Source of the DNA: Curvularia clavata
Lineage: Eukaryota
Assembly: GCA_023920165.1 (NCBI GenBank)
Contig: CP089281.1
Location: 1,860,001 to 1,924,000 of the forward strand
Direction: 5' to 3'
DNA length: 64,000 bases
Part shown: positions 1 through 64,000 of the stretch, piece by piece
Layout of the letters: each line of letters opens with the position of its first letter
How positions within the stretch are numbered: the stretch's first letter is position 1
Made by a program: the position numbers and the translations under genes
Notes under the pieces: model-generated
The model's database searches: none
What the model saw: only the letters and a program-made list of their open reading frames with translations
Told to the model about the DNA's origin: nothing

Positions 1-1528
1 GAAACGTACCTGATTTCCATTATAGAACGACTGTGGCTCTCTGGCTCTCTGATCCGCCAATGTGCGAACCCGAAAGCCTGTATTATCCTGCGCATCCTGC
101 TGAGATGCTCCACTCGGCCTAGAACCCATTGTGTGACCACCAGGACGTTGCGGTTGCTGCGACGACGTCGATGACGATGCAGACGAGCCGTAGCCTATAG
201 CAGAGCCAATGGTGCTACCCACAAACCCGACCGTAGAAGCCAACAGCCCAAAAGCACCACCTACAAGGCCCGTGGCAGCTCCCACAACTCCGCTATCAGC
301 CCCAGAATACGCCTCCGAGTATCCTTTTACGGGAACAAGGACTAGGGTAGCACTGGGAGCGAGATCAATATCGCCCAGCGCCTGAGATTCGTCACCAGCT
401 GACAGCTCGCGGCTTGGCTGTGGTGCGAGAATGTGGCGGAAGTAATAGGGCGGCAGCTGTTTATGGTTAATATTCTCGTCATCTTGTGACAGTTTGGCAA
501 ACTCCGAGTCCACCCATTTCCGCACTTGGTCTTGTAATGTGGCCTCCCGTGGAAAACTGGAGCGTATTGTTCGTCCATCGAATAACCGCACGTTCAGACT
601 AACAGTCTTTGATTGTGACCCTTTTGACGACGTTGCTGCCCGCAGCGGGGCTGATGTCTGACCCTCCTTGCTCCGTTCCCTCTCCCGCTCTGCCTTTCTT
701 GTTTCGGCCTCGGCCTTTCTTGCTGCCTTATCGGCCTCTATCCGTGCCTTGACACGGGCCAGTTCCTCCGCTTCCTCTTTCTTTTTCTTACGCAGTGCAT
801 CCCTCGCTTCTTGTTGTGCTTTGTTCATCGACGAGGACGAAGTGCTGGGTTTCGAAGCTGGCGCCGACGTCATCTTCTGCTTGCCTTTTGCATTCGCGGA
901 AAGAGTCGTCGCAGCTACTGGCGCAGCTGGGGTAGGCTCTGAGGGCTCATCAGGCCCGTATAAATCATCCTCCGCTGCCGCGTTGGTCTGGCTTTCGAGT
1001 GAGTCTAGTGTACTGGGTTGTGGTGGTGGTGTTGGCGTTGGCGATGCGCTGGAGCCTGGAATAGCGCTGGCCCCCAACGCTTGTCTGACCGAGTTGATAA
1101 ACTCATTCTTGGTAACATGGCTCTTCAGCTGGACTTGGAGTTGCCCGTTTTGTATCACGACAAAGGTGGGAATCTGAGAGAGGTCGGAGAAGGCGGCGAG
1201 GAATCCAGCTTCGGTAGAACCAGCTTCAAGTCGCAGGACTACGGCCTTTTGAGCGAGGAGGCTAGACAGCTGTGCGATAAGTTAGCACATGTGATACAAA
1301 TGATCCAATGGAAGATCCAGACATGCAGCTTACCCATCCGCTCTTCAACCAATCCTCCTCCCACTCCTTGCTCGTGGCGCTGTCGTCTGTACAGATGGGT
1401 TAATACACTTATTCTCCACATTCCGAGTGGACAGGGTAGCCTCAAGTACCTCGCACAAAGCAGGCGACCAGCTTCTGTTCCTGGATTGCCAGCGCAATAC
1501 CGCTCTGTAAACTGCCTTCATGGAACAT
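1..1528 (-). CDS. UBX-domain protein (Ubx7/UBXN4-like p97/Cdc48 cofactor), 3' end runs off the window
   Basis: Spliced minus-strand reading MFHEGSLQSGIALAIQEQKLVACFVR..KAVVLRLEAGSTEAGFLAAF.., a charged coiled region, then a UBX domain (NVRLFDGRTIRSSF..DIDLAPSATLVL). GT-AG introns near 1449-1387 and 1333-1262. Not in the ORF track. Confidence 0.8.
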
Positions 1529-2090
1529 GTTTGCGACGTGAGTATCGGGTGGAGTGGCGGGTGTCGCGGGGAAAGCTTGGGGACGCGCTGAGCAAGGATG
1601 TATGCCTGGCCTCAAATGCGGCCGTTACCGAGGCCAGATCGGTCGCTTTGACTCTCTCTCCAACCCCACATGCTTAGGCGCGCTCAGTTCATTCATCATA
1701 GATTCGCAAAAGCAAAAGTGATGCAATAAACAATTCTACTGGAAATGCTAAACCGGGTTCCCATGTATCCTCCACGCCCAAGAAGAGTAATGCAGCAGAA
1801 AAAGCCAATGCTGGACTCCTGATATTCAACTGCAGCGTATTAAAAGATGCTACAAAGCAAATGCTATTCGTGTAAATGGACGCATATGCCGGCATTTCGG
1901 GCGCCTCCTTGTTCGTCAGTGACGTGTTCCAGAGTCACGTCCCCCTAACCCTCCGTGTTGGTATCCAGATGTTATCACTCCCATACGTTAATTCCACAAG
2001 TTGTAGAAACGATCTACGTGCATATTCAATCTTTTGGTCCTTCCGCAATCACGCCAAAACCGGTCTCGTCTCGACGCCCAATTCAGTCTC

Positions 2091-2965
<875 letters not shown>

Positions 2966-3810
2966 GGTGGATGAGTCGAAGTCGAAAGATGAAGCGGTCG
3001 CAGGTGCAGATGCAGAAGCAGCGTCGTCTGATTAAAGTTGGAACACGACCCTGCTCGGCGAGGATGGGGCGGCTTCGGGAGAGCAAGAAGCGAAGGGCGG
3101 AGGTGCGAGACCCTGGAGACGATGGGGTCAGGTGGTGTGCTGGACTGGGAGGGAGAGAGAAGGACGCACCGTTGGGACAGGTCGATAACTTGCGGGTAGC
3201 TTCTGGTTCTGGCGGAAGCTATCTGCAGCGTAGGGGGGCGTTTTATCGCTTGGCGGCGGCGGCGGCGGGTCAAGAAGCGAGCAAGCTCCAGGCTGGACTG
3301 GGTTGGGGGGGAATGCAAATGCAGCAGGCTTTGGGGCTGGTAGGCTGCACGAGTCGAAGCAGCGCGGGCCACGGACGCAGACGGGGAGACTGGCGGGCGG
3401 GGTCCGAGTCGTGGAATGGCGGCAGTTGGAGCAGGCTGAGGATGGGGATAGTCGTCTTGGTAGCGGCGGCGAGGGCGAGGGCGAGGTGGGACAGAGAAGA
3501 GAGGAGAGGAGCAATATGGCGACGCAGACAGGCAGCGGGACTGTGGGCGGTATATTTGGCAAAAGACAGCAGGCGCGTCTACCGTCTTGAAACCGATTTG
3601 CGACACGCTGCTCACGACGCTTCTACCGCGTCCGATAGGCAGGGCGACGGCGCGGGCGCACGGCTCGACTGCACTGTCCCAGCCCCTGTGGATTGGATGC
3701 CGTCCCATTGCTCCATGCAGTGGGCATGCACTGTGCCTGGGGCTACGGTAGCACAATACTAGCACTGCACCAGCTTGGCCTTTTTTGGCCTTTGTTGTTG
3801 TCCTCGTCTT

Positions 3811-3837
3811 GCTGCTGCTGCTGCTGCTTCTGCTGCT
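3811..3837. repeat. (GCT)n microsatellite
   Basis: gctgctgctgctgctgcttctgctgct in the region between Rac and CMS1. Confidence 0.7.
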
Positions 3838-4478
3838 CCTGTTTACTATGCTGCTCCCAGATACAAAATCACGTGCATTGCGCCATTCCTACTACCTCCC
3901 CCTCCCACACACTCCTTCATAACACTGCTATACTGCTACTATCCTACACTCCTACACACTCCCACATATTCTCCCTCGTCCACCCAAAAGACCACAGAAA
4001 AGAAACCCACTCACATCTCACGTCATGTGTCTGCCATCGGCTGCCTCTTCTGGCACCCCGCGCATGGGGGCATGCACTTGTCAACCATAATCGCCCTCGC
4101 TCCGCCCTGTGATTCGTCGCCTACTGCATATTTGTGCTGGCCGTGCTGCCTCTTGATTAGCCGTCGAACCTAAACAACGTGCGAACATCACATTAGCACG
4201 TCCATTCGCACGCGGAACCCCGGCCTCGACTCGTAACCTTGCACGTGTGGCGCCCGAGGCCTGGTTTTAGCCAGCGTCTCGAGATGTCCCATCGCAGTTA
4301 CATTGACCTGTCCGTCCCACCGTTTCCGATCCCCGCCAACAATACGCTTGCCACGCCCACGGGAAAAAAAAAGTCCTCTCTCTGCGCCTCATGGTAATCG
4401 TGCATGCAAAGCTGATCACGCTACACGCGTTCAGTATTCATTGGGTATCTCGCTGTCAATATCGAATTACGCTCCTCA

Positions 4479-5417
4479 TCAGTAGAAAAGAAACAGCCCA
4501 TCCCCTCCTTGCTTGTCTTCTCCCACCAGCTCCTTCCGCAGCAACAGCTTCATCAGCGCCTCGTGCAGCTCCTTCATGTCGAGGATTCCGCGCTTCTTTT
4601 GGTCAATGTAGGAAACATCAATCACCACCCGCTTCAGGTTTGCCGTTGAAAGTGCCCCATCCTCGAGCAACGCCACCAGTCGATCAGGCGTTCCCACGCC
4701 GTAGTCGATCCTGTCCACAAAGTTAGCCCACGTAGCCTAGTCACTCTGACAACCACCTACTTATTCTTCTTCAAGTGCGCTACCTGGTCCGGAAGCTTGA
4801 GATGCTTGGCGAACAGCTTGGCGACATTGGGCTTCTGTACGCCCTGTTTCGGTAACCCATCCTTCAACGACCGGCATACATCGGCAGCTCGAATGCCAGA
4901 CAAAGTCACCACAATCGTGTGCGGTGCTCCCGGCGGTTTCGAAGGCGTCGGTTCAAGCGTGCCTGCCTGCTTCTTGAGAAAAGCCGATAGCTTATCTGTA
5001 GTCCGTGGTTCGCTCCAGCTCGTGCTGTCCTGTACGGTGCGCGCTGCATCTTGTCAACGTTGCTCTCAAAAAAACATCTGCATGCGCACACCTACCAGAG
5101 ATGAACTTGTCCTCCAGCTCCACACTGCTCAGATCTTTCCCATACAGTCGCGTTCGCGCGTTGACGTAGTCTGCCACCAGCTGTCCATCCATGCGCTCAA
5201 AAGCGTGGTTCACGCCCAACTGCTGGTCCAAATCGTCTTTGTCAATCGCCTTCTGCCTCTGCTTCTTCTTTTCCTTGCGCTTTGCTTTCTTGGCCGCCTT
5301 CTTGCTGTCCTTGCTTGCCTCAGGTTCGCCCTCCCGTTTCCTCTTTTTGGAAGGCGCGTCAATGTCAAACTGCGCCTCAATGAGGGGCACGCCCCCTTCC
5401 TGTTCAGAATCTGACAT
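4479..5417 (-). CDS. CMS1: Cms1-like U3/90S pre-ribosome protein
   Basis: Lys-rich N-terminus, then GAPHTIVVTLSGIRAADVCRSL..VAKLFAKHLKL..GVGTPDRLVALLEDGALS..RVVIDVSYIDQKKRGILDM, typical of Cms1; two introns. Confidence 0.88.
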
Positions 5418-5489
5418 GGCGGAGACAGTGTTTTGTGTGAAGAGCGCAACCGCCAGTTCGTGCAACAGAAAAAGTTACAGCGAGGGTTA

Positions 5490-5573
5490 AGGTTATCGAT
5501 AACCTAATCCAATACCGGACTAGCGCTGCTGCACGCCGCGAGGTCGCGCCCAAGCGACGCGTTTCCCTGACGT
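5490..5573. promoter_or_regulatory. Bidirectional CMS1/CENP-T promoter elements: 16-bp palindrome AGGTTATCGATAACCT, MCB-like ACGCGT (5557-5562) and TGACGT
   Basis: Motifs read directly in the ~210-bp divergent intergenic region; function inferred. Confidence 0.45.
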
Positions 5574-5626
5574 CTACCCACACCCTCCCACGCTCCCACG
5601 ACGCACCCGCGGATGCTGCAACCACA

Positions 5627-7381
5627 ATGGCCGACTCTGCGCGCAAGAAGCAGCGTCCCTCGCCCGTGGCACAGGACCAGGGTACGCCGATCAACAATGC
5701 CATGTTGCAGCCCATGACACCGTTCCGCCGCGCCATCAGTGCAGGCCCCACCCCAGGAAGGACTCCAGTCGTGCGAACACCAGGAACCGGACGAACGCCT
5801 CGAGGTGGACCAGCAACTCGCCCTTTGACCTCGCGACGAATAGCGCCCACCACTCCCCATGCCATACGGGCGCTGAGAGAACGAGCCAATGCCGCCAGAA
5901 CTCCGGGCAACAACCGGAGACGAAGTGGCCGCATTCAGCGAGAAACTCCGCGCGACCTTCTGCGTGACCTGAGCAGAGGTAATCCTCCTGGCATGTCTGT
6001 AGCCATAGGTTGAGCTAAAGCATAATACAGCGCTTGCCCGCACCAGCCGCCCAGTCGAGCCTTCCCCGCAAGTCTTGCCCCGACGCCCACGACATTCGGC
6101 TCTCGACCTCCCAGATGTTGAAGATGGCCCACCTGTGGCTGCCCCGCGGCTTTCTATGCCACTTGAGAACATGTACGACGACGACGATGACGACAGTTTT
6201 CATAGCGCCCCGCCAAGGCAGTCGTTACTACCGGACTTGCCTGACGATGTGGACGGAGGGACAGTACAGTCCCTGGAATTCGGAAGACGAGCCATTAGTG
6301 AAGACCCGAGGTCGATGTATGGACGGCGGCAAAGCGAAAGATTCGCAGATCTGAGTGAACTGGGTGCAGTAGAGGAAGAGTTCGAGATTGACGGAACGTT
6401 TATCAACAGACGCACAGATGGGCTGCTCGACGATGCCTTAGAAGATGCCATGGAAGGAGATGATACAACCATACAGGTGCTTACTGGCGGAAGGAATGGG
6501 CGGACTAGCGATGTCAACCTTGGCGTATTCGGCGACGGAGATGACGATACAGAAGAACCCACTTTCCGCTTCATGATCCCTGATCGCATACGTGCCCCAC
6601 CTCGATTTGACCCACCAGGCGAACAACCGATCCAGGAGGATGACATTCCCGACAGCGAGCCCGTGGAGTTCCCAGATGACACAGAGCTGCCAGACGAGGA
6701 TGACCACGAACCAACTGCACTGTTGGAGGGCGACGATCCCACTCAAGATGGAGGTGATCTAGCATGGGAGTCAGACCCTCCTGTTGATGACGATGCTGAG
6801 CTCGCAGCCTATCGTGAGGAAGAATCGGCAATCGACCGAAGTCTGCAGACACAGTCACCTGAGCGACCAGCTGCAGAACAAGCAAAGGGCGGCAAGAAGT
6901 ACATGGTTTCGGAGCATGGCATCGACTTTCCTTCGTTCCCTGCCGCTCCAGTCAAGAAGCTTGCCCTCAGTTTTATGAAGTCACAGGGAGGCAAAGGCCA
7001 TCTCAGCAAAGAAACTCTCGATGCGCTTGTCCACACAACAAACGACTTTTTCGAGCAAATCAGCATTGACCTAGCCGCCTATGCGCAGCACGGTGGACGA
7101 AAGATGATCGAGGAGAGCGACGTCATCGCACTTATGAAGAGGTATTTTACATCTGGTCTACTGTACAGTTTTGTACAAGCTTGCTGGGCTACGTTGCTGA
7201 CTTTTTAAGGACTCGCAAGACGAACGACAACACTACGTCCTTTTCGCTTGCACAAAAGATGCTCCCTCGGGAACTACTACAGCAACTACGCATGGAGCCT
7301 CCGATCAAGCTCAGAGGCGAAAAGCGCAAACGGCTGCGTCCTATACAAGAGGATGACGATGAAGATGAAGATAATGCCTGA
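5627..7381 (+). CDS. Centromere protein CENP-T (Cnp20/Cnn1-like), C-terminal histone fold
   Basis: TP-rich basic N-terminus, long acidic linker, histone fold (LSKETLDALV..FFEQISIDLAAYAQHGGRKMIEESDVIALMKR..SLAQKMLPRELL). Introns 5979-6030 and ~7142-7209 join three track ORFs in frame. Confidence 0.88.
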
Positions 7382-7414
7382 GCCTGTCTGGCCAAGCCCT
7401 ACGACCAGTCCACG

Positions 7415-8507
7415 CTATGTCGTACTCTGCGTTGAGTGCCTGACATGGGCTTCTTGACGACCATCCAGAACATGACAGAGGTTGCAAGACTTAATGCGTA
7501 CCTGTCTCATGTCAGCATTAGTACAGAAGATGGAGGCGAACACGTACCAGGTGAAAATGTACTGTGTATGATTGTTGCGCAGATTCACAGTCGGCGCCCT
7601 ACCAATCGGTATACCCTTGGGTTCGCGCTCGTAGTTTGTGAGCAAATCCGGCGCTGTGAAAATAATTAGATACCCCAATTGCATCGTTTTGAATCGCCTG
7701 TCAAAAGGCACACTTACTCATCGTCTCTTCCACCCACACTGGCTGACTCCCGCTGTACTCTGCCATTTCCTCCACGTTGGGGAAAAACCACTTGCCCTTC
7801 TCCGGCTCATTCTTTGGTGTAAACATGTTTCCCTTGGGCGGCACTCGTAGCAGACCCTCAATAGTCACCTCTCCCTCTGGCAGGGCTCCGTTCTTCTTGC
7901 GGAACCACTGCGGACTGGCCTCCTTCTTAATCCAGCCCCTACACGCCAGTATCTTGTGCACATTTCCCCTCGCATCCTTGCGCTCCAACGGCGTAACAAC
8001 CGTATACCCCTCTTCTCCATCCAACAAACGCGGCCCAATCAGCATTTCCTGGTCATGTCGCAACACGCCCGTCGCATACACCTTCCTATAATCAAAATCC
8101 TTGATCGCATCCGGGTCAATCCTCAGCGGCAGCTCGAGTGGCGGAAACGTCAGTCGATCTTCAAACCGCGCAATCAAATCTGTTTTCCAGCCTAGTCTTT
8201 GCACCTGCCAGCATCCGAGCAGAAAGGCGGTTACGGGTATGATGGCGAGGATAATGAGGCCGGGGCCGTGTTGTTTGCCCACTCGCGCCATTTTCGCCGG
8301 CCGGTCAAGGATAGACACGAAGTTTGGATCGAGGCCCGGGCCGCCGCCTACATTGCGTCTCTGGCCGAAGATGAGGAAGCGAGTGCGCAGACATTGCGGG
8401 CGTGTGTGCGATTGTGTGGGTATATTGTGGGGGGTTCGTAGGAAGGACGTCGTTTTTTGCGAGTAGTACCGCCGGAAGAGGTTCAGGAAGGGATTGGGTT
8501 TCGCCAT
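7415..8507 (-). CDS. SHY1: SURF1/Shy1 cytochrome c oxidase assembly factor
   Basis: Mitochondrial-type presequence, LGCWQVQRLGWK, RGWI, and a C-terminal LRNNHTQYIFTW segment; two introns near the 3' end. Confidence 0.95.
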
Positions 8508-8704
8508 TGTGGTGCTGGCGACAACGGGGGGTTGTCGGTGGAGGAGGGGAAAGTCGAGGTCGCGAAAGTTGAGATGCAATTGATGGACGTAAGGGCGCTC
8601 AATGCGGCTTGGTCCCCGCTAATACCCATGTTCAACAACCGCTGGAACCACGATTGCCTAGACGTCGCACTGTTCCGACACCACGACTTTGAACCGCAGG
8701 AATC

Positions 8705-9538
8705 ATGGCGGATGTTCAGGAAGTGCCGGTGACTCGGGCAGATGATGTTGCAGTGAAGCGAGATAAAGACGATTTGCTGGAGCATTTGGATGAGTTGCTG
8801 GAGCGGTACTTGATCACCTTGCACGAGTACCAGCAACAAATGCAGCGGCTGTCCAAGCAGCTGTCTAGTGTAATTTGCCCATATATACCCTGTTCTACGA
8901 GAGACTGATGAAATACAGGGCTATATGTCGCTTGCTCAGGCAAATTTCCACAATTCATCTGCTATTCGCTATGGGCAGGACTGCTATGATGAACGGATGC
9001 AGGCTATACGCAAGGTGTAAGTCTTCCAAAGCTTGATTGATCGGTTTCATATATTGCATTGAAAATGCTTCCTGTGCATGAGCTGACTACTAGATATAGT
9101 CGCATTTCCGAGCAGGACAATCAGCCAACTGATTGTCCAAACTTTTCCATCTACAAGCCATGCTCCTCTAATGGGACTGCGAATTCTTCAGGAAAAGATG
9201 CTCTGAACCAAGATGCAACAAAGACGGGGGATTCAAATCCTGTATCCACAGCCACTAAATCCACAGGAGAAAGCGAGGAAGAATCAAAAAGTACTCCAGA
9301 AAAAGACCATGCCAATCCAGCATCAGAAGAAAGCAAAGAAAAAACCAAGACCGTGCAGAAATCCACTGATCCGCTCAAGTGGTTCGGCATCCTCGTCCCC
9401 CCTTCTCTTCGGGCAGCACAGTCTACGTTCGTAGACGCAGTCGAGGGGCCGATTCCCCAGCTAGCCACGATAGCCCGAGAAATGAGAATGCAGGAGATTG
9501 AGATTGGAAGAGTGAGGAAACAGATTAAAAAGATGTAG
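8705..9538 (+). CDS. Vma22/CCDC115-like V-ATPase assembly factor
   Basis: N-terminal LDELLERYL..EYQ helix, GYMSLAQANF..YGQDCYDERMQA, and C-terminal DPLKWFGILVPPSLRAAQSTF; two introns. Confidence 0.85.
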
Positions 9539-9753
9539 GACTTGGATGAGTTTTGAGTCAATTACAAAGCTCCTTGTCCGGTATCAATATTCAATCAACT
9601 GTCGTCTCCAATAAGACGGACGAATCATACTATCATTTTAACCCCCTGTGCTTTTCTTTACTAGACACAGCCCCATCTCCCTCCTCAACCCGTAAACATA
9701 GAATATTTAGAAAACGCCAACCCAATGCACTCTCCCCGCTGTTCTTTCCCCGC

Positions 9754-10313
9754 CTAAACCTCCTTCATCAGCTCCTCCAACTCATCATCATCATCCCAGC
9801 CGCCTCCCCTCCTATTCACCACAATCTTCTGCTCCTCCTTCTCCTGCGCCTCAGCCACAGCCCCTAGAATCTCTTTCAGCTGCTCCTCCGTCACCTTTTG
9901 GCGTAATTGGCCTGTTCGTGCCAGCATAATAAGGCGGTTTTCAACATCTGTGGCGCGCGATTCTTTGACGAGACGGATGCGGCCGAGGCGGTCGGCGGCT
10001 TCCGGGAGGAGGATCTGGGAGAGTATAGAGGAGCGTTGGTCGGCTGGGGGAAAAAAGGGTTAGTGGGTTGTTAAGTTACGGCGGGTGGTGTCGCATGTGG
10101 GATGGATGGGTGGACAAGCGTACCTTCTTGTTGTCTATGAAAAAGCAAAGTTAGTAAATAATTCAGTCTTTGGGGGAACAGTGCTCAGAGTAGATGGTAG
10201 ACTTACTTTCGCGAATCTTGCTCCGAGCCTTCGCCCTGGCCTCTGCCCCCACCTTGCTGCTGTAGCTGCTGAAGGCGCGCGCGCCGGATTTGCTCCAGGT
10301 CCTCGTCTGACAT
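9754..10313 (-). CDS. PDCD5-like double-stranded DNA-binding protein
   Basis: Spliced MSDEDLEQIRRARLQQL..SILSQILLPEAADRLGRIRLVKESRATDVENRLIMLARTGQLRQKVTEEQLKEIL; includes an 11-nt micro-exon at 10124-10134. Not in the ORF track. Confidence 0.9.
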
Positions 10314-10785
10314 TGTGAGTCGCTTGGGTGTGGATTTATCGAGTGGGCCTTGGGCGGGTAGAGAAAGGGAAAGTCGGTGGTGGGCGTAAACAAATGCAGG
10401 CTATGTTGTGGCGCGCAGAAAGTGTGGTTGATGCGGGGAAGTTCGGGGGTCCGAAGCTCGACTCGAATACGGAGGGCGGTTATACCACCGACGGTAAAAA
10501 TGGAATGTGATTGTCGAGCATAGGGCTCATAAGTATGGAATTGTATCAATACAGATTTTGGAACTCAATCGGGGGGAGATTCGCATGCTACATGTGTAGG
10601 GCATGTGATGGAAGCTGGCGCATGACGTGCTTTACTTCTTCAGTATTTTCACATCTCTTCGTCACATCTAAGTCGTATAAAATACAGAAATTCATCACAT
10701 GCCTCATAACACTGCGAGCTGATCATGATACTCCAAAATTTGATTTGACCTCATTCATCCATACCCCATCATTTAGCAATGCCAT

Positions 10786-12684
10786 CTATGAGACCTCAAA
10801 GCCCTTAATACCCCCCTCGGCATGGTACTCGCGAATAATGCGATCATACATGGCAGTCCCACCTCCATGGAGCACTCTTCGCATTGCCTGCCGCTTGTGC
10901 TCAGGACTGCTGGACGCAACGCGCAAAGTAGCACCCTCATGGTTAAAGTAACCCGGGGTGCAGGCTAGGACAACAGAATACCACGCCGCTCGACTCTCTA
11001 CCTCGTCCGTCCATGCATCCTCTGCTTGTTTACTGGGCTCTATTACAAGCTGCTTAGGATTCGAAGCACGCCTCACTGCCTCCTTCAACACATTGGCGAT
11101 ATGTTTGGACTCGAGGTCAAACACGACAGTGAGATTTGGCGAGCCAGGTCCGCCAACGAGACCAGGGAAGAACAAGTTCGGAAACCCGTTTGTAGCGATG
11201 GAATGAAATGTGCCAAAATCATCAGCACCAAACTTGTCTTTGAGACGGCGGCCATTACGACCAAAAATCGGTATATCGAAACGCTCGCCGGGCGCTCCGG
11301 TTGGCCCAGCTGCCAGTATGAAACCGGTGGCAAGAATCAACACGTCCAACTCGTACTCGACCCCATTGACAACGAGACCCCGCGATGTACACCGCTCCAC
11401 GCCCTTGCCATCTGTATCCACGAGCGTGACATTCGGTTGGTTGAAGGCGGGCAGGTATTCGTCCTGGAAGGTTGGCCGCTTGCACCACATAGGATACCAC
11501 GGCTGTAGCCGCTCTGCTGTGGCTGGGTCCTTCACCACAATTTCCCGCACTCTTGCTCGCGCTTTCTCTGCTCGGGGCACGTCCAGCTTGTATAAAGCAC
11601 GAGCATGTTCCTCTACGTCGTTGGGTGTGACGTGGCGTGGACCTCCAATGAAGCCCGCAAAGCCTTGTGCCATGTGCGTCCAGCCGTCGGCAACAAGATC
11701 GGGATGGTCCGCTGAATGCTCCTCGCCGTCGAAGAAAGTATCGAAATTTAGCTGGCGAGCAAGTTGCCAGCCGGGTCCTGTTGCCACTTCGCGCTTCCAT
11801 GTTTCATCATCCGTGGGTTTCTGGCGGCGCGGACCGCAGTATGAGGGTGTGCGTTGGAAGACATGCAAATGGCCAGCCCAGCGTGCCACTGCTGGTACTA
11901 CCTGAACTGCAGTTGCCCCTGTGCCCATGACACCTACACGCTTTCCCTTGAGCTTTGAAAGCGTAGGGTCCGTTGGTGAGCCGCCAGTGCATTCATAGTT
12001 CCAACGCGCTGTGTGGAAGACTGGAATATTCGTGTTGAGCTCATCGAAGCCGTCAAGTTTCGGCATTCTGGGTGCTGTCAAGATGGTCCCGGTTGGAATC
12101 AGAAACTGTGTGAAGACAGTCATTTCCTCGCCGCTACGCTCTTTGCACATACGAACAACCCAGCGTCGCCGCTCTTCGTCCCATGTTGCGCTGAGCACGC
12201 GAGTAGCGAACTGGCCGCGTAGTCCAAAGTGTGATGCAACGCGCTTGCAGTGCTGGCGAATCTCTTCTCCCGTTGCATATTTCTGTGTCGGTTTGTAGCC
12301 CGTTTCTTCAAGGAAGGGCATATAAATGTAACTCTCTACATCGCATTGAAGACCTGGATATCGATTCCAGTACCATGTTCCACCAAAGCCGCCTGCCACG
12401 TCGACCAAGCACATGTTTTCTGCTGAGAAGCCCGCCTCTACCAACCGCCCTCCTGTCAGTAGGCCTGCATGGCCTGCACCTATGATAAGAACTTCGATGT
12501 CATCGTTGTCCTTGAGTAGGCATGACTCATGTTGCTGCTCCTGGCTAATCCATGGATCATCTGCGAGCGCTTTGTCTTTCTCACTGAGCAGACGAGTGTA
12601 CTGCTGCATGCCATCTTGCCGCAACCGCTTGTCGCGTTCCTGGGCATATCGAGCTTCGAGTTTGGCGGGATCGGGGAAAGTCAT
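10786..12684 (-). CDS. FAD/NADPH-dependent Baeyer-Villiger-type monooxygenase
   Basis: 632-aa intronless ORF with IIGAGHAG, GGTWYWNRYPG, a BVMO fingerprint variant FHTARW, a second Rossmann motif GTGATAVQ, and ATGF. Confidence 0.93.
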   Translation of the reverse strand: MTFPDPAKLEARYAQERDKRLRQDGMQQYTRLLSEKDKALADDPWISQEQQHESCLLKDNDDIEVLIIGAGHAGLLTGGRLVEAGFSAENMCLVDVAGGFGGTWYWNRYPGLQCDVESYIYMPFLEETGYKPTQKYATGEEIRQHCKRVASHFGLRGQFATRVLSATWDEERRRWVVRMCKERSGEEMTVFTQFLIPTGTILTAPRMPKLDGFDELNTNIPVFHTARWNYECTGGSPTDPTLSKLKGKRVGVMGTGATAVQVVPAVARWAGHLHVFQRTPSYCGPRRQKPTDDETWKREVATGPGWQLARQLNFDTFFDGEEHSADHPDLVADGWTHMAQGFAGFIGGPRHVTPNDVEEHARALYKLDVPRAEKARARVREIVVKDPATAERLQPWYPMWCKRPTFQDEYLPAFNQPNVTLVDTDGKGVERCTSRGLVVNGVEYELDVLILATGFILAAGPTGAPGERFDIPIFGRNGRRLKDKFGADDFGTFHSIATNGFPNLFFPGLVGGPGSPNLTVVFDLESKHIANVLKEAVRRASNPKQLVIEPSKQAEDAWTDEVESRAAWYSVVLACTPGYFNHEGATLRVASSSPEHKRQAMRRVLHGGGTAMYDRIIREYHAEGGIKGFEVS

Positions 12685-15228
12685 CTTTTTTTCTCTCTAC
12701 AGTTGGAGACTCGAGAGGGTCGACTATGGAAGGTGAGGCGAGAAGCGTCGAAAGGGTTATCACCGAGATAAAGGGCTTTACCCCCAAATACAAAAGCCGA
12801 TGTCGATTGGCAATTAGGTTTTTGTATTGTATTGCTGCTCCTCTGATCCAATGCTCTATTTCAGCTCCCTAATCTGTATTCCCATATCTGCCCTTTTCTC
12901 GTCCGAACTGGCACATAGATTGCGAATAGAGTCATCTTGCCATGGTAATACAATCCATTGTCTCGGACTCCGACATTCCCAAATAATGGACCGTGGTTAC
13001 TGTGGGGTTGTGGGGATGAAGGATTGCTGCGGTGGATTTTGTCGAGTATCCATAGCTATTCGTATCGCGTGGTGATCCACTTCCAACGAGTTTGGTCACC
13101 TGACATCTCAGACCACTGACCAAGTGTGTAGCGCGAACGTGTTCTGCTGGAGTTCAATAAAGAAGGTACGCCGAGATAAGGACAATGCAAGGCCCACCCC
13201 GTCTATAGTAAACAGTAATATGTGCATATGCACGTAACCATCTAGTCACAGTGTAGCGTCATGCGTAACATCATACATTGTCCTTGTTCTGACGTGCATA
13301 TTCGTTGGACAACACTAAAGCTTATTTCGCAACGTTGAATGACACCCAGGAGCTAATATCTTGTCGTCAACAAAGTGCTTACACAGCGACCATTAGTGCA
13401 ATGGACGACTTTCCACAGGAAATACCAAGAAATATGGCTACGTTTTTATAAATGTATGTGGAATTGATATAATATAGGCAATGCCAGATACGGACAACAG
13501 TTTCAGGTTCCTCTTGATTAATGACAAATGAATAATTGACCCCGGACAACGCTTCACGCCCCGTCCCATCCAAATAATGTTCTGGCCAATAACAGCGCAG
13601 CTATCAAACTTGTATTTTCTAGGGCGATAGAAACCCCCTGCTATTGGAGTTTCGGGCTTGTTACAATAGTCTTAGACTTTTTTTCGTCACTCATCTCCTC
13701 ACTAGGAAGTAAATGTATCATTATCGTGTCTTTTAGCGTTTTATGAAACTTGGCTTCAAGAGTGGTTGTAGTGCAAAAAGTTGCAAGAATTGCTTGCCTA
13801 GTACCGTAGCCATCGGAGCCCCGCCACATACAAAGGGATGGCGATGCTGGATGTTACATGCAGACAGCCTGTTTTTTCTCTATAATATCGCACTGTTCAT
13901 CAGAGCAAAGTATTCATATATCTAGAAATAACTCAGGTTGCTTCTGATATTCTAATATGAACCTTGGCGGAAGTCCCATTTGCCACATCACGCATGCCAT
14001 AAGCTTCGGCATGATATTTTCATTCGCATATGAGAGACTTTCGAGAAGTTACTGTGTTAAGCTCCAGTGTAGGACCTTGTCACACTGGACCTCCTTGTTC
14101 TTCCTCAGAAAGTCCAGAGATGTACCTATCATCATTCTTCAGGCACTGATTTCTGATCAGACAGTATTGAGTCGTCCGATAAAGCGAACGACATCACTCC
14201 ACTCGCGCTTGCCGCTTTATATCTGCCCAATATGAGGGTCGTATGGATCCATATACCACGGGTACTGCTCTAATGTCACGTTCACGAATGTTCAGTCTTG
14301 ATATTGTAAGTACAAAAACTTGCCAACTATTAAGAAAATGACATTCCTACGTCCCAACTTCACTAAAATATGTCAAAGCTCCTTGAAGCCACTCCATATT
14401 AACACATATTTCTCTCAAGTAAACCTTGTTCTAACGTGAGCATAAAACAACCCTTGATTTGGAAGCATGTAAATCACCTTTGGGCCTACAATGGATGATA
14501 ATCAAAGGACCTGCCTTTTCAGACAGGCTTTAGGGTTCAATTTGGCGTTTTTAGATACTTTTCTCCAGATAACGCGGTTAAACAGCTAGATTCGTACCAA
14601 AGTGGAGCTAGCTAGACGCACTGTTCATGATAGTGTAGAACTATCGGACAAAAAGAGTATAGGATGCCAAAAGAAATCTTCAGGCTTATTTTGTGTTCAA
14701 ACTATTGCGAAAGAAGTAACGTGGAGATCCCAGGGTTGCAGTCAGTGTGGGCTTCTTTCATTCCCCAGGCAACACAATCTCGAATTTCCTAAAGCCCCTT
14801 ACACACTCACAGCTGTACTAACAAGATCGCCTAACCTAGCTGTGAAATCACAAAAACATCATCGCTGGCGTGACCCTCGGCTTCAATTTATCAAGTGGGA
14901 ATAACACGACTGAATAGGCAAAGTACGCAGGTGTCAATGTGACACGCAGCTCCACTCTCCCTTGTAGTAAATACCCCGACCCTCCCACCCAAAATGCCCG
15001 AAAAACACTGCAAACGAGGAAAATGACATGCAGAGAGCAGGGGCAATACGATTGGGAACGGGGGGCCAAGTGCAGCCCAAAAGAAGCCCAAATACCTGGG
15101 AATACCCATCATTTTAAGAGGCGGCTCAAAATTGAGTTCTGAGGCGAGAGCTAGCGGGAAGTTTAATTCGCATTCTTGTCTCGATTGTCTTATATCATCT
15201 TTCGCAAGCGTGCTGAGCCACACCAACC

Positions 15229-16245
15229 ATGTCTACTCAATACACTGTCGTCGAGACGGTGCCCGTCCACCTCTCCGCCATCTCATCAAAGCCTAAAAAT
15301 GCATCCAAGCCTTTCTCTTTGAAACCGTACCTGGAGCTCACGCGCTTCAGCAAGCCCGCGGGGCTTCTGGGCGTCTACTTCCCTTACTTCATCGCCTTCC
15401 TGTACTCGGTCAACCTGAGCAATCCAAACGCCCTCTCTGCAGCTGACTGGGCCAAACTCAGCGCTGTGTTCCTACTCGACGGTCTGATTCTCAGGAGCTT
15501 TGGTTGCGCTTGGAACGATACCGTCGACCAAGATCTCGATCGCGAAGTCGGAAGATGCAAAAAGCGGCCGGTTGCACGTGGTGCTGTAACGACTCCAGAT
15601 GCACTCGCTACGACTTTGGTCCTCGCTGTCGCTCGCCACGTTTTGTATCACGCTACGCTTCCCGCTCGTGCTGGTCAGCACGCCCTGTTCACGACGGTAC
15701 TCGCTCTCGTATACCCGTTTATGAAACGGTTCTGCAACTTCCCGCAGCTTTGTCTGGGTATCGGCGTGGGCTGGGCTGTCTTTTTGGTCGACGCTGCGGT
15801 CGTTGATGGGCCTTGTGAATCCCAACTGGCCAACGAGATCAACTCTACGGACCGCAGAAAAGCCATGATTGCCATGTGGGCTTGTCAAAGCCTCTTCAAC
15901 ATCACTTACGATACCGTCTATGCCTTTCAGGACATTCAGGATGACTTGAAGATCGGTGTCGGTTCATTAGCAGTAGGAGTGCGCCGCTATCCTAAGACGT
16001 TTCTGCTGTCGATTGCAAGCGCCATGGCTGCCTTCTTGTGGGGTACCGTGTCCTGGGGTGGCTTGACGCGTGGTCCGTTCTTAGTTGGTGCGGCTGTATC
16101 GTCTGTTGCCGCACTAACAATGTTAGTACGGCTCAATGTTTGGGATCCGACCAAGTGCAAGGACTTCTTCGTGTATGGCCAGTGGTGGGTGAGTGGAGTT
16201 TTGCTGACAAGCTTGGTGGCTGAGTTGTTGATGACGAAGTCGTAA
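15229..16245 (+). CDS. UbiA-family membrane aromatic prenyltransferase (secondary-metabolism type)
   Basis: 338 aa, intronless, multiple hydrophobic helices; motifs WNDTVDQDLDREVGRCKKRPVARG and YDTVYAFQDIQDDLKIG; no evident mitochondrial presequence. Confidence 0.93.
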   Translation: MSTQYTVVETVPVHLSAISSKPKNASKPFSLKPYLELTRFSKPAGLLGVYFPYFIAFLYSVNLSNPNALSAADWAKLSAVFLLDGLILRSFGCAWNDTVDQDLDREVGRCKKRPVARGAVTTPDALATTLVLAVARHVLYHATLPARAGQHALFTTVLALVYPFMKRFCNFPQLCLGIGVGWAVFLVDAAVVDGPCESQLANEINSTDRRKAMIAMWACQSLFNITYDTVYAFQDIQDDLKIGVGSLAVGVRRYPKTFLLSIASAMAAFLWGTVSWGGLTRGPFLVGAAVSSVAALTMLVRLNVWDPTKCKDFFVYGQWWVSGVLLTSLVAELLMTKS

Positions 16246-16783
16246 ACTCGGGATTTAATGACGTGAATGAACTATGGTCTGAACGCGTAAAGGACGAATC
16301 TGGTCAATATACATGCAGAAGCATGGGCATTTGGATGGTTGCTAGTTTAACGAAATGAACGGACATTAAAAGACAAACACACAATGATACTTCCTTCGGT
16401 GAGACTGTGATCATTCTTGGATTTGCAAATCCAGCACTGTGAAGAGGCGTTGAGAGATGCAAACTGCAAAGCAAACCCGAGTGGACACTTCACGATGAAG
16501 GCAGTGGGAACCAGCTCCTAGAAAACTTGATTATGGCAAGCCGCCCCTCCCACTTATCCATACAGACTCAGCACGGAAACCCAACTGTGGGTACACGTAA
16601 AAATCGGATGATTTCCAAGCCGACGATCACAACGCAACATGGAAGTCTTGACTGACTCAATCCGTGCATGCTCAAAACAATTTATGAAAGCGACACATCT
16701 GGATACCGCTTCCACTAGATAGCACACTAGCACCAAAAGAACAATTCATCATAGACACATGAAATCCTATTCCGCAACTCTCT

Positions 16784-18154
16784 CTAATTTTCAGGAATCG
16801 GCACCACGCCCTCCGGCCCCTTCCCCCCCGGCAACCACCCCTGCTGTACCGTCCTGACTCCCCAACTCGCCGGATAATCAATCTTGGTATGGAACAAACC
16901 ATAATTCTGAAACAACAACAAATCCTGCTCTTCATCCGGTCCGACCCAGATATACTCTGGTTTAAGGATCCTCGACTGAATGTTATCCAGAAACCTGCGT
17001 ACTTCGCCTATATCGTCGATGACTTTGGGTGTATTGGTGGGGCTAGTGCGCAGAAAGAGGCGGCGCGCGCAGTTATGCTGGGCTTGGAAGGAGCGGCGGC
17101 CCGTGACGGGGTTGATCCAGACCATTGGGTGCTGTGTGAGGGAGGGTGACAGTTAGTGGGTCGAAAGATGAAGGTTTGGTGCGTAGAGGCAAGAACTCAC
17201 TCTCTTCTGCCACTCTGGCTTCATTTCTTCAATCTTTGCCATTTCTTCTTCTGGTACTTCTTTCCCTTCGGTAGCGACGCCTAGCCCGTTGGGAGCCCCG
17301 CGGCATCCCTTGATCCACTCGTAGGGCCAGTACATGTACTCGACCCAGCTGTGGTCTACCGTCTTCTTCTCCTCGTCGCTCAGCATGTCGTACAACTGCT
17401 CGACGTCTACGTACGCTGTGCGTCCGGGCTTGACTTCCATTGTGAGACCTGAGTCGTCGGCCCACTCTACAGTCTGCGTTTCTTTGCCCTGTGTCGGGAA
17501 CTTGACCGGTCGGAGCATAGTGAAGGTTGGGGGGTCGTACTTGAAGTAGGTTCCGTCGGTGTGCCACCAGTGGAAGCGAGTGCGTCCGGCCTCGAAGTCT
17601 GCGTCGGCGAGCGGCTTGCTGTAGTATTGGTTGAAATTGCTGTCGCCCATGTTCAGGCCGGGCTTGCCGTAGCGAGGGTCATCTTGAGGGCCTTTGCCGA
17701 TGAAGACGAAGGCGCCTGCTTCGGGAACTTCTACGTAGCGAATGCTGGGCTGATGGACTGTCAGAATTCACCATAACCTGCAATTCTGAAGTTTTTCTTC
17801 TCCATACTTACCACTAACGCGCCGTTGGGGTAGAACGCGCGGGCAAACGTCTCATTATCTATCTTTTTAGAATCTGGATCGAGCTGCTGCAGCAACTCCC
17901 AACTACGCTTCGGCACGAGGTCATGTTGGCCTTTGATGACAAGAAGCTTGTGCTCCCAGGTAGCTTTGCGCAACTGTGCCACTGTTTCTTCCGTGAAATT
18001 GTTCAAATCGAGGCCCGTGACGACAGCCCCAAACTAAGCAGAGTAATGTAAGTGGGGAACCACAAGAAGGGGTTTGATAAGTGGTCCCGATTCTTACCTT
18101 GCACTTCTTTCCTTCGGGATGAACCAGAGGCTCAATCTTGAAATTGTTCGCCAT
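16784..18154 (-). CDS. Fe(II)/2-oxoglutarate dioxygenase, TauD family (xanthine dioxygenase-like)
   Basis: Four exons: FGAVVTGLDLN..LRKATWEHKLLVIKGQ, HxD motif WWHTDG, VWINPVTGRRS, distal His in GLFHTK. Confidence 0.85.
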
Positions 18155-18908
18155 TATGTCGGGAGCAAGAAATCAACGTATGGCCTGAATTCTCTTGGTT
18201 TGTTTGCACAAGATCTGGACCGCGATTGCAGAGCGAACGAGAGCCCAGGCACTTATCAGCCTACATGTTGGCCTCAATTCGCCCCACAGAGCCTCACAAC
18301 TAGGGTAGTCGAGGGTTGCGGACCAATTTGGCAAGTCGGGGTCCAGGGTATTGCAAAATGCACCGACGCACGTCATTTTGTCCGGCGTAAACTTCGCGTG
18401 GCATGATCGTGGTCCGCTGCACGTAATCGATTAAGTTTCCAGTTGCAGGGAATACGCCGATGTTTTGGATGGTAAATCAGTGTTTTCCAATATGTTTGTT
18501 GTCCCAAAGAGGACTTGCTTTCCTGATCACGTGACATGTGAGTGTAGTAATGTCACCCATGTAAAGTGAACACTTCCTGCCAATCAAATTGGGTGAAATT
18601 CATGCAATGTAGCATTTATTTGCTGGAAGATTCATCGAAGCTCGTCTTTCCAGCGAGAAACAGCTGTCATGACCTGCAGTATTTACTGAAAGATCACGTG
18701 ATAATAAATCCACGTGCGCAGAACTTCAACCGGGTGACCATACAGATAAACGAAAGAGCTTTTCAAGAGGACTCTAAAGGCTGGGGCATACATGAGTATT
18801 CTTTGTTCATTAGTTTGCATACATAAAGCCTGACCGGCTTTACATTCTAAAAACAAAACATTGTGCACAATCGGCGCTCATCATCAAGTGTCTCGTCAAG
18901 AGCGACAA

Positions 18909-20226
18909 TCACAACTTCTCGCAAGTCGGTCCCCTCGGCGCAATAACCTGCACCCCATCTCCATGTGTACCATACGTGACGAAATCCTTCCTCTCCAACC
19001 CAACCTTATCCAGAATGCAATCCCATTCGACCAGCGACCTCTCTCTTGCCCCATAGTTTGCCATCATGAGCATATCCTGACTGGCTCCGTACCAATGCGT
19101 ACAGTCATCCCTGAGAACCAATTCGTCGACCACAATAATCGAGTCCGGCTCAAGAACATCCTTAAGAAGCGAGAGAATGTTGTGACAAGCGTGGTCAGGC
19201 CAATCGTGCAAAATGTTGCGCAGATAGTAGATGTGGGCGCCCTTGACGGGCTGGGGTTTAGTAAAGTCGTGGTGGACAACTTTTAAGCCATGGATGCCCT
19301 TCGCAGAGTCGATAGCGGCACCGTGGGTGTCTTGTAGCACGATGCGCCCTTGGAGCCAGGAAAATCTCTTCAGAGCCTCACGACACTGGTGTCCGTAGCC
19401 GCCGCCAACGTCTACAAAGACTATTCGCTGTTTGTCGCTCGCACCGAAATCAGGCACGTATTTCTCAAAGGGGAACACGTCTAGCCAGCTTTGCTGACCC
19501 ACACGCTGGAAGGACATGTATTCGTTAAAGGCATGTTGGTGTCGCGGCCGCTGGGATAGCCATTCAAAAAAATGGAGATCCGTATTCTTACACATATTGA
19601 AGGCGAGGTTCTTATTATCCTGCGGCTGTTTGTAGGAGTTTTTGGCTAGCCACTTTGGTAGCGTGTTGTACAGTGCAATGTTCCGCTCAGTCCTGTAAAA
19701 TTAGATGGGATGAACAGGGAAATACTTCCAGAAACACTCACGCATGGAAGGTCACGGACTCAATTCCGGACATGGAAAGGTGGTGTGTGAGACCCGTTGC
19801 CCGGTACATCTCGACGTCGACTTGCTCAACCATCCACTGTGTAGCTGCATATCGCAACAGCCGCACCAGCAGGGCCTTTTCAGCGCCCAGCTCGGTAGCC
19901 AGCTCGCTGGCGCTCATTGCCGCACCATTGCGGCTATCAAGCAGCCTCCATAGGCCCAAGTCGATACCGACCTGTACTATATTGGGCGGCAGTGTACAGA
20001 AAACCATACGCTGCATGGTGTCCCAAGGCGTTTCGAGCCTGAGGGAGGCCATCCTCATCGCCTCGAGGCATCTGCGGCGTTTCTCGTCATCATTGCGCAG
20101 GCAGTTGGGAATGTTCCCCACGGCGAGGGATTCAAGTGATTCGAGGAGATTGTCGGTTGCGACATCCTCGTCGAAGTTGACATTTGAGTGTTCAGAAGGG
20201 AACGATATAGCGGCCATGGTGATCAT
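18909..20226 (-). CDS. SAM-dependent O-methyltransferase (fungal secondary-metabolite class)
   Basis: Two exons (intron 19741-19693, in frame): N-terminal dimerisation region, VDVGGGYG, YYLRNILHDWPD, ERS. The start could be 20217. Confidence 0.93.
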
Positions 20227-23200
20227 GAGTTTAGTACCCAGACATGGCTATACAGCGAAGATTGGAAATATATATTGCTCGCTGCCAGAAGCGGCATGGT
20301 GACGCAAAAGGACGCAGTGGAACTCATGCGGTGTCCGTCATACTTGCTTTGGTCGGTACATTGCAACAATCGGGAGTTAATTGGAAAGCCGGTAGCCGAC
20401 ATGAGAAGATCTCTGGTAATTTATGGCGTAGGCGTCAAGTTAGGTGGTTGCAATCTTGTTTACGATCGGTTTTTGCTTTTCTCAAATTTCTAATGCAGGT
20501 AGTTGTCATCATCATTGGTGGTGATGACACGGCCTTGCTTTTTGGTCTTGTTTAGTTTTCTAGTTTATTTCGGGCATGCTGTTTTGGGCAAAGGAAATAC
20601 AAGGCGATCTGTTGTGGCGCATGCATGTCGAATACTACATAGATGATCGAGTAACGGGACTGACAGCTATTTTTTGTTTCCATGCTCATCAATAGTGCAG
20701 TGCTTTTGAGAGGAATAAGAAGAAGCAATGGTTCTATACGACCGACATACGTCGGTGGAGTTTGCGTGAACAATTTTGGAGAGAACCCATGTTTAAGCGT
20801 GAGGGTAATTAAAGCGTCATGCTGAAGTGCTGCAGTAGAGTGAATAATAGACTTGAACGAAAACAAGTTTTGTCCTGATTTGTGTACTTGCGAAAGATGT
20901 TGAGTAGTTGCTTTTCTTTTCGGGTGTAAGAAGGACCGTGAGCTGCAGCAGAAGAAGGTCGGGTGCATGTTGTTCCGATAAGCATGCTTCCTTTTGGTCA
21001 ACCACGCTTCATGAAATTTACCTGTTCACGCGTGTCACAGGAGGCTGTTGCTCCGATTGCGGTAGATCCCTGTAGCAAAGCTGCAGGATCCGAATTTTAC
21101 TTTGTCGCGACACGTGCTGCTGAATCTCGTGAGTGGGGTTGGGGGCAACTCCTTCACTGAGGGATTTTCTGAAGTGTTTGGTGGACACAGCCCAGCACGG
21201 CCAATCCGCTGCATACCGCTGATCAGTAAAAAATCTGAGTGGGAGCGACGTGGTGTGACTCGGCCAACCAGTTGGTAGCTAGCTGCAGGAACAGTGGAAC
21301 ATATATCTGGGTCGTTGCCGCTCGCCATGTGGGTCTATAGATATGCAGGTTCTTTGAGCGGTTTCCACTTTGCGATATCTACGGGCCAGGCGGAGACGCG
21401 ATTTTCTGTTGAGGTGGAACCGGATCGGAGCGTCGAGACTTTGACAAGATACCAACAGTTGGGGAGCGGCAGGTGCACGGCCGTTGGAGAATGCAGTATT
21501 AGTAGGCTTAAAATAGTCGGATAAAACGGGCCCCAGTCAAATTACTACAACAGTATCATCATCATGTGACAGATGATTCAAGCGCATCTAGATGTATTCG
21601 TACTTGGTATGCGTCTTCGAGAGCTGGGGCTTGCGGTTTATCAGAGTTGCTGCGGTGCAATTTTGTTTCGACTATTTTGGTACACCAAGAGGCAGGCGAG
21701 GCGAACAATGGCATTGGTACGAAGTTCAGCTGCACTCTTATTCAGGTGTATGTAGCAGGTCAAAAAAACATGATGCGGTTGGTGTACCGTACCGAAGATC
21801 TACCTTGAGGAATAGGGCCTTTTTGCCATAGTTTATTGGGCGTTTTTGGCGCACGACTAGCCGGCCAATACTTGGTACCATGACGGTGGTGAACAAGGCC
21901 GGACTGAGGCTGACGAGGGGGGTTTGAGTGTGCTCAGCAGCGGTCCTTGAGTTGTGCTGAGCTTATGTGTAGGTGTTTACGTGTACATGGCAGCTGGCGT
22001 ATACTGTTTCAAGCGTGAGATGGCGACCGAGGCGTTTGTAGCAACAGCGAAGATTAGAGGTGGTGCGCCGAGACAAGGGCGGCAACGGCAGCAAAAGTGG
22101 GGAGGTAGCGCTAATGCGTGGAAAACGGTTGATTGACCCAAGGGCTATGCAATTGGCCATGTGTGCAACTCGCGTGATGGGTCTCGACGAGCATGTGTAG
22201 CACAGACAGGTCAAAGAATTTGGAGTGTGTGCTCAAACGAGCATCCAAGGCCTCGTGCAGGTGTGGTGGGAGGGAGACGGGCTTCCTTTTCGAGGCCAAA
22301 ATCAAGCGTGCACCGTTTCTCTGGCTGAAGGCAGCGTGGCTTGGCAGCGTCACCACATGGCTGGCGTGTTGATATCGGGGCCCATTGGTGAGGGGGAGCC
22401 GGCTTACACTGCTTTCAGCAGTTTACCCAAGGCAGTGCCGAAAGGACTGCAGCGCACGAGGAAGCATGCAGACGAGCATGGCGGCGGTCATGCTGAACAA
22501 GGAGCGATGGCACCGGGCTGATCTAGTTGGCTGCAGACATGCACGTCTGCGGGCGCGTCCCAGGCGTGTCATCTGACGCGGGGTAGGTGAGCAAGTTCAG
22601 CGATAGCAACAGAGAGCAAATGCCGGTGTGCAGAGAGCAAATGAGGGTGTTGTGTGTCTGTGTGCAGATGAAGTCATGGTCGGACAGACGCTTTGGTACG
22701 CGTGGAGCCCCGACTTGGACGAGCTTGTACAAGTCGAGAGAGTGTCGATAGGCCGTGGGACGGCGCGGCCAGACAAAAGGCCGGGCGGTGTTTCGAGCCT
22801 AGGAGTAAGGTCGTATTGCAGCGCCACGGGGGCCTGAGTCAGCCGTCTGTCTTATTGCGGGCAGACAGCGCAGACGGGCTGACAAGAAGCGGGCGATGGT
22901 TCGAGACATGCAGGCGTCCAGCAGGCCGACGGGGACAAAGTCGATCAACAGCATAGTATGTATGCGCGAGACGAGGGATTGGGACGGGCGGCATGGCGGG
23001 TGCGGTGGGCCTGGCAAGCGAGATCTGGAACGCACTCTTGGTCTCGCCTTGGTCTCGCCGACAAGACATCCCTGCCGCGCCAGCCAACTCCTGCAGGGCA
23101 GCTGACGGTATCCAGTGATGGACACGCCGCCGGGATGCGTGTGGATGCCACGGCCGCCCCGCCCACGGCCGCTGTGTCGTGTCGTGTCTGGCGTAGGGCT

Positions 23201-23649
23201 GGACTGAAGGACGAGTGCGTGAATAATGTAGTAGTATGCTTTACTCGTCTGGCCATGATAAGAAGGCGCGTCGCACGCCTCGCTCGCGCTTTCCTCGGTG
23301 CTCCCAGACGCCAGACGCCCCATCCGCGTCGCTCATTTCACGCCCACACTACCCCCTGTCGCGCCTGCCCGATATACATGCCCGCACCTTCCTCGCCGCT
23401 GCCCGCCCGCCAGTCCTGCCCTCGCCCTCGCCCTCGCCTGCCTCTGGTCGCTGCGCTGCCTGTTTGCTTTCTTCTTCCACGCCTGCTGAGACGCCCAGAA
23501 CAAAACACCAGCGCCACTCCCAGCGCCCGACAGTGGCGCCTAAACCACGCCCTCAAGCCACGCCTGGCCGGGCAACGGCCGGCCAAGTCTCTTAATCCCG
23601 TCCCCAGCATCCCCAATCTCGACCTCGAGCTGCTTCGTCCTGTCTTCGT

Positions 23650-25260
23650 ATGGACCAGTCTCAATCCGACACCATGTCGCGCAGTCGCACCAACCGCACG
23701 CGCTCGGCCAACTCGTCGGGCTCGGCAGCAACCTATGGCTACCACAACACCTACCACACACACGCCCAGCTGCCTCTCGGCTCGCCGCCCTCCTACGCCT
23801 GCGCCATGGACCCCAAGACTCGCAAGAGGCTAGACGAGAGGGCAAGAGCAGAGAAAGAGGCCGTCCGCAACATGCAGCTGCCCCCGCCCTACACGTGCAC
23901 AGTCGAGATGCAAGGCATCGTAGGCCTCAAGCACGAGCTTTCATCGCCTTTCCAGGTCTCCAGCCACCGCGAATGGTCCGACGTCTATGCCATTCTCCGG
24001 GGCACCCAATTGAACCTCTACCGCATCAAGAACCCCCATCTCCTCAGCAAGTCCAAGACGGCTTCTCCAGGACGCTTATTGAAGTCCTTTTCTCTACAGC
24101 ACGCCGAAGTGGGCGTCGCCTCGGACGTCAAGAGGTCGCCGCTGGTCCCAAAATCCCCCTTTGTCCACCTCGTACCCGTCACAGCCAGGGCCAAGCTATA
24201 CGAATCGGACCCCCAGTTGTTCGAGCCCGTCCGGGAGCACCCCATCCGACTCCGCCTCGAGTTTGAGCAATTCCTGCTGTGTCCCGCTTCCGAGGAGAGC
24301 ATGCTTGATTGGATAGAGTCTTTTTGCGCCGCAATTGATATTAGCTCGCCGCTCGAGGACCGAAGCGAGCCTCGCTACCGGAGTTTACCCCGGAGAAGCC
24401 GCAGACAGCGAGTTCTAGACGCTGCCCAAATTGGAGACAATCTCGAGAGCCTCTCCAACATGGAAGCCGGCCGACGCCTCATTGCAGAGCAAGAGCAGAT
24501 TATGCGCCAACTCTACCCCAACCTGGCAGGAACCCGTGAACAAAGTGCTAGCCGCCACTCTCCCTCAGCCGACGCAGAGCTTGACGACTTTGACCCAGAA
24601 GATGTTCGCTTCCCTACCAGAGAGGCTGCAGACCCTTTGACCCGTATTTCTTCCCAAGGTCACGACCAAGCCGACGAGGACCAACCCGACAGCCAATCTT
24701 CGTCGGATCACAAGTCAATGGCCCCAGTTGCGCCTACGCCAGCCCAAACCATGCGATACCGCCGCCGTTGTGCGCCTGTTCTGCTTGCCTCATCCCCACG
24801 GGTAAGTGACGTAGTATTTGCCAAGGGACAGCGGTTCCGAATCAGCGTAAAAGCCCACATGCTTGTCGACTATGCTACGCACCCACCTCGCTACGACGCA
24901 CATGGCTTCCCCAAGAACAGGCGTCCGTCCCATGCCGCCATCACCCAGGAGCCGCCTGCTGTGGCCACAGAAGAAATAGCCCCAGTCACCGTCGTTCCAG
25001 AAAGGCCTAGCTCGCCCGTCCGCGGCATCAGTGACGATTCCATCACGTCCATTACCTTTGGCGAAGACCTCGCCCCTATCAACTCAAAGTCAAACATAGA
25101 CGAGACTGGACAGTCGGGCCCTCCATCCCCGACTGGAAAGTCCCACGTCACGGCAGACGCTGCACGCCAACTCGAGGCAATGGGCAAGAGACGACCTAGC
25201 GTCGAGAGCCGCGAGGCCAGTCTCAACCCGCTCAACCTTGGCGTCGGGCTGCTTATTTGA
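23650..25260 (+). CDS. PH-domain protein with PPxY motifs
   Basis: 536-aa ORF; REWSDVYAILRGTQL..SLQHAEVGVASD..IRLRLEFEQFLL..WIESFCAAIDIS..LEDR matches a fungal PH family; PPSY, PPPY and PPRY motifs. The start could be the second Met (23674). Confidence 0.82.
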   Translation: MDQSQSDTMSRSRTNRTRSANSSGSAATYGYHNTYHTHAQLPLGSPPSYACAMDPKTRKRLDERARAEKEAVRNMQLPPPYTCTVEMQGIVGLKHELSSPFQVSSHREWSDVYAILRGTQLNLYRIKNPHLLSKSKTASPGRLLKSFSLQHAEVGVASDVKRSPLVPKSPFVHLVPVTARAKLYESDPQLFEPVREHPIRLRLEFEQFLLCPASEESMLDWIESFCAAIDISSPLEDRSEPRYRSLPRRSRRQRVLDAAQIGDNLESLSNMEAGRRLIAEQEQIMRQLYPNLAGTREQSASRHSPSADAELDDFDPEDVRFPTREAADPLTRISSQGHDQADEDQPDSQSSSDHKSMAPVAPTPAQTMRYRRRCAPVLLASSPRVSDVVFAKGQRFRISVKAHMLVDYATHPPRYDAHGFPKNRRPSHAAITQEPPAVATEEIAPVTVVPERPSSPVRGISDDSITSITFGEDLAPINSKSNIDETGQSGPPSPTGKSHVTADAARQLEAMGKRRPSVESREASLNPLNLGVGLLI

Positions 25261-26279
25261 GCATGACTCTCCTCTCCCCACGATTTCCTTTGTCACTTTT
25301 GCATAACACGGCGTCGGACGAGTAAACGGTCGGAGTGCATTGTTACTGTCTAATGGCGCCAGAGACGCTTTCCTTTTGGGTGTACCACTTGCATGGTGTT
25401 TAAAAAACTTTTCGAGGAGATATACCCCTTTTCACTTTGTATCGATTGTAGTAGGGAAACTAGTATGGATTATTTATTAGATGTAGCTAGAGGAGTCGGA
25501 TGTACATAGAACACGTCAGCACCTTGTTTGAATCGACGTCATGCACCCTTTTCAGTAAGCCAGGTCCCTTGCATCGACTGTCGTGAGTGACGCTGTGTGA
25601 CAAATCTTGTAAAGCCAAGACATGCAAAAACGGTTACCAAGCAACCTAGTACAAGACTCAGAAATGCCTTGCACTTTATATCAATAAGAAATTGTTACCC
25701 TGGTTTGTACTTCTTTTTTAAAATTTATTGACAGGTCTTTTACTTCAGTGTATTACATCATTGTAGACATCCAATTATGCAAAGTCGTCGATTTTGGAGT
25801 TCTTTGGCAACTTTGGTAAGGCTCGGGCCCGTGCGAAATCGCGTTATTCTTTCAACAGATGACAAGCATACCAAGGTTAGCTAAGCATGCATGACCCATT
25901 GACAAATCACAGCGCAAGAACCATCGCCTCATCATGTACTCGACCCCGATCCTCTTTCCGTATAAGACTTAGTTCAAGAACTCTATAATCACATATCGCA
26001 CGACATAGGGATTGATTTACCAGAAGCATAAAGAGGGGTCGACCAAGTGAGAAGCTTAGCAATCACATATGCTGCTGACATATTACAGTGGAGAAGAGAT
26101 GTACCAACAAGAACTACAATATAGAGGAAAGCAAGTCAAGAAATCCATTGCATATATATACATGGCAAACACATCTACTCAGACTACTCCCCACAACAGC
26201 CGTTCTTCTTAGAAACCCAACTGCAACCACTTCGCCCTCCACACCTACTACCCCCCAAAGAACTCCCCCACAGCCCCAA

Positions 26280-27112
26280 ATGTCTCCCAAACCCCTCGCC
26301 CTCATCCTCGGCGCAGGCAGCAACAACGGCGCCGCCCTCACCACCACCTTCCTCTCTCTCGGCTACCAAATCGCCCTCGCCTCGCGCAGCGGCACAAACC
26401 CCTCACCCTCGTCCTCTTCCGAGGACATTCTCAGTCTACAAGCCGACTTCAGCTCCCCATCTAGCATCCCTTCGCTCTTTTCCCGGATCCGCTCTGAACT
26501 CCACACCTCCCCTTCCGTCGTTGTCTACAACGCCGCGGCGCTGACGCCTCCCCCTGACAAAGACAGCGTGCTTTCGCTTCCCGTGGACCAGTTTGTCAAA
26601 GATTTGAATGTGAATAGCGTGAGTCCGTATGTAGCGGCGCAGGAGGCGGTGCGCGGATGGGAGGAATTGGGTGAAGTGCAAGGCGTGAATAAGACGTTCA
26701 TTTATACTGGGAATAAGCTGAATGAGACGATTTTGCCAGTGGGAGATTTGATTACGTTGGGAGTTGGGAAAAACGCGAGTGCGTATTGGATTGGGTTGGC
26801 GGATGAGTTGTACAAGAGCAAAGGGTATCGGTGAGTTTGTTCCTTGTTCCTTGTTTCTTGTCCACCCCCCTTCCCACCGGCATTCTCTCTTCGTTGTTGG
26901 AAGAATAGGTAGCAGAGTGATGGCATTTGCTGACGATAAAAACGCACTACAGTTTCTTCTACGCTGATCAGCGCCAGCCCGATGGCAGTCCCATGGGCAC
27001 CGCCATTGACGGACCTGCACATGCAGACTTCTTCGCTCAGTTGGTCAAGCGAACAGGCCAAGTCCCTTGGCAGGCTACCTTTGTACAGGGAAAAGGCTAC
27101 GTCAAGTTTTGA
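26280..27112 (+). CDS. Atypical short-chain dehydrogenase/reductase
   Basis: LALILGAGSNNG Rossmann start, VVVYNAA, FIYTGN, LGVGKNA; one intron (~26832-26951) leading to FFYADQR..FVQGKGYVKF*. Confidence 0.82.
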
Positions 27113-27282
27113 GATTCGAGTATCGTTCCTATTTGCTTAAGAGATGAGATCTAGCTGATTTTGGTTCTCTCAGCTGAAAAGAGACATGAACAAAAAAAAA
27201 AGGGGAACATGTCTGGTGTGCTGCTTTTTATCTGCAGCATAAAATCTAGTAGTACATCATTTTCGTCCATATACACATAATT

Positions 27283-29730
27283 TTACAAGTCGTCCAAAAC
27301 ATCGTAATCGTGGCCAAGCTGCTTCTTCCTTCCTTTTCTTCCTTTGCTTCCCCTGATCTTTCGGTCGCTGGTATATCGTCCATCACGATCGCCGACCAGC
27401 ATCCTTCCTCCACGGCCCAGAACCTTGGCCGGTCCTTCTTCGACCGTCCTGCCATCCTTCTCACCAATGCCGATTTCAATTGTCACTTGCTTGGCCTTCT
27501 TTACCTTTCGGCCCTTCTTGTCGAATTCGTCGTTTGGACGTCCAAGACGCACGCTACGGGGTATCCGTGTTTTTGCGCCTAATGCCCACAGGTCGCCCCA
27601 GCGTGCTTTTCGCGCATCCCGGAAGGCTTGCTTGCTGAAAGATCGGGGAACAGTCCAGCGTTCCAGTGTGCCAGCTGGTGTGCAGACATCCAAGATGATG
27701 TGGCCTCGTCGTTTGAGGGCAGGCAAGATGAGACGGGGAAACGTGAGGGGGTTGACATCAGCTGTTGAGGTCAAGGTTACGTCTGTTTCTTGATCTGCAT
27801 CTGATTTTGAAGTAACCTTCCACTCGTGGCCTTCAAAAGCAGCAGCTGTAGATGCTTCACCTTGCACAAACCCCTTGCCGAGAATGTCGTGCTGGGGGAG
27901 GCGCTGGTCGCGACCACGCTGGACGGCAAGGTAGCTGAACTGTACATCTTCATGATTCTTGTCTTTGGCATTCAGAATACGTTGGAGGTATGGCGGCCGG
28001 ATATACCGCTGACTGAAGAAACAGAAATCCTTTCGTCCTTGCGAAACACCAGTAGATTGGTACATAGGGCATGTGCTGTGATTTGTGCACGGCGCAACAA
28101 TCATGCCAATCTCTTTTTGGGTAAATCTAGTGTCGTCGTCTGGGTTGGACACTTGAGACTCGACCGATCGTTCAATGGTTTCTGAGCCAGGCGAGGCAAT
28201 ATACTTATCCAAAAGGTGAGCACGAGCACCAGCAATCACCTCGAATCCTCGTGGCAGACCCTTTTCGATAAGAATCAAAACACCGCCCTTTGGGTTCAGC
28301 AATGACCAGTACTTCTCCACCTGTTCTTTGCGCATATAGTCTTGCCTCAGAGGCCAGAGTGTATGCGGGGCAATGATGACGTCATAAACCTTTCGTGGCT
28401 GTTGCGTGTTGGCTTCATCTTCTGGTGTCACAGTTTCTGGGAGCCGTGGAATGAATGTCGTGTTGTCCAATAGCTTGCTTGCGCGGTGGCGAAGCGTGTC
28501 GGATGCTGTGAGAACAGTCGCTTTGCCGAGCGGAGTAGCGCCGTGCGAAGTGTTGCCCGACTCCTCATGCATACGCTGCCATTCTGCCTGGAGCATTTCG
28601 TGCCATGCGAGTACGCCAACACCTCCTGAACCAGCATCTAGGATCGTCCCACCCTTCTTGTTTCGCAACATGTGCTCCAACCATCCGGTCCCGAGCCGTC
28701 GTCGGACCTCAACCATAGCGCTCATGACGCTCGCATAGGTTCCTGGCTGAACGGATGCCATGTACGCATCGGCTTCTATATTACCCATGTCCGATTGCGA
28801 AGGGTCAAGCGGAATCGGCTTTTGCTCGTTGCCCAGGCGTGCTGGGGCTGTGCTGGCCGAGTTGGGCAAGCCCCTTCCACCAAAGATCCGGTTCGCAGAT
28901 TCAGCGAGGTGCTTGTGGTTGGCGCGCGTCAACAGATGAGCGGTGGGGTCCACAAGGGTTTCCTTGGGCAGGAAAACGGTCGAAGGCGACGGCTTGAAGC
29001 GACCAGCAATGGTCAGAGGGTGGGCGCGCATGAAATCATCATCCTCTTGCTCTTCCGTATCCTCCCAAGCCTCCGCTTCCTCGTATTGCAGTCGACTCTG
29101 CTCGTAGATATCGTCATGATATGTTTGCAATTCCTCCTCCCTCCGCGCTTCCCACTCTTCAGGTGTCATGGTATCCTTAGCAGTCTCGGCAGCATCTGCA
29201 TCTTCCTCAATAGCATCGTTCTCTGTCACAATCTCGAGCTCCTCCAGTTCGCCGTCTTTTGTCTTTCTCAGTAAGACTGTAGAGCCATCGGGTCTCTCTT
29301 CTTCTATGATGTCTTCCTCGGCTACAGTATCGACTTCTTGTACGTCTTCCACTGTGTCAACAAACACTGGCTCTCCGTAAAGCCTCTCGTATACTGCGTA
29401 TTCCTCAACACTCAGATGGTCCTTTGGCAAAGTATCCCCAAACTGTTGTCTCGCTCTCCGCGCATTCACTTCGTAATTCACTGTTTCGGTCGGAGATCGT
29501 GATTCGTCTGCGAAATTTGATGCGTTGTCTCTGGTTTCGTGGCCTAGGTTCGCTCTTGCAACTGTCGTAGAAAATGTTCGTTGTGGCGCCAAAGTTCTTG
29601 CAGCAATCGATCGGAGTGGCAGCGGTATGGACGGCGCCTTCGTAGGTAAGCGTGCGCTACGGGCGCGCGAGATGGCGAGATTGAGACGACATGACGCACA
29701 AATGGACTGGACGCTCCTTGTCTTCAGCAT
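27283..29730 (-). CDS. RSM22: Mitochondrial small-subunit protein Rsm22 (METTL17-like methyltransferase fold)
   Basis: 815 aa with presequence, ILDAGSG, LILIEKG..GFE, IVAPCTNHSTCPM, CFFSQR, GHIILDVCTPAGTLERWTVPRS..ARKARWGDLW. Confidence 0.93.
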   Translation of the reverse strand: MLKTRSVQSICASCRLNLAISRARSARLPTKAPSIPLPLRSIAARTLAPQRTFSTTVARANLGHETRDNASNFADESRSPTETVNYEVNARRARQQFGDTLPKDHLSVEEYAVYERLYGEPVFVDTVEDVQEVDTVAEEDIIEEERPDGSTVLLRKTKDGELEELEIVTENDAIEEDADAAETAKDTMTPEEWEARREEELQTYHDDIYEQSRLQYEEAEAWEDTEEQEDDDFMRAHPLTIAGRFKPSPSTVFLPKETLVDPTAHLLTRANHKHLAESANRIFGGRGLPNSASTAPARLGNEQKPIPLDPSQSDMGNIEADAYMASVQPGTYASVMSAMVEVRRRLGTGWLEHMLRNKKGGTILDAGSGGVGVLAWHEMLQAEWQRMHEESGNTSHGATPLGKATVLTASDTLRHRASKLLDNTTFIPRLPETVTPEDEANTQQPRKVYDVIIAPHTLWPLRQDYMRKEQVEKYWSLLNPKGGVLILIEKGLPRGFEVIAGARAHLLDKYIASPGSETIERSVESQVSNPDDDTRFTQKEIGMIVAPCTNHSTCPMYQSTGVSQGRKDFCFFSQRYIRPPYLQRILNAKDKNHEDVQFSYLAVQRGRDQRLPQHDILGKGFVQGEASTAAAFEGHEWKVTSKSDADQETDVTLTSTADVNPLTFPRLILPALKRRGHIILDVCTPAGTLERWTVPRSFSKQAFRDARKARWGDLWALGAKTRIPRSVRLGRPNDEFDKKGRKVKKAKQVTIEIGIGEKDGRTVEEGPAKVLGRGGRMLVGDRDGRYTSDRKIRGSKGRKGRKKQLGHDYDVLDDL

Positions 29731-30414
29731 GGTAGTATCGTACGATGTGTGGCCAGCAAGCGATGCGCCCGCTGCGGGAGAAGAAAGTTAATTGCAGCGA
29801 ATTCAGGGTCCACGCTAGTGGAGCCTTGTCCGATGCCCCCGCTTGTCCAATCACAGGATAGTCATTTGCAGCTGCCATTGACTATAACTTGGTGTGAGGC
29901 CTTGATTCGATGCCACAACCTCAGCTGGTTCTTGGATCCAGTGCGACTATCATGTGATCAGAATGTCCTCAACAACACAAGTGTCTACCCATCTGTCGTG
30001 CAAACGCTGAACATGGAGTCTGTGCGGTGGCTTCCCTCACGCACAATCATTCTCCGAGCACTGCGAGGCCTGAGGGAGAATGGCCAAGAAAGAGATGAAA
30101 ACGCTAGCTACCAATATAGAAGGGATGGCGATTACTCGTGCTATTTGGCCTTTGTTCAGGTTCTCTTTGAACAAGGAACTTAATTACCAATCGACCCCCG
30201 CTTGTCTTAGTCGTGGCGCATCAGCATCTTCAGCTTTACTGAACAAGCTGACCACCCATATATTTCTACGGTCCGCCTGAAACTAATCACACTAGTTATG
30301 ATCTCGTGCTGATATAAGACGCTGATTATTCGCATTCTGAGCATATTAACAGCTATCCATTACTTACCCTTTGTTTGAACCACAACATTCCCTCCACATT
30401 CTCAGACATTGAAT

Positions 30415-32201
30415 ATGATTGCAGGCTCGTCTAACTTTGACTACTCTTCGCTCAAAGAGCTACTCAAAGATACAAATGCCGAAATTCTCACCCCTACAGA
30501 TGGCGCGGCCTACGAGAAAAGTATAGGACGATGGAGCGAGCATTGTATTAAGAGAGCTGTAAGTATGGTAGTCTTTTTCTCCATGCAAATTATGGGATTG
30601 GGCAAATAATTCAGCCCGTAGAGATTGCACATCATCCAAGCTACGTTTCCTAAAACCATGACATCTTAATCACGTCCCGCCATTTAATACCTTTGTATAA
30701 TCACTATCTATCCCACGTCTACTAACAAGAGAGAAGGCTGCTGTTGTCATGGTCACTTCGGCCGACGATATATCTGCCACCCTTGCGCAGATCCGCGAGC
30801 ACAACATCCCATTCACGGTTCGAGGAGGCGGTCACAACACTTCTGGGGCAGCTTCGATTGAAGATGGTATCGTTATCGACCTCTCCAAGATGCGAAAAGT
30901 GATTGTAGATCCTCAGGCCAAGACCGTCACAGCGCAGGGCGGAGCTCTCTGGGAAGACGTCGATGTTGAAGCCGCAAAGCACGGACTTGCCGTTGTTGGA
31001 GGTACTGTCAACCATACCGGTATAGCAGGCCTAACCCTCGGTGGTGGGTATGGTTACCTCACTGGCAAGCATGGTCTGGTAATTGGTATACACTATCTAG
31101 TGACCCGAGCAAACAACATCTACTGACAAATTTAGACAATCTGCTCTCCGTGGACATTGTTCTTGCTTCTGGAGAGCAATTCACCGCATCAAAAACATCA
31201 AATGAGGACCTCTTTTGGGCAGTCCGCGGAGCTGGTGCAAACTTTGGCGTGGTAACATCATTCACCTACCAAGCCTACGACCAACGTCCACACGTATTCG
31301 CGGGGACAATGGTGTTTCTCCCAGACAAAATCCCTGAGATTGTTGAGTTCTCAAATAAATTTCACACTTCCAACGATGGCAATCAAGCGTTTCTCTTTGG
31401 TTTTGCAGCACCTCCGCCTGCCAATGCCCCAGTTATCATGTGTATGCTCTTTCACAATGGTACCGAAGAGGAGGCAAAAGATTTTTTCTCTGAAGTCTTC
31501 AAGATTGGTCCTGTAGCAGACATGACGGCCATGGTCCCTTACGAGAAGCTGAACAGCCTACTCAACCCTGCGGCTGGATTCGACGGACGTAAGCAATTTG
31601 GTGGTGGAGCATTCAAGACTCCTTTGGACCCCAACTTCATTATTCAGCTCCACGCCGAATTCAACGCTTTCGTTGCTTCTCACGAGCGTATGAACGAGAG
31701 CCTGATGATATTCGAACTTATCCCTTACAAAAAGGTGATGGAGGTGCCAAACCACGCGACATCCTTTGCGAACCGTGGCGACTACTACAATGTTGCTACA
31801 GCGTTCAAGTGGTCAGTACAAATAACGAATAGGGAAAATTAGTACTAATTTGGCAAAGGTTCGACCCATCGATTGACAATGAGATTCGTACTTTTGCTCG
31901 GAGCATCCTTAAAAAAGCTTCTGAGACTGCAGCTGGTCGTTCAAAGGATGGAGGAGTTGGTCAATACGCGAACTACGCACGTAAGTCACATACAAAACAC
32001 TTTGGGGCTTTGAAGCCCCATCGGTGAAATGAATCAACACGTACTTTGGTACTGACTGAAACAGCTCTTGATGTGGAAGCCAATGATCTGTTTGGTGCCA
32101 ACGTGAAACGACTCGAAGAGTTGAAGCAAAAATACGACCCAGAGAATTTGTTCAGTCATGGAACAAAATTGACACCGCGACCTCTAGTAGTCGTGAACTG
32201 A
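30415..32201 (+). CDS. FAD-linked oxidoreductase (berberine-bridge/VAO family)
   Basis: Five exons; VRGGGH flavinylation motif, [36 protein letters not shown]-terminal [19 protein letters not shown]. Confidence 0.92.
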
Positions 32202-32834
32202 AACCTGTGTTTGGACGGATCGCCGAAGAATCTTCGTTATTCATTGAAAGTATCTCGAACGATCGACCTCATACATGTTTAAGTGGGCTTTAACATGAGT
32301 ATATTTAATGAGTTCATTTCATCATTCAAATGGTCTTACTTAGCAATGAATTGAGTACCGCATTGATTGTGTCATTGCTGCTCTCAGTTTGAATCACAGG
32401 CCGTGATACCGTCGAAGCCTGAAACAGAAATCTGTCCAAATGTGCCGATAATTCCGTTGCATTACAGGGCTGTGGAATCACCAATCTCACAAACAGTCAC
32501 GATGAATGCTTGAATTTAAGCACGCGGCCATTATCACAACCAAAAGCCATGTCACTAGGAAACCCATTTAAGGCTGCGTTCTCAAAGTCTTGGTCTACAT
32601 ATGGATCCCAAATCTTTCAAACAACGATCTCCACTCGAATTCATAACACTGAGCACTCCTTAAATATAACGGAAGCTCAGGCAAAGGAACAACTTGCGAT
32701 GAAACAAAAGTAGATCAACCATCCAAAGATGTTACCAAAAGGCATCAATCATTCGAGAAAAACATCAAAGAACATTCCAAATACTCAAAATAGGATGTAC
32801 CGACTCAAAAACTCTGCATATGCGAAGTGCCAAA

Positions 32835-33089
32835 ACCCAAGGGTGACCTTGGAGTCTACTCATGACCGTCAAAAGTCCTAGGACTGTGGGTAGATTATAT
32901 TTGCCTCGTTCATCCAGTCTCAGTCGTTCCTACATTCTCTCATGGTCCATGAAGCGAAAATGGGCTGCATTGATGATCGTCGCCTTTTTCACCTTCTTAT
33001 CGCCTGTATCTTCAGCCATGATCGCTCCTGCTCTGAGCGATACCGGCGTTGATTTTAGCATCATAAACCCAGCAGAAGCTCAAATGTAG
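32835..33089 (+). pseudogene. Remnant of a DHA1-type MFS drug/metabolite transporter
   Basis: WSMKRKWAALMIVAFFTFLSPVSSAMIAPAL..PAEAQM is a typical first transmembrane segment of fungal MFS-MDR transporters, followed by a stop with no recognisable continuation. Confidence 0.7.
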
Positions 33090-34997
33090 AAGATTGAACC
33101 TCGGTTTTATGATATGCTCTAAGGAAAAGTGCCAGGCCAGTGCCATGCGAACATATCAAGGACAAGGCTTTTTTATTAGGAAGGTTATGCTGTTCAAGAG
33201 CCCATCATCGTCGACTTCACTTCATATAGTCAATAGATGTTTTCACGGACATTTGAGAAGCAATTATTCTGACTTCGGCGAGCGAATACAGCTGTGAAAA
33301 CTGACGGTCTCATAAGAACGCTGTTGCTTACTCAAAGACAATAACTGAAAGAAGAGCTGTATCCGTTCGTTTCTCACATGGTGGCTCAAGTGAGTACCAA
33401 TCTTTTTCCAGAGTTAATTTGTCTTTGGTATGTTTGACATGGATACTGGAATATTTTATCAAGTGTCGCAGCAGCGCACATTTCAACATTTTGGACAGAC
33501 CCCATCCCGACAATCACGGTGCATGAGTAAAAAGGATATTCCCAACTCTAATGCTATACGGAGAACCATAGTACGGATTTTTTGTATTATACTGTAAATG
33601 TGTATCCCACAGACTTATTGCGACGAAAATGCGTCTCTTGCAGAAAAGAGTGATTTTTATTGACATAGTAAAGCTATGGTGATGGTATTCACAGAATTAT
33701 CAGCTGCATGCGCATGGGAGGTAAGGGATAATGCTCACCGCGGATTACACGACGAATTCGAACGAAAAATACGAGGTCCAAGCCTTACTCTGATCACACC
33801 ACCTCAAAAAAAAAAGGCGTAAAGGATTTTTCATGCTGATTACTCAACACTTGCAGAATGCTTCATTCAGTACCGCGGAATGACAATAACGAGGCCAGAC
33901 CATATATATTGATAACAGCGACAACCCCACCTCCGCCCACAAAAGTCGAATGATACTCGTGTCATCGCCTTGAATGCCCAGCATCGTAGTAGGATCATGT
34001 CGTTGCTATCGTATGATTAAAATTGTCAGAGACATTTTGTACTAGTACCTTTTAGGGAGTTGCGCTTGGACTTAGAGAATTTCGAGACAGTCCTGTGTGT
34101 TGTGCTTCCAATTGGGCGCGTGGATAGTGTATTATATTGTTACACAAAATAGATCTTATATACAATACGGTTGTAAGCTGTGTAAGACTGCATGGGCTGA
34201 GCGTAAGCATACCATGTACTTTGTAGATGCAAAGGCAGATTCTTCTCCGCGGGTGGGTACTAGGGGATCACTGTGCAAATAGTCGCTCCGATTCGGATAT
34301 GTGGAAAATATATGCGCATGAAATAGATGATCATGAGCAAAATTTGCATCACAAGGTTCCAACTGATACTCAGCCCAGCCCTGAACCTTGCCTGTGACAT
34401 TTACTATATGCAAGTCTTTTGACATCCCTTTGTGGTAGTCTTCTGAGCTATCGGCGACCTTCACTCATCTTTCAGGCGTAGAATCTTCAATGACAACATA
34501 GTGCAAGGTCCACTGGTTGACATACTTGAAACCAGTTATAAGTTCAGATACTCAGTGTGGAAGTTAAAGCTCTGACCAATCATGATCCATGTCTAGGGGT
34601 TCTTATGATTGTCGCCCAGATCGCAGACATCGGTAGGAAATAGCTTTACTAGTTGAACTCACTGCATGTGGTCACTTACAGATATCATCACTGCCGATCC
34701 CTGCTTACTGGCAGTGTAGCATACGGATTACTATACTCCGTACAATCACCAACATCGACAACCAATAGTACAGAGTGTTTCAAGCAGGGGGGTTCGTGAT
34801 ATTCGCCCCACCTACCCACGCCTACTGCGCCAAGCCTCGAACTAGAGAGCAACAACAAAACAAGCAACTTAGTCGGCGAATTTCCCAGGGCTTCGAGTCA
34901 GAAATCACCGACGGCAGTCTTCGATCCACGTTAAAAACAAGATTTGGGTCCAATAAGGGAGGCCATAATGTAACCACGGAGCACTGCCAGGTCGACA

Positions 34998-35922
34998 ATG
35001 CCACCTCTATCGGGAGTCGCTTTGATCACGTTAGCCGGCTCAGGTAACCAACACAGTTTTGTCATCACGATTTGTTTGAAGTTGAATTTATCGCGAGCTA
35101 ACGCAAGGTCACAGGCTTTGGGCAGAGTACGGCATACTCACTAGCCAAACAGGGTGTCACTCAATTTGCCCTTGTCGATACAAATGAAGCTGGACTGCAG
35201 GAAACAGTCCAGACACTGGCATCTCGTTACCAGGTGACAGATGTGCTGACTGTGTCCTCTGAATGTACTACCGAGGAGACGGTTGAGGCGGCAGTCCAGC
35301 AGGCCGCATCGCGATTTGGGCGCATCGACTTTGCGATTAACAACCGTGGCTTTGGCGGGCCGATGGGCCCCAGTCCCGATACGGCAGTTTCTGCATTCGA
35401 CAACCATTTAAAGGAGGATGTAACAGGGGTATGGCTATGGCATCGGGCCGAACTACGGCAGATGGTGGGGCAAACCCCCCGCGATATGCGCTACGGCCGT
35501 GGTAGTATCGTACATGTCTGCTCAGTCCATGCTTTCGCAGCCTCGCCACCACAAGTGGCTGCTGGTGCGTATGTGGCGGGTCGACACGCGATACTGGGTC
35601 TTACTCGCACCGAGGGCGTGTTGTATGCACCACAGCAGATTCGTATCAACGCCCTCTGCCCTGGATACATTGCGTCTCCTCTGATCGAGTCGTCGGAGCA
35701 GCTCAAAGCTTTCATCAGCAATCTTGTACGCGAGCGCGTACCCGCAGGCCGACTTGGAGAACCAGAAGAAGTTGCTGATGCAGTCGTGTTTCTGGCTAGC
35801 CCCAGCTCCAGCTACATGTTCGGACAGGCGTTGGTTCTGGATGGGTATGAATTTACCCACTTTGAAGACGAGTCAGAAATCGAGATATGCTAACCTGTGA
35901 TAGGGGCTACCTGGCTCAGTGA
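34998..35922 (+). CDS. Classical-fold SDR with altered motifs
   Basis: Spliced MPPLSGVALITLAGSGFG..FGRIDFAINNRG..GSIVHVCS..AYVAGRHAILGLTR..IRINALCPG..GRLGEPEEVADAVVFLAS..VLDGGYLAQ*; introns ~35044-35114 and 35844-35903. Confidence 0.85.
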
Positions 35923-36171
35923 GCTTTCTGTCAATCTTGTAGCGTTGCAACAAGACGTATGGGGGGAGAAAGGGGTTTAGTGGCGAAGATAGAAGCGGCA
36001 TCGTGATCTGAGTGAAGCATTTAGATAAGGTATAGTTAATGCATTATAACTCTATTTTACAAATCGATAACATGTACGTGTTCTATGTTGAACCATATGT
36101 GCACAGAGCTTTTCGTAACTTCCTTCTCCCAATGTGTTCAGGGCGCAGATTGTCAAATACTGTCCGCCTTC

Positions 36172-36825
36172 TCAGTTGCTAGCAAACAAAGTGCCAGTTC
36201 CACTGCCGTTCAGTAGCGACCGCTCTTTGAGATGGCGGATACATGTACGCACCAGACGGAGGTTGGTACGAACGAGCTGAAGACAGGCTGGTGCAAAATG
36301 TGCTGTTTCGTTGACAATGCCATTTGCACGCCCGTTGGGCGAACAAGAGACCAGCGCGGCTTCAAGTGAGCCCAGGACGGCGGAGAATCCTGTCAGGCGC
36401 AATGTCATGAGCTCGTTGCTGAGAGCATCGGCTTCGTCCGCAGCTAGGTCATAGCTGCCAATAGAAAATTCCCAGCGCTGAGTGGCATTTGGAGCCGTTT
36501 TGGGGGGTTCTGTAGCGTTTTTGGTGTCGGAGTTCGTGGTTGTGCTTGTGCTGCTGGCGTTTGTTGACGTCTCAGCTTCGTCGTCGTCGGCAAGGTTCCA
36601 TAACCGACACAGCCAGTTGACAACGTGGGCGCATAGGATTGTGACGGCGGTAAGTGGGAGCCTTTGTTGACGGCACCGTTCGCAGCTTAGTACGGCGAGG
36701 CTAGGCCGCTCTGCTGTAGATGTGACTTGGAGTGCTGTTTCGAATGGAACTGATGTTGTGATTTCCTCGATGCGTGCAAGAGTTCGTAATACAAGAAAAG
36801 CGCAAGTACAATCACCACGTTGCAT
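36172..36825 (-). CDS. Stand-alone AflR-like C-terminal regulatory domain (no Zn2Cys6 finger)
   Basis: 217-aa ATG-initiated ORF with the pattern CTC..L..L, VLSCERC, S/T-rich linker, FSIGSYDL, ELMTLRL, resembling C-termini of cluster Zn2Cys6 regulators. Confidence 0.6.
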   Translation of the reverse strand: MQRGDCTCAFLVLRTLARIEEITTSVPFETALQVTSTAERPSLAVLSCERCRQQRLPLTAVTILCAHVVNWLCRLWNLADDDEAETSTNASSTSTTTNSDTKNATEPPKTAPNATQRWEFSIGSYDLAADEADALSNELMTLRLTGFSAVLGSLEAALVSCSPNGRANGIVNETAHFAPACLQLVRTNLRLVRTCIRHLKERSLLNGSGTGTLFASN

Positions 36826-37275
36826 CTTCTTTCTCTTTTACATGCTGTGATAAATTCAAAGAGGGGTTTTCTTTCGCCAGTACCCTTTAATAATTTGACA
36901 CTAGCAAGGCTCTCCTCGCCCGTCATCGGCTACAAGCATGCTCGGCATGTTTTGCAGACAGTGCCCTGTATAGTCCCATATGTTTCTACAACTATGGCGA
37001 AAGTGGATTGAATCCGCTTGGCTAGCAAGATAGGTGTGATATTCCCAATGATAGAACTTGACTGACCCACTAGCAACCGTAACGTTCGCATGCATACTAA
37101 CATCATAAATCCGCCGAAGATTGTAAATAACACCGGGCCAACCATGTCCGCATCTACAAAGTGATCTTTGCGCGACCGCGAACAAGATAAAAAAACTCAG
37201 TCTTCACTTTTGCGCCACTTGGTCGTAACTGACTTGTTGAGCTTTCAGTGTTCTCGTATGATATATCATCCCATC

Positions 37276-38447
37276 ATGACCTCTTTTAATCACCCTGCAA
37301 TTGCACCAGGTTCCACCGTCCTCGTGACGGGTGCAAACGGCTTCGTAGGAGCGCATGTTTCAGACCAGCTTCTTCAGCAAGGCTACAGAGTGCGAGGCAC
37401 AGTCCGAGATGCCTCAAAACATCAATGGCTAGTGGAGAGATTCTCGGAAAAATACGGCAAGCATATGTTTGAACTCATTACCATCAAAGACATGAGAGAG
37501 CCGGGTGCATTTGATGGCGCAGTCTCAGGTACACTCCCTCAACCGAACTTCGAACCTTGAGACCCCTAACAGACTCTCATGATGTAGGTGTTTCTGGCGT
37601 CATGCATGTAGCCTCGGTGCGGAGCATGGATGTCACGCCGGAAGAGTTACTCCGAACCACCGTTGCGGGGACCCTGGGATGCTTGCAGGCTGCGGCTAAG
37701 GAGCCAAGTGTGAAGCGATTCGTACTAACTTCGTCTTCCGCTGCGGTCCGCTCACTGCAAGCTTACCGTGGAACGGATACAGTCTCTGCCGACGAATACG
37801 ATGACCAGACCCTAGCCTTGGCTAAGAACATCCCTAATGCTCTTCCACCAATGCATAAGTTTATGATCGCTTACTTTGCATCAAAGGTCGCAGCCGAAAA
37901 GGCTTTCTGGGAATGGATAAAGGACAACAAGCCACAATTTTCTGCCAATGCAGTGCTGCCCTGCACCATCTACGGGAGCCCACTTGACGTAACCCATCAG
38001 GGCTTCCCCTCTACCTCCAGGATCCCACTCCAAATTCTGGATGGCGATACTGAGTCCATTAAACACGTGCAGAGATGTACGTAATCCCTGTTCCACTGCC
38101 CTTAATCGCTCAGAATGACAGCTAACACTAGGAAAGTTTACTATGTCCATGTGCAGGACGTTGCTCGTCTTCATGTTGCGGGTTTGATTCGCCCGGATGT
38201 TAACAACGAACGTATATTTGCGTACGCTGCCTCTTATTCGATCAATGAGTTCTTTGACATCTTTGCGGGGGCCGTTCCGGGCTACAAGGCCCGAGAGAAG
38301 CTGCAGGGTCTAGATTTCCCGCTCGCCGAGATAGGACCCCGCGGAAAGGCAGAAGCGCTATTGAGGGACTTTGGCAGGCCAGGATTCATCGGATTGGAGG
38401 AAACTATAATTGACAGTGTGAAAACTCGTATCCATGCATCTTCGTAG
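37276..38447 (+). CDS. NAD(P)-dependent epimerase/dehydratase-family reductase (aldehyde reductase II-like)
   Basis: VLVTGANGFVG, GYRVRGTVR, VKRFVLTSSSAA, catalytic YFASK, VHVQDVARLHV; two introns. Confidence 0.92.
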
Positions 38448-39262
38448 CTTCGCCGGATTGTAGAAGTTATCTGTAGTGTATTTGACATGGGAACGCCGAA
38501 TACAAGCGCCAATGGGGTTGGCTCCATTGCTTTTCTCTTGATGCAATCTGGTGCTGGTACAGCCTCCAGTTCATATATTCAATCACGCGACTTGTCAAAT
38601 AAAGTAAACCTTACGTATCAGATGATTGATTAAGGGAAGGCAAAGACATTTTCATATGTTGTCAAGCAATTAGCGTACAAAAGGGATTCAGCAAAGGCGA
38701 TGCAGCAAAGGGATTCAGGTCAAATTGGTCCAGGAAATTCCCCTTTGTATCAGTTACCGGCACATGTGTTGTAGAAACGTTGATCTGTTTTCTGTGTATC
38801 CTGTACAGAGAATCAAGTGCTCATTACTCAATCGCGTAGGCAATAACTTCACGCAAGCAGATCATGTGACAAGTGCTAATTGCAGCACTGCCTGTTATAA
38901 CCATAGTGCTACATATGTAAGGCTATAGCATAAGTATGATACATTGTTCCCTGTAGTCGAAAAGTGAGTCCAAACATCAAGAGTAACAAGCTACTCATGT
39001 TCACCCAACAGCGTCCCTGCTAAGAATTCTAAAAAAAAACGACACAACTTGCGGCTAGAAAGCTTATGGAACTTCTCACCAGCATTAGGAGAATGTGCAT
39101 TGTAATTACATGTAAAAAATGCTACCATATCCACACAACAGCGACTAATAACATTGACCAGAAGAACCACGTGATTTAACATTAAAACCACAAATCCCTG
39201 CTTATCGCACGTGACAGCGACGCGTCTTATGAAAGATATTGCTATCTGAAATACTCAATCGC

Positions 39263-40709
39263 TTAGGGAATTTCTCCCTCCTCTGCCAATGCCTCACGCA
39301 TTGACTTGCTGTTTGGGTCCAAATAGGGCTTCTCTCCGATACCGCAAACACGGTATCCAAACCGTTCACCGTAGTCATCATAGTCCATGGTTGCATTGTG
39401 CACCATGCTGCGATTATCCCAGATAGCTGTTGTTTAAGTTAGTCTTATTTCGCTTTCTTCTTACGAGAGGGACTAGGCAGCATACCCATATCGTTTGGAC
39501 CTTGCCATCTGAATCGACACTGTAGATCGTGGTTGCGTAGCACGATATCCATAAGCCAGTTCAGAATCATGTCACTTTCCGGGGGTGTCAGGCCATTGAT
39601 AGAGCCAGGCTGTTGGAGGAGGGCGTCTGGTTAGTGGCATGCATATTTCAGGAACGTGAGAATTAACACATACATATGCTCCGATGGCGAAGACGCTCTT
39701 CCATCCGGTAACAGGATTTGTCCGGATGACAGGGTGAACGGCCTTCAGGGGGCTACCGGTGTTTTCCGGGTGACCGCGCGCGTCTGAGTACACTTTGATT
39801 TTCGTGTTGTTGATGATTTTCTCAAAGACTGTAGAGGGATTGATTAGCAGGCTGACAGTCTGGTGGCCATCTGACCTAGCTTCAACTCACATGGTGCAGT
39901 GTAGTTCGCAGTGTGTTGCTCTAGGAACTTTCGCATAGGCTCACTGAGACGGTCGTAGACTTCATAGCCAGATGCCCACAGTGTATCTAGGACAAATCAA
40001 TCAGTCTGGTATAGTAGTAGAAATGGCAATACGGATGCATACCTCCTCCAGCGGAAGGCAGTTCCACAAGTCGCAAGCATGTGTAATCGGAAGGCACTTG
40101 TTCGGATTGAATATCACTGTGCCATGATTCGAGTGCCTGCCTTGCGTTTCCTAGATCGCGGGGCGTGGCTTTGCCATTGACAAATTTCCTCTGGCGGGAG
40201 TTGATGGTACTAATGTGGAGGTCATCACCACCTCCCTCTCTCTGAGGGTTAATTACGGGGTGGATGTGTAAGGTGGACTCTTTCGGCTTGCCCACTAACT
40301 CGCCCATACGCTGGATTAGCGTCTTTTGCAAGTCATTAGTCATGTTATTCTGGTTACGGAAGAAGACAACGCCACGTCGAGATACTGCAAACAAATCATC
40401 TGTTAGTCGTGTTCTCTCATGAAACGTTTTCTCAAGCTTACTGGTAATAGCGAGGTCTCTTAGCATATCATCTGAATTTGGTGCGTTGAGCATGTCGACG
40501 AGATTTGCTTCGGGAAACTCGGTACCCACACTTGGTGTGACCTTGAATTGCTTGAGGGGATTAAGGACACCCTTCAGTTTTAGTGGCTTCGGAAAGCTGG
40601 TTTCCTGAGCAAATCCCCTCCGCAGCCATGGCGATCGAGCCTGCTGTGACGAGGAGAAACGTAAAACTGGAGCACTACGGCTCAACAAAATGGTGGCTGT
40701 TCTTGACAT
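39263..40709 (-). CDS. TauD-family 2-oxoglutarate-dependent (sulfonate-type) dioxygenase with mitochondrial-type N-terminus
   Basis: Multi-exon: TPSVGTEF, RGVVFFRNQ, WHSD, GGDTLWASGYEVYDRLS, HPVIRTNPVTGWKSVF, IWDNRSMVHNATMDY, GIGEKPYLDP; Arg/Ser-rich N-terminus lacking acidic residues. Confidence 0.92.
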
Positions 40710-41437
40710 TGTAGTTGCTGAAATCACTTCTTGTGGTTTTTAGAGGCAAGAGACACCAAATAGGTGGTTATTGGTCATATGGATGTGGCTTTGCTACTCC
40801 AATAATGTATTTTAAAAGAACTTAGTCACGAAAGGTAGGCCAGGTAGTCGGCGGATTTCTCCTGTTTTGCTATCGTACTCCGGCGCATAAATTTAACGTG
40901 ATATGGAACGGTGAAGGATGATCGCAATGGTTCACGCGTGATAATCGGCAGACTCAACGATGGCGTAGTCTGGACTGCATGACGAGCTATCCCTCATAGC
41001 AATAGCTGATGCAACATGACCCACAGCTGTGGGTCAAATATACACACGTCTTAAGTACGTAAGGTGTGTCTGAATTCGGGACATTTGTGGGACATCGGAC
41101 CGAACCCACGCTGCGGGACATTTTACCTGTACGGTTTCCAGATTTCGCATCTCAGAGTGGAGATGCTATTGATATCGCTACTTTGTTTACTTGCCGAGTG
41201 TTCAGTTGCTGTATCTGTTCAGTCGATATTGACATTGTACCGCTTCAGGCGGAAGTGTTGCTTAGCCACCGAGTCAAGTTTGGTATACCATAGCAGGTTT
41301 CCCGAATCTCGCACTTTCCACAAACACTCAATAGTGATTTATGAGAACATTCCTATTTGATTGATTGAAACTGAGGTTTATATTATTCTTTTTCCATCTC
41401 TTCTAGAAGCCAGAGAAACAACGGGTTTACACCAAAA

Positions 41438-42522
41438 ATGGGCAAAAAACTGATCGTTGTCACCGGTGCGACGGGTAACCAGGGCGGATCCATTGCTCGC
41501 GAGTTGCTCAAGACCGGAGAGTGGCACATCCGCGCTGTGACGAGAAACTCAAAAGGAGAAAAGGCGCAAAAGCTTGCTGCGATGGGCATGGAGGTTGTAG
41601 AAGCCAGCTATGATGATGAAGAATCTGTTCGAAGAGCTTTCACCGTGAGTCTCTCGATAACCATGCTTCAGAGATTACTTCTAACAGCATGACAGGGTGC
41701 GCAAGCCATCTTCGCCGTGACTAACTGGTGGGAAGGTTTCTTCAAGGGTTGCGGCCAGGCTGAGTCTGGCGAGATTGAAGAGCGCCAAGGTATCACACTC
41801 GCAAAGCTGGCAGCTGAAGTAGACACTTTGGAGCATTATATCTGGAGTACACTTCCTCCAGCAGAAGAGATCACCCACGGCAAATTCCCTGTCCCTCATT
41901 TCGACTACAAAGCCAAAGTCGACAATTACATTCGAAAGAACCTACCATCTCTCGCTGCCAAAACAACCTTCCTCATGTTTGCGTTCTATCCATCCAACTT
42001 TGCCTTCTTCCCCTTGTTGAAGCCGCTGCCCGTGGTAGGTGTACTCCACCTGAATACTTACTCTTAACGCAACTAATTTGAGGATAGGCTACCGCGCCAG
42101 GGACATACGTTTGGATGGTTCCAGCGGGTCCATCAACACTTTACCCAATGTCGGGCGATATGAGTAAAGACCCGGGTATTTGGGCACGCCAGATTCTTGC
42201 CAACCCTAAGTTAACGCATGGCAAATATGCTGCTGTCTGTACAGAAGTCATTACACTTGGGGAAGCACTCAAACAATGGGAGGCTGTATCAGGCAAGAAG
42301 GGCGTATATGTGGATGTAAAGCCAGAAGTTATCGGAGATTTATTTGGCCTGGCGGGCGAAGAAGCAGTTACTGGAGTGTTATTCGGCGTAGCAGTTCCGG
42401 ACTGGTTTGGTCACGTCAAGGAACAGAATCTTTTCGTTACTAAGGAGGAGCTGGGTATCTCGGCGGATGAAGTCTCCAACTTCAAGCAGAGTCTTGAGGC
42501 GGTAAAACAGTTTTTGGGTTGA
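41438..42522 (+). CDS. NmrA-like family protein
   Basis: IVVTGATGNQGGS, IRAVTRN, AIFAVTNWW, HYIWSTL, VPHFDYK; two introns. Confidence 0.92.
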
Positions 42523-43786
42523 ACACTCAGAGATATGAACTTTTCACACTGGCTGTGATATCAGAAATAGAATACGATTACTAAAAGGCCTGTTGTAATT
42601 TATCTTCCCGCGCTCCTAGTGTTACTTCTCCACTCTGCAGGTGACACCATTTCACCGCGCTTAGCGTTATTTTAGGCAGGCTTTTATCTTCATGACTCTT
42701 TTCATGCCGACACCATACATGCCAGACACGTGCCGTGGAGGTTCAAACGCCAGAGGGGTCTCGAAACAAAGGCTCAAGATGGTGTGACCCAGGCCGTTCT
42801 CCTTGGACGGGTGACAGGGTCCTAGCCGGTTGGAAAAGTGGGTCTTTACCTCTGGTATGTACTCGGGTAGCGATAAACAAATAAGGTGGCTCTAATTTCA
42901 CAATTGGGGTACGTACATACACATAGCTGATGATGCATACTACCTCACTGAGACTGTAGGCATGTACTCGATCGGACAAAAAGACCACATGTTCGACCAT
43001 GCAATCGGGATGCAACCGAAGAAGGGCCTTTTGAATATATTCTCTCAATGCGCTAGTCTCCACATGAGTTTCTCGGATCCCTTGATTGGCTGAACGACAG
43101 AAGGTACCCAGGTTATGAGGAAGGTGTACAGCTACGAGCGCCTTTCAGTTGCTAGGGCCTCTGAATAGCGTACAGACTCTGTACTGCTCATTGCTGACGT
43201 GGCCCTGTCGCCACTTCGGTCCGAAAGACTTCGTCTCCGTATGATCGATGTATACACCCTGTGGCGTTCTTTGTGAGCCATGGTGTTGGTCTTCCAATGA
43301 TGCCCCAGTTTGGATTTGGAGAAGCCCCTTACAAAGGAGCCAATCAAGCGTTGTCTTGCCTCGGTTCGGTAACAGCTCTACTAAGGGTTCGTCAATGGAG
43401 CTAGGTAATGGGGCTCCACTATTAGACATCGTTATTAAGGACCCAGTTTTGGAGGGTGGTTGTACGAAAGGCAGCGCGTATCTTATCTGCTTAAACTCTA
43501 AAATGCAACTACAGAAGGCCCTTTTGAATCGACTCCCTTTGCCCGCAACTTTCCGCACATAGACCCTGGCCGATGTGAAAACCGTACCCTGATCGCGCGT
43601 ATGCATCACTGCCATCCGGCGAGAGCGTGGGTCTCAGCGTTTCCGATACACTTCGTATGCATGTGTTCCGATCTGACTCTAGTGCGACCTCTCACATGTT
43701 GTTAAGTATATACAGTTTAGGTATATCTATCGCGGGATTGTCTTTACTTACTATCTATCGAACTAATCGCCAACACCGAGTCAATC

Positions 43787-45283
43787 ATGCAGGAGAACGA
43801 CCCAAGCGCAAAGGGCAGTGGCCCAGCATCGAAACCCACCAAGTACCGCCTTGCGTGCGACAGCTGTCAACAATCCAAGATTCGATGTGACCAGGAACGG
43901 CCAAAATGTCGCAGATGTGCAAAGAAGGGTATGGAGTGTGTCTACAGTCCTGCAAAACGAGCGGGACGCCCTCGAACTCGCAACAACAGCAAGAGCTCCG
44001 CCTATTCTGAACCCAGTTCATCTGCGAGCCAAAGGGCGTATCCAACACCTATAATGGAGAACTGTATCACTGTTTCAACCTCGAATTGGATGTCACTATC
44101 GGCTACCGACGACTGCTCCAACTCCAGCACCGGGTCCAACGCCTCAGCCTTCTCGAGTTTGGCTCAGACTTTCCAGATGCCTAGCCCTGAAGATATAGAC
44201 TTCTCTCTATATCAACAACCAGATGAAGAGTTCCTGCAAGTTCCAACAAACTTCACTGGCTCGCAGTGCGGAACACCAAAACAAAACATCAATTGTTATT
44301 ATCCCACATCTCCCAGTTTTAACATCGCTCCAGAACTTCTCAACCTAGATTTCCGCAGAGCATGGGAGCATCCGCAGGAACAGAAGCAACAACCAGAACA
44401 ACAGGGTCATGAACAGCACCAACAAAATGCCGCAGCCATGCTCCTTGACGAAGGCCTGCCTTACTTTGGTTTAATCAACCCAGAGGATCCTCAACCAATC
44501 CATCCTCCGGAACAGCAACAAGAAGAAACGGCAATCTCGTCTTTAGAAAACTACCACCACTTCCAAGGATGCAGCCCACCAATTTCTCAAACGCAACAAG
44601 AGCAACCACAATACACACAGCCCTCAGACCAAGCCTCTCCCTCCAGCAGGTCATGCAAATGCGTTACTGCTCTCCTGGATCATCTAACTACATCCCCTCA
44701 TACGTCCGCTTCCTCATCCCTTGAAACTATCTCGGCCGCACTCTCTACCTCCAGGACACTTATTTCCAGCTGCTGTGCCGCCATAGCATGTCCCAACGCC
44801 TGTTCTGCACGCCCCTCATCGGCGCTCGTCATCTGCGAAGCCATTGACCGTGCTCTCATTTCGCTCAAATTGAGCGGTACTTCTCTTTGGAACTCCACAC
44901 GAGTTCCTGCTCCAAACTATGAGAATGGGACGTGTTCGCCACCATCGTCTTCATCATCGCCATCGTCCAGCAAAAGCAGCGGTCATGGCAATGACATCAT
45001 GCTTCCCTCGTCATTGGTAGACGAGGAGCACGAGCCGTTGCGCTGCGGATCGCTACCGATCCGAGGCGCCGACAGACGGGCCGTTGTCAGGGTACTGTTG
45101 GTGAAGCGGGTGCTGGAGGTGCAGGGGGTGCTAGAGCGATTGCGGGACACTTTGCTATCAGGGTCTTTGGTTGGCGGGGATGTGACAGTGAAGAAGCCGC
45201 TGCTGACGCTATGTGCCGACGTCGTCGGAGAGTTCGCCGTGAAGGTGGCGGAAAGGGTGGAAACTGTAAAATTGCAGATGTGA
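43787..45283 (+). CDS. Zn(II)2Cys6 pathway-specific transcription factor (AflR-like architecture)
   Basis: ACDSCQQSKIRCDQERPKCRRCAKKGMECVYS binuclear cluster, Q-rich middle, and a C-terminal CKC..CPNAC..LRCGSL domain. Confidence 0.93.
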   Translation: MQENDPSAKGSGPASKPTKYRLACDSCQQSKIRCDQERPKCRRCAKKGMECVYSPAKRAGRPRTRNNSKSSAYSEPSSSASQRAYPTPIMENCITVSTSNWMSLSATDDCSNSSTGSNASAFSSLAQTFQMPSPEDIDFSLYQQPDEEFLQVPTNFTGSQCGTPKQNINCYYPTSPSFNIAPELLNLDFRRAWEHPQEQKQQPEQQGHEQHQQNAAAMLLDEGLPYFGLINPEDPQPIHPPEQQQEETAISSLENYHHFQGCSPPISQTQQEQPQYTQPSDQASPSSRSCKCVTALLDHLTTSPHTSASSSLETISAALSTSRTLISSCCAAIACPNACSARPSSALVICEAIDRALISLKLSGTSLWNSTRVPAPNYENGTCSPPSSSSSPSSSKSSGHGNDIMLPSSLVDEEHEPLRCGSLPIRGADRRAVVRVLLVKRVLEVQGVLERLRDTLLSGSLVGGDVTVKKPLLTLCADVVGEFAVKVAERVETVKLQM

Positions 45284-45922
45284 CATAACCAGGGCATACA
45301 CAGTACTACTGCAAGAACTAGGGTCGAGACCTCATGGAGGCAGGAGGGAAGGCCCGTCGCCTACCCTTGTTAGTCTGATGTGAAGAACGCACTGCCTGTG
45401 CAGGGTGATTGTCTGGTGTGTATCAGTTGAATGCGTTGGAATCGATGCACGAATGTGACCATCCCTAGCCCTCGTGATCGAACGGTTATACAGATACATT
45501 ATACAGCAAGTATAGAACTTAATGCACTATGAATTCGTATATCACTTTTGATTAATCCATCAGCTCAGAAAGACAAATGCTTATGATAGGAAATCGGGTA
45601 AGATAGTTGTTTACTGTAGATCATTCAATACTAAGAAGATGCTTCGCAATATAAACTACTTTGGTAAGACTTGCAGGGGCTATGGTGAACTATTACGACG
45701 GCCGAGATGCGCCCATATCCGCTCAATGCGCCCACGTCCGTTTAATGTATTGACAGGCATTCCTACATAGATCAGTATGAACCCTGGCTTCTTGCCTACC
45801 CTAGGGGAATCATAGTGAGGTCAAATGACGGCATATTCGCGTGATGATCTCTATTTACAATGTGAGTGGTGGCGGTATGTCTCCAACAAAATGGAGGACG
45901 AGGGAGCAAAAAATAAAAAACA

Positions 45923-46011
45923 AGGGCCGAACCGGAGTCGAACCGGTGACTTCGGGAAGGCGGTTTTTGGGAGAACTGCAGTCCTACACTCTACCACTGA
46001 GTTACCGGCCC
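45923..46011 (-). tRNA. tRNA-Cys(GCA) with intron; imperfect anticodon stem
   Basis: Minus strand GGGCCGG-TA-ACTCAGTGGTAGAGT-G-TAGGA-CTGCAG-[intron]-TCCCG-AAGTC-ACCGGTTCGACTCCGGT-TCGGCCC-T, followed by an oligo-T Pol III terminator. Confidence 0.88.
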
Positions 46012-46359
46012 AGAGTAGATGAGATGAAATTTCGATCAATAGTAAAAAATATCATGTCAGTAAAGTTGTGGCCAGAAATTCGGAAACTTCTAGCCCCGCT
46101 CACCCCCGCCCACCCCTCTTCGCTTGCAATCTCACGATAACATTGCTAGATCGGATCTATGCGATCAAACTTTCCTGTATAGGTGATTGTACAGTAATAT
46201 ACACTTTTCGCCCACATAATATATTACAAGTTTGCCAAGACTTTATTCTTACATCCACCTCTTGAATTCAGGCCATTCAGCTTGTGCTTATGCTCTGTGG
46301 ATTTCTTTATCGCTTCCACAAACACAATAGCTAGTATCTCTGGCGCAAATGCGCTATGT

Positions 46360-47491
46360 CTAATCCCAACGGGTCTCCTTCTTCAGTGGCTTTTCCCAGT
46401 CCTTGATGTGATCAGAGATGACCTTTGCAGCTTGGTCAGCCGTGAAGTTTCGTCCAATAGCTTCCACAAAGTCGCCCTCGGGATCTGTAGCTGTATGTTA
46501 GCCCCATTGCTTTCTATGCGCTTCTTCAACTTAAAACGTACCCATCAAGTAAAAGTAGATGCTGTGATCCACTAGATAGTCCTGTCCAGGTTTCACGTTA
46601 TTGGGTGTGCTGAAGTACACCCTATATGCCTTGCATGTACTCTTGATCTGCTCATAATCGCCCGTCAAGCCAATGAAATCGGGATGAAACTCAGCCAAGT
46701 ACTCCTTCAGCACCTTGGGATTATCGCGCGCCGGATCGCAGGTGATCATGATTGGGAGAATAACGTTGCCGCATTCCGCAACAACCTTGTCGTACATGAG
46801 AGCCATCTTGTCGAGTTCGTCGGGGCAGATATCGGGGCAATGGGTAAAGCCGAAGTAGACCTGCCATACTCATTCAGTATATCGCGTCGAAAGAAGCTCG
46901 CATTGGCTCACATACCAATGAATATTTGCCCAGCATGTCGACATTGCTGAATGGATTTCCATTCTGGTCCACGAGCTGGAACGGCCCACCGACCTTAGGC
47001 TTGCCTATACCTTTTGTTTGCTCCGCTATCCGCTTCCGTGCCATGCGCTCCTTCTCGTATGTGAAATACGCCCATAGTCCGCCACCCGCTGCGACAAACA
47101 GGACCGCCGCTGTAAGGTTGAATGGCTAGAAATTGTGTCAACAAATGAACAATAACACCCGCATGTCATCCGACATGTATTCTTCAAAGAGTATCGAACG
47201 TACCCCGCCCTTGTTCCTAGCCCGAATCTGATCAATTGTCTTGAGCTTGCTTCGCGATGCAGATTGCGAAAAGGCTCGCATCTGTCGCTGCGAGCTACTC
47301 GCGGTTTTTCCCACTCCAATCTGTGACCTCTGTAACTCCTTCAAACATGTCGTGTTCAGCGCCGTGGCATTCCGTGATGTTGCGGACACATTCCGTGTGC
47401 TGGAGGTAAAGGTACGTTGCGAGACGGTCGTTATGGATGGGTTCTTCAGATTCCTGGTGGCCGTAGCCAAGCATCTACTCGAGACGGACAT
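46360..47491 (-). CDS. SCO1: Sco1 copper chaperone for cytochrome c oxidase
   Basis: Presequence, single TM segment, GKPKVGGPFQLVD, VYFGFTHCPDICPDELDKM, DYLVDHSIYFYLM; three introns. Confidence 0.96.
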
Positions 47492-48247
47492 GGCAATCGC
47501 AGCGTCGAAAGGCGTATCGTGATGCGGTGTGGCGGTTTGACGATGCGAGATACTTTTCTCGCAATTCGAAATGCAACATTCGTGCACGGGCCAGTGTCGA
47601 ATGACATCGTAATCAACAGCTCTCTCTTACTTGTCACGAAACTCAATTAACCATTATGCAAGCATCCGAGGTATCTTTTAATTCAGAACTCTGCAGCCCT
47701 ACAAGGGGATCCTTGACTCGAGAAGTGACGAAATTCGAAGTTGTTTCAGTCTTCCTATTTCATCGCCTTTCTTTGCAATGCGGGGAACAAAAGATGGTAT
47801 TTCTAGTTTCATATTTGTTTTTGCACGCACAGCAGATCTACATCTATGAGAGTAATCATGGAAGTGACGCTGCGATCTACATGCACCGTGTTAATCCCTT
47901 ACCAAGCCTACCCGTCTACCAGGCACACGGCTTCATACCTAGAACAGTGTACTATATGCAATCAGTCACTCCCGCTTATGGGCATGTGCCTCATCCGCGC
48001 TTAAAAGCCTGCTTATAATGCCATAATTTTAACAAGAGGATCAATTCATATCCCACAGAATAACCCGCTGGGGCATGTATGCCCTTGGTTTGGTAACCTG
48101 GGTGATGTCGAGAAATTCAATTGATGTCACTTCGATTGCAGGCAGCGTTATGCAAACTACCCGAACGTTGCCCCAAGTATTTCAAAGCCAATGCTCCATT
48201 CTACAACTCTCTGTCTCATCTCACACGTGTGCTCGGAAACTTATATT

Positions 48248-48830
48248 CTACACACATTCACCACAGAAACATCTACCAGTGTCATAGCCATAGCTAGTAG
48301 CATCATAATCATCCCATCCAGCATGATAGAGCCCACATTTGCTCGTGATTCTCCCGCTCGACCTCTGGCGTTCAGAACTGCTACATTGTGCCCAGCGCAG
48401 GTCGGAAAAATTGCAGAAGAAGGCAACTACATTGCCACTAATAGCATAGTAGTTGTGACGAGGCTTAGTCGCTCCATATGTGTTGCATTGGCGGTCGAGG
48501 TCAGCATTTGCCCAGTCAGTGTCCTAAATCAAATTAGTGAGGCGCCTTGTTTGCTGGATCGCGAGGACTGACACCGCGGTTCATGTTTGCACTAGCACCG
48601 CATTTAACACCCTCGCTCCTACGGTGTAGAGAGCGAACGGAATCTGGCACCTCGGTTTTGGCACTCAAATGGGATTCTGAGTAGTCCGTGGCATCTGCGA
48701 TCTTGATGTGGACGTCGAGACCATTGGCATCGACGTGATGCTCGTAGACACCGTCTTCAGTGCCATCTGGGATGATGAAGGCACTAGATGCGCCAAGGAA
48801 AGCAAAAAAGATCCAATTTTTGATGAGCAT
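48248..48830 (-). CDS. Small secreted cysteine-rich protein (effector candidate)
   Basis: Signal peptide MLIKNWIFFAFLGASSA, acidic pro-region ending LHRR, one intron, then a mature domain with 8 Cys ending GRCFCGECV*. Confidence 0.8.
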
Positions 48831-51214
48831 TATGGGCAGATTTGAAGTCTGGATCGATCTAATCCTGTTCGCGATGCTGCTTGTGTGTTCTACAACTCTA
48901 ACACGGGAAGCATCGCTTTCTTTATATTTCCTTCTGCTGCATCCCTTGACCAGCTATCGATGGAGGCCCTATTTTCAATAAGGCTCTTAGCCTACATACC
49001 TTTGATGTCTGGTGCAACATCGATACTGCTTAGACCAGTATAGGAAATGTCAGTCTGAAAGGATCATCAGGCGCGCTGCACGTAGCGCCAAGCAGTAGGA
49101 TCATGTAGGGCATTCCACTTACAATCTTTATTCCCTTTGGTCTGAAGCCGGAACAAGGGTCTTAGAAAGACATTCAGGCGTGCTGCATGCATCGCCAAGT
49201 GACTTGGTTATGCAGGGCATCCCGTTTGCCATCACACTTAAGAACTAGTGTTCATCAAATCGAGGAACCACAGCGAAACCAGAGCTACCATTTTCATTCC
49301 GCGGCTCTTCCTTTGTTGTTAAATGAAACTGAGGTGATAGCATACAAAGCACATATCTAACCCATGATCGGCTTAAGATAGACAGTTAGCGGAATGTATA
49401 CAGTTCTTATGACATCTTGCTAATCGTTATGTCCTTATAGTTGTTCCAATTCAGCAATACTCGCAAGTGGTTTTCGCCAACCAGGGCACGTTAATACATT
49501 ATATGAATGCACAGCCCAATTTTGGTTCTCGACCTTTTTTTTTGTTTGCGACAAAGCCAAGTACATGTTTGACCAGGACATATGTGAGCATAATGTATGT
49601 ACAAGCCAATCATAGACAATCCGTGCTAATTTTGAGCAAACATGTCTATAAATAGCGGTAAACGACCACTGTGACATGGCCAGGCTTCAAAGATGCGTAG
49701 GTATCCAGGCAGCTAAAAGCGGCCCCCACAATACGGGAGGATTATAATCTTGGCAGGAATGCGGAGTTGCAGATACGACTTCGACTAGTCTTTCATGTTG
49801 GCTGTCAGATACGAGTACAGAAGATACGCTTGCCGATATTTGGATTGGTGTGTGTGAGTATTGCGCGCACTTGTTTTATACATTGATTGAGTTTAAGCGA
49901 GGCCCGGTTCACCAATGAGCATCGAACTACACTTAACACCTGAAGCCGTAAAACAGCTCCTAGATTACATGAAGCGCCCGAAACGATGTGAAATCGAATG
50001 CTTACAATGTGAAGCACATATGTTGCCTCGTAAATCGACTCGCAGTGAGCATTCACCCTCGCTTTGGAGGACCCATCATGTTTACTTGCATTCACAACGT
50101 CGACCGATTATACACCCATCCTAAAATCCAGGATGACATGTTCGAAGCTACCCGAAGACATTTTCCACAATGAATCAGACGCTCGTGTCTCTTTTGACAG
50201 GCGTATGGTCGTTGCGGCTCTAGTCACATCTTACATAATACTAAGCAAAGTGAATAACATTATAAGGAATACGGCCTTCGACTAATAGACTACAAGAGTA
50301 GAAAGCCGATACATCTCGCCATCATGTATCACAATCGCTACTTACTGTTGGAGATTGTCACTATGTTCTTCCTTCTCACCGGTCTATCTCTTCGGCTAAG
50401 AGCCCAGCTGTACTTGGTAAAACATGTTAAACCTTCAAAGCCGAGAGCGAATCACGACCCTTGACTTCGCATTTCCAGTAGCTATCAAGGCAAAAACAAA
50501 AACATACGACAGCGGGGATTCGCTAGTGGTCACCCGCCTAGCTACTAACTCACCGGTTTCGAGTTTAAGTACAGCAGATCAGACGAGATGCTCTGGTTGT
50601 CTCGAACCTATGGTCGTATGTGCTGGGTATTGGCGAAGGTATGATTGATGTTGCGGTGGTTCTCTGAACGTGCAGAGTTCGCTGCTGACAGGCTCAAGAC
50701 CCACTGACGTGCCGTCGATTGGCCATGTGCTTGTACTTGCACTCGGCCAACTCTTATATGAATACTAGATTTGGAGATTAGATTCAAAAGATGGGTGTTC
50801 GGCAGAACTGCAAAGCATAGTTGGCGCCTCGGTGACTTACCGTCGTCGCAAGCTGACCGCCAAGCTCTGAGCCTATCAAACAAACGCGATAGTGCTGACA
50901 CGCTTGCAATTTCGTTAGTAGGAGCGGTGGTGCTAATGCGAAGGGAAAATTGTTTTGTCTGATGAACCGCAGTGAGCTGATTGAGTATCGTTACCAGAAG
51001 AAGCATATCTGTTACCTATCACCTGTTCTCCGATTAGATGATTGGCCTAGTGGATACGGAGTACGATGGATCTCCGCTAGTATGTCGGTACGATGAACAG
51101 GAATGATAAGGCTACTGCATAATGTCTCTGGGGTGTCATGGCATTTGGAGACCATCAGATGCATTTCTCTCTCCAATTCTTCCGATAGCATTATGACGGA
51201 CTGAAGAGGAGCCT

Positions 51215-51952
51215 TTATTTGATACCAACAGCCTTGAGGAACTTGGCTTTTTGCACATCGGCAGGGTGATTTGGTGCCTCTAGGCCCTTTACAACGTCAC
51301 TTATACTCTCCATTTCCTTGACACCTGTACCATGTGCAAAGTGCCAAAGCTCTTCCTCCTCGTAGCGTACTTGAAAAGCTTGCCAATTTTGGGCTTTGAG
51401 TAGATTGATGTGCTCTGTGACAGCTGGCGATGGACCTGAGTAGATAAGAACACCGGGGTAGCCTGGTCTAGTAAGACCTGACACGGGGGGTGTCGAAGGC
51501 GGCGGCGAGAGGGCAAGTTTGCGCTTGTTGGTATTCAAAAGGTGGTGCAGCCATACAATGACTGTTTTTGGGATGTGTGAAAGATGATTGGTATCTGATG
51601 TTGAGCTACTATTCTGCTCTGTTGAGTCTGAGTGGCCAGGGGCAGATTCGGCAAGTTGCTTGAAAGCAGCTACAATGGCATCGAGCGCCTCCTCTCCGTC
51701 GGCCAAGTTCAAGTCTCGTACAGCCCGTCTCAACTGCACCCGCAGGTCATTCTTGGCCGCGTCAGTCGCAGCAATGATATCGGGAAACGCAGACTCGGGA
51801 TACGTGTCCGGTAGGCGAAGAAGAAAGGAAGAGTGATCATCATTGGCGAACTTTAACTCGCGCGAGTTGGGGTTGTAGTGTGTCTGGTCGGGATACATGG
51901 CCTGGAGTAGCTCGAGCTCGGTTTCAAGGCGGGTGGGTCCTTGGTCCGGCAT
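51215..51952 (-). CDS. RWD-domain/DUF1115 protein (RWDD2-like)
   Basis: ELELLQAMYP, LRLPDTYP, VIVWLHHLLNTNKRK, GLTRPGYPGVLIYSG, LKAQNWQ; likely start MPDQGPT at 51952, not the longer track ORF. Confidence 0.85.
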   Translation of the reverse strand: MPDQGPTRLETELELLQAMYPDQTHYNPNSRELKFANDDHSSFLLRLPDTYPESAFPDIIAATDAAKNDLRVQLRRAVRDLNLADGEEALDAIVAAFKQLAESAPGHSDSTEQNSSSTSDTNHLSHIPKTVIVWLHHLLNTNKRKLALSPPPSTPPVSGLTRPGYPGVLIYSGPSPAVTEHINLLKAQNWQAFQVRYEEEELWHFAHGTGVKEMESISDVVKGLEAPNHPADVQKAKFLKAVGIK

Positions 51953-52899
51953 GATGGCGGCTGGCTGACGAGCTCGTCGACGACGACTCTGCTGCAAGTC
52001 TTTGTCGTTTCCCAATGCAGTCCAGGGGGGCAGCAGCGGTCCTTTTTCTCGGCTTCTCTGGCAGATTGGGAGCCAATGGGTGGGTTTGCGTCTTGGCTGC
52101 TTGACTCCACCCACTATGCGGTTGCGCCGGAGACGTGACGCGATCGCGATCCACCTGGAGCCCGTGCATCTGGGAGCACTTGAGAACGACGGCTGCCACA
52201 ACGACGGGGCCATGGTGCATGCCCGCATAACTCATCAGAGGCACAGTCTACCGTAGAGTGCATAAGTGGCGTCGTAAGAAGCTTTGCATCTCGCTTGCGT
52301 CTCACGTTCAGCTTGCGATCGCCAGGGTGTATGCGGATGCGATTCATCACGAACCGATGGCACTCGAGTTGGAGCGTGTCGACGGGCTGCGGGAGCGTCT
52401 GGCCTTGTCCGCGGACCGAGACGAGGACGGATTGCATACAGGCCTTGTTTGTGTTTCTTTTGCGACTGACTAGATATATGTGGAGGGTGTGGTGCCTGGC
52501 CCAGGTGACGGTGAAACCATGCCCATTAGGCATCCCAAGGCGGCTAGCGCCAGACGCGGAACGTTCGCGCTGCCAGGCTCGTGTCCAGCCGGCCTACAGA
52601 CAGGGCGCCAACCACCCACGGCCCATGAATGGCCTCAAGGACTACCTCTAGCGATCTGCATGCTGATAAAGAAAACACTGGCTCCTCATCTGTAGCCTTG
52701 CAACTCATCTTTAGCTCGACACCCGCCCTCACTCTAACCACGACTCTGGCACGAGCTCCCTCAGACCATCACTGTCTTTGACTATAGTCTCACACCACCA
52801 CCACCTTGACCACCACCGCCGCCCTCAGGTTTGCAGACCGCCCTGTGTACACGAAGCCGCCGCCATTGACCCGGCCCATGAGCCGTGCCTACGCCCACG

Positions 52900-55287
52900 A
52901 TGAAGGCTGCTCCGCTGCTGGTGTCCTGGCACAACGAGAATGCACCCATCTATTCGGCTCACTTTGAGCCTCACGGCAAGGGACGCCTGGCAACGGCTGG
53001 AGGAGACAACAATGTTCGGGTACGCCATGCCAGCAAACACCAGCCGCCGACATCCGCTGACAGGAACAACAGCTCTGGAACGTCGAGGCGCATGGAGAGG
53101 AGCGCAAGGTCACATACCTGTCGACGCTCGTAAAGCACACACAAGCCGTCAACGTTGTACGATGGTGTCCACGGGGTACTTGAAGGCCACTCTTGCATGC
53201 AGGCAGCACAGCTAATACCTACAGGTGAAATGCTTGCCAGCGCGGGTGACGACGGCAACGTCCTACTCTGGGTCCCTGCCGAAAACCAGACGACACATAC
53301 AAACTTCGAAGAAGGTCTGGAGGACAAGGAGACGTGGCGGGTCAAGGCCATGTGCAGATCCATAGGCTCCGAAATCTACGACCTTGCCTGGTCCCCTGAC
53401 GGTGTCTTCTTCATCACTGGCAGCATGGACAACATTGCCCGCATATACAACGCTCAGACTGGAAGCATCGTACGGCAAATCGCCGAGCACAACCACTACG
53501 TCCAAGGTGTAGCGTGGGATCCTATGAACGAATACATTGCAACGCAGTCGTCCGACCGATCCGTACACATCTACACGCTCAAGAATAAGGATGGCCAGTT
53601 CTCCCTGGCGCAGCATAGCAAGGTCACCAAGATGGATCTGCCCGCACGACGAGTGTCTTCAAATAGTCCTGCACCACCCGACTTTGGCGGCCGAGCTTCA
53701 TTCGTAGGCGATTCCGCACTGGCAATCGGCTCTCCTGTACCCTCCATGCCTGGCACACCACAATCTCTCGCCCTGCCGACCATGCATCCGCCGCCAACTT
53801 CGCATAGTCGCCGTTCGTCATTTGGCTCCTCGCCATCCATGCGCCGCTCTGCCTCGCCAGCTCCATCTATGCCCCTACCCGCTGTCATGCCAAACTCCCC
53901 CAGTATCGGCAGTATTGGCACCATTGGTGTCCGGAACGCCCCAATATACTTCAATGAGACTCTGACATCCTTCTTCCGACGTCTCACCTTTGCCCCTGAT
54001 GGAAGCTTACTATTCACTCCAGCAGGCCAGTACAAGGCACTGCATCCGTCGGTCGGTGATGCAAAGCCAGCAGAAGATATTACTAACACTGTGTACATCT
54101 ACACTAGGGCGGGGCTGAACAAGCCTCCTGTGGCTTACCTGCCAGGCCACAAGAAGCCTTCAGTTGCTGTGCGTTGCTCGCCAGTATACTACACCCTACG
54201 TCAGACCACTCCCGCAACGAGGCACATCACCATTGACACGTCCAACATGGACGATGAGATCCCATCTTTGCCTGAGCCTGTTATGCCCTCCAAGCCTCCG
54301 ACATCACACTCTTCCATGGATCCGCCGCCTATCACAAGTGCGCCATCGCCATCGCCGAGCGTATCAGCATCGGCACCATCACCCGCTGATGGTGAGACAT
54401 CCACGCCTGCTGGGCCCGTATCCGCCTTCACACTTCCATATCGCATGATTTATGCTGTTGCAACACAGGATGCCATTCATATATATGATACGCAACAGCA
54501 GAAGCCACTCTGCATAGTTAGCAACTTGCACTTTGCGACGTTCACGGACATTACATGGTCTAATGATGGATCCATGCTACTAATGACATCCTCAGATGGC
54601 TTCTGCTCCTCGATAACATTTGCGCCAGGCGAGCTGGGAGAAAAATATACGGGACCATTGGCTGTGCACGCCAGACACACGCCGGTTCCCATTAACACAA
54701 CCGCCAGCCAGGCATCAAATCACTCGACCCCAACGCCCACCCCAACAGCCACGGCACCTCCAATGCAAAGACAACCATCTGCAGGCTTCCCAGCCTCCCC
54801 CAGCTCATTTGTTCCAGCAAGACCAGGCAGCCCAACGAGGAGCAACTCGGTGTCCAGCATAGCTACAGCCTCGTCCTTTGCTCCCGGTGTGGGCGATCAG
54901 GGGGGCAACATGAATGCGCCGACGCCAGTCATGTCATCAGTTCCGAGTATTGCAGCGGCTAACTCTGGGCCGGTTCCAATGTGGACACCACCGCTCACCC
55001 CTGCTCCTGGCCATGGCAATAGCCAGGGTGGGACACATAGTGCAAACAGTTCGGTCAGTGGGATTCCGCATGTCGGACAGAAAGAGAGTGAACGAAGCGA
55101 ATCCGACCGCGATGATGGGGCGTCATCGTCCAAGAAACGAGAACTCAACCCTGCCACAGAGGCCGAGACCGAAACCACAAGGGACAACAAGAGGCGGAGG
55201 ATTGCACCAACGCCTGTTGCCTTGACAATGGAAGGAGATGAGGAGGCCATCGTTAGCACCGAGGAGGAGACACCTGGCCAACAATGA
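52900..55287 (+). CDS. CAC2: Chromatin assembly factor 1 subunit B (p60, WD40)
   Basis: SWHNENAPIYSAHF..RLATAGGDNNVRLW, HTQAVNVVRW, EHNHYVQGVAWDP, TSFFRRLTFAPDGSLL, LPYRMIYAVAT, C-terminal KRRRIAP; two early introns. Confidence 0.95.
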
Positions 55288-55952
55288 ACAGTTTGTGACG
55301 TTCATCTTTCCTTTTACAAAGCGTCAATACTGCTTAAGCGTTTCTCCAGCACGGCGTTTGGGATATCAAGTACTGCTCCGTGAGCTGTGGTGTTGATTTT
55401 GAGCGATGTGCAAAGAGCTTTATTTTTTGGCGTTGTCCCAGGAACCAAAGTCATCATTTGTCTACTGTACGAAGGTACGCAGGGCCATATTCACAGATAG
55501 GTCACAATCAACACAGATATATAATCTAGTAACTAGTCGTAACACGAAAGGAAAAAGTACGGTATGTCTTCGTTGCAGAGGTCAAGACGTGATTGCGCAA
55601 GATAGTCGTGTGTTAGCGCCTACCCATGTTGGTATGGCGTGCTTCCAAGCACTCCAAGAGGCATCGGCTCAATCTTTGCCCTGTAAGAGACTCGCCACTT
55701 ATCGTGCCGACCAATCACGGCTCTGCATCCGCCCTCGCGGTCAGGTTCAGACATTGCGTTTGCTGCAAGTTTACGGGTGCAAGATACTCGGTGCAGGTGA
55801 CATGGATCGACCTACCCCTCGCGTGTCCCCCGGGTCATTCTGCTTTTGTTTTTCTTTGCATTTGACCTGAGTGTCGCGTGCAGTCCGAACCCTAACATAC
55901 ATAGCCGCCGAAGCACGCACAAAACACCAACCCCAGCGTGGTACAGACAGAC

Positions 55953-57844
55953 ATGGATGTGCCAATCAAGACGGGAGATGACCAGATGCTGGAGCGAGAC
56001 GCCGAGCATGGCCATACTACGCACCCATACGATGACACGAGTAGTCTAGGCAAAGATGACATTCTGCAACTCGAGCATACCGACCCTGTGCTGAACGCCA
56101 AGATGCATCTGGTCAACAATGCTATTGACGAGGCAAGTTTATCAGACGTGTGCCGTCTTGCCGACATTGCATTCATGCTAATTTCCGCCCCTCACAGATT
56201 GGCTTCACCAGATACCAATGGAAGGTACCACATTTCCAGGACTCCCAAGACTCACTCTAGACGCATTCTAACCCTGTGACCAACGTAAAGCTGTTTATCC
56301 TCAATGGCTTCGGCTACGCAGTCGATTCGCTCATCTTGCTCATCCAATCCATCATCGCTGGCCAGGCCGCGCTGGAATTTCACCCTTCCTACGCCAACGG
56401 CTTGACCATTGCCGCCTATGTGGGCATGCTTACAGGCGCCTTGTTTTGGGGCTTGACGGCAGACATCATGGGCCGCAAGATTGCCTTCAACGTTAGCTTG
56501 TTGATTTGCTCCATCTTCGCCATTGTTGCGGGTGCAAGCCCCAACTGGGAAGTCCTGGGTCTGTTTGTGTGTCTGAGCGCTTTTGGTGGCGGTGGAAATC
56601 TCGTCTTGGATACGGCTGTTTTCCTCGAGTATCTGCCTAGCTATAGGCAATGGATGCTTACGCTCATGGCAGCTTGGTGGGGTACGCTGGCACCGGTTTT
56701 TCTTTTTCTTTTTCCTCTTCCTTCCAGGGCAGAGACGTGTCCCAAGCCATTAAAAAACACGATCCTGATACTAATATGTGGGAAAACTAGGTATTGGCCA
56801 ACTCGTCGCTGGTTTTCTAGCTTGGGCATTCATTCCCAATTTCAGCTGCACCGACCCGTCTGTTGATCCATCTGCTCCTCCATGTACCAAAGCCAACAAC
56901 AAGGGTTGGCGGTACGTGTGGTATGCGGCCGGTTCGCTCGTGTTCGTCATGTCCATTCTCCGAATCACGGTGATCCGGCTCCAAGAAACACCAAAGTTCC
57001 TCGTTGGTGAGGGCAGAGACGCCGAGTGCGTGGAAATCCTTCAATTCATTGCTAAAAAGTACAATCGCCCATGTAGCCTCACATTGGAACGCATGCAAGA
57101 ATGCGGCACCATCCAACGCGCGGTTGCCAGAGAAGGGAAGAGCAAATGGGGCTTTGGAGAAGTGATGATGCATCTTCGTGGCTTATACGCGACCAAACGC
57201 ATCGGCATTTCTACGTCCCTAATCTGGCTCTCCTGGACACTGATCGGTCTCGCATATCCCCTGTACAACGTCTTTCTCCCCGCCTATCTTGCCTCGCGCG
57301 GCGCAGCTTTCGGCCAGCCCAGCCCGTACATCACGTGGCGCAACTACACGCTCGTCAACTTCAGTGGCATCTGGGGACCCGTGCTGGCAGGATGGATGTG
57401 CAGTACGAAGTTAGGCAGAAAGTATACCATGGTGATTGGGGCGCTCATCACCATGGCATTTTTCTTTGCCTACACGCAGGTGCGAACAGCGACACAAAAC
57501 GTTGCGTTTACGTGCATCATCAACTTTTGTCTGAACATCTACTATGGTACTTTGTACGCATATACGCCGGAGGTGCTGCCTAGTGCGCACCGAGGGACGG
57601 GCAACGGGATTGCCATTGGGTGGAATCGGATCATGGGTATTTTGAGTGCAGTGATTGCTACAGTTTCGGATGTAAGTCACGATTATTATTTTTTGGTTTC
57701 AAGCAGCGATTGGAATTGTTTACTAACGCGAAATGGCAGACTGGAACTGCTGTGCCAATCTATATCTGTGCGGCATTGTACATCTTCATGGCAGGTATCG
57801 CTGCCGTGTTTCCCTTTGAGCCATACGGTAAACGGAGCTCTTGA
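55953..57844 (+). CDS. MFS transporter (SV2/sugar-porter-like)
   Basis: AIDEIGFTRYQWKLFILNGFGYAVD, ADIMGRKIAFN, ETPKFL, YAYTPEVLPSAHRGTG; four introns, the first with a GC donor. Confidence 0.92.
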
Positions 57845-58597
57845 TCAAAGCACTTAATCGTACCAAGTGCTTTTGCAGGATAGTATCAACGTGGGCTAGT
57901 TGGCGGAATCAGGAACTAAACATTCTTGTTCTTGGCGACTGCTAGGCTGGTTAGCATGATGTCCACATCAGCCATGGTGCTGTCAACAAGAAACGAACGT
58001 CTTTCATATGGGCGCAGCAAGATAGCAAACCGCCTTAGTAAACTAGCTGTCTGCTTCAAACTGTTGAAGCATACTAAAACAGCATCAACGAGGTGTCTTT
58101 CCCATAGTTCTCAGCTCCCCCCTCTACATCTGTCATAAAATACCTCAAACCGCACGCTCCACAACCTTATTTCCACATACCCCATCTCTTCTCCAACAGC
58201 TTCCCCAAATTACCCCCTTTGCTCAAACACATCCAGCTCCACATCGCCCAATCACCAAAGGTACCAACTAACTAACCGGCCAGCCCGTCGCGTGCCGGCT
58301 CGCCTTCTCCGCTCCACGCGCGCCCGCCGATCGCTAACTAAAACTTAATCTCACTTTTGGGGGGATGGGGCCTCCAGATACACGACTGAGGAAACTACGA
58401 GTGCAGATACGAAGTATGACAAGCTTTTTTTTTGTCTTCGGGCGGTAGATGCGCAGACGCACATGGATGATGGTGTTGGGTATGCAGGGTCCAGAGGCGG
58501 AGCCAGAGCCGCGATCTCATTTGCTGACAGTGTATGTAGGGTAAGCTGGCTGCTTGCGTGGTGAGGGAGGCGAGGCTTCAGGGTCCAAGGTGTGGAT

Positions 58598-58613
58598 GGG
58601 GGGGGGGGGGGGG
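58598..58613. repeat. Poly-G tract (16 G)
   Basis: Read directly from the sequence. Confidence 0.85.
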
Positions 58614-61199
58614 AAGGGGTGTGTGTTTAATGGTGCAGTGGATGGAAAGAAGTGTAAGAGAGGGCTACGAGTTTCTTTGGTTTACTATGTAGGATAATAC
58701 AATGCTTGGATGCAAAGATATGAATGTTCTGCCTTCAACGAGTTACCATTTCCAGAGAACATGCGTGGCTTGCGTTGCTACTTGCCCTTTTCGACTCCTA
58801 CGCATGGACCCGAGTTGTGGCCAACATTACCATCAGCATGTTCAGAATCTTGTCTTGACGCATGCTTACTTTCTTTTCAGTCACGGGTTGAGGGGGTTTC
58901 GGCTGTAAGAGGACTTTGCTTCTTCGTTCTGGACCATCTGCACGTGTTTGCTGCTCTGGGCATTCTTATTCCCAGGAGCTAGGCAGTTCGGGGGGACCTG
59001 GAGTCCGAGCTGAGCTGAGGTTCCAGGCAAGAGTCTGTTACCGAGACAAAACTATAGGTGGGAGGCTACAATACCCAACTGTCTGGTGCTGGGGGGTGAC
59101 GAGGCTACTCGCGGGCTCGCTGGCTGCCTGAAGCTGATTCTGACAAGCCATGACTGGGGCGACGGTGCTCTGGGCTAAACCCATGTGCCAATCACCGTTC
59201 ACGTGGATTTGTGTACAGGCCCCAATTTTCTTACCCAGACCCGGCCAGTGTTATGAGGAAAAGTTGACGGTTTGGCTCGCCTAACATGTGCATCTGCGTA
59301 GTATGTGGGCCAAGCTGGATGTGCGTGCTAGCACAGCGGCTGTGAACCGGACAAGGGTTGTGCTAGTACCATGTCGACTGTATCAAGGGCGCCATAGATC
59401 AGTTAGTACGGCAATCTCCAAAAGCCCATTGCTTGATGACGCAGGATTCTTTGCTAGTTGTCAAGTGCATTTTCGGCTGGCTCGGTTAACGGATCGTCTA
59501 CCGGACTGGCCATGAGTCGGATGCAGAGCTGAGAAGTCTGAGCTAGGGCGTTGTGCACGGGGCTGAGGATTGTGGCGCAAAACATCGGTATAAGGGTATA
59601 GGGATGTCCCATGGATAAATGACAGTTTGGTACAGTGCGGGAGACGCGTTTGCATGAAGTGTAGAGGCATTATCAAAAACCCGAACCGGGCTAGTGATGC
59701 AACACAAAGTGACAAGAAGCGTGGCCGAAGCTGCAAGGTGGAAAAGGTTCGCACCGTTTGACGATGCTGCTCTGCTAGTGGTTGTGCATGCTGGCAATGT
59801 GATTAGGCTGTTGAGGCGCCCATTCCGAGATGCAAGATTTGCGCCAGAGTGCGGGGCTGAGAACTTTATCGTACACAGAAGATTGTCTTGCACATGGCCA
59901 TGGGAGATATGCTTAGCAGTCGGAGGTTTTTAGTTCCAAGACACACAGAGTGACAGGTCGGGGTAATGTGGTAAGAAAATGGTCATTACATGTGCATACT
60001 CATTTAGGGCTGAGCAGCCGGTGGTCTCTGGGTCGGAATCGTTGCCCGACTGACGCTCAAGGCACATGGCCCACTTGACCAGCTGGGAGGAGAAAAAAAA
60101 AACTGTTTTGAAGTTATTACCCTCTAGGACTGGCATGCTGTCAAGGTCGGCCTTGTTCCAAGTGGCCGATGTCCAACCGGGCCTTGTCTCCATGGCACGG
60201 CGCGGGCTCGGGGCAACAGGACCGCGCCAGAGAGTTGCAGGTGATTGGCGGGACGTGGGGTATATACAGTGCGTCGGCTCTGGAACAGTAGGTGGCTTGA
60301 GGATTGGCCTAGTGCTGACTGACAGGCAGGACTGATCGACAGGCCTTGTCAATGTTCCCCTTGTATGCCCATGTCGAGGGTTCGGTGTCCACCTACCAGA
60401 TGCAAGCGATGGTCATGGCCATGGCCATGGCTGAGGCCAGAATGCCAAGGGACACGGGACTGAGTGGATACACACTTTGCTCAACCTGGCGAGCCTCACA
60501 ATGTCTCTGAAGACCCAAGGCGGGGTATCGCGGCCTCAGTGTCTGTCAACTGATACTAGATACTATGTAGTATCGGGGTGCATGTCCGGGCCATGATTGC
60601 GAAGCCGCAGTCAGCAACGGTTCCGCTGACCAGGGAGTAGTCGGGAGCACGTTAGTGAGACTGATGCGGTTAACAGCTGCGGCATCAGCATCGACAACAC
60701 TGCACTCAGCCACAGATGCAAGCGAAGTCGAAGTAGCCCGCACTTGTACATGTTGCGAGAAGGACGGCCTGGTTGCTGTGGGTTGGGTGGCCGAATAGGA
60801 GGCGAGCCGTGCATGCAGCAGTGGCGGGCAGGGCATGTCGATTCGAGCAAGGCCACGAAGAATATGGTCTGGGAAACGCCAGCTAAGCAGCCATTTGCGT
60901 CGAAACCGTTGTGCTGGGGTGGGTGTGCGATGCATGTGCGCTACCGGTCGTGTACTTTGGCCCAAGTGGGCTGAAGGCGACGGGAGTGATCACCTCTAAG
61001 CTCCATCCCTACCTGTGCGTTGCAAATATAAGATCCGCAGCTTCAGCTGCCCATGGCGAGTCCTGTTTCCGGCTCATTTCGTTTTGGGGCACACTGAAGG
61101 CTGGCCTCTACAGATTGTTAGCTTGGTGTACACATACATATACCATCTCCCTCGACATCGACAGCGTTGGCCGTGTTTCGCCGGCGACCCAAAGACACC

Positions 61200-62265
61200 A
61201 TGGAATACAATTACTACGGCGCGCCCCAGCAGCCATACGCCCATCTCATGGGCGTCAGCCCGCCCTCGTTTGCCCACTCGGGGCTGGAAACGGATGCGGC
61301 ACGGAGCATTGTGAGTCTTTGTTTTTTCTTTTTCCTTGGTGGTGTGACGGACGCCGTGGATTCGGGCCTGCTACATACATGGCGGTGATCCTGACTAATC
61401 TGGCGCTGCCTGCACAGGAACCTCTCGACGCCATCCTGTTTCCCACCTACGATGCCATTGGATTCACCAACGGTCTGCCCACCCCGCAACAGGGCTCTCC
61501 AGAAAACCCATCAGCAACCACACCCATGCCCGTCGGCAGCGTAGACTCGGGCATAGGCGCAGAGTACGACGATGGCCGGATCAGCCGGACGCGTAGCAGC
61601 AGTGAGGAGAAGGACAACCTGACGCCTGCCCAGAGCAGGCGAAAGGCACAGAACCGGGCAGCGTAAGCCTCTCTGCCCCCCTGCCACTGCTTAAGTACTC
61701 GATACTGACCCTCTCTCCTCGATACAGTCAGCGTGCCTTTCGTGAACGCAAGGAGCGACATGTCAAGGAACTCGAGACCAAGCTCTCCGCCCTCGAATCC
61801 AGCACACACTCGTTGCAGTCCGACAATGAACGCCTGAAAGCTGCCCTCCAACGTGCCCGTACCGAGAATGAGATCCTGCGCGCCACTAGCGGCCACGCAT
61901 CTGCATCGCCCCCAGCCCCAGTATCTGCAAGCTATCCTTCGCCCGGTGCCCATCTCCTCCTGGAAGAGGACGAGAAAGACGACTTGTACAACGTCCAGCC
62001 CCTAAGCAACGGCGCCGTCATCAACGCAGCCGACAAGGAACACTCCCGCCAACAGGCCAGGGACAAGGAAGTCCCCGCTGCCAAGGCATGGGACCTTATT
62101 CAGTCGCATACCCTCGTCAAGCAAGGCCTCGTAGACGTGGCCGACGTGTGTGAGCGGCTCAGAGGCTCCGCCAAGTGTGATGGCCATGGCCCCGTCTTTG
62201 AAGAGAGCGCCATCTGGCAAGCCATCGATGAGTCGCGGCGCTGTGGAGGCGATGAACTAATATGA
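61200..62265 (+). CDS. bZIP transcription factor, AP-1/Fcr3-like
   Basis: SSSEEKDNLTPAQSRRKAQNRAAQRAFRERKERHVKELE basic-zipper region and C-terminal AWDLIQSH..DVADVCERLRGSAKCDGHGPVF; two introns. Confidence 0.9.
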
Positions 62266-64000
62266 TTATCAGTCACGCACACTTGATGCCTTCGTTTCTC
62301 CTAATACCCCCTTTGCCCTGTTTCTTTTCGTCCCAACTGCGTGGACTGACACGATGATTCTGTTGCTTCTGGTGTTTGGCGTTGGGCACATGGGTAATTG
62401 GTTGGCTGCTCGGTCGGTCGTTCGGTCGGTTGGGTTGTCTGCTGTGCTGACCCACACAAAATTGGGCACTCATGTATCACGAAAAGTCACATTTTCGGAT
62501 GGGTTTGTTCATACTGCGACAGCGAATAGTGGCAAGCTCAGGCCCTCGAGATTCTGCATACACTCACCACAATCAAGCAAGTCCGCATTTCTGATCGGTA
62601 CACCAACCTCTCCCCCGTCTCATTCTCCGTCTAGCCCACAAACACGTGTCGCACTCTGACTGCTATGGTGGCTTTTGTTCCCCCCTAGGATCCTGCAAGA
62701 AACATCCGAGCAAGTGAATCTGGATTAACGCGTGTTCACACAGCGAGCTGGAAACGGTCAAGGCACGGCTCTTGGAGCCATATCTGGTCGTCGGAACGTG
62801 TCTGCATCACGATCTCGCAGGTCGAAAAAGTATTCACCACGATCCTGATGAAATGAAGCAAGGATGGGAGAATGGCGTTCCGAGACATTGATCCATGATA
62901 AATGCACGATATTCTCTTGGTAGGCATGACATGATCCCTCGTCGCAAGCAACATCCGAAAAAACCCGCAACCACTCTGTACACGCATCCTGTGTCACTAT
63001 CAACTTCTTTCCAAAAAGGGTAGTAGAAGCTAATCAGTCTCGCTTGTACAAGGCCTGCTAGGGGATTGCTACCATCCAATGACATTACAACATGGACATG
63101 ACACGCTTCCACCGTTGGTACGGCAGGCGGGCCGACTCAACTGTCTGTTGTTGACTGCACAGGAAGCCAACAAGGGAATTTCGGCCGCAATAACGGAGCC
63201 AATTGAGCTGTAGGAGGCCTGTGGCATACCTAGGAGGAGGCCTTGACATCATGGTTTCTGGGAAACACCCATCATTTCTGATGCCAAGGCCCATGTTCTA
63301 CACTACCCCCCAAGAGGCAGCAAGCCTGCCGTGCAGAATCGAACCATGGAAGTCTCAACATCCTTACGCAAACCTGCTCAACCCCGATTCGTGGACGGAG
63401 AAAAAGAAAAAAGCCCGAGTAAATGACGAACACAACATGTCAAGTCCCAAGCCCACTATCCCTTGATAACCACGACAAACGCTCTTTCAAGCATGCCGAA
63501 GGTACATGCCTCCCCAAGCGACCTTTGTACCTAACCTCCCAAACCCCCTTCACCCGTGGCCCCCAAATCTCCAGCACATGGCCCCAGCCCAATCCCCCAC
63601 CCACATCGTGCCCTTCCCAATCTGCACCTGCAAGCCCACAGCACTCATCCCAGCCCCCCATCAACCGCACCTGCACGCACCCCTTCCCCATCCCAGCACC
63701 ACGAAGAACAACACAGACACACCGGAGCAGCAGAGCTGCAAGGCGCGCGGGTGGCCTAGCCTAGTCAGCAAGCCCACCTGCCCCGCGCAACATGTGTCAC
63801 CTCTGCGAGCCGGCAGTACAAGAGGTGACATAAGCGACCGAGGCAGTGCCCGCTGGATGACATGAGCGAGTGAAAAAGGATGCGCGACCGGGGTGAAAAG
63901 AGAAGGTCTAGGTCGTCGGATAAGTGCTTGGGTGGTACCGATGCTGCAGCTACGGTATAGCTGCAGTTGAGCAGGTTAGCAGGGGTGGGGGTGTGTGAGA

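Follow-up and report, generated by a model that had tools for sequence, protein, structure and literature searches.

Introduction

The fungal clusters for austinol, terretonin, andrastin, ascochlorin and mycophenolic acid combine a UbiA-family prenyltransferase with an AusC-like Baeyer-Villiger monooxygenase (BVMO), an Fe/2-oxoglutarate dioxygenase and a methyltransferase. The dioxygenases of these canonical meroterpenoid pathways belong to the PhyH family, and AscA transfers a farnesyl group to orsellinic acid. UbiA enzymes have another role in the routes to biscognienyne, asperpentyn, panepoxydone and vibralactone, where they convert 4-hydroxybenzoate or hydroquinone into the first committed scaffold (PMC12720273, PMC10257657).

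Here we describe a locus in Curvularia clavata that has the enzyme families of the first group and, as in the second, no polyketide synthase (PKS). The whole stretch of DNA analysed, 64 kb long, is called the window below. A preliminary description of this DNA had placed four apparently intact tailoring-type genes in one cluster, with a PDCD5 gene and a PH-domain gene as its borders.

Results

Gene content of the locus

Open reading frame (ORF) calls and Pfam assignments gave four intact genes in 10786-20226, encoding a PockeMO-type BVMO, a UbiA prenyltransferase, a TauD-family dioxygenase and an O-methyltransferase (OMT). All were present, whole and where they had been placed earlier, and both borders were found as described: a PDCD5-type dsDNA_bind domain at 9757-10059 (minus strand; Pfam), with Vma22, SURF1 and CENP-T further up, and the PH-domain gene at 23596-25260 (plus strand; Pfam). 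The UbiA gene lies at 15.2-16.2 kb and the spacer between it and the BVMO gene is 2.5 kb, which corrects the earlier reading.

No PKS, NRPS, terpene cyclase, transporter or transcription factor domain was detected between the cluster genes, as had also been claimed. Among the scanned ORFs of the entire window Pfam gave zero matches to PKS, NRPS and terpene-synthase families, and the longest ORF in the 64 kb did not exceed 834 aa. KS, AT and PT domains were likewise absent from the scanned ORFs, so that the non-reducing PKS (NR-PKS) typical of a canonical meroterpenoid cluster is missing from them. Hidden genes were sought in the spacers and their surroundings (12.7-15.3, 18.2-18.8 and 20.2-23.8 kb), and the 25 further ORFs there (62-316 aa) matched no Pfam family at E <= 0.01. 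None of these spacer ORFs had more than one hydrophobic segment by a crude hydropathy count, which is insensitive and found only two such segments in UbiA itself. For Pyr4-type membrane terpene cyclases, a 2024 paper reportedly points, by its title, to "domainless" enzymes.

At least 23 kb from the cluster, the window also contains a Zn2Cys6 gene (43721-45283) and an MFS transporter gene (56.3-57.9 kb). A second TauD gene is located at 39.6-40.7 kb; it was considered as a close paralogue of the cluster gene and rejected, being unmatched by the TauD orthologues (tblastn, E 1e-3).

Contigs of runs X1-X3 were taken as RNA solely because they carry intron-precise joints. In X1 and X2 contigs extended over all four genes, and the contigs of X1-X3 showed precise excision of four introns (three in TauD, one in OMT) with GT..AG borders on the minus strand. 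The contigs over BVMO (10731-13021 and 10831-13146) and those over UbiA (15136-16061 and 15394-16370) had no joints. The spacer at 13203-15070 was blank in the X1-X3 contigs, which is no proof of silence, and X15 covers 13190-14804. Transcripts of the locus are thus present in two or more related fungi, although contigs cannot show co-expression levels.

The four predicted enzymes

The BVMO ORF spans 10786-12696 on the minus strand, and with its ATG at 12684 and its stop codon at 10786-10788 the gene (10786..12684) is a single exon for 632 aa. Residues 8-632 align end to end with PDB 5mq6 (E 5e-179), and the other solved BVMOs that matched were PAMO, steroid monooxygenase and CHMO (E 1e-62 to 1e-45); by this full-length homology to solved enzymes, the product is predicted to be a type I BVMO of the PockeMO type. 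The BVMO fingerprint is FxGxxxHxxxW(P/D), and the corresponding stretch here, PVFHTARWNY, is the same as in 5mq6, the F and G being off-spacing in both proteins. Among the best 120 matches, orthologues were 67-80% identical in Pleosporales and Macrophomina and 55-56% identical in Phyllosticta, and matches outside the orthologue group were at most 54% identical, including one at 49% that its source names ausC. No orthologue from Neofusicoccum parvum was among these 120 matches, the listed BVMO of that species being only 47% identical.

The UbiA gene (15229..16245, plus strand) is a single exon for 338 aa with no N-terminal extension. Its product matched PF01040 (110.8 bits, cut-off 34.2; E 8.5e-32), and its best solved relative was 4od4 (E 4.5e-14). 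UbiA enzymes bind Mg-diphosphate through two Asp-rich motifs, NDxxDxxxD and DxxxD. The motifs here, NDTVDQDLD and QDIxDD, did not vary in any of the 28 aligned orthologues (N96, D97, D100 and D104; D235, D238 and D239). A UbiA phylogeny, proposed in the preliminary description as a check, placed the protein in a clade of its own, with local support of 99 for 10 rows and 93 for 11 (FastTree only, with protein names as given by the sources). The sister clade contains P0083, which bears the source name "Prenytransferase ascA", and most of the Coq2-like long forms fall in other clades, including the P0129 group with a member named para-hydroxybenzoate polyprenyltransferase. Alignments to the forms of 400-490 aa start at residues 64-172 of those forms. 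An assignment as Coq2 was rejected in view of the length of 338 aa, the missing leader and the separation of the clade from most long forms.

The gene for a predicted TauD/TfdA-family Fe(II)/2-oxoglutarate dioxygenase (16784..18154, minus strand) encodes 391 aa and has three RNA-supported introns, join(18154..18098, 18033..17812, 17749..17201, 17131..16784). PF02668 was matched by two of its exons with 30.0 and 28.0 bits (cut-off 27) and by full-length orthologues at E 6e-19 and 9e-18; exon 3 was identical at 183 of 183 residues to the 391-aa protein P0344. The stretches FHWWHTDG, LFHTKIDYP and GVRTV retain what we take, from knowledge of the family, to be the positions of the iron triad His-x-Asp...His (HxD as HTD, and the distal His) and of the Arg that binds 2-oxoglutarate. 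The distal His and the Arg were invariant in six of six aligned sequences and HxD was kept in four, the exceptions being P0053 and P0054, a TauD paralogue group from Alternaria and Bipolaris with Y-M-N in its place. By sequence, a TauD orthologue found no match in the PDB, and a profile search against solved proteins gave only weak TauD-family matches (E 1e-3). The predicted structure of orthologue P0050, made from a 6-sequence alignment, had a mean pLDDT of 32.9 and was unusable.

The OMT gene (18909..20226, minus strand) begins with an ATG at 20226 and encodes 422 aa; its single intron, at about 19692-19740, is seen in the RNA contigs. Both PF00891 (52.8 bits, E 4.4e-14) and PF08100 (31.5 bits, E 1.6e-7) were matched, the glycine-rich SAM motif is present as VDVGGGYG, and the best solved relatives were LepI (1e-36) and MpaG' (3e-29). 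The product is a predicted class I SAM-dependent methyltransferase of the plant/fungal COMT type; its relative LepI is a pericyclase.

Conservation of gene order in other fungi

Co-conservation had been named in the preliminary description as a test of the cluster, and it was observed in several loci. The metagenome contig L002 carries BVMO (minus), UbiA (plus) and TauD (minus) in the order of the window at 77-84% protein identity, and L003 and L004 carry the pair UbiA (plus)-TauD (minus) with order and orientation conserved; across the loci, the protein identity that accompanies kept order and orientation is 72-84%. Consecutive accessions were found in three named species: KAF2994620/21/22 of C. 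kusanoi (BVMO, UbiA and OMT+TauD), RMZ67965/66/67 of Pyrenophora seminiperda (TauD, UbiA and BVMO) and KAH6613141/42 of Boeremia exigua (BVMO and UbiA). In Macrophomina the accession numbers of BVMO and UbiA are 11-12 apart, which counts against linkage.

PDCD5, Vma22 and the PH-domain ORF, the sole neighbours used as queries, had no match in L001-L004, so the trio sits in differing surroundings. No ORF in the available sequence of L002 and L003 matched a PKS. In L001 TauD is missing, and what follows the UbiA orthologue is a highly reducing PKS fragment made up of KR and an sdgA-like ACP; PKSs of this type do not make aromatic acids, and the fragment has no counterpart in the 64-kb window.

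The genera with UbiA orthologues coincide with those with BVMO orthologues (Alternaria, Pyrenophora, Curvularia, Bipolaris, Boeremia, Corynespora, Macrophomina and Phyllosticta), and outside these genera the identity of both proteins falls sharply. All of the orthologue-bearing genera that have a name are plant-associated. Judged from these comparisons, the BVMO-UbiA-TauD set is more than a chance neighbourhood.

Of the four genes grouped together in the preliminary description, BVMO, UbiA and TauD form the conserved core, and the OMT does not belong to it. Curvularia kusanoi has an OMT orthologue with 73% identity, joined to TauD in a single gene model (P0049), but no match to the OMT was found beside TauD in L002 and L003, and the OMT is therefore an accessory member.

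A sequence element shared by two upstream regions

The spacer between the divergent BVMO and UbiA genes carries a conserved block, TCGGACTCCGACATT (12963..12977, plus strand), ~280 nt ahead of the BVMO start codon. The spacers of the window and L003 could not otherwise be aligned, and this block was their best match; L002 matched the same place in L003. Inside this block lies the motif GGACTCCGAC (12965-12974), a CGG-N3-CCG site. Another conserved block, of 33 nt (18318..18350, minus strand), lies 165-195 nt ahead of the TauD start codon. It is shared with L002 (94% identity over 33 nt) and with L003 (93% over 27 nt), and it includes GGACCCCGAC (18335-18344, minus strand). The pattern GGACYCCGAC, which was derived from the same sequences later used for counting it, occurred exactly twice in the window, in L002 and in L003 (0.17, 0.02 and 0.01 expected, respectively), in each case upstream of BVMO and of TauD. 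A variant CGG-N3-CCG site, CGGACACCG (20329..20337, minus strand), was found ~100 nt upstream of the OMT ATG; as one of four matches to CGGACNCCG in the 64 kb, it is weak alone.

Neither the strict palindrome TCGGRNYCCGR (2 vs 0.69 expected) nor the looser TCGGNNNCCG (6 vs 6.5 expected) was enriched window-wide. Only the 10-mer common to both conserved footprints is telling, and the palindromes are not. Because RNA contigs cover both copies of the 10-mer, the copies may be located in long leaders instead of promoters. The CGG-N3-CCG element points to a Zn2Cys6 regulator whose gene would lie outside the cluster, the one at 43721-45283 being a candidate.

Discussion

Our main reading, to which we give a probability of about one half, is that the locus is a small, conserved and probably co-regulated Dothideomycete cluster that makes a prenylated metabolite of the meroterpenoid type without a PKS of its own, using an acceptor of the shikimate/quinate type. 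The intact genes of four families, their splicing, the conserved order, the co-occurrence and the shared element were all observed, and it is highly probable that the genes form one functional cluster. If they do, an acceptor from primary metabolism is somewhat favoured.

From these features we infer a reaction order, an acceptor, a chain length and a regulator as follows. The UbiA membrane prenyltransferase would be the scaffold former. Its acceptor would be a carboxylic acid with a six-membered ring, made outside the cluster (in which no acceptor-supplying enzyme lies), and the chain attached to it would be prenyl, geranyl or farnesyl. This acid would most likely be derived from shikimate or quinate, such as 4-hydroxybenzoate, protocatechuate or a dione acid derived from dehydroquinate or dehydroshikimate. 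The TauD Fe/2-oxoglutarate dioxygenase would then hydroxylate or desaturate the prenylated product, and the PockeMO-type BVMO may insert oxygen beside a ketone to give a lactone or ester, or remove carbon. The OMT, where present, could cap a hydroxyl or a carboxyl. Control might be exerted by a Zn2Cys6 protein from another locus, through the element common to the BVMO/UbiA and TauD promoters, with the variant before OMT.

The cluster may be real and its acceptor nevertheless a polyketide acid, e.g. orsellinic acid, from a PKS elsewhere in the genome, the locus being one part of a split meroterpenoid pathway. We regard this as unlikely, though with an appreciable chance. Among named proteins, the "ascA"-named transferase is closest to the UbiA clade, and this name points to orsellinic acid as acceptor and favours a PKS acting in trans; similarly, LepI and MpaG' act in polyketide pathways, the BVMO has its ausC-named relative, and in L001 the UbiA orthologue adjoins a PKS fragment. 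However, the names were transferred by similarity only, the L001 fragment, with its KR and sdgA-like ACP, is the wrong kind for aromatic acids, and the trio moves through different neighbourhoods without a PKS, none being found in the window (64 kb) or in L002 and L003. An acceptor from outside, e.g. a plant phenolic acid, would turn the locus from synthesis of the fungus's own metabolite to biotransformation or detoxification. The plant-associated habit of all named orthologue-bearing genera and the missing gene for acceptor supply would fit this, and BVMO and TauD/TfdA families occur in catabolism too. Membrane UbiA transferases, however, are biosynthetic and spend prenyl diphosphate, and we know of none from a catabolic route; with the patchy distribution and the promoter element fitting a specialised-metabolite cluster equally well, we consider an outside substrate improbable.

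It is very improbable, finally, that the genes are habitual neighbours of unrelated function with no common pathway. The gene order and orientation persist in surroundings that differ, with proteins 72-84% identical, the consecutive accessions recur in three named species, one 10-mer is confined to two promoters in three species, and the phyletic patterns of UbiA and BVMO match, and these weigh against the variable OMT, the TauD-less L001 and the separated accessions of Macrophomina.

Under our main reading of a PKS-less cluster with a shikimate/quinate-type acceptor, a speculative lead to the product can be given, although the chance that it is correct is small: the locus could be an unreported Dothideomycete cluster for the dehydroquinate/shikimate-derived tricycloalternarenes, bicycloalternarenes, ACTG-toxins and guignardones. 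UbiA would use FPP or GPP for the C-alkylation of a dioxo-cyclohexane carboxylic acid, a step already suggested on paper by chemists, and TauD and BVMO would be responsible for the oxidations and for removing the carboxyl carbon. Compounds of the tricycloalternarene/guignardone type require no PKS. The Dothideomycete producers named in one section of a review are Alternaria, Bipolaris, Botryosphaeria and Phyllosticta/Guignardia. These overlap with the genera bearing UbiA/BVMO orthologues. Botryosphaeria is represented only by a 42%-identical UbiA, plus two other genera of its family. The Penicillium and Aspergillus producers are left unexplained by this lead. If it is true, the locus would provide the first genetic basis for a widespread class of plant-fungus metabolites. 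Literature searches gave no characterised cluster of this composition, none for tricycloalternarenes or guignardones and none for Curvularia clavata; subscription journals were mostly outside their scope, and a published one may exist.

Genome mining keyed on a PKS, NRPS or terpene synthase would probably overlook the locus, although three marks speak for a real pathway: the gene order is conserved, the phyletic patterns match, and promoters share an element. With its three or four genes the locus offers a compact target for heterologous expression, and the CGG-N3-CCG element is a handle for finding the regulator.

The BVMO resembles PockeMO, the polycyclic ketone monooxygenase of Thermothelomyces thermophilus (PDB 5mq6), over its full length, N-terminal extension included. 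The PockeMO-like T. thermophilus protein P0334 is only 45% identical to it, however, and the BVMO here falls in a separate orthologue group tied to UbiA. The UbiA protein has its family and both Asp-rich motifs in common with Coq2/UbiA 4-hydroxybenzoate polyprenyltransferases, and several of its orthologues carry such a name in their sources, but it has no N-terminal targeting extension, its distribution is patchy and its gene is clustered with oxygenases.

At the level of the whole pathway, the locus recalls the canonical meroterpenoid clusters in the sister relation of its UbiA clade to the "ascA" clade and in MpaG' being among the nearest solved relatives of its OMT. It differs from them in having no NR-PKS, epoxidase or recognisable Pyr4-type cyclase, and in its dioxygenase, which is of the TauD/TfdA family. 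The bis (biscognienyne B), aty (asperpentyn) and pan (panepoxydone) clusters and the unclustered vibralactone pathway are similar to it in that a UbiA enzyme builds the scaffold on a small primary-metabolite ring, with oxygenases acting later and no PKS taking part. They use phenylalanine ammonia-lyase, a group A flavin 4-hydroxybenzoate 1-hydroxylase, P450s, cupins or carboxylate reductase, none of which was detected by Pfam in the scanned ORFs of the window; here the partners of UbiA are instead a predicted type I BVMO and a TauD dioxygenase, a pairing with a prenyltransferase that is absent from the published PKS-less fungal pathways compared. Vibralactone was considered as a "UbiA plus BVMO" analogue and rejected, VibO being a group A flavoenzyme and not a type I BVMO (PMC12720273/PMC10257657). 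The preliminary description had spoken of tailoring enzymes without a backbone enzyme; the locus does hold up as a real PKS-less unit, but UbiA is itself scaffold-forming in published PKS-independent pathways. Because UbiA makes the first committed scaffold in those fungal pathways, the PKS-less, UbiA-started cluster type is already known, and what is new is the combination of UbiA with a type I BVMO and a TauD dioxygenase.

Results

The window is fungal in character (~50% GC, genes with introns), and ORFs, Pfam matches and RNA joints confirmed that four tailoring genes lie between PDCD5 and the PH-domain gene, as the preliminary description had proposed. The monooxygenase gene BVMO (ORF 10786-12696, minus strand, ATG at 12684) is a single ORF of 632 aa; residues 8-632 align with the solved enzyme 5mq6 (E 5e-179), and phenylacetone, steroid and cyclohexanone monooxygenases also match (E 1e-62 to 1e-45). 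The prenyltransferase gene UbiA (15229-16245, plus strand, 338 aa, PF01040 at E 8.5e-32) has as its closest solved relative 4od4, an archaeal 4-hydroxybenzoate octaprenyltransferase (E 4.5e-14), and both of its Asp-rich motifs are unchanged throughout the 28 aligned orthologues. The Fe/2OG dioxygenase gene TauD (minus strand; exons 18154..18098, 18033..17812, 17749..17201 and 17131..16784; 391 aa) shows PF02668 on two exons, and because its sequence retains His-x-Asp, the distal His and the Arg, the enzyme is presumably active. The O-methyltransferase gene OMT (start 20226, minus strand, 422 aa, PF00891 and PF08100) is closest among solved proteins to LepI (E 1e-36) and MpaG' (E 3e-29).

The upstream flank holds UBX, Ras, CENP-T, SURF1, Vma22 and PDCD5 genes, the downstream flank the PH-domain gene, an SDR and Rsm22. 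The claim that a backbone enzyme is missing also held: the scanned window ORFs include no PKS, NRPS or terpene-synthase family, and the whole 64 kb contains no ORF longer than 834 aa. In another 25 ORFs tested in and around the cluster spacers, Pfam found nothing at E <= 0.01.

Three public runs (X1-X3), from two organisms and three studies, supplied contigs that were mapped to 9000-23000. The run type was only guessed by the tool, and the RNA origin was read from intron joints: the contigs skip 17132-17200, 17750-17811, 18034-18097 and ~19692-19740, and derivation from RNA follows from the minus-strand GT..AG ends of all four stretches. The joints yield the 391-aa TauD and 422-aa OMT models, and BVMO and UbiA are single exons since their contigs show no joints. 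TauD exon 3 is identical over 183/183 residues to the 391-aa database protein P0344, named at NCBI 'Clavaminate synthase-like protein [Curvularia clavata]'. All four genes are covered by contigs in X1 and in X2.

RNA contigs of X1 and X3 also cover 20.2-22.9 kb, though no ORF there matches Pfam. X1/X3 contigs reveal a minus-strand intron at 21545-21603 upstream of OMT, and one X3 contig from 21544 spans the entire OMT gene with that gene's intron unspliced; OMT may be overlain by a long transcript from upstream or by a non-coding RNA (18766-22943). Just upstream of the PDCD5 ORF, 161 nt within 10045-10207 are replaced by 9 other letters in X1/X3 contigs, with no GT..AG, which is a strain or species difference rather than an intron.

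Class of the prenyltransferase

Among 1.84 billion cluster representatives, 3196 UbiA relatives were found at E <= 0.001; 4 of these represent the orthologue group, and the others are 28-40% identical. In a quick FastTree tree of 149 rows, with names transferred by similarity and a midpoint root for drawing only, the orthologues formed one clade (local support 99 for 10 rows, 93 for 11 rows), separate from most forms of at least 400 aa and sister to a clade containing P0083, a database protein with the source name 'Prenytransferase ascA'. One of the clades of long forms has a member named para-hydroxybenzoate polyprenyltransferase, and four forms of at least 400 aa were placed nearer, beside the orthologue clade. 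The window UbiA has no N-terminal extension. Housekeeping Coq2 was ruled out by the separate clade and the absent extension, and on the same two sequence features the enzyme is classed as a specialised-metabolism transferase.

Conservation of the unit

When metagenome contigs were scanned with the UbiA alignment, 13 loci (L001-L013) were recovered. L002 (9.9 kb) carries BVMO(-), UbiA(+) and TauD(-) in the order of the window at 77-84% identity, and the UbiA(+)-TauD(-) pair is present in L003 and L004. PDCD5, Vma22 and the PH-domain ORF, the sole window neighbours queried, had no match in these syntenic loci. The BVMO-UbiA spacer (12697-15228) measures 2.5 kb in the window versus 0.9 kb in L002. 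GC is lower (0.47-0.48) in the additional sequence, whose ORFs have no Pfam family at E <= 0.01.

Adjacency was also found in named genomes. Curvularia kusanoi has BVMO (KAF2994620), UbiA (KAF2994621) and a fused OMT+TauD model (KAF2994622), in which the OMT orthologue (73% identity) precedes that of TauD, as in the window; Pyrenophora seminiperda has TauD (RMZ67965), UbiA (RMZ67966) and BVMO (RMZ67967); and Boeremia exigua has BVMO (KAH6613141) and UbiA (KAH6613142). Identity of the UbiA orthologues is 66-80% for Pleosporales, 60-68% for Macrophomina and Neofusicoccum, and 44-49% for another group in which the members with a name are Phyllosticta; below that it is at most 37%. Among the matches listed, BVMO orthologues from Pleosporales and Macrophomina share 67-80% identity and those from Phyllosticta 55-56%, all remaining matches being at most 54% identical. 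The UbiA and BVMO accession numbers of Macrophomina are 11-12 apart, and the best 120 hits include no Neofusicoccum BVMO orthologue.

The intergenic spacers of the window, L002 and L003 are unalignable except for two blocks, one of 15-17 nt upstream of BVMO and one of 27-33 nt upstream of TauD, which share the 10-mer GGACYCCGAC in opposite orientation. The pattern was derived from the same sequences in which its copies were counted: two in the window (12965+ and 18335-; expected 0.17), two in L002 (expected 0.02) and two in L003 (expected 0.01), always in these two blocks. A CGG-N3-CCG reading, the site type bound by Zn2Cys6 factors, holds in 5/6 copies, the window TauD copy having T for the first C. 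A variant, CGGACACCG, lies ~100 nt before the OMT ATG. Both window copies fall inside stretches with RNA contig cover and may sit in long leaders. L002 (4386-4403) and L003 (960-977) also share an 18-nt block, CAAATACRCCGATAACCC, ~230 nt before the UbiA start; the window's spacer yielded no copy of it.

Synteny, adjacency in named genomes, the phyletic pattern and the shared cis-element together argue that the BVMO-UbiA-TauD-OMT set goes beyond a chance neighbourhood. OMT had no match adjoining TauD in L002 or L003, and is therefore an accessory gene. The preliminary description is confirmed as an observation and partly borne out in its interpretation: the prenylation unit without a PKS is real, conserved and expressed, with its core narrowed to BVMO-UbiA-TauD.

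L001 has a UbiA orthologue (78% identical) and no TauD; the expected TauD position is taken by a truncated remnant of a highly reducing PKS (1847-4333; KR end and sdgA-type ACP), followed by an amino-acid transporter (Aa_trans). It is either a rearranged locus or a chimeric contig.

Related loci and paralogues

A second redox group in the window comprises an FAD_binding_4 oxidase (30701-31839), an SDR (35102-35890), an NAD-dependent epimerase/reductase (37165-38081), a second TauD-family gene (39575-40739, minus strand), an NmrA-like gene (41375-42519) and a Zn2Cys6 regulator gene (43721-45283). In L003, an orthologue of the NmrA-like gene (78-83% identical) lies ~1.5 kb away from the TauD orthologue, in divergent orientation; both groups may have originated as a single locus.

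In L005-L013, nine metagenome loci with equal identity values and therefore probably from one organism, a LepI/MpaG'-like OMT (32%) is followed ~2 kb downstream by a distant UbiA (31%). In L007 these two genes (6802-10891) sit among ORFs that by eye, from their first residues, resemble translation-factor and PH-domain genes, and no ORF exceeds 363 aa within 10 kb on either side. The arrangement may represent a further small UbiA cluster without a PKS.

Two TauD-like paralogues, P0053 (Bipolaris maydis) and P0054 (Alternaria gaisen; a cluster of 89 member sequences), are 64-67% identical to window exon 3 and carry Tyr-Met-Asn in place of the iron-binding His-x-Asp, so that their group has probably lost catalysis or taken on another role.

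Discussion

A speculative, rather unlikely product is a dehydroquinate-derived meroterpenoid of the tricycloalternarene/guignardone type. Excerpts of a 2026 review class both as such and name as producers Alternaria, Botryosphaeria, Bipolaris, Phyllosticta/Guignardia and one Penicillium (PMC13720968). These genera, Penicillium excepted, overlap with the orthologue bearers. For Botryosphaeria only a 42%-identical UbiA was seen, the orthologues being in Macrophomina and Neofusicoccum, which belong to the same family. The overlap could merely reflect which Dothideomycetes are sequenced, and Aspergillus producers also appear in the literature (including PMC4306934). That isolation paper, in the part available, proposes a dihydroxy-dioxocyclohexyl carboxylic acid alkylated by mono- or sesquiterpenoid units; methoxy congeners are on record (PMC3475268). 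A role for the BVMO in this chemistry is not obvious, and the open-access literature yielded no tricycloalternarene/guignardone gene cluster.

Whatever its product, we regard the locus as a real, conserved and expressed prenylation cluster that lacks a PKS, BVMO-UbiA-TauD being its core and OMT an accessory gene. The UbiA enzyme would prenylate a ring carboxylic acid of extra-cluster origin, the TauD enzyme would hydroxylate or desaturate, the BVMO would insert oxygen adjacent to a ketone, and the OMT would methylate. As excerpted, the published PKS-less fungal routes to biscognienyne, asperpentyn, panepoxydone and vibralactone open with 4-hydroxybenzoate or hydroquinone as the substrate of a UbiA enzyme (PMC12720273, PMC10257657). 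The start proposed here is the same, a UbiA enzyme and no PKS, but the partners described in those excerpts are PAL, a group A flavin hydroxylase, P450s, cupins and a carboxylate reductase, and the enzymes of the window differ from them.

Follow-up and report, generated by a model that had tools for sequence, protein, structure and literature searches.

A conserved TCGG-N4-TT promoter element in a six-gene cluster of Curvularia clavata and its putative reading by the cluster-resident Zn2Cys6 factor

Introduction

Many zinc-cluster proteins read CGG-containing sites. AflR, a small Zn2Cys6 regulator resident in the aflatoxin and sterigmatocystin clusters, recognizes the palindromic site TCGN5CGR. 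In the terrein cluster of Aspergillus terreus, the cluster-encoded Zn2Cys6 factor TerR has a monomeric DNA-binding domain and gains high affinity from a 5′ CGG that is preceded by T, and its sites are found in nearly all terrein cluster promoters, several of them in one bidirectional promoter (PMC4360782). For Saccharomyces cerevisiae, the sites of Uga3 in UAS-GABA are given as 5′-SGCGGNWTT-3′ (PMC4589623). Here we analyze a 64-kb stretch of DNA from Curvularia clavata (the window), in which a sequence-only reading had proposed a motif shared by the promoters of a small gene cluster, and compare its conservation, its distribution and its likely reader with these systems.

Results

The cluster consists of six genes, encoding a short-chain dehydrogenase (SDR; 34998..35893, plus strand, exons 34998-35043 and 35115-35893, 274 aa, Pfam adh_short_C2 1.6e-42), the product of gene 2 (36172..36825, minus strand, 217 aa, no Pfam family and no DNA-binding domain), an NAD-dependent epimerase/dehydratase-type reductase (37276..38447, plus strand, two introns, ~350 aa, Pfam Epimerase and related families, candidate models), a TauD-family dioxygenase (39263..40709, minus strand, six exons, 382 aa, Pfam TauD 3.3e-9, introns from RNA contigs of runs X16 and X17), an NmrA-like protein (41438..42522, plus strand, three exons, 326 aa, Pfam NmrA, spliced RNA contig in X17) and a Zn2Cys6 transcription factor (43787..45283, plus strand, single exon, 498 aa, Pfam Zn_clus 4e-11 at residues 23-58). 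RNA contigs, which report presence and not level, were found in X16 for the SDR, reductase, TauD and NmrA genes, in X17 for the SDR, TauD and NmrA genes, and in X14 for the factor gene; the SDR splice is visible in a contig of this last run. No core synthase for this cluster was found in the 64-kb window.

Two earlier statements on gene 2 need revision. Its start had been placed at about 36950, and the actual start is at 36825: the reading frame from the ATG at about 36950 stops after 15 codons, and the orthologues do not have this ATG. It had also been labelled an AflR-domain gene, and hmmscan up to E = 10 returned no match to the Pfam AflR domain (PF08493) either for this protein or for the Zn2Cys6 factor; comparison of the two proteins with each other by BLASTP and by hhalign profiles was non-significant in both cases. 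The Atlas, built on a language model and structure, contains the exact gene 2 protein, with neighboring clusters that are 15-16% PF08493 AflR, or 85% CcsR_C. This neighborhood is the sole pointer toward AflR for gene 2 and should be taken as only a lead.

Nine loci were fetched, four of them orthologous and from metagenome contigs: L001 and L003 are complete and L002 and L004 partial, and as L004 repeats L003, the independent relatives are three only. In both complete loci, the order SDR, gene 2, reductase, TauD, NmrA, factor and all orientations are identical to those in the window, with the Zn2Cys6 factor retained inside the cluster. The gene 2 protein shows 69-73% identity in L001, L002 and L003. 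The factor itself is conserved in Alternaria, Bipolaris, Clathrospora and relatives, with orthologues at 48-68% identity; across 16 of these, residues 17-69, which cover the zinc cluster and the basic stretch, are almost wholly invariant, the overall mean column identity being 61%. One orthologue carries the source name 'Aflatoxin regulatory...'. The six-gene cluster is conserved among Pleosporales-like fungi.

The proposed motif, TCGGCGRATTT, had been reported in three promoter regions, and all three sequences were located where they had been described. Both strands of the 64-kb window contain exactly three matches (34873+, 37107- and 40848+), one per promoter region of the six-gene cluster, and no additional match appears at one mismatch. 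Site 1 (TCGGCGAATTT, 34873..34883, plus strand) begins 125 bp ahead of the SDR ATG (34998). Site 2 (TCGGCGGATTT, 37107..37117, minus strand) ends 159 bp ahead of the reductase ATG (37276). For site 3 (TCGGCGGATTT, 40848..40858, plus strand), the distance to the TauD ATG (40709, minus strand) is 139 bp, and that to the NmrA ATG (41438) is 580 bp. The spacing of ~115-160 bp to the nearest start codon holds for the three sites, and so does the identity of sites 1 and 3 (TAGTCGGCGAATTTC and TAGTCGGCGGATTTC) at 14 of 15 bases. That the motif might be common in unrelated promoters finds no echo in the 64-kb window, where even the 8-mer GCGRATTT is confined to these three sites. An assembled RNA contig of X14, from which the SDR intron has been spliced out, begins near 34684 (a position derived from depth and record coordinates) and covers site 1, which can hence sit in a 5′ untranslated region and not upstream of the transcript start.

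The expectation for TCGGCGRATTT in the window is 0.01, and three matches occurred in 0 of 100 shuffles, a figure too favorable to the finding, the pattern having been picked after being seen. Across the window, 76 groups of 11-mers (one free position) have three copies within 6.1 kb, 75 of them besides TCGGCGRATTT; three copies of an 11-mer within 6 kb are nothing unusual here. A fairer test scored, in shuffles, any 11-mer with one free position common to all three promoter regions. When the SDR promoter was taken as 600 bp, such a word arose in 2 of 600 shuffles; when the whole 3.1-kb gap upstream of the SDR gene was used, it arose in 10 of 250. One copy in each of three promoters is thus an uncommon arrangement.

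Conservation of the motif in orthologues held for its core and failed for the exact word. TCGGCGRATTT is absent from all nine fetched loci, the four orthologous ones included, whereas the core TCGG-N4-TT is invariant at 10/10 orthologous positions, every instance retaining TCGG plus TT at positions 9-10; with the orthologues included, the consensus of the element becomes TCGGYGNRTTW. The second CGG, on which the sequence-only reading had laid stress, is not the conserved part: in the orthologues it becomes CGT, CGC, TGG, GGG, TGT or TAC, while the first TCGG never varies. This puts the conserved register at CGG-N4-TT and not at CGG-N0/1-WTT.

The positions matching site 1 read TCGGTACGTTT in L001, TCGGTGTATTT in L003/L004 and TCGGTGCGTTT in L002, with 7/11 columns invariant and a rank among the top 27 of 501 alignment windows (top 5.4% of 11-mers in the SDR promoter alignment). 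Site 2 reads TCGGTGGATTA in L001 and TCGGGGGATTA in L003/L004 (9/11 columns invariant; top 14 of 443, or 3.2%), and the block at 37108 that covers it, with 10/11 invariant columns, is the best conserved of the gene 2/reductase intergenic region. Site 3 reads TCGGCGTATTT in L001 and TCGGCGCATTT in L003 (10/11 columns invariant; top 13 of 746, or 1.7%). The three sites had been picked without knowledge of the orthologues, and their conservation ranks give a Fisher combined p of 0.002; averaged over the promoter alignments, invariance reaches only 23-43%.

Two additional sites, missing from the original list, were found in the same promoters. The first, TCGGCATGTTT (36942..36952, plus strand), lies 117 bp upstream of the gene 2 ATG (36825) and is kept as TCGGTGTGTTT in L001, L003 and L004, with 9/11 columns invariant in the block at 36941. 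The second, TCGGGACATTT (41076..41086, plus strand), lies 362 bp ahead of the NmrA ATG and has 10/11 invariant columns, its orthologues being TCGGGACATTT in L001 and TCGGGGCATTT in L003. When a matrix was built from the orthologue sites only, the site at 41076 was the top match in the window (18.0 bits), and site 1 reached just 8.7 bits, approximately the 35th place.

Other conserved stretches accompany these sites. In the SDR promoter, a near-site TCGGTGATTT of pattern TCGG....TT (34902..34911, minus strand) faces site 1, and the place matching it in L001 reads TCGGGGCTTTT; it is held within the best-conserved block of this promoter, CGAGTCAGAAA at 34894, with 10/11 invariant columns. In the TauD/NmrA promoter, the conserved block CGGCGCATA (40881..40889, plus strand), 33 bp after site 3, is possibly a second, weaker site of form CGGNGNAT, and the block TCCGGCGCATA at 40879 has 10/11 invariant columns. 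Further on, TGCGGGACATTT (41112..41123, plus strand) is a conserved CGG-N4-TTT variant without the leading T, with 9/11 invariant columns at 41112.

An unbiased count was made of words that consist of a 4-mer, a gap of 0-8 and a 3-mer and are invariant in three species. Among 219 such patterns, TCGG-N4-TTT is the only one that occurs in all three promoters and also the only one with at least four instances; the sites at 36942 and 41076 were both recovered by this count. As to the relaxed pattern, 5/5 matches to TCGGNNNNTTT in L001 and 6/8 in L003 fall within promoter regions, which account for only 23% of the DNA (P 5e-6), and 7/9 of those not orthologous to the originally listed sites do so (P 8e-4). 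In the window, the 1777 bp of cluster promoters hold five matches vs 0.2 expected, a number equalled in 0 of 1000 shuffles. These counts from window and orthologues are partly circular, since the relaxed TCGG-N4-TTT was defined after the alignments had been seen.

A second gene island ~20 kb away, with genes for a UbiA prenyltransferase, a second TauD-type dioxygenase, an O-methyltransferase and a flavin monooxygenase, has four TCGGNNNNTTT matches in its intergenic DNA vs 0.46 expected (3/1000 shuffles). The upstream region of the factor gene itself is poorly conserved and contains no TCGG-N4-TTT-type site.

Discussion

The data support a shared cis-element that is real for this cluster, given its positional conservation in the orthologous clusters. 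It begins with an invariant TCGG and ends in TT(T/A), with four bases under loose constraint in between; it occurs in either orientation, and it lies 115-160 bp ahead of the ATG of the SDR, gene 2, reductase and TauD genes and 325-360 bp ahead of that of NmrA. Since the positions of sites 1 to 3 are conserved in related species, the element is most likely the switch site of the cluster's own regulator; we give a probability of about 0.6 to its being a conserved, asymmetric site with the Zn2Cys6 factor at 43787-45283 as putative reader and the five neighboring genes switched together. The zinc cluster of this factor would read the TCGG half-site and its adjacent basic stretch the T-rich tail, the protein binding as single units and not as a dimer on a palindrome, and the bound factor would switch on the five neighbors jointly. 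Such binding is plausible in view of a factor conserved with the cluster and of the CGG in the element. We also infer co-regulation of the cluster genes, and a five-gene regulon is likewise plausible: a conserved TCGG-N4-TTT-type site is present upstream of 5/5 genes, in the case of gene 2 and NmrA through the unlisted sites at 36942 and 41076.

The site may be real and conserved and yet be read by another factor encoded elsewhere in the genome, for example a zinc-cluster protein of another kind or a global regulator, with the neighboring Zn2Cys6 protein acting on other targets. We regard this as possible, though somewhat unlikely. The promoter of the factor is devoid of the site, CGG sites suit many zinc-cluster proteins, the link from factor protein to DNA is inferred only, and the TCGGNNNNTTT enrichment in the second island would suit a regulator of broader reach. 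On the other hand, both complete orthologous loci have retained the factor among the cluster genes, no copy of the strict motif lies outside the cluster in the 64-kb window, and cluster-resident Zn2Cys6 factors commonly bind a motif in the promoters of their own cluster, TerR being an example (PMC4360782). The same enrichment enters a broader proposal that we consider doubtful: the reader would be a so far uncharacterized Zn2Cys6 factor of Pleosporales whose target is not a CGG pair but one TCGG with a T-rich tail four bases on, and its regulon would go beyond the five neighbors, with gene 2 encoding a conserved partner protein and with the second island included. Gene 2, without a DNA-binding domain and itself under the element, might then modulate the factor, and the two islands ~20 kb apart might be a single split pathway under a single switch.

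Coincidence, that is, a chance triple of k-mers picked post hoc in proximal promoter DNA that is generally conserved, appears improbable. The 75 other 11-mer triples within 6.1-kb spans and the 10/250 shuffles that share an 11-mer when the full 3.1-kb upstream region is used speak in its favor, and so do SDR promoter blocks better conserved than the motif (CGAGTCAGAAA, 10/11) and a TauD/NmrA promoter rich in conserved blocks, with 43% of its columns invariant. Against it, the sites, chosen blind to the orthologues, rank by conservation among the top 5.4%, 3.2% and 1.7% of windows (p 0.002), the unbiased count yields TCGG-N4-TTT as the sole word in all three promoters (1/219), and the same promoters contain two more conserved copies (36942 and 41076). 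Still less probable, to the point that we give it very little weight, is that the conserved word acts in the RNA, as it might in 5′ untranslated regions, and not as a DNA-binding site: site 1 does lie within the assembled, spliced SDR transcript contig of X14, but it is alone among the sites in being seen inside an RNA contig, and because the orientation of the sites with respect to the nearest gene varies, the word on the transcribed strand would not be the same throughout.

If reading by the cluster's own factor is correct, an uncharacterized zinc-cluster regulator would acquire a testable recognition word, and the boundaries of a small cluster of redox enzymes would be set. With word and factor in hand, the cluster could be activated by overexpression of the factor, the usual route to what silent clusters make or degrade. 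The general picture would not change: a cluster regulator with its shared promoter word is already textbook fungal biology.

Regarding the known systems, a CGG-containing word common to the member promoters and rare elsewhere in the window fits a cluster-specific Zn2Cys6 regulon. Like AflR, the factor is a small cluster-resident Zn2Cys6 regulator. An AflR-type site was discarded for the element: TCGN5CGR has a single match in the three promoter regions (40873), which is not kept in L001 or L003, and 70 matches vs 51 expected in the window. With Uga3, the element shares the form of an asymmetric zinc-cluster site, with one CGG followed by a W-TT tail, independent sites and no palindrome (PMC4589623). 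Sites 2 and 3 contain GGCGGATT and fit the Uga3 formula, whereas site 1 (GGCGAATT) does not; with this misfit and the loss of the second CGG in orthologues, SGCGGNWTT does not describe the element. In the TerR consensus TCGGHHWYHCGGH, a second CGG follows after a 5-base spacer (PMC4360782). Direct reading of the three sites here shows no CGG at that place, which rules out a TerR-type site, and the part conserved downstream is instead TT(T/A), separated from TCGG by four bases. A polyketide synthase is also present in the terrein cluster, unlike the present cluster, which is without a core synthase in the window. What both have in common is a cluster-resident Zn2Cys6 factor together with a T-preceded CGG word across the promoters of the cluster, and the element, if so read, would add one more asymmetric site with a single CGG to a family for which paired CGG half-sites are the usual description.

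Copies of the shared word and chance

A search of both strands of the 64 kb window for TCGGCGRATTT, the motif that the sequence-only reading had placed in the three promoter regions of the cluster, resulted in exactly three matches, at 34873 (+), 37107 (−) and 40848 (+), hereafter sites 1, 2 and 3; direct reading of the window located all three copies where they had been claimed. No additional copy was obtained in the 64 kb window when one mismatch was permitted, and the 8-mer GCGRATTT was also confined to the three sites. The proposed likeness of sites 1 and 3 (14 of 15 bases identical) and the proximity to the nearest start codon (125, 159 and 139 bp for sites 1, 2 and 3, respectively) were confirmed as well, and the distance from site 3 to the NmrA start was 580 bp. 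On the contrary, the ATG near 36950 that had apparently been taken as the start of gene 2 had to be discarded, as the frame it opens ends after 15 codons and the ATG is not retained in relatives.

The expectation of 0.01 for TCGGCGRATTT presumes a pattern fixed beforehand, and this motif was not. Among 11-mers with one free position, the window contains 76 groups with three occurrences inside a 6.1-kb span, the motif and 75 others. A three-copy 11-mer is ordinary by itself; the unusual feature is that each of the three promoter regions (upstream of the dehydrogenase, gene 2/reductase and TauD/NmrA) has its own copy. With the dehydrogenase promoter limited to 600 bp, 2 of 600 dinucleotide shuffles yielded an 11-mer with one free position common to all three promoters; with the entire 3.1-kb gap upstream of the dehydrogenase, 10 of 250 did. 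This result is suggestive, not conclusive.

Conservation of the element in orthologous loci

The large dehydrogenase exon was used to scan metagenome contigs, resulting in nine loci, four of which encode close dehydrogenase relatives (83–86% protein identity). Analysis by tblastn with the window proteins revealed the whole cluster in orthologous loci L001 and L003, in the same order and orientation as in the window, with identities of 74–80% for the reductase, 74–80% for NmrA and 57–58% for the Zn2Cys6 factor. Locus L004 repeats L003 up to the reductase and L002 contains the dehydrogenase and gene 2; the independent relatives are three only. No similarity to the window was detected by tblastn of ORFs or by blastn 5′ of the dehydrogenase promoter in L001–L004 (up to 4.7 kb, in L004), indicating that the cluster lies in different surroundings on that side and that the left flank is not syntenic. 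Besides near-identical DNA, metagenome run X9 contained one 4737-letter contig about 80% alike, with reductase, TauD and NmrA arranged as in the window. The contig (window positions 37604–42085), whose promoters did not align at 80% likeness, contributes synteny only and indicates a further relative carrying the cluster in that run.

Lack of conservation in orthologues had been named as an argument against the motif. The exact 11-mer was absent from all nine loci, whereas its positions and a TCGG/TT core were retained in the promoter alignments. The relatives carry TCGGTACGTTT, TCGGTGTATTT and TCGGTGCGTTT at the position of site 1, TCGGTGGATTA and TCGGGGGATTA at that of site 2, and TCGGCGTATTT and TCGGCGCATTT at that of site 3. 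TCGG was retained in 10 of 10 instances, as was TT at positions 9 and 10; position 8 was a purine in all ten and position 6 was G in nine, resulting in the consensus TCGGYGNRTTW over the ten instances. Column invariance was determined with the window, L001 and L003, adding L002 for the first promoter: 7, 9 and 10 of the 11 columns were invariant at sites 1, 2 and 3, respectively, as compared with mean values of 23%, 32% and 43% for the three promoter alignments. By conservation, the motif windows fell within the top 27 of 501, 14 of 443 and 13 of 746 (Fisher combined p 0.002). Since the sites were picked blind to the relatives, the conservation ranking and the shuffle test are independent of each other.

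An unbiased count was made of gapped words composed of a 4-mer, a gap of 0–8 and a 3-mer, with the seven fixed columns invariant in three species. Among the 219 such conserved words, TCGG-N4-TTT alone was present in all three promoters, and it was also the only one with at least four conserved instances. Two extra sites that the sequence-only reading had not listed were identified, TCGGCATGTTT at 36942 (+), 117 bp 5′ of the start of gene 2, and TCGGGACATTT at 41076 (+), 362 bp 5′ of that of NmrA, together with the variants CGGCGCATA at 40881, TGCGGGACATTT at 41112 and TCGGTGATTT at 34902 (−). The relaxed word TCGGNNNNTTT had 16 matches in the window vs 6.8 expected, five of them in the cluster promoters (1777 bp; 0.2 expected). 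In the relatives, 5 of 5 matches to the relaxed word in L001 and 6 of 8 in L003 lay within the three promoter regions, these accounting for 23% of the two loci; such promoter counts are partly circular, since the word was defined after the alignments had been seen. A matrix built from orthologue sites only ranked 41076, 37107 and 40848 as the top three of the window, and gave site 1 a score of only 8.7 bits. Altogether, the refined element, TCGGYGNRTTW, is very probably a conserved promoter site with a function, and the cluster contains at least five core copies of it.

Another two conserved blocks were observed at 37153–37163 and 41179–41189, with 9 of 11 invariant columns each. The blocks, one in the gene 2/reductase promoter and the other in the TauD/NmrA promoter, share ACAAAGT (37155; 41180 reverse) in opposite orientation, and a perfect 13-nt inverted copy of the 37153–37163 block is found at 34218–34230. 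ACAAAGT was rejected as a second shared word, as TACAAAGTG, with one mismatch, is spread across the window (28 matches vs 13 expected).

Genes of the cluster and their transcription

Most of the gene list of the sequence-only reading was borne out by Pfam, which supported the short-chain dehydrogenase (ATG at 34998), the epimerase/dehydratase-type reductase (ATG at 37276), the TauD-family dioxygenase (ATG at 40709, minus strand), the NmrA-like gene (ATG at 41438) and the Zn2Cys6 factor (43787–45283, 498 aa). Gene 2 (36172–36825, minus strand, 217 aa) lies between dehydrogenase and reductase. Spliced RNA contigs of public runs, together with models made in this analysis, provided the exon structures. 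Transcripts of the dehydrogenase, reductase, TauD and NmrA genes were seen among these contigs and co-occur in two runs, the RNA contigs recording presence and not expression levels. The gene 2 region (36072–37139) is outside the RNA contigs of runs X14, X16 and X17, as are TauD for X14 and the factor for X16 and X17, and such lack of coverage is no evidence either way. The spliced dehydrogenase contig of X14 starts near 34684, as inferred from bin depth and record coordinates, and spans site 1, so that at least some transcripts have this site in their 5′ untranslated region.

Just 5′ of the cluster, a gene at 31858–33499 (+) with one intron (31981–32064) reached a word depth of 565 in the X14 RNA contigs vs 3–10 for the cluster genes; its ORFs had no Pfam family, and it is not beside the cluster in relatives. 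The interval between NmrA and the factor contains two open frames (133 and 162 aa; 42743–43633, minus strand). Neither has a Pfam family or gave a tblastn match in L001–L004, and for these reasons they were not counted as a gene, which they probably are not.

Gene 2

No Pfam family was assigned to gene 2, even at E = 10. Its identity among relatives (about 65% by tblastn in L001 and L003; 69–73% in three relatives) and its long invariant stretches indicate that it is a real gene. In the Atlas, gene 2 adjoins clusters with PF08493 in 15–16% of members or with CcsR_C in 85%, and its stored model aligns with parts of Zn2Cys6 regulators (TM 0.58–0.65 by query). Judged from its Atlas features and model, the protein would resemble the C-terminal part of AflR/CcsR-type zinc-cluster regulators, without their DNA-binding domain. 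The 'AflR-domain' label that gene 2 had received was not supported by Pfam, BLASTP and profile comparison, which gave no link to the AflR domain or to the factor. As the Atlas alone points to AflR, the label is a lead rather than a finding. Gene 2 was also considered as a recognizable paralogue of the C-terminal part of the factor, and this was not supported (BLASTP E 0.08, hhalign probability 0.8%). A regulator-like protein without DNA-binding domain, under the same element, could act as a modulator of the factor.

The putative regulator

The element consists of one invariant CGG after T, with a T-rich tail at fixed distance, and occurs in either orientation and in more than one copy per promoter. 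This combination is the signature expected of single zinc-cluster units and not of a dimer on a CGG pair. The candidate reader is the Zn2Cys6 factor kept at the cluster end. Its protein relatives, all of them Zn2Cys6 proteins without a name, come from Clathrospora, Alternaria, Bipolaris, Pyrenophora and Boeremia, which assigns the source to Pleosporales-like fungi. Residues 17–69 of the factor (zinc cluster plus the basic stretch after it) hardly vary across 16 orthologues, against an overall mean column identity of 61%; such near-invariance fits an unchanged DNA word. We infer binding by the factor and co-regulation of the five genes, and reading of the element by the neighbouring factor is the best available explanation, with a probability of about 0.6.

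The element is absent from the factor's own upstream region, which is poorly conserved. Two copies of a 22-nt element, AACCGAAGAAGGGCCTTTTGAA, were noted in the NmrA–factor intergenic region at 43014–43035 and 43507–43528, 773 and 280 bp before the ATG of the factor, and the element is also found in the corresponding region of relatives (L001, 9948; L003, 9052 and 9310). The repeat may serve in the regulation of the factor gene itself. On the reverse strand, the first copy contains CTTCGG, as does site 2.

Island 1 as a possible part of the regulon

Island 1, located about 20 kb from the cluster, contains genes for a flavin monooxygenase (10786–12696, minus strand), a UbiA prenyltransferase (ATG at about 15229), a second TauD-type protein (ATG at about 18160, minus strand) and an O-methyltransferase (18909–20247, minus strand). 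Its intergenic DNA contains four TCGGNNNNTTT words vs 0.46 expected (3 of 1000 shuffles), in segments that were picked after the matches were seen. Two of these words lie 230–260 bp 5′ of the UbiA start and one about 195 bp 5′ of that of the second TauD-type gene; the four words and, in addition, the near-copy TCGGCGTATTC at 18451 occupy 14969–15001, 16604–16614, 18356–18366 and 18451–18461. Membership of island 1 in the regulon was not supported by the matrix test, as its best match (18356, minus strand, 14.1 bits) is compatible with chance: shuffles gave 0.6 matches of at least 14 bits per window, and 45 of 100 had at least one. Island 1 is kept as a lead because of the TCGGNNNNTTT enrichment in its intergenic DNA.

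Comparison with known systems

The site recognized by AflR is the palindrome TCGN5CGR. As a shared word it was discarded, because the three promoters contain just one match, which is not conserved. No description of the cluster, the gene combination or the word was found in the literature, as judged from titles and the starts of abstracts, with subscription journals outside the coverage. The closest worked example for the element is TerR of the terrein cluster, whose DNA-binding domain is monomeric, with the affinity carried by a T-preceded 5′ CGG; almost every promoter of that cluster has TerR sites, and one bidirectional promoter has several (PMC4360782). The TerR consensus requires a second CGG after five bases (PMC4360782), whereas the element lacks it. 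The Uga3 word, given as SGCGGNWTT (PMC4589623), fits window sites 2 and 3 but not site 1, and the relatives lose the second CGG. The element would act like the sites of TerR, Uga3 and AflR but matches none of the three formulas; the element and its candidate regulator belong to a well-known kind of system.
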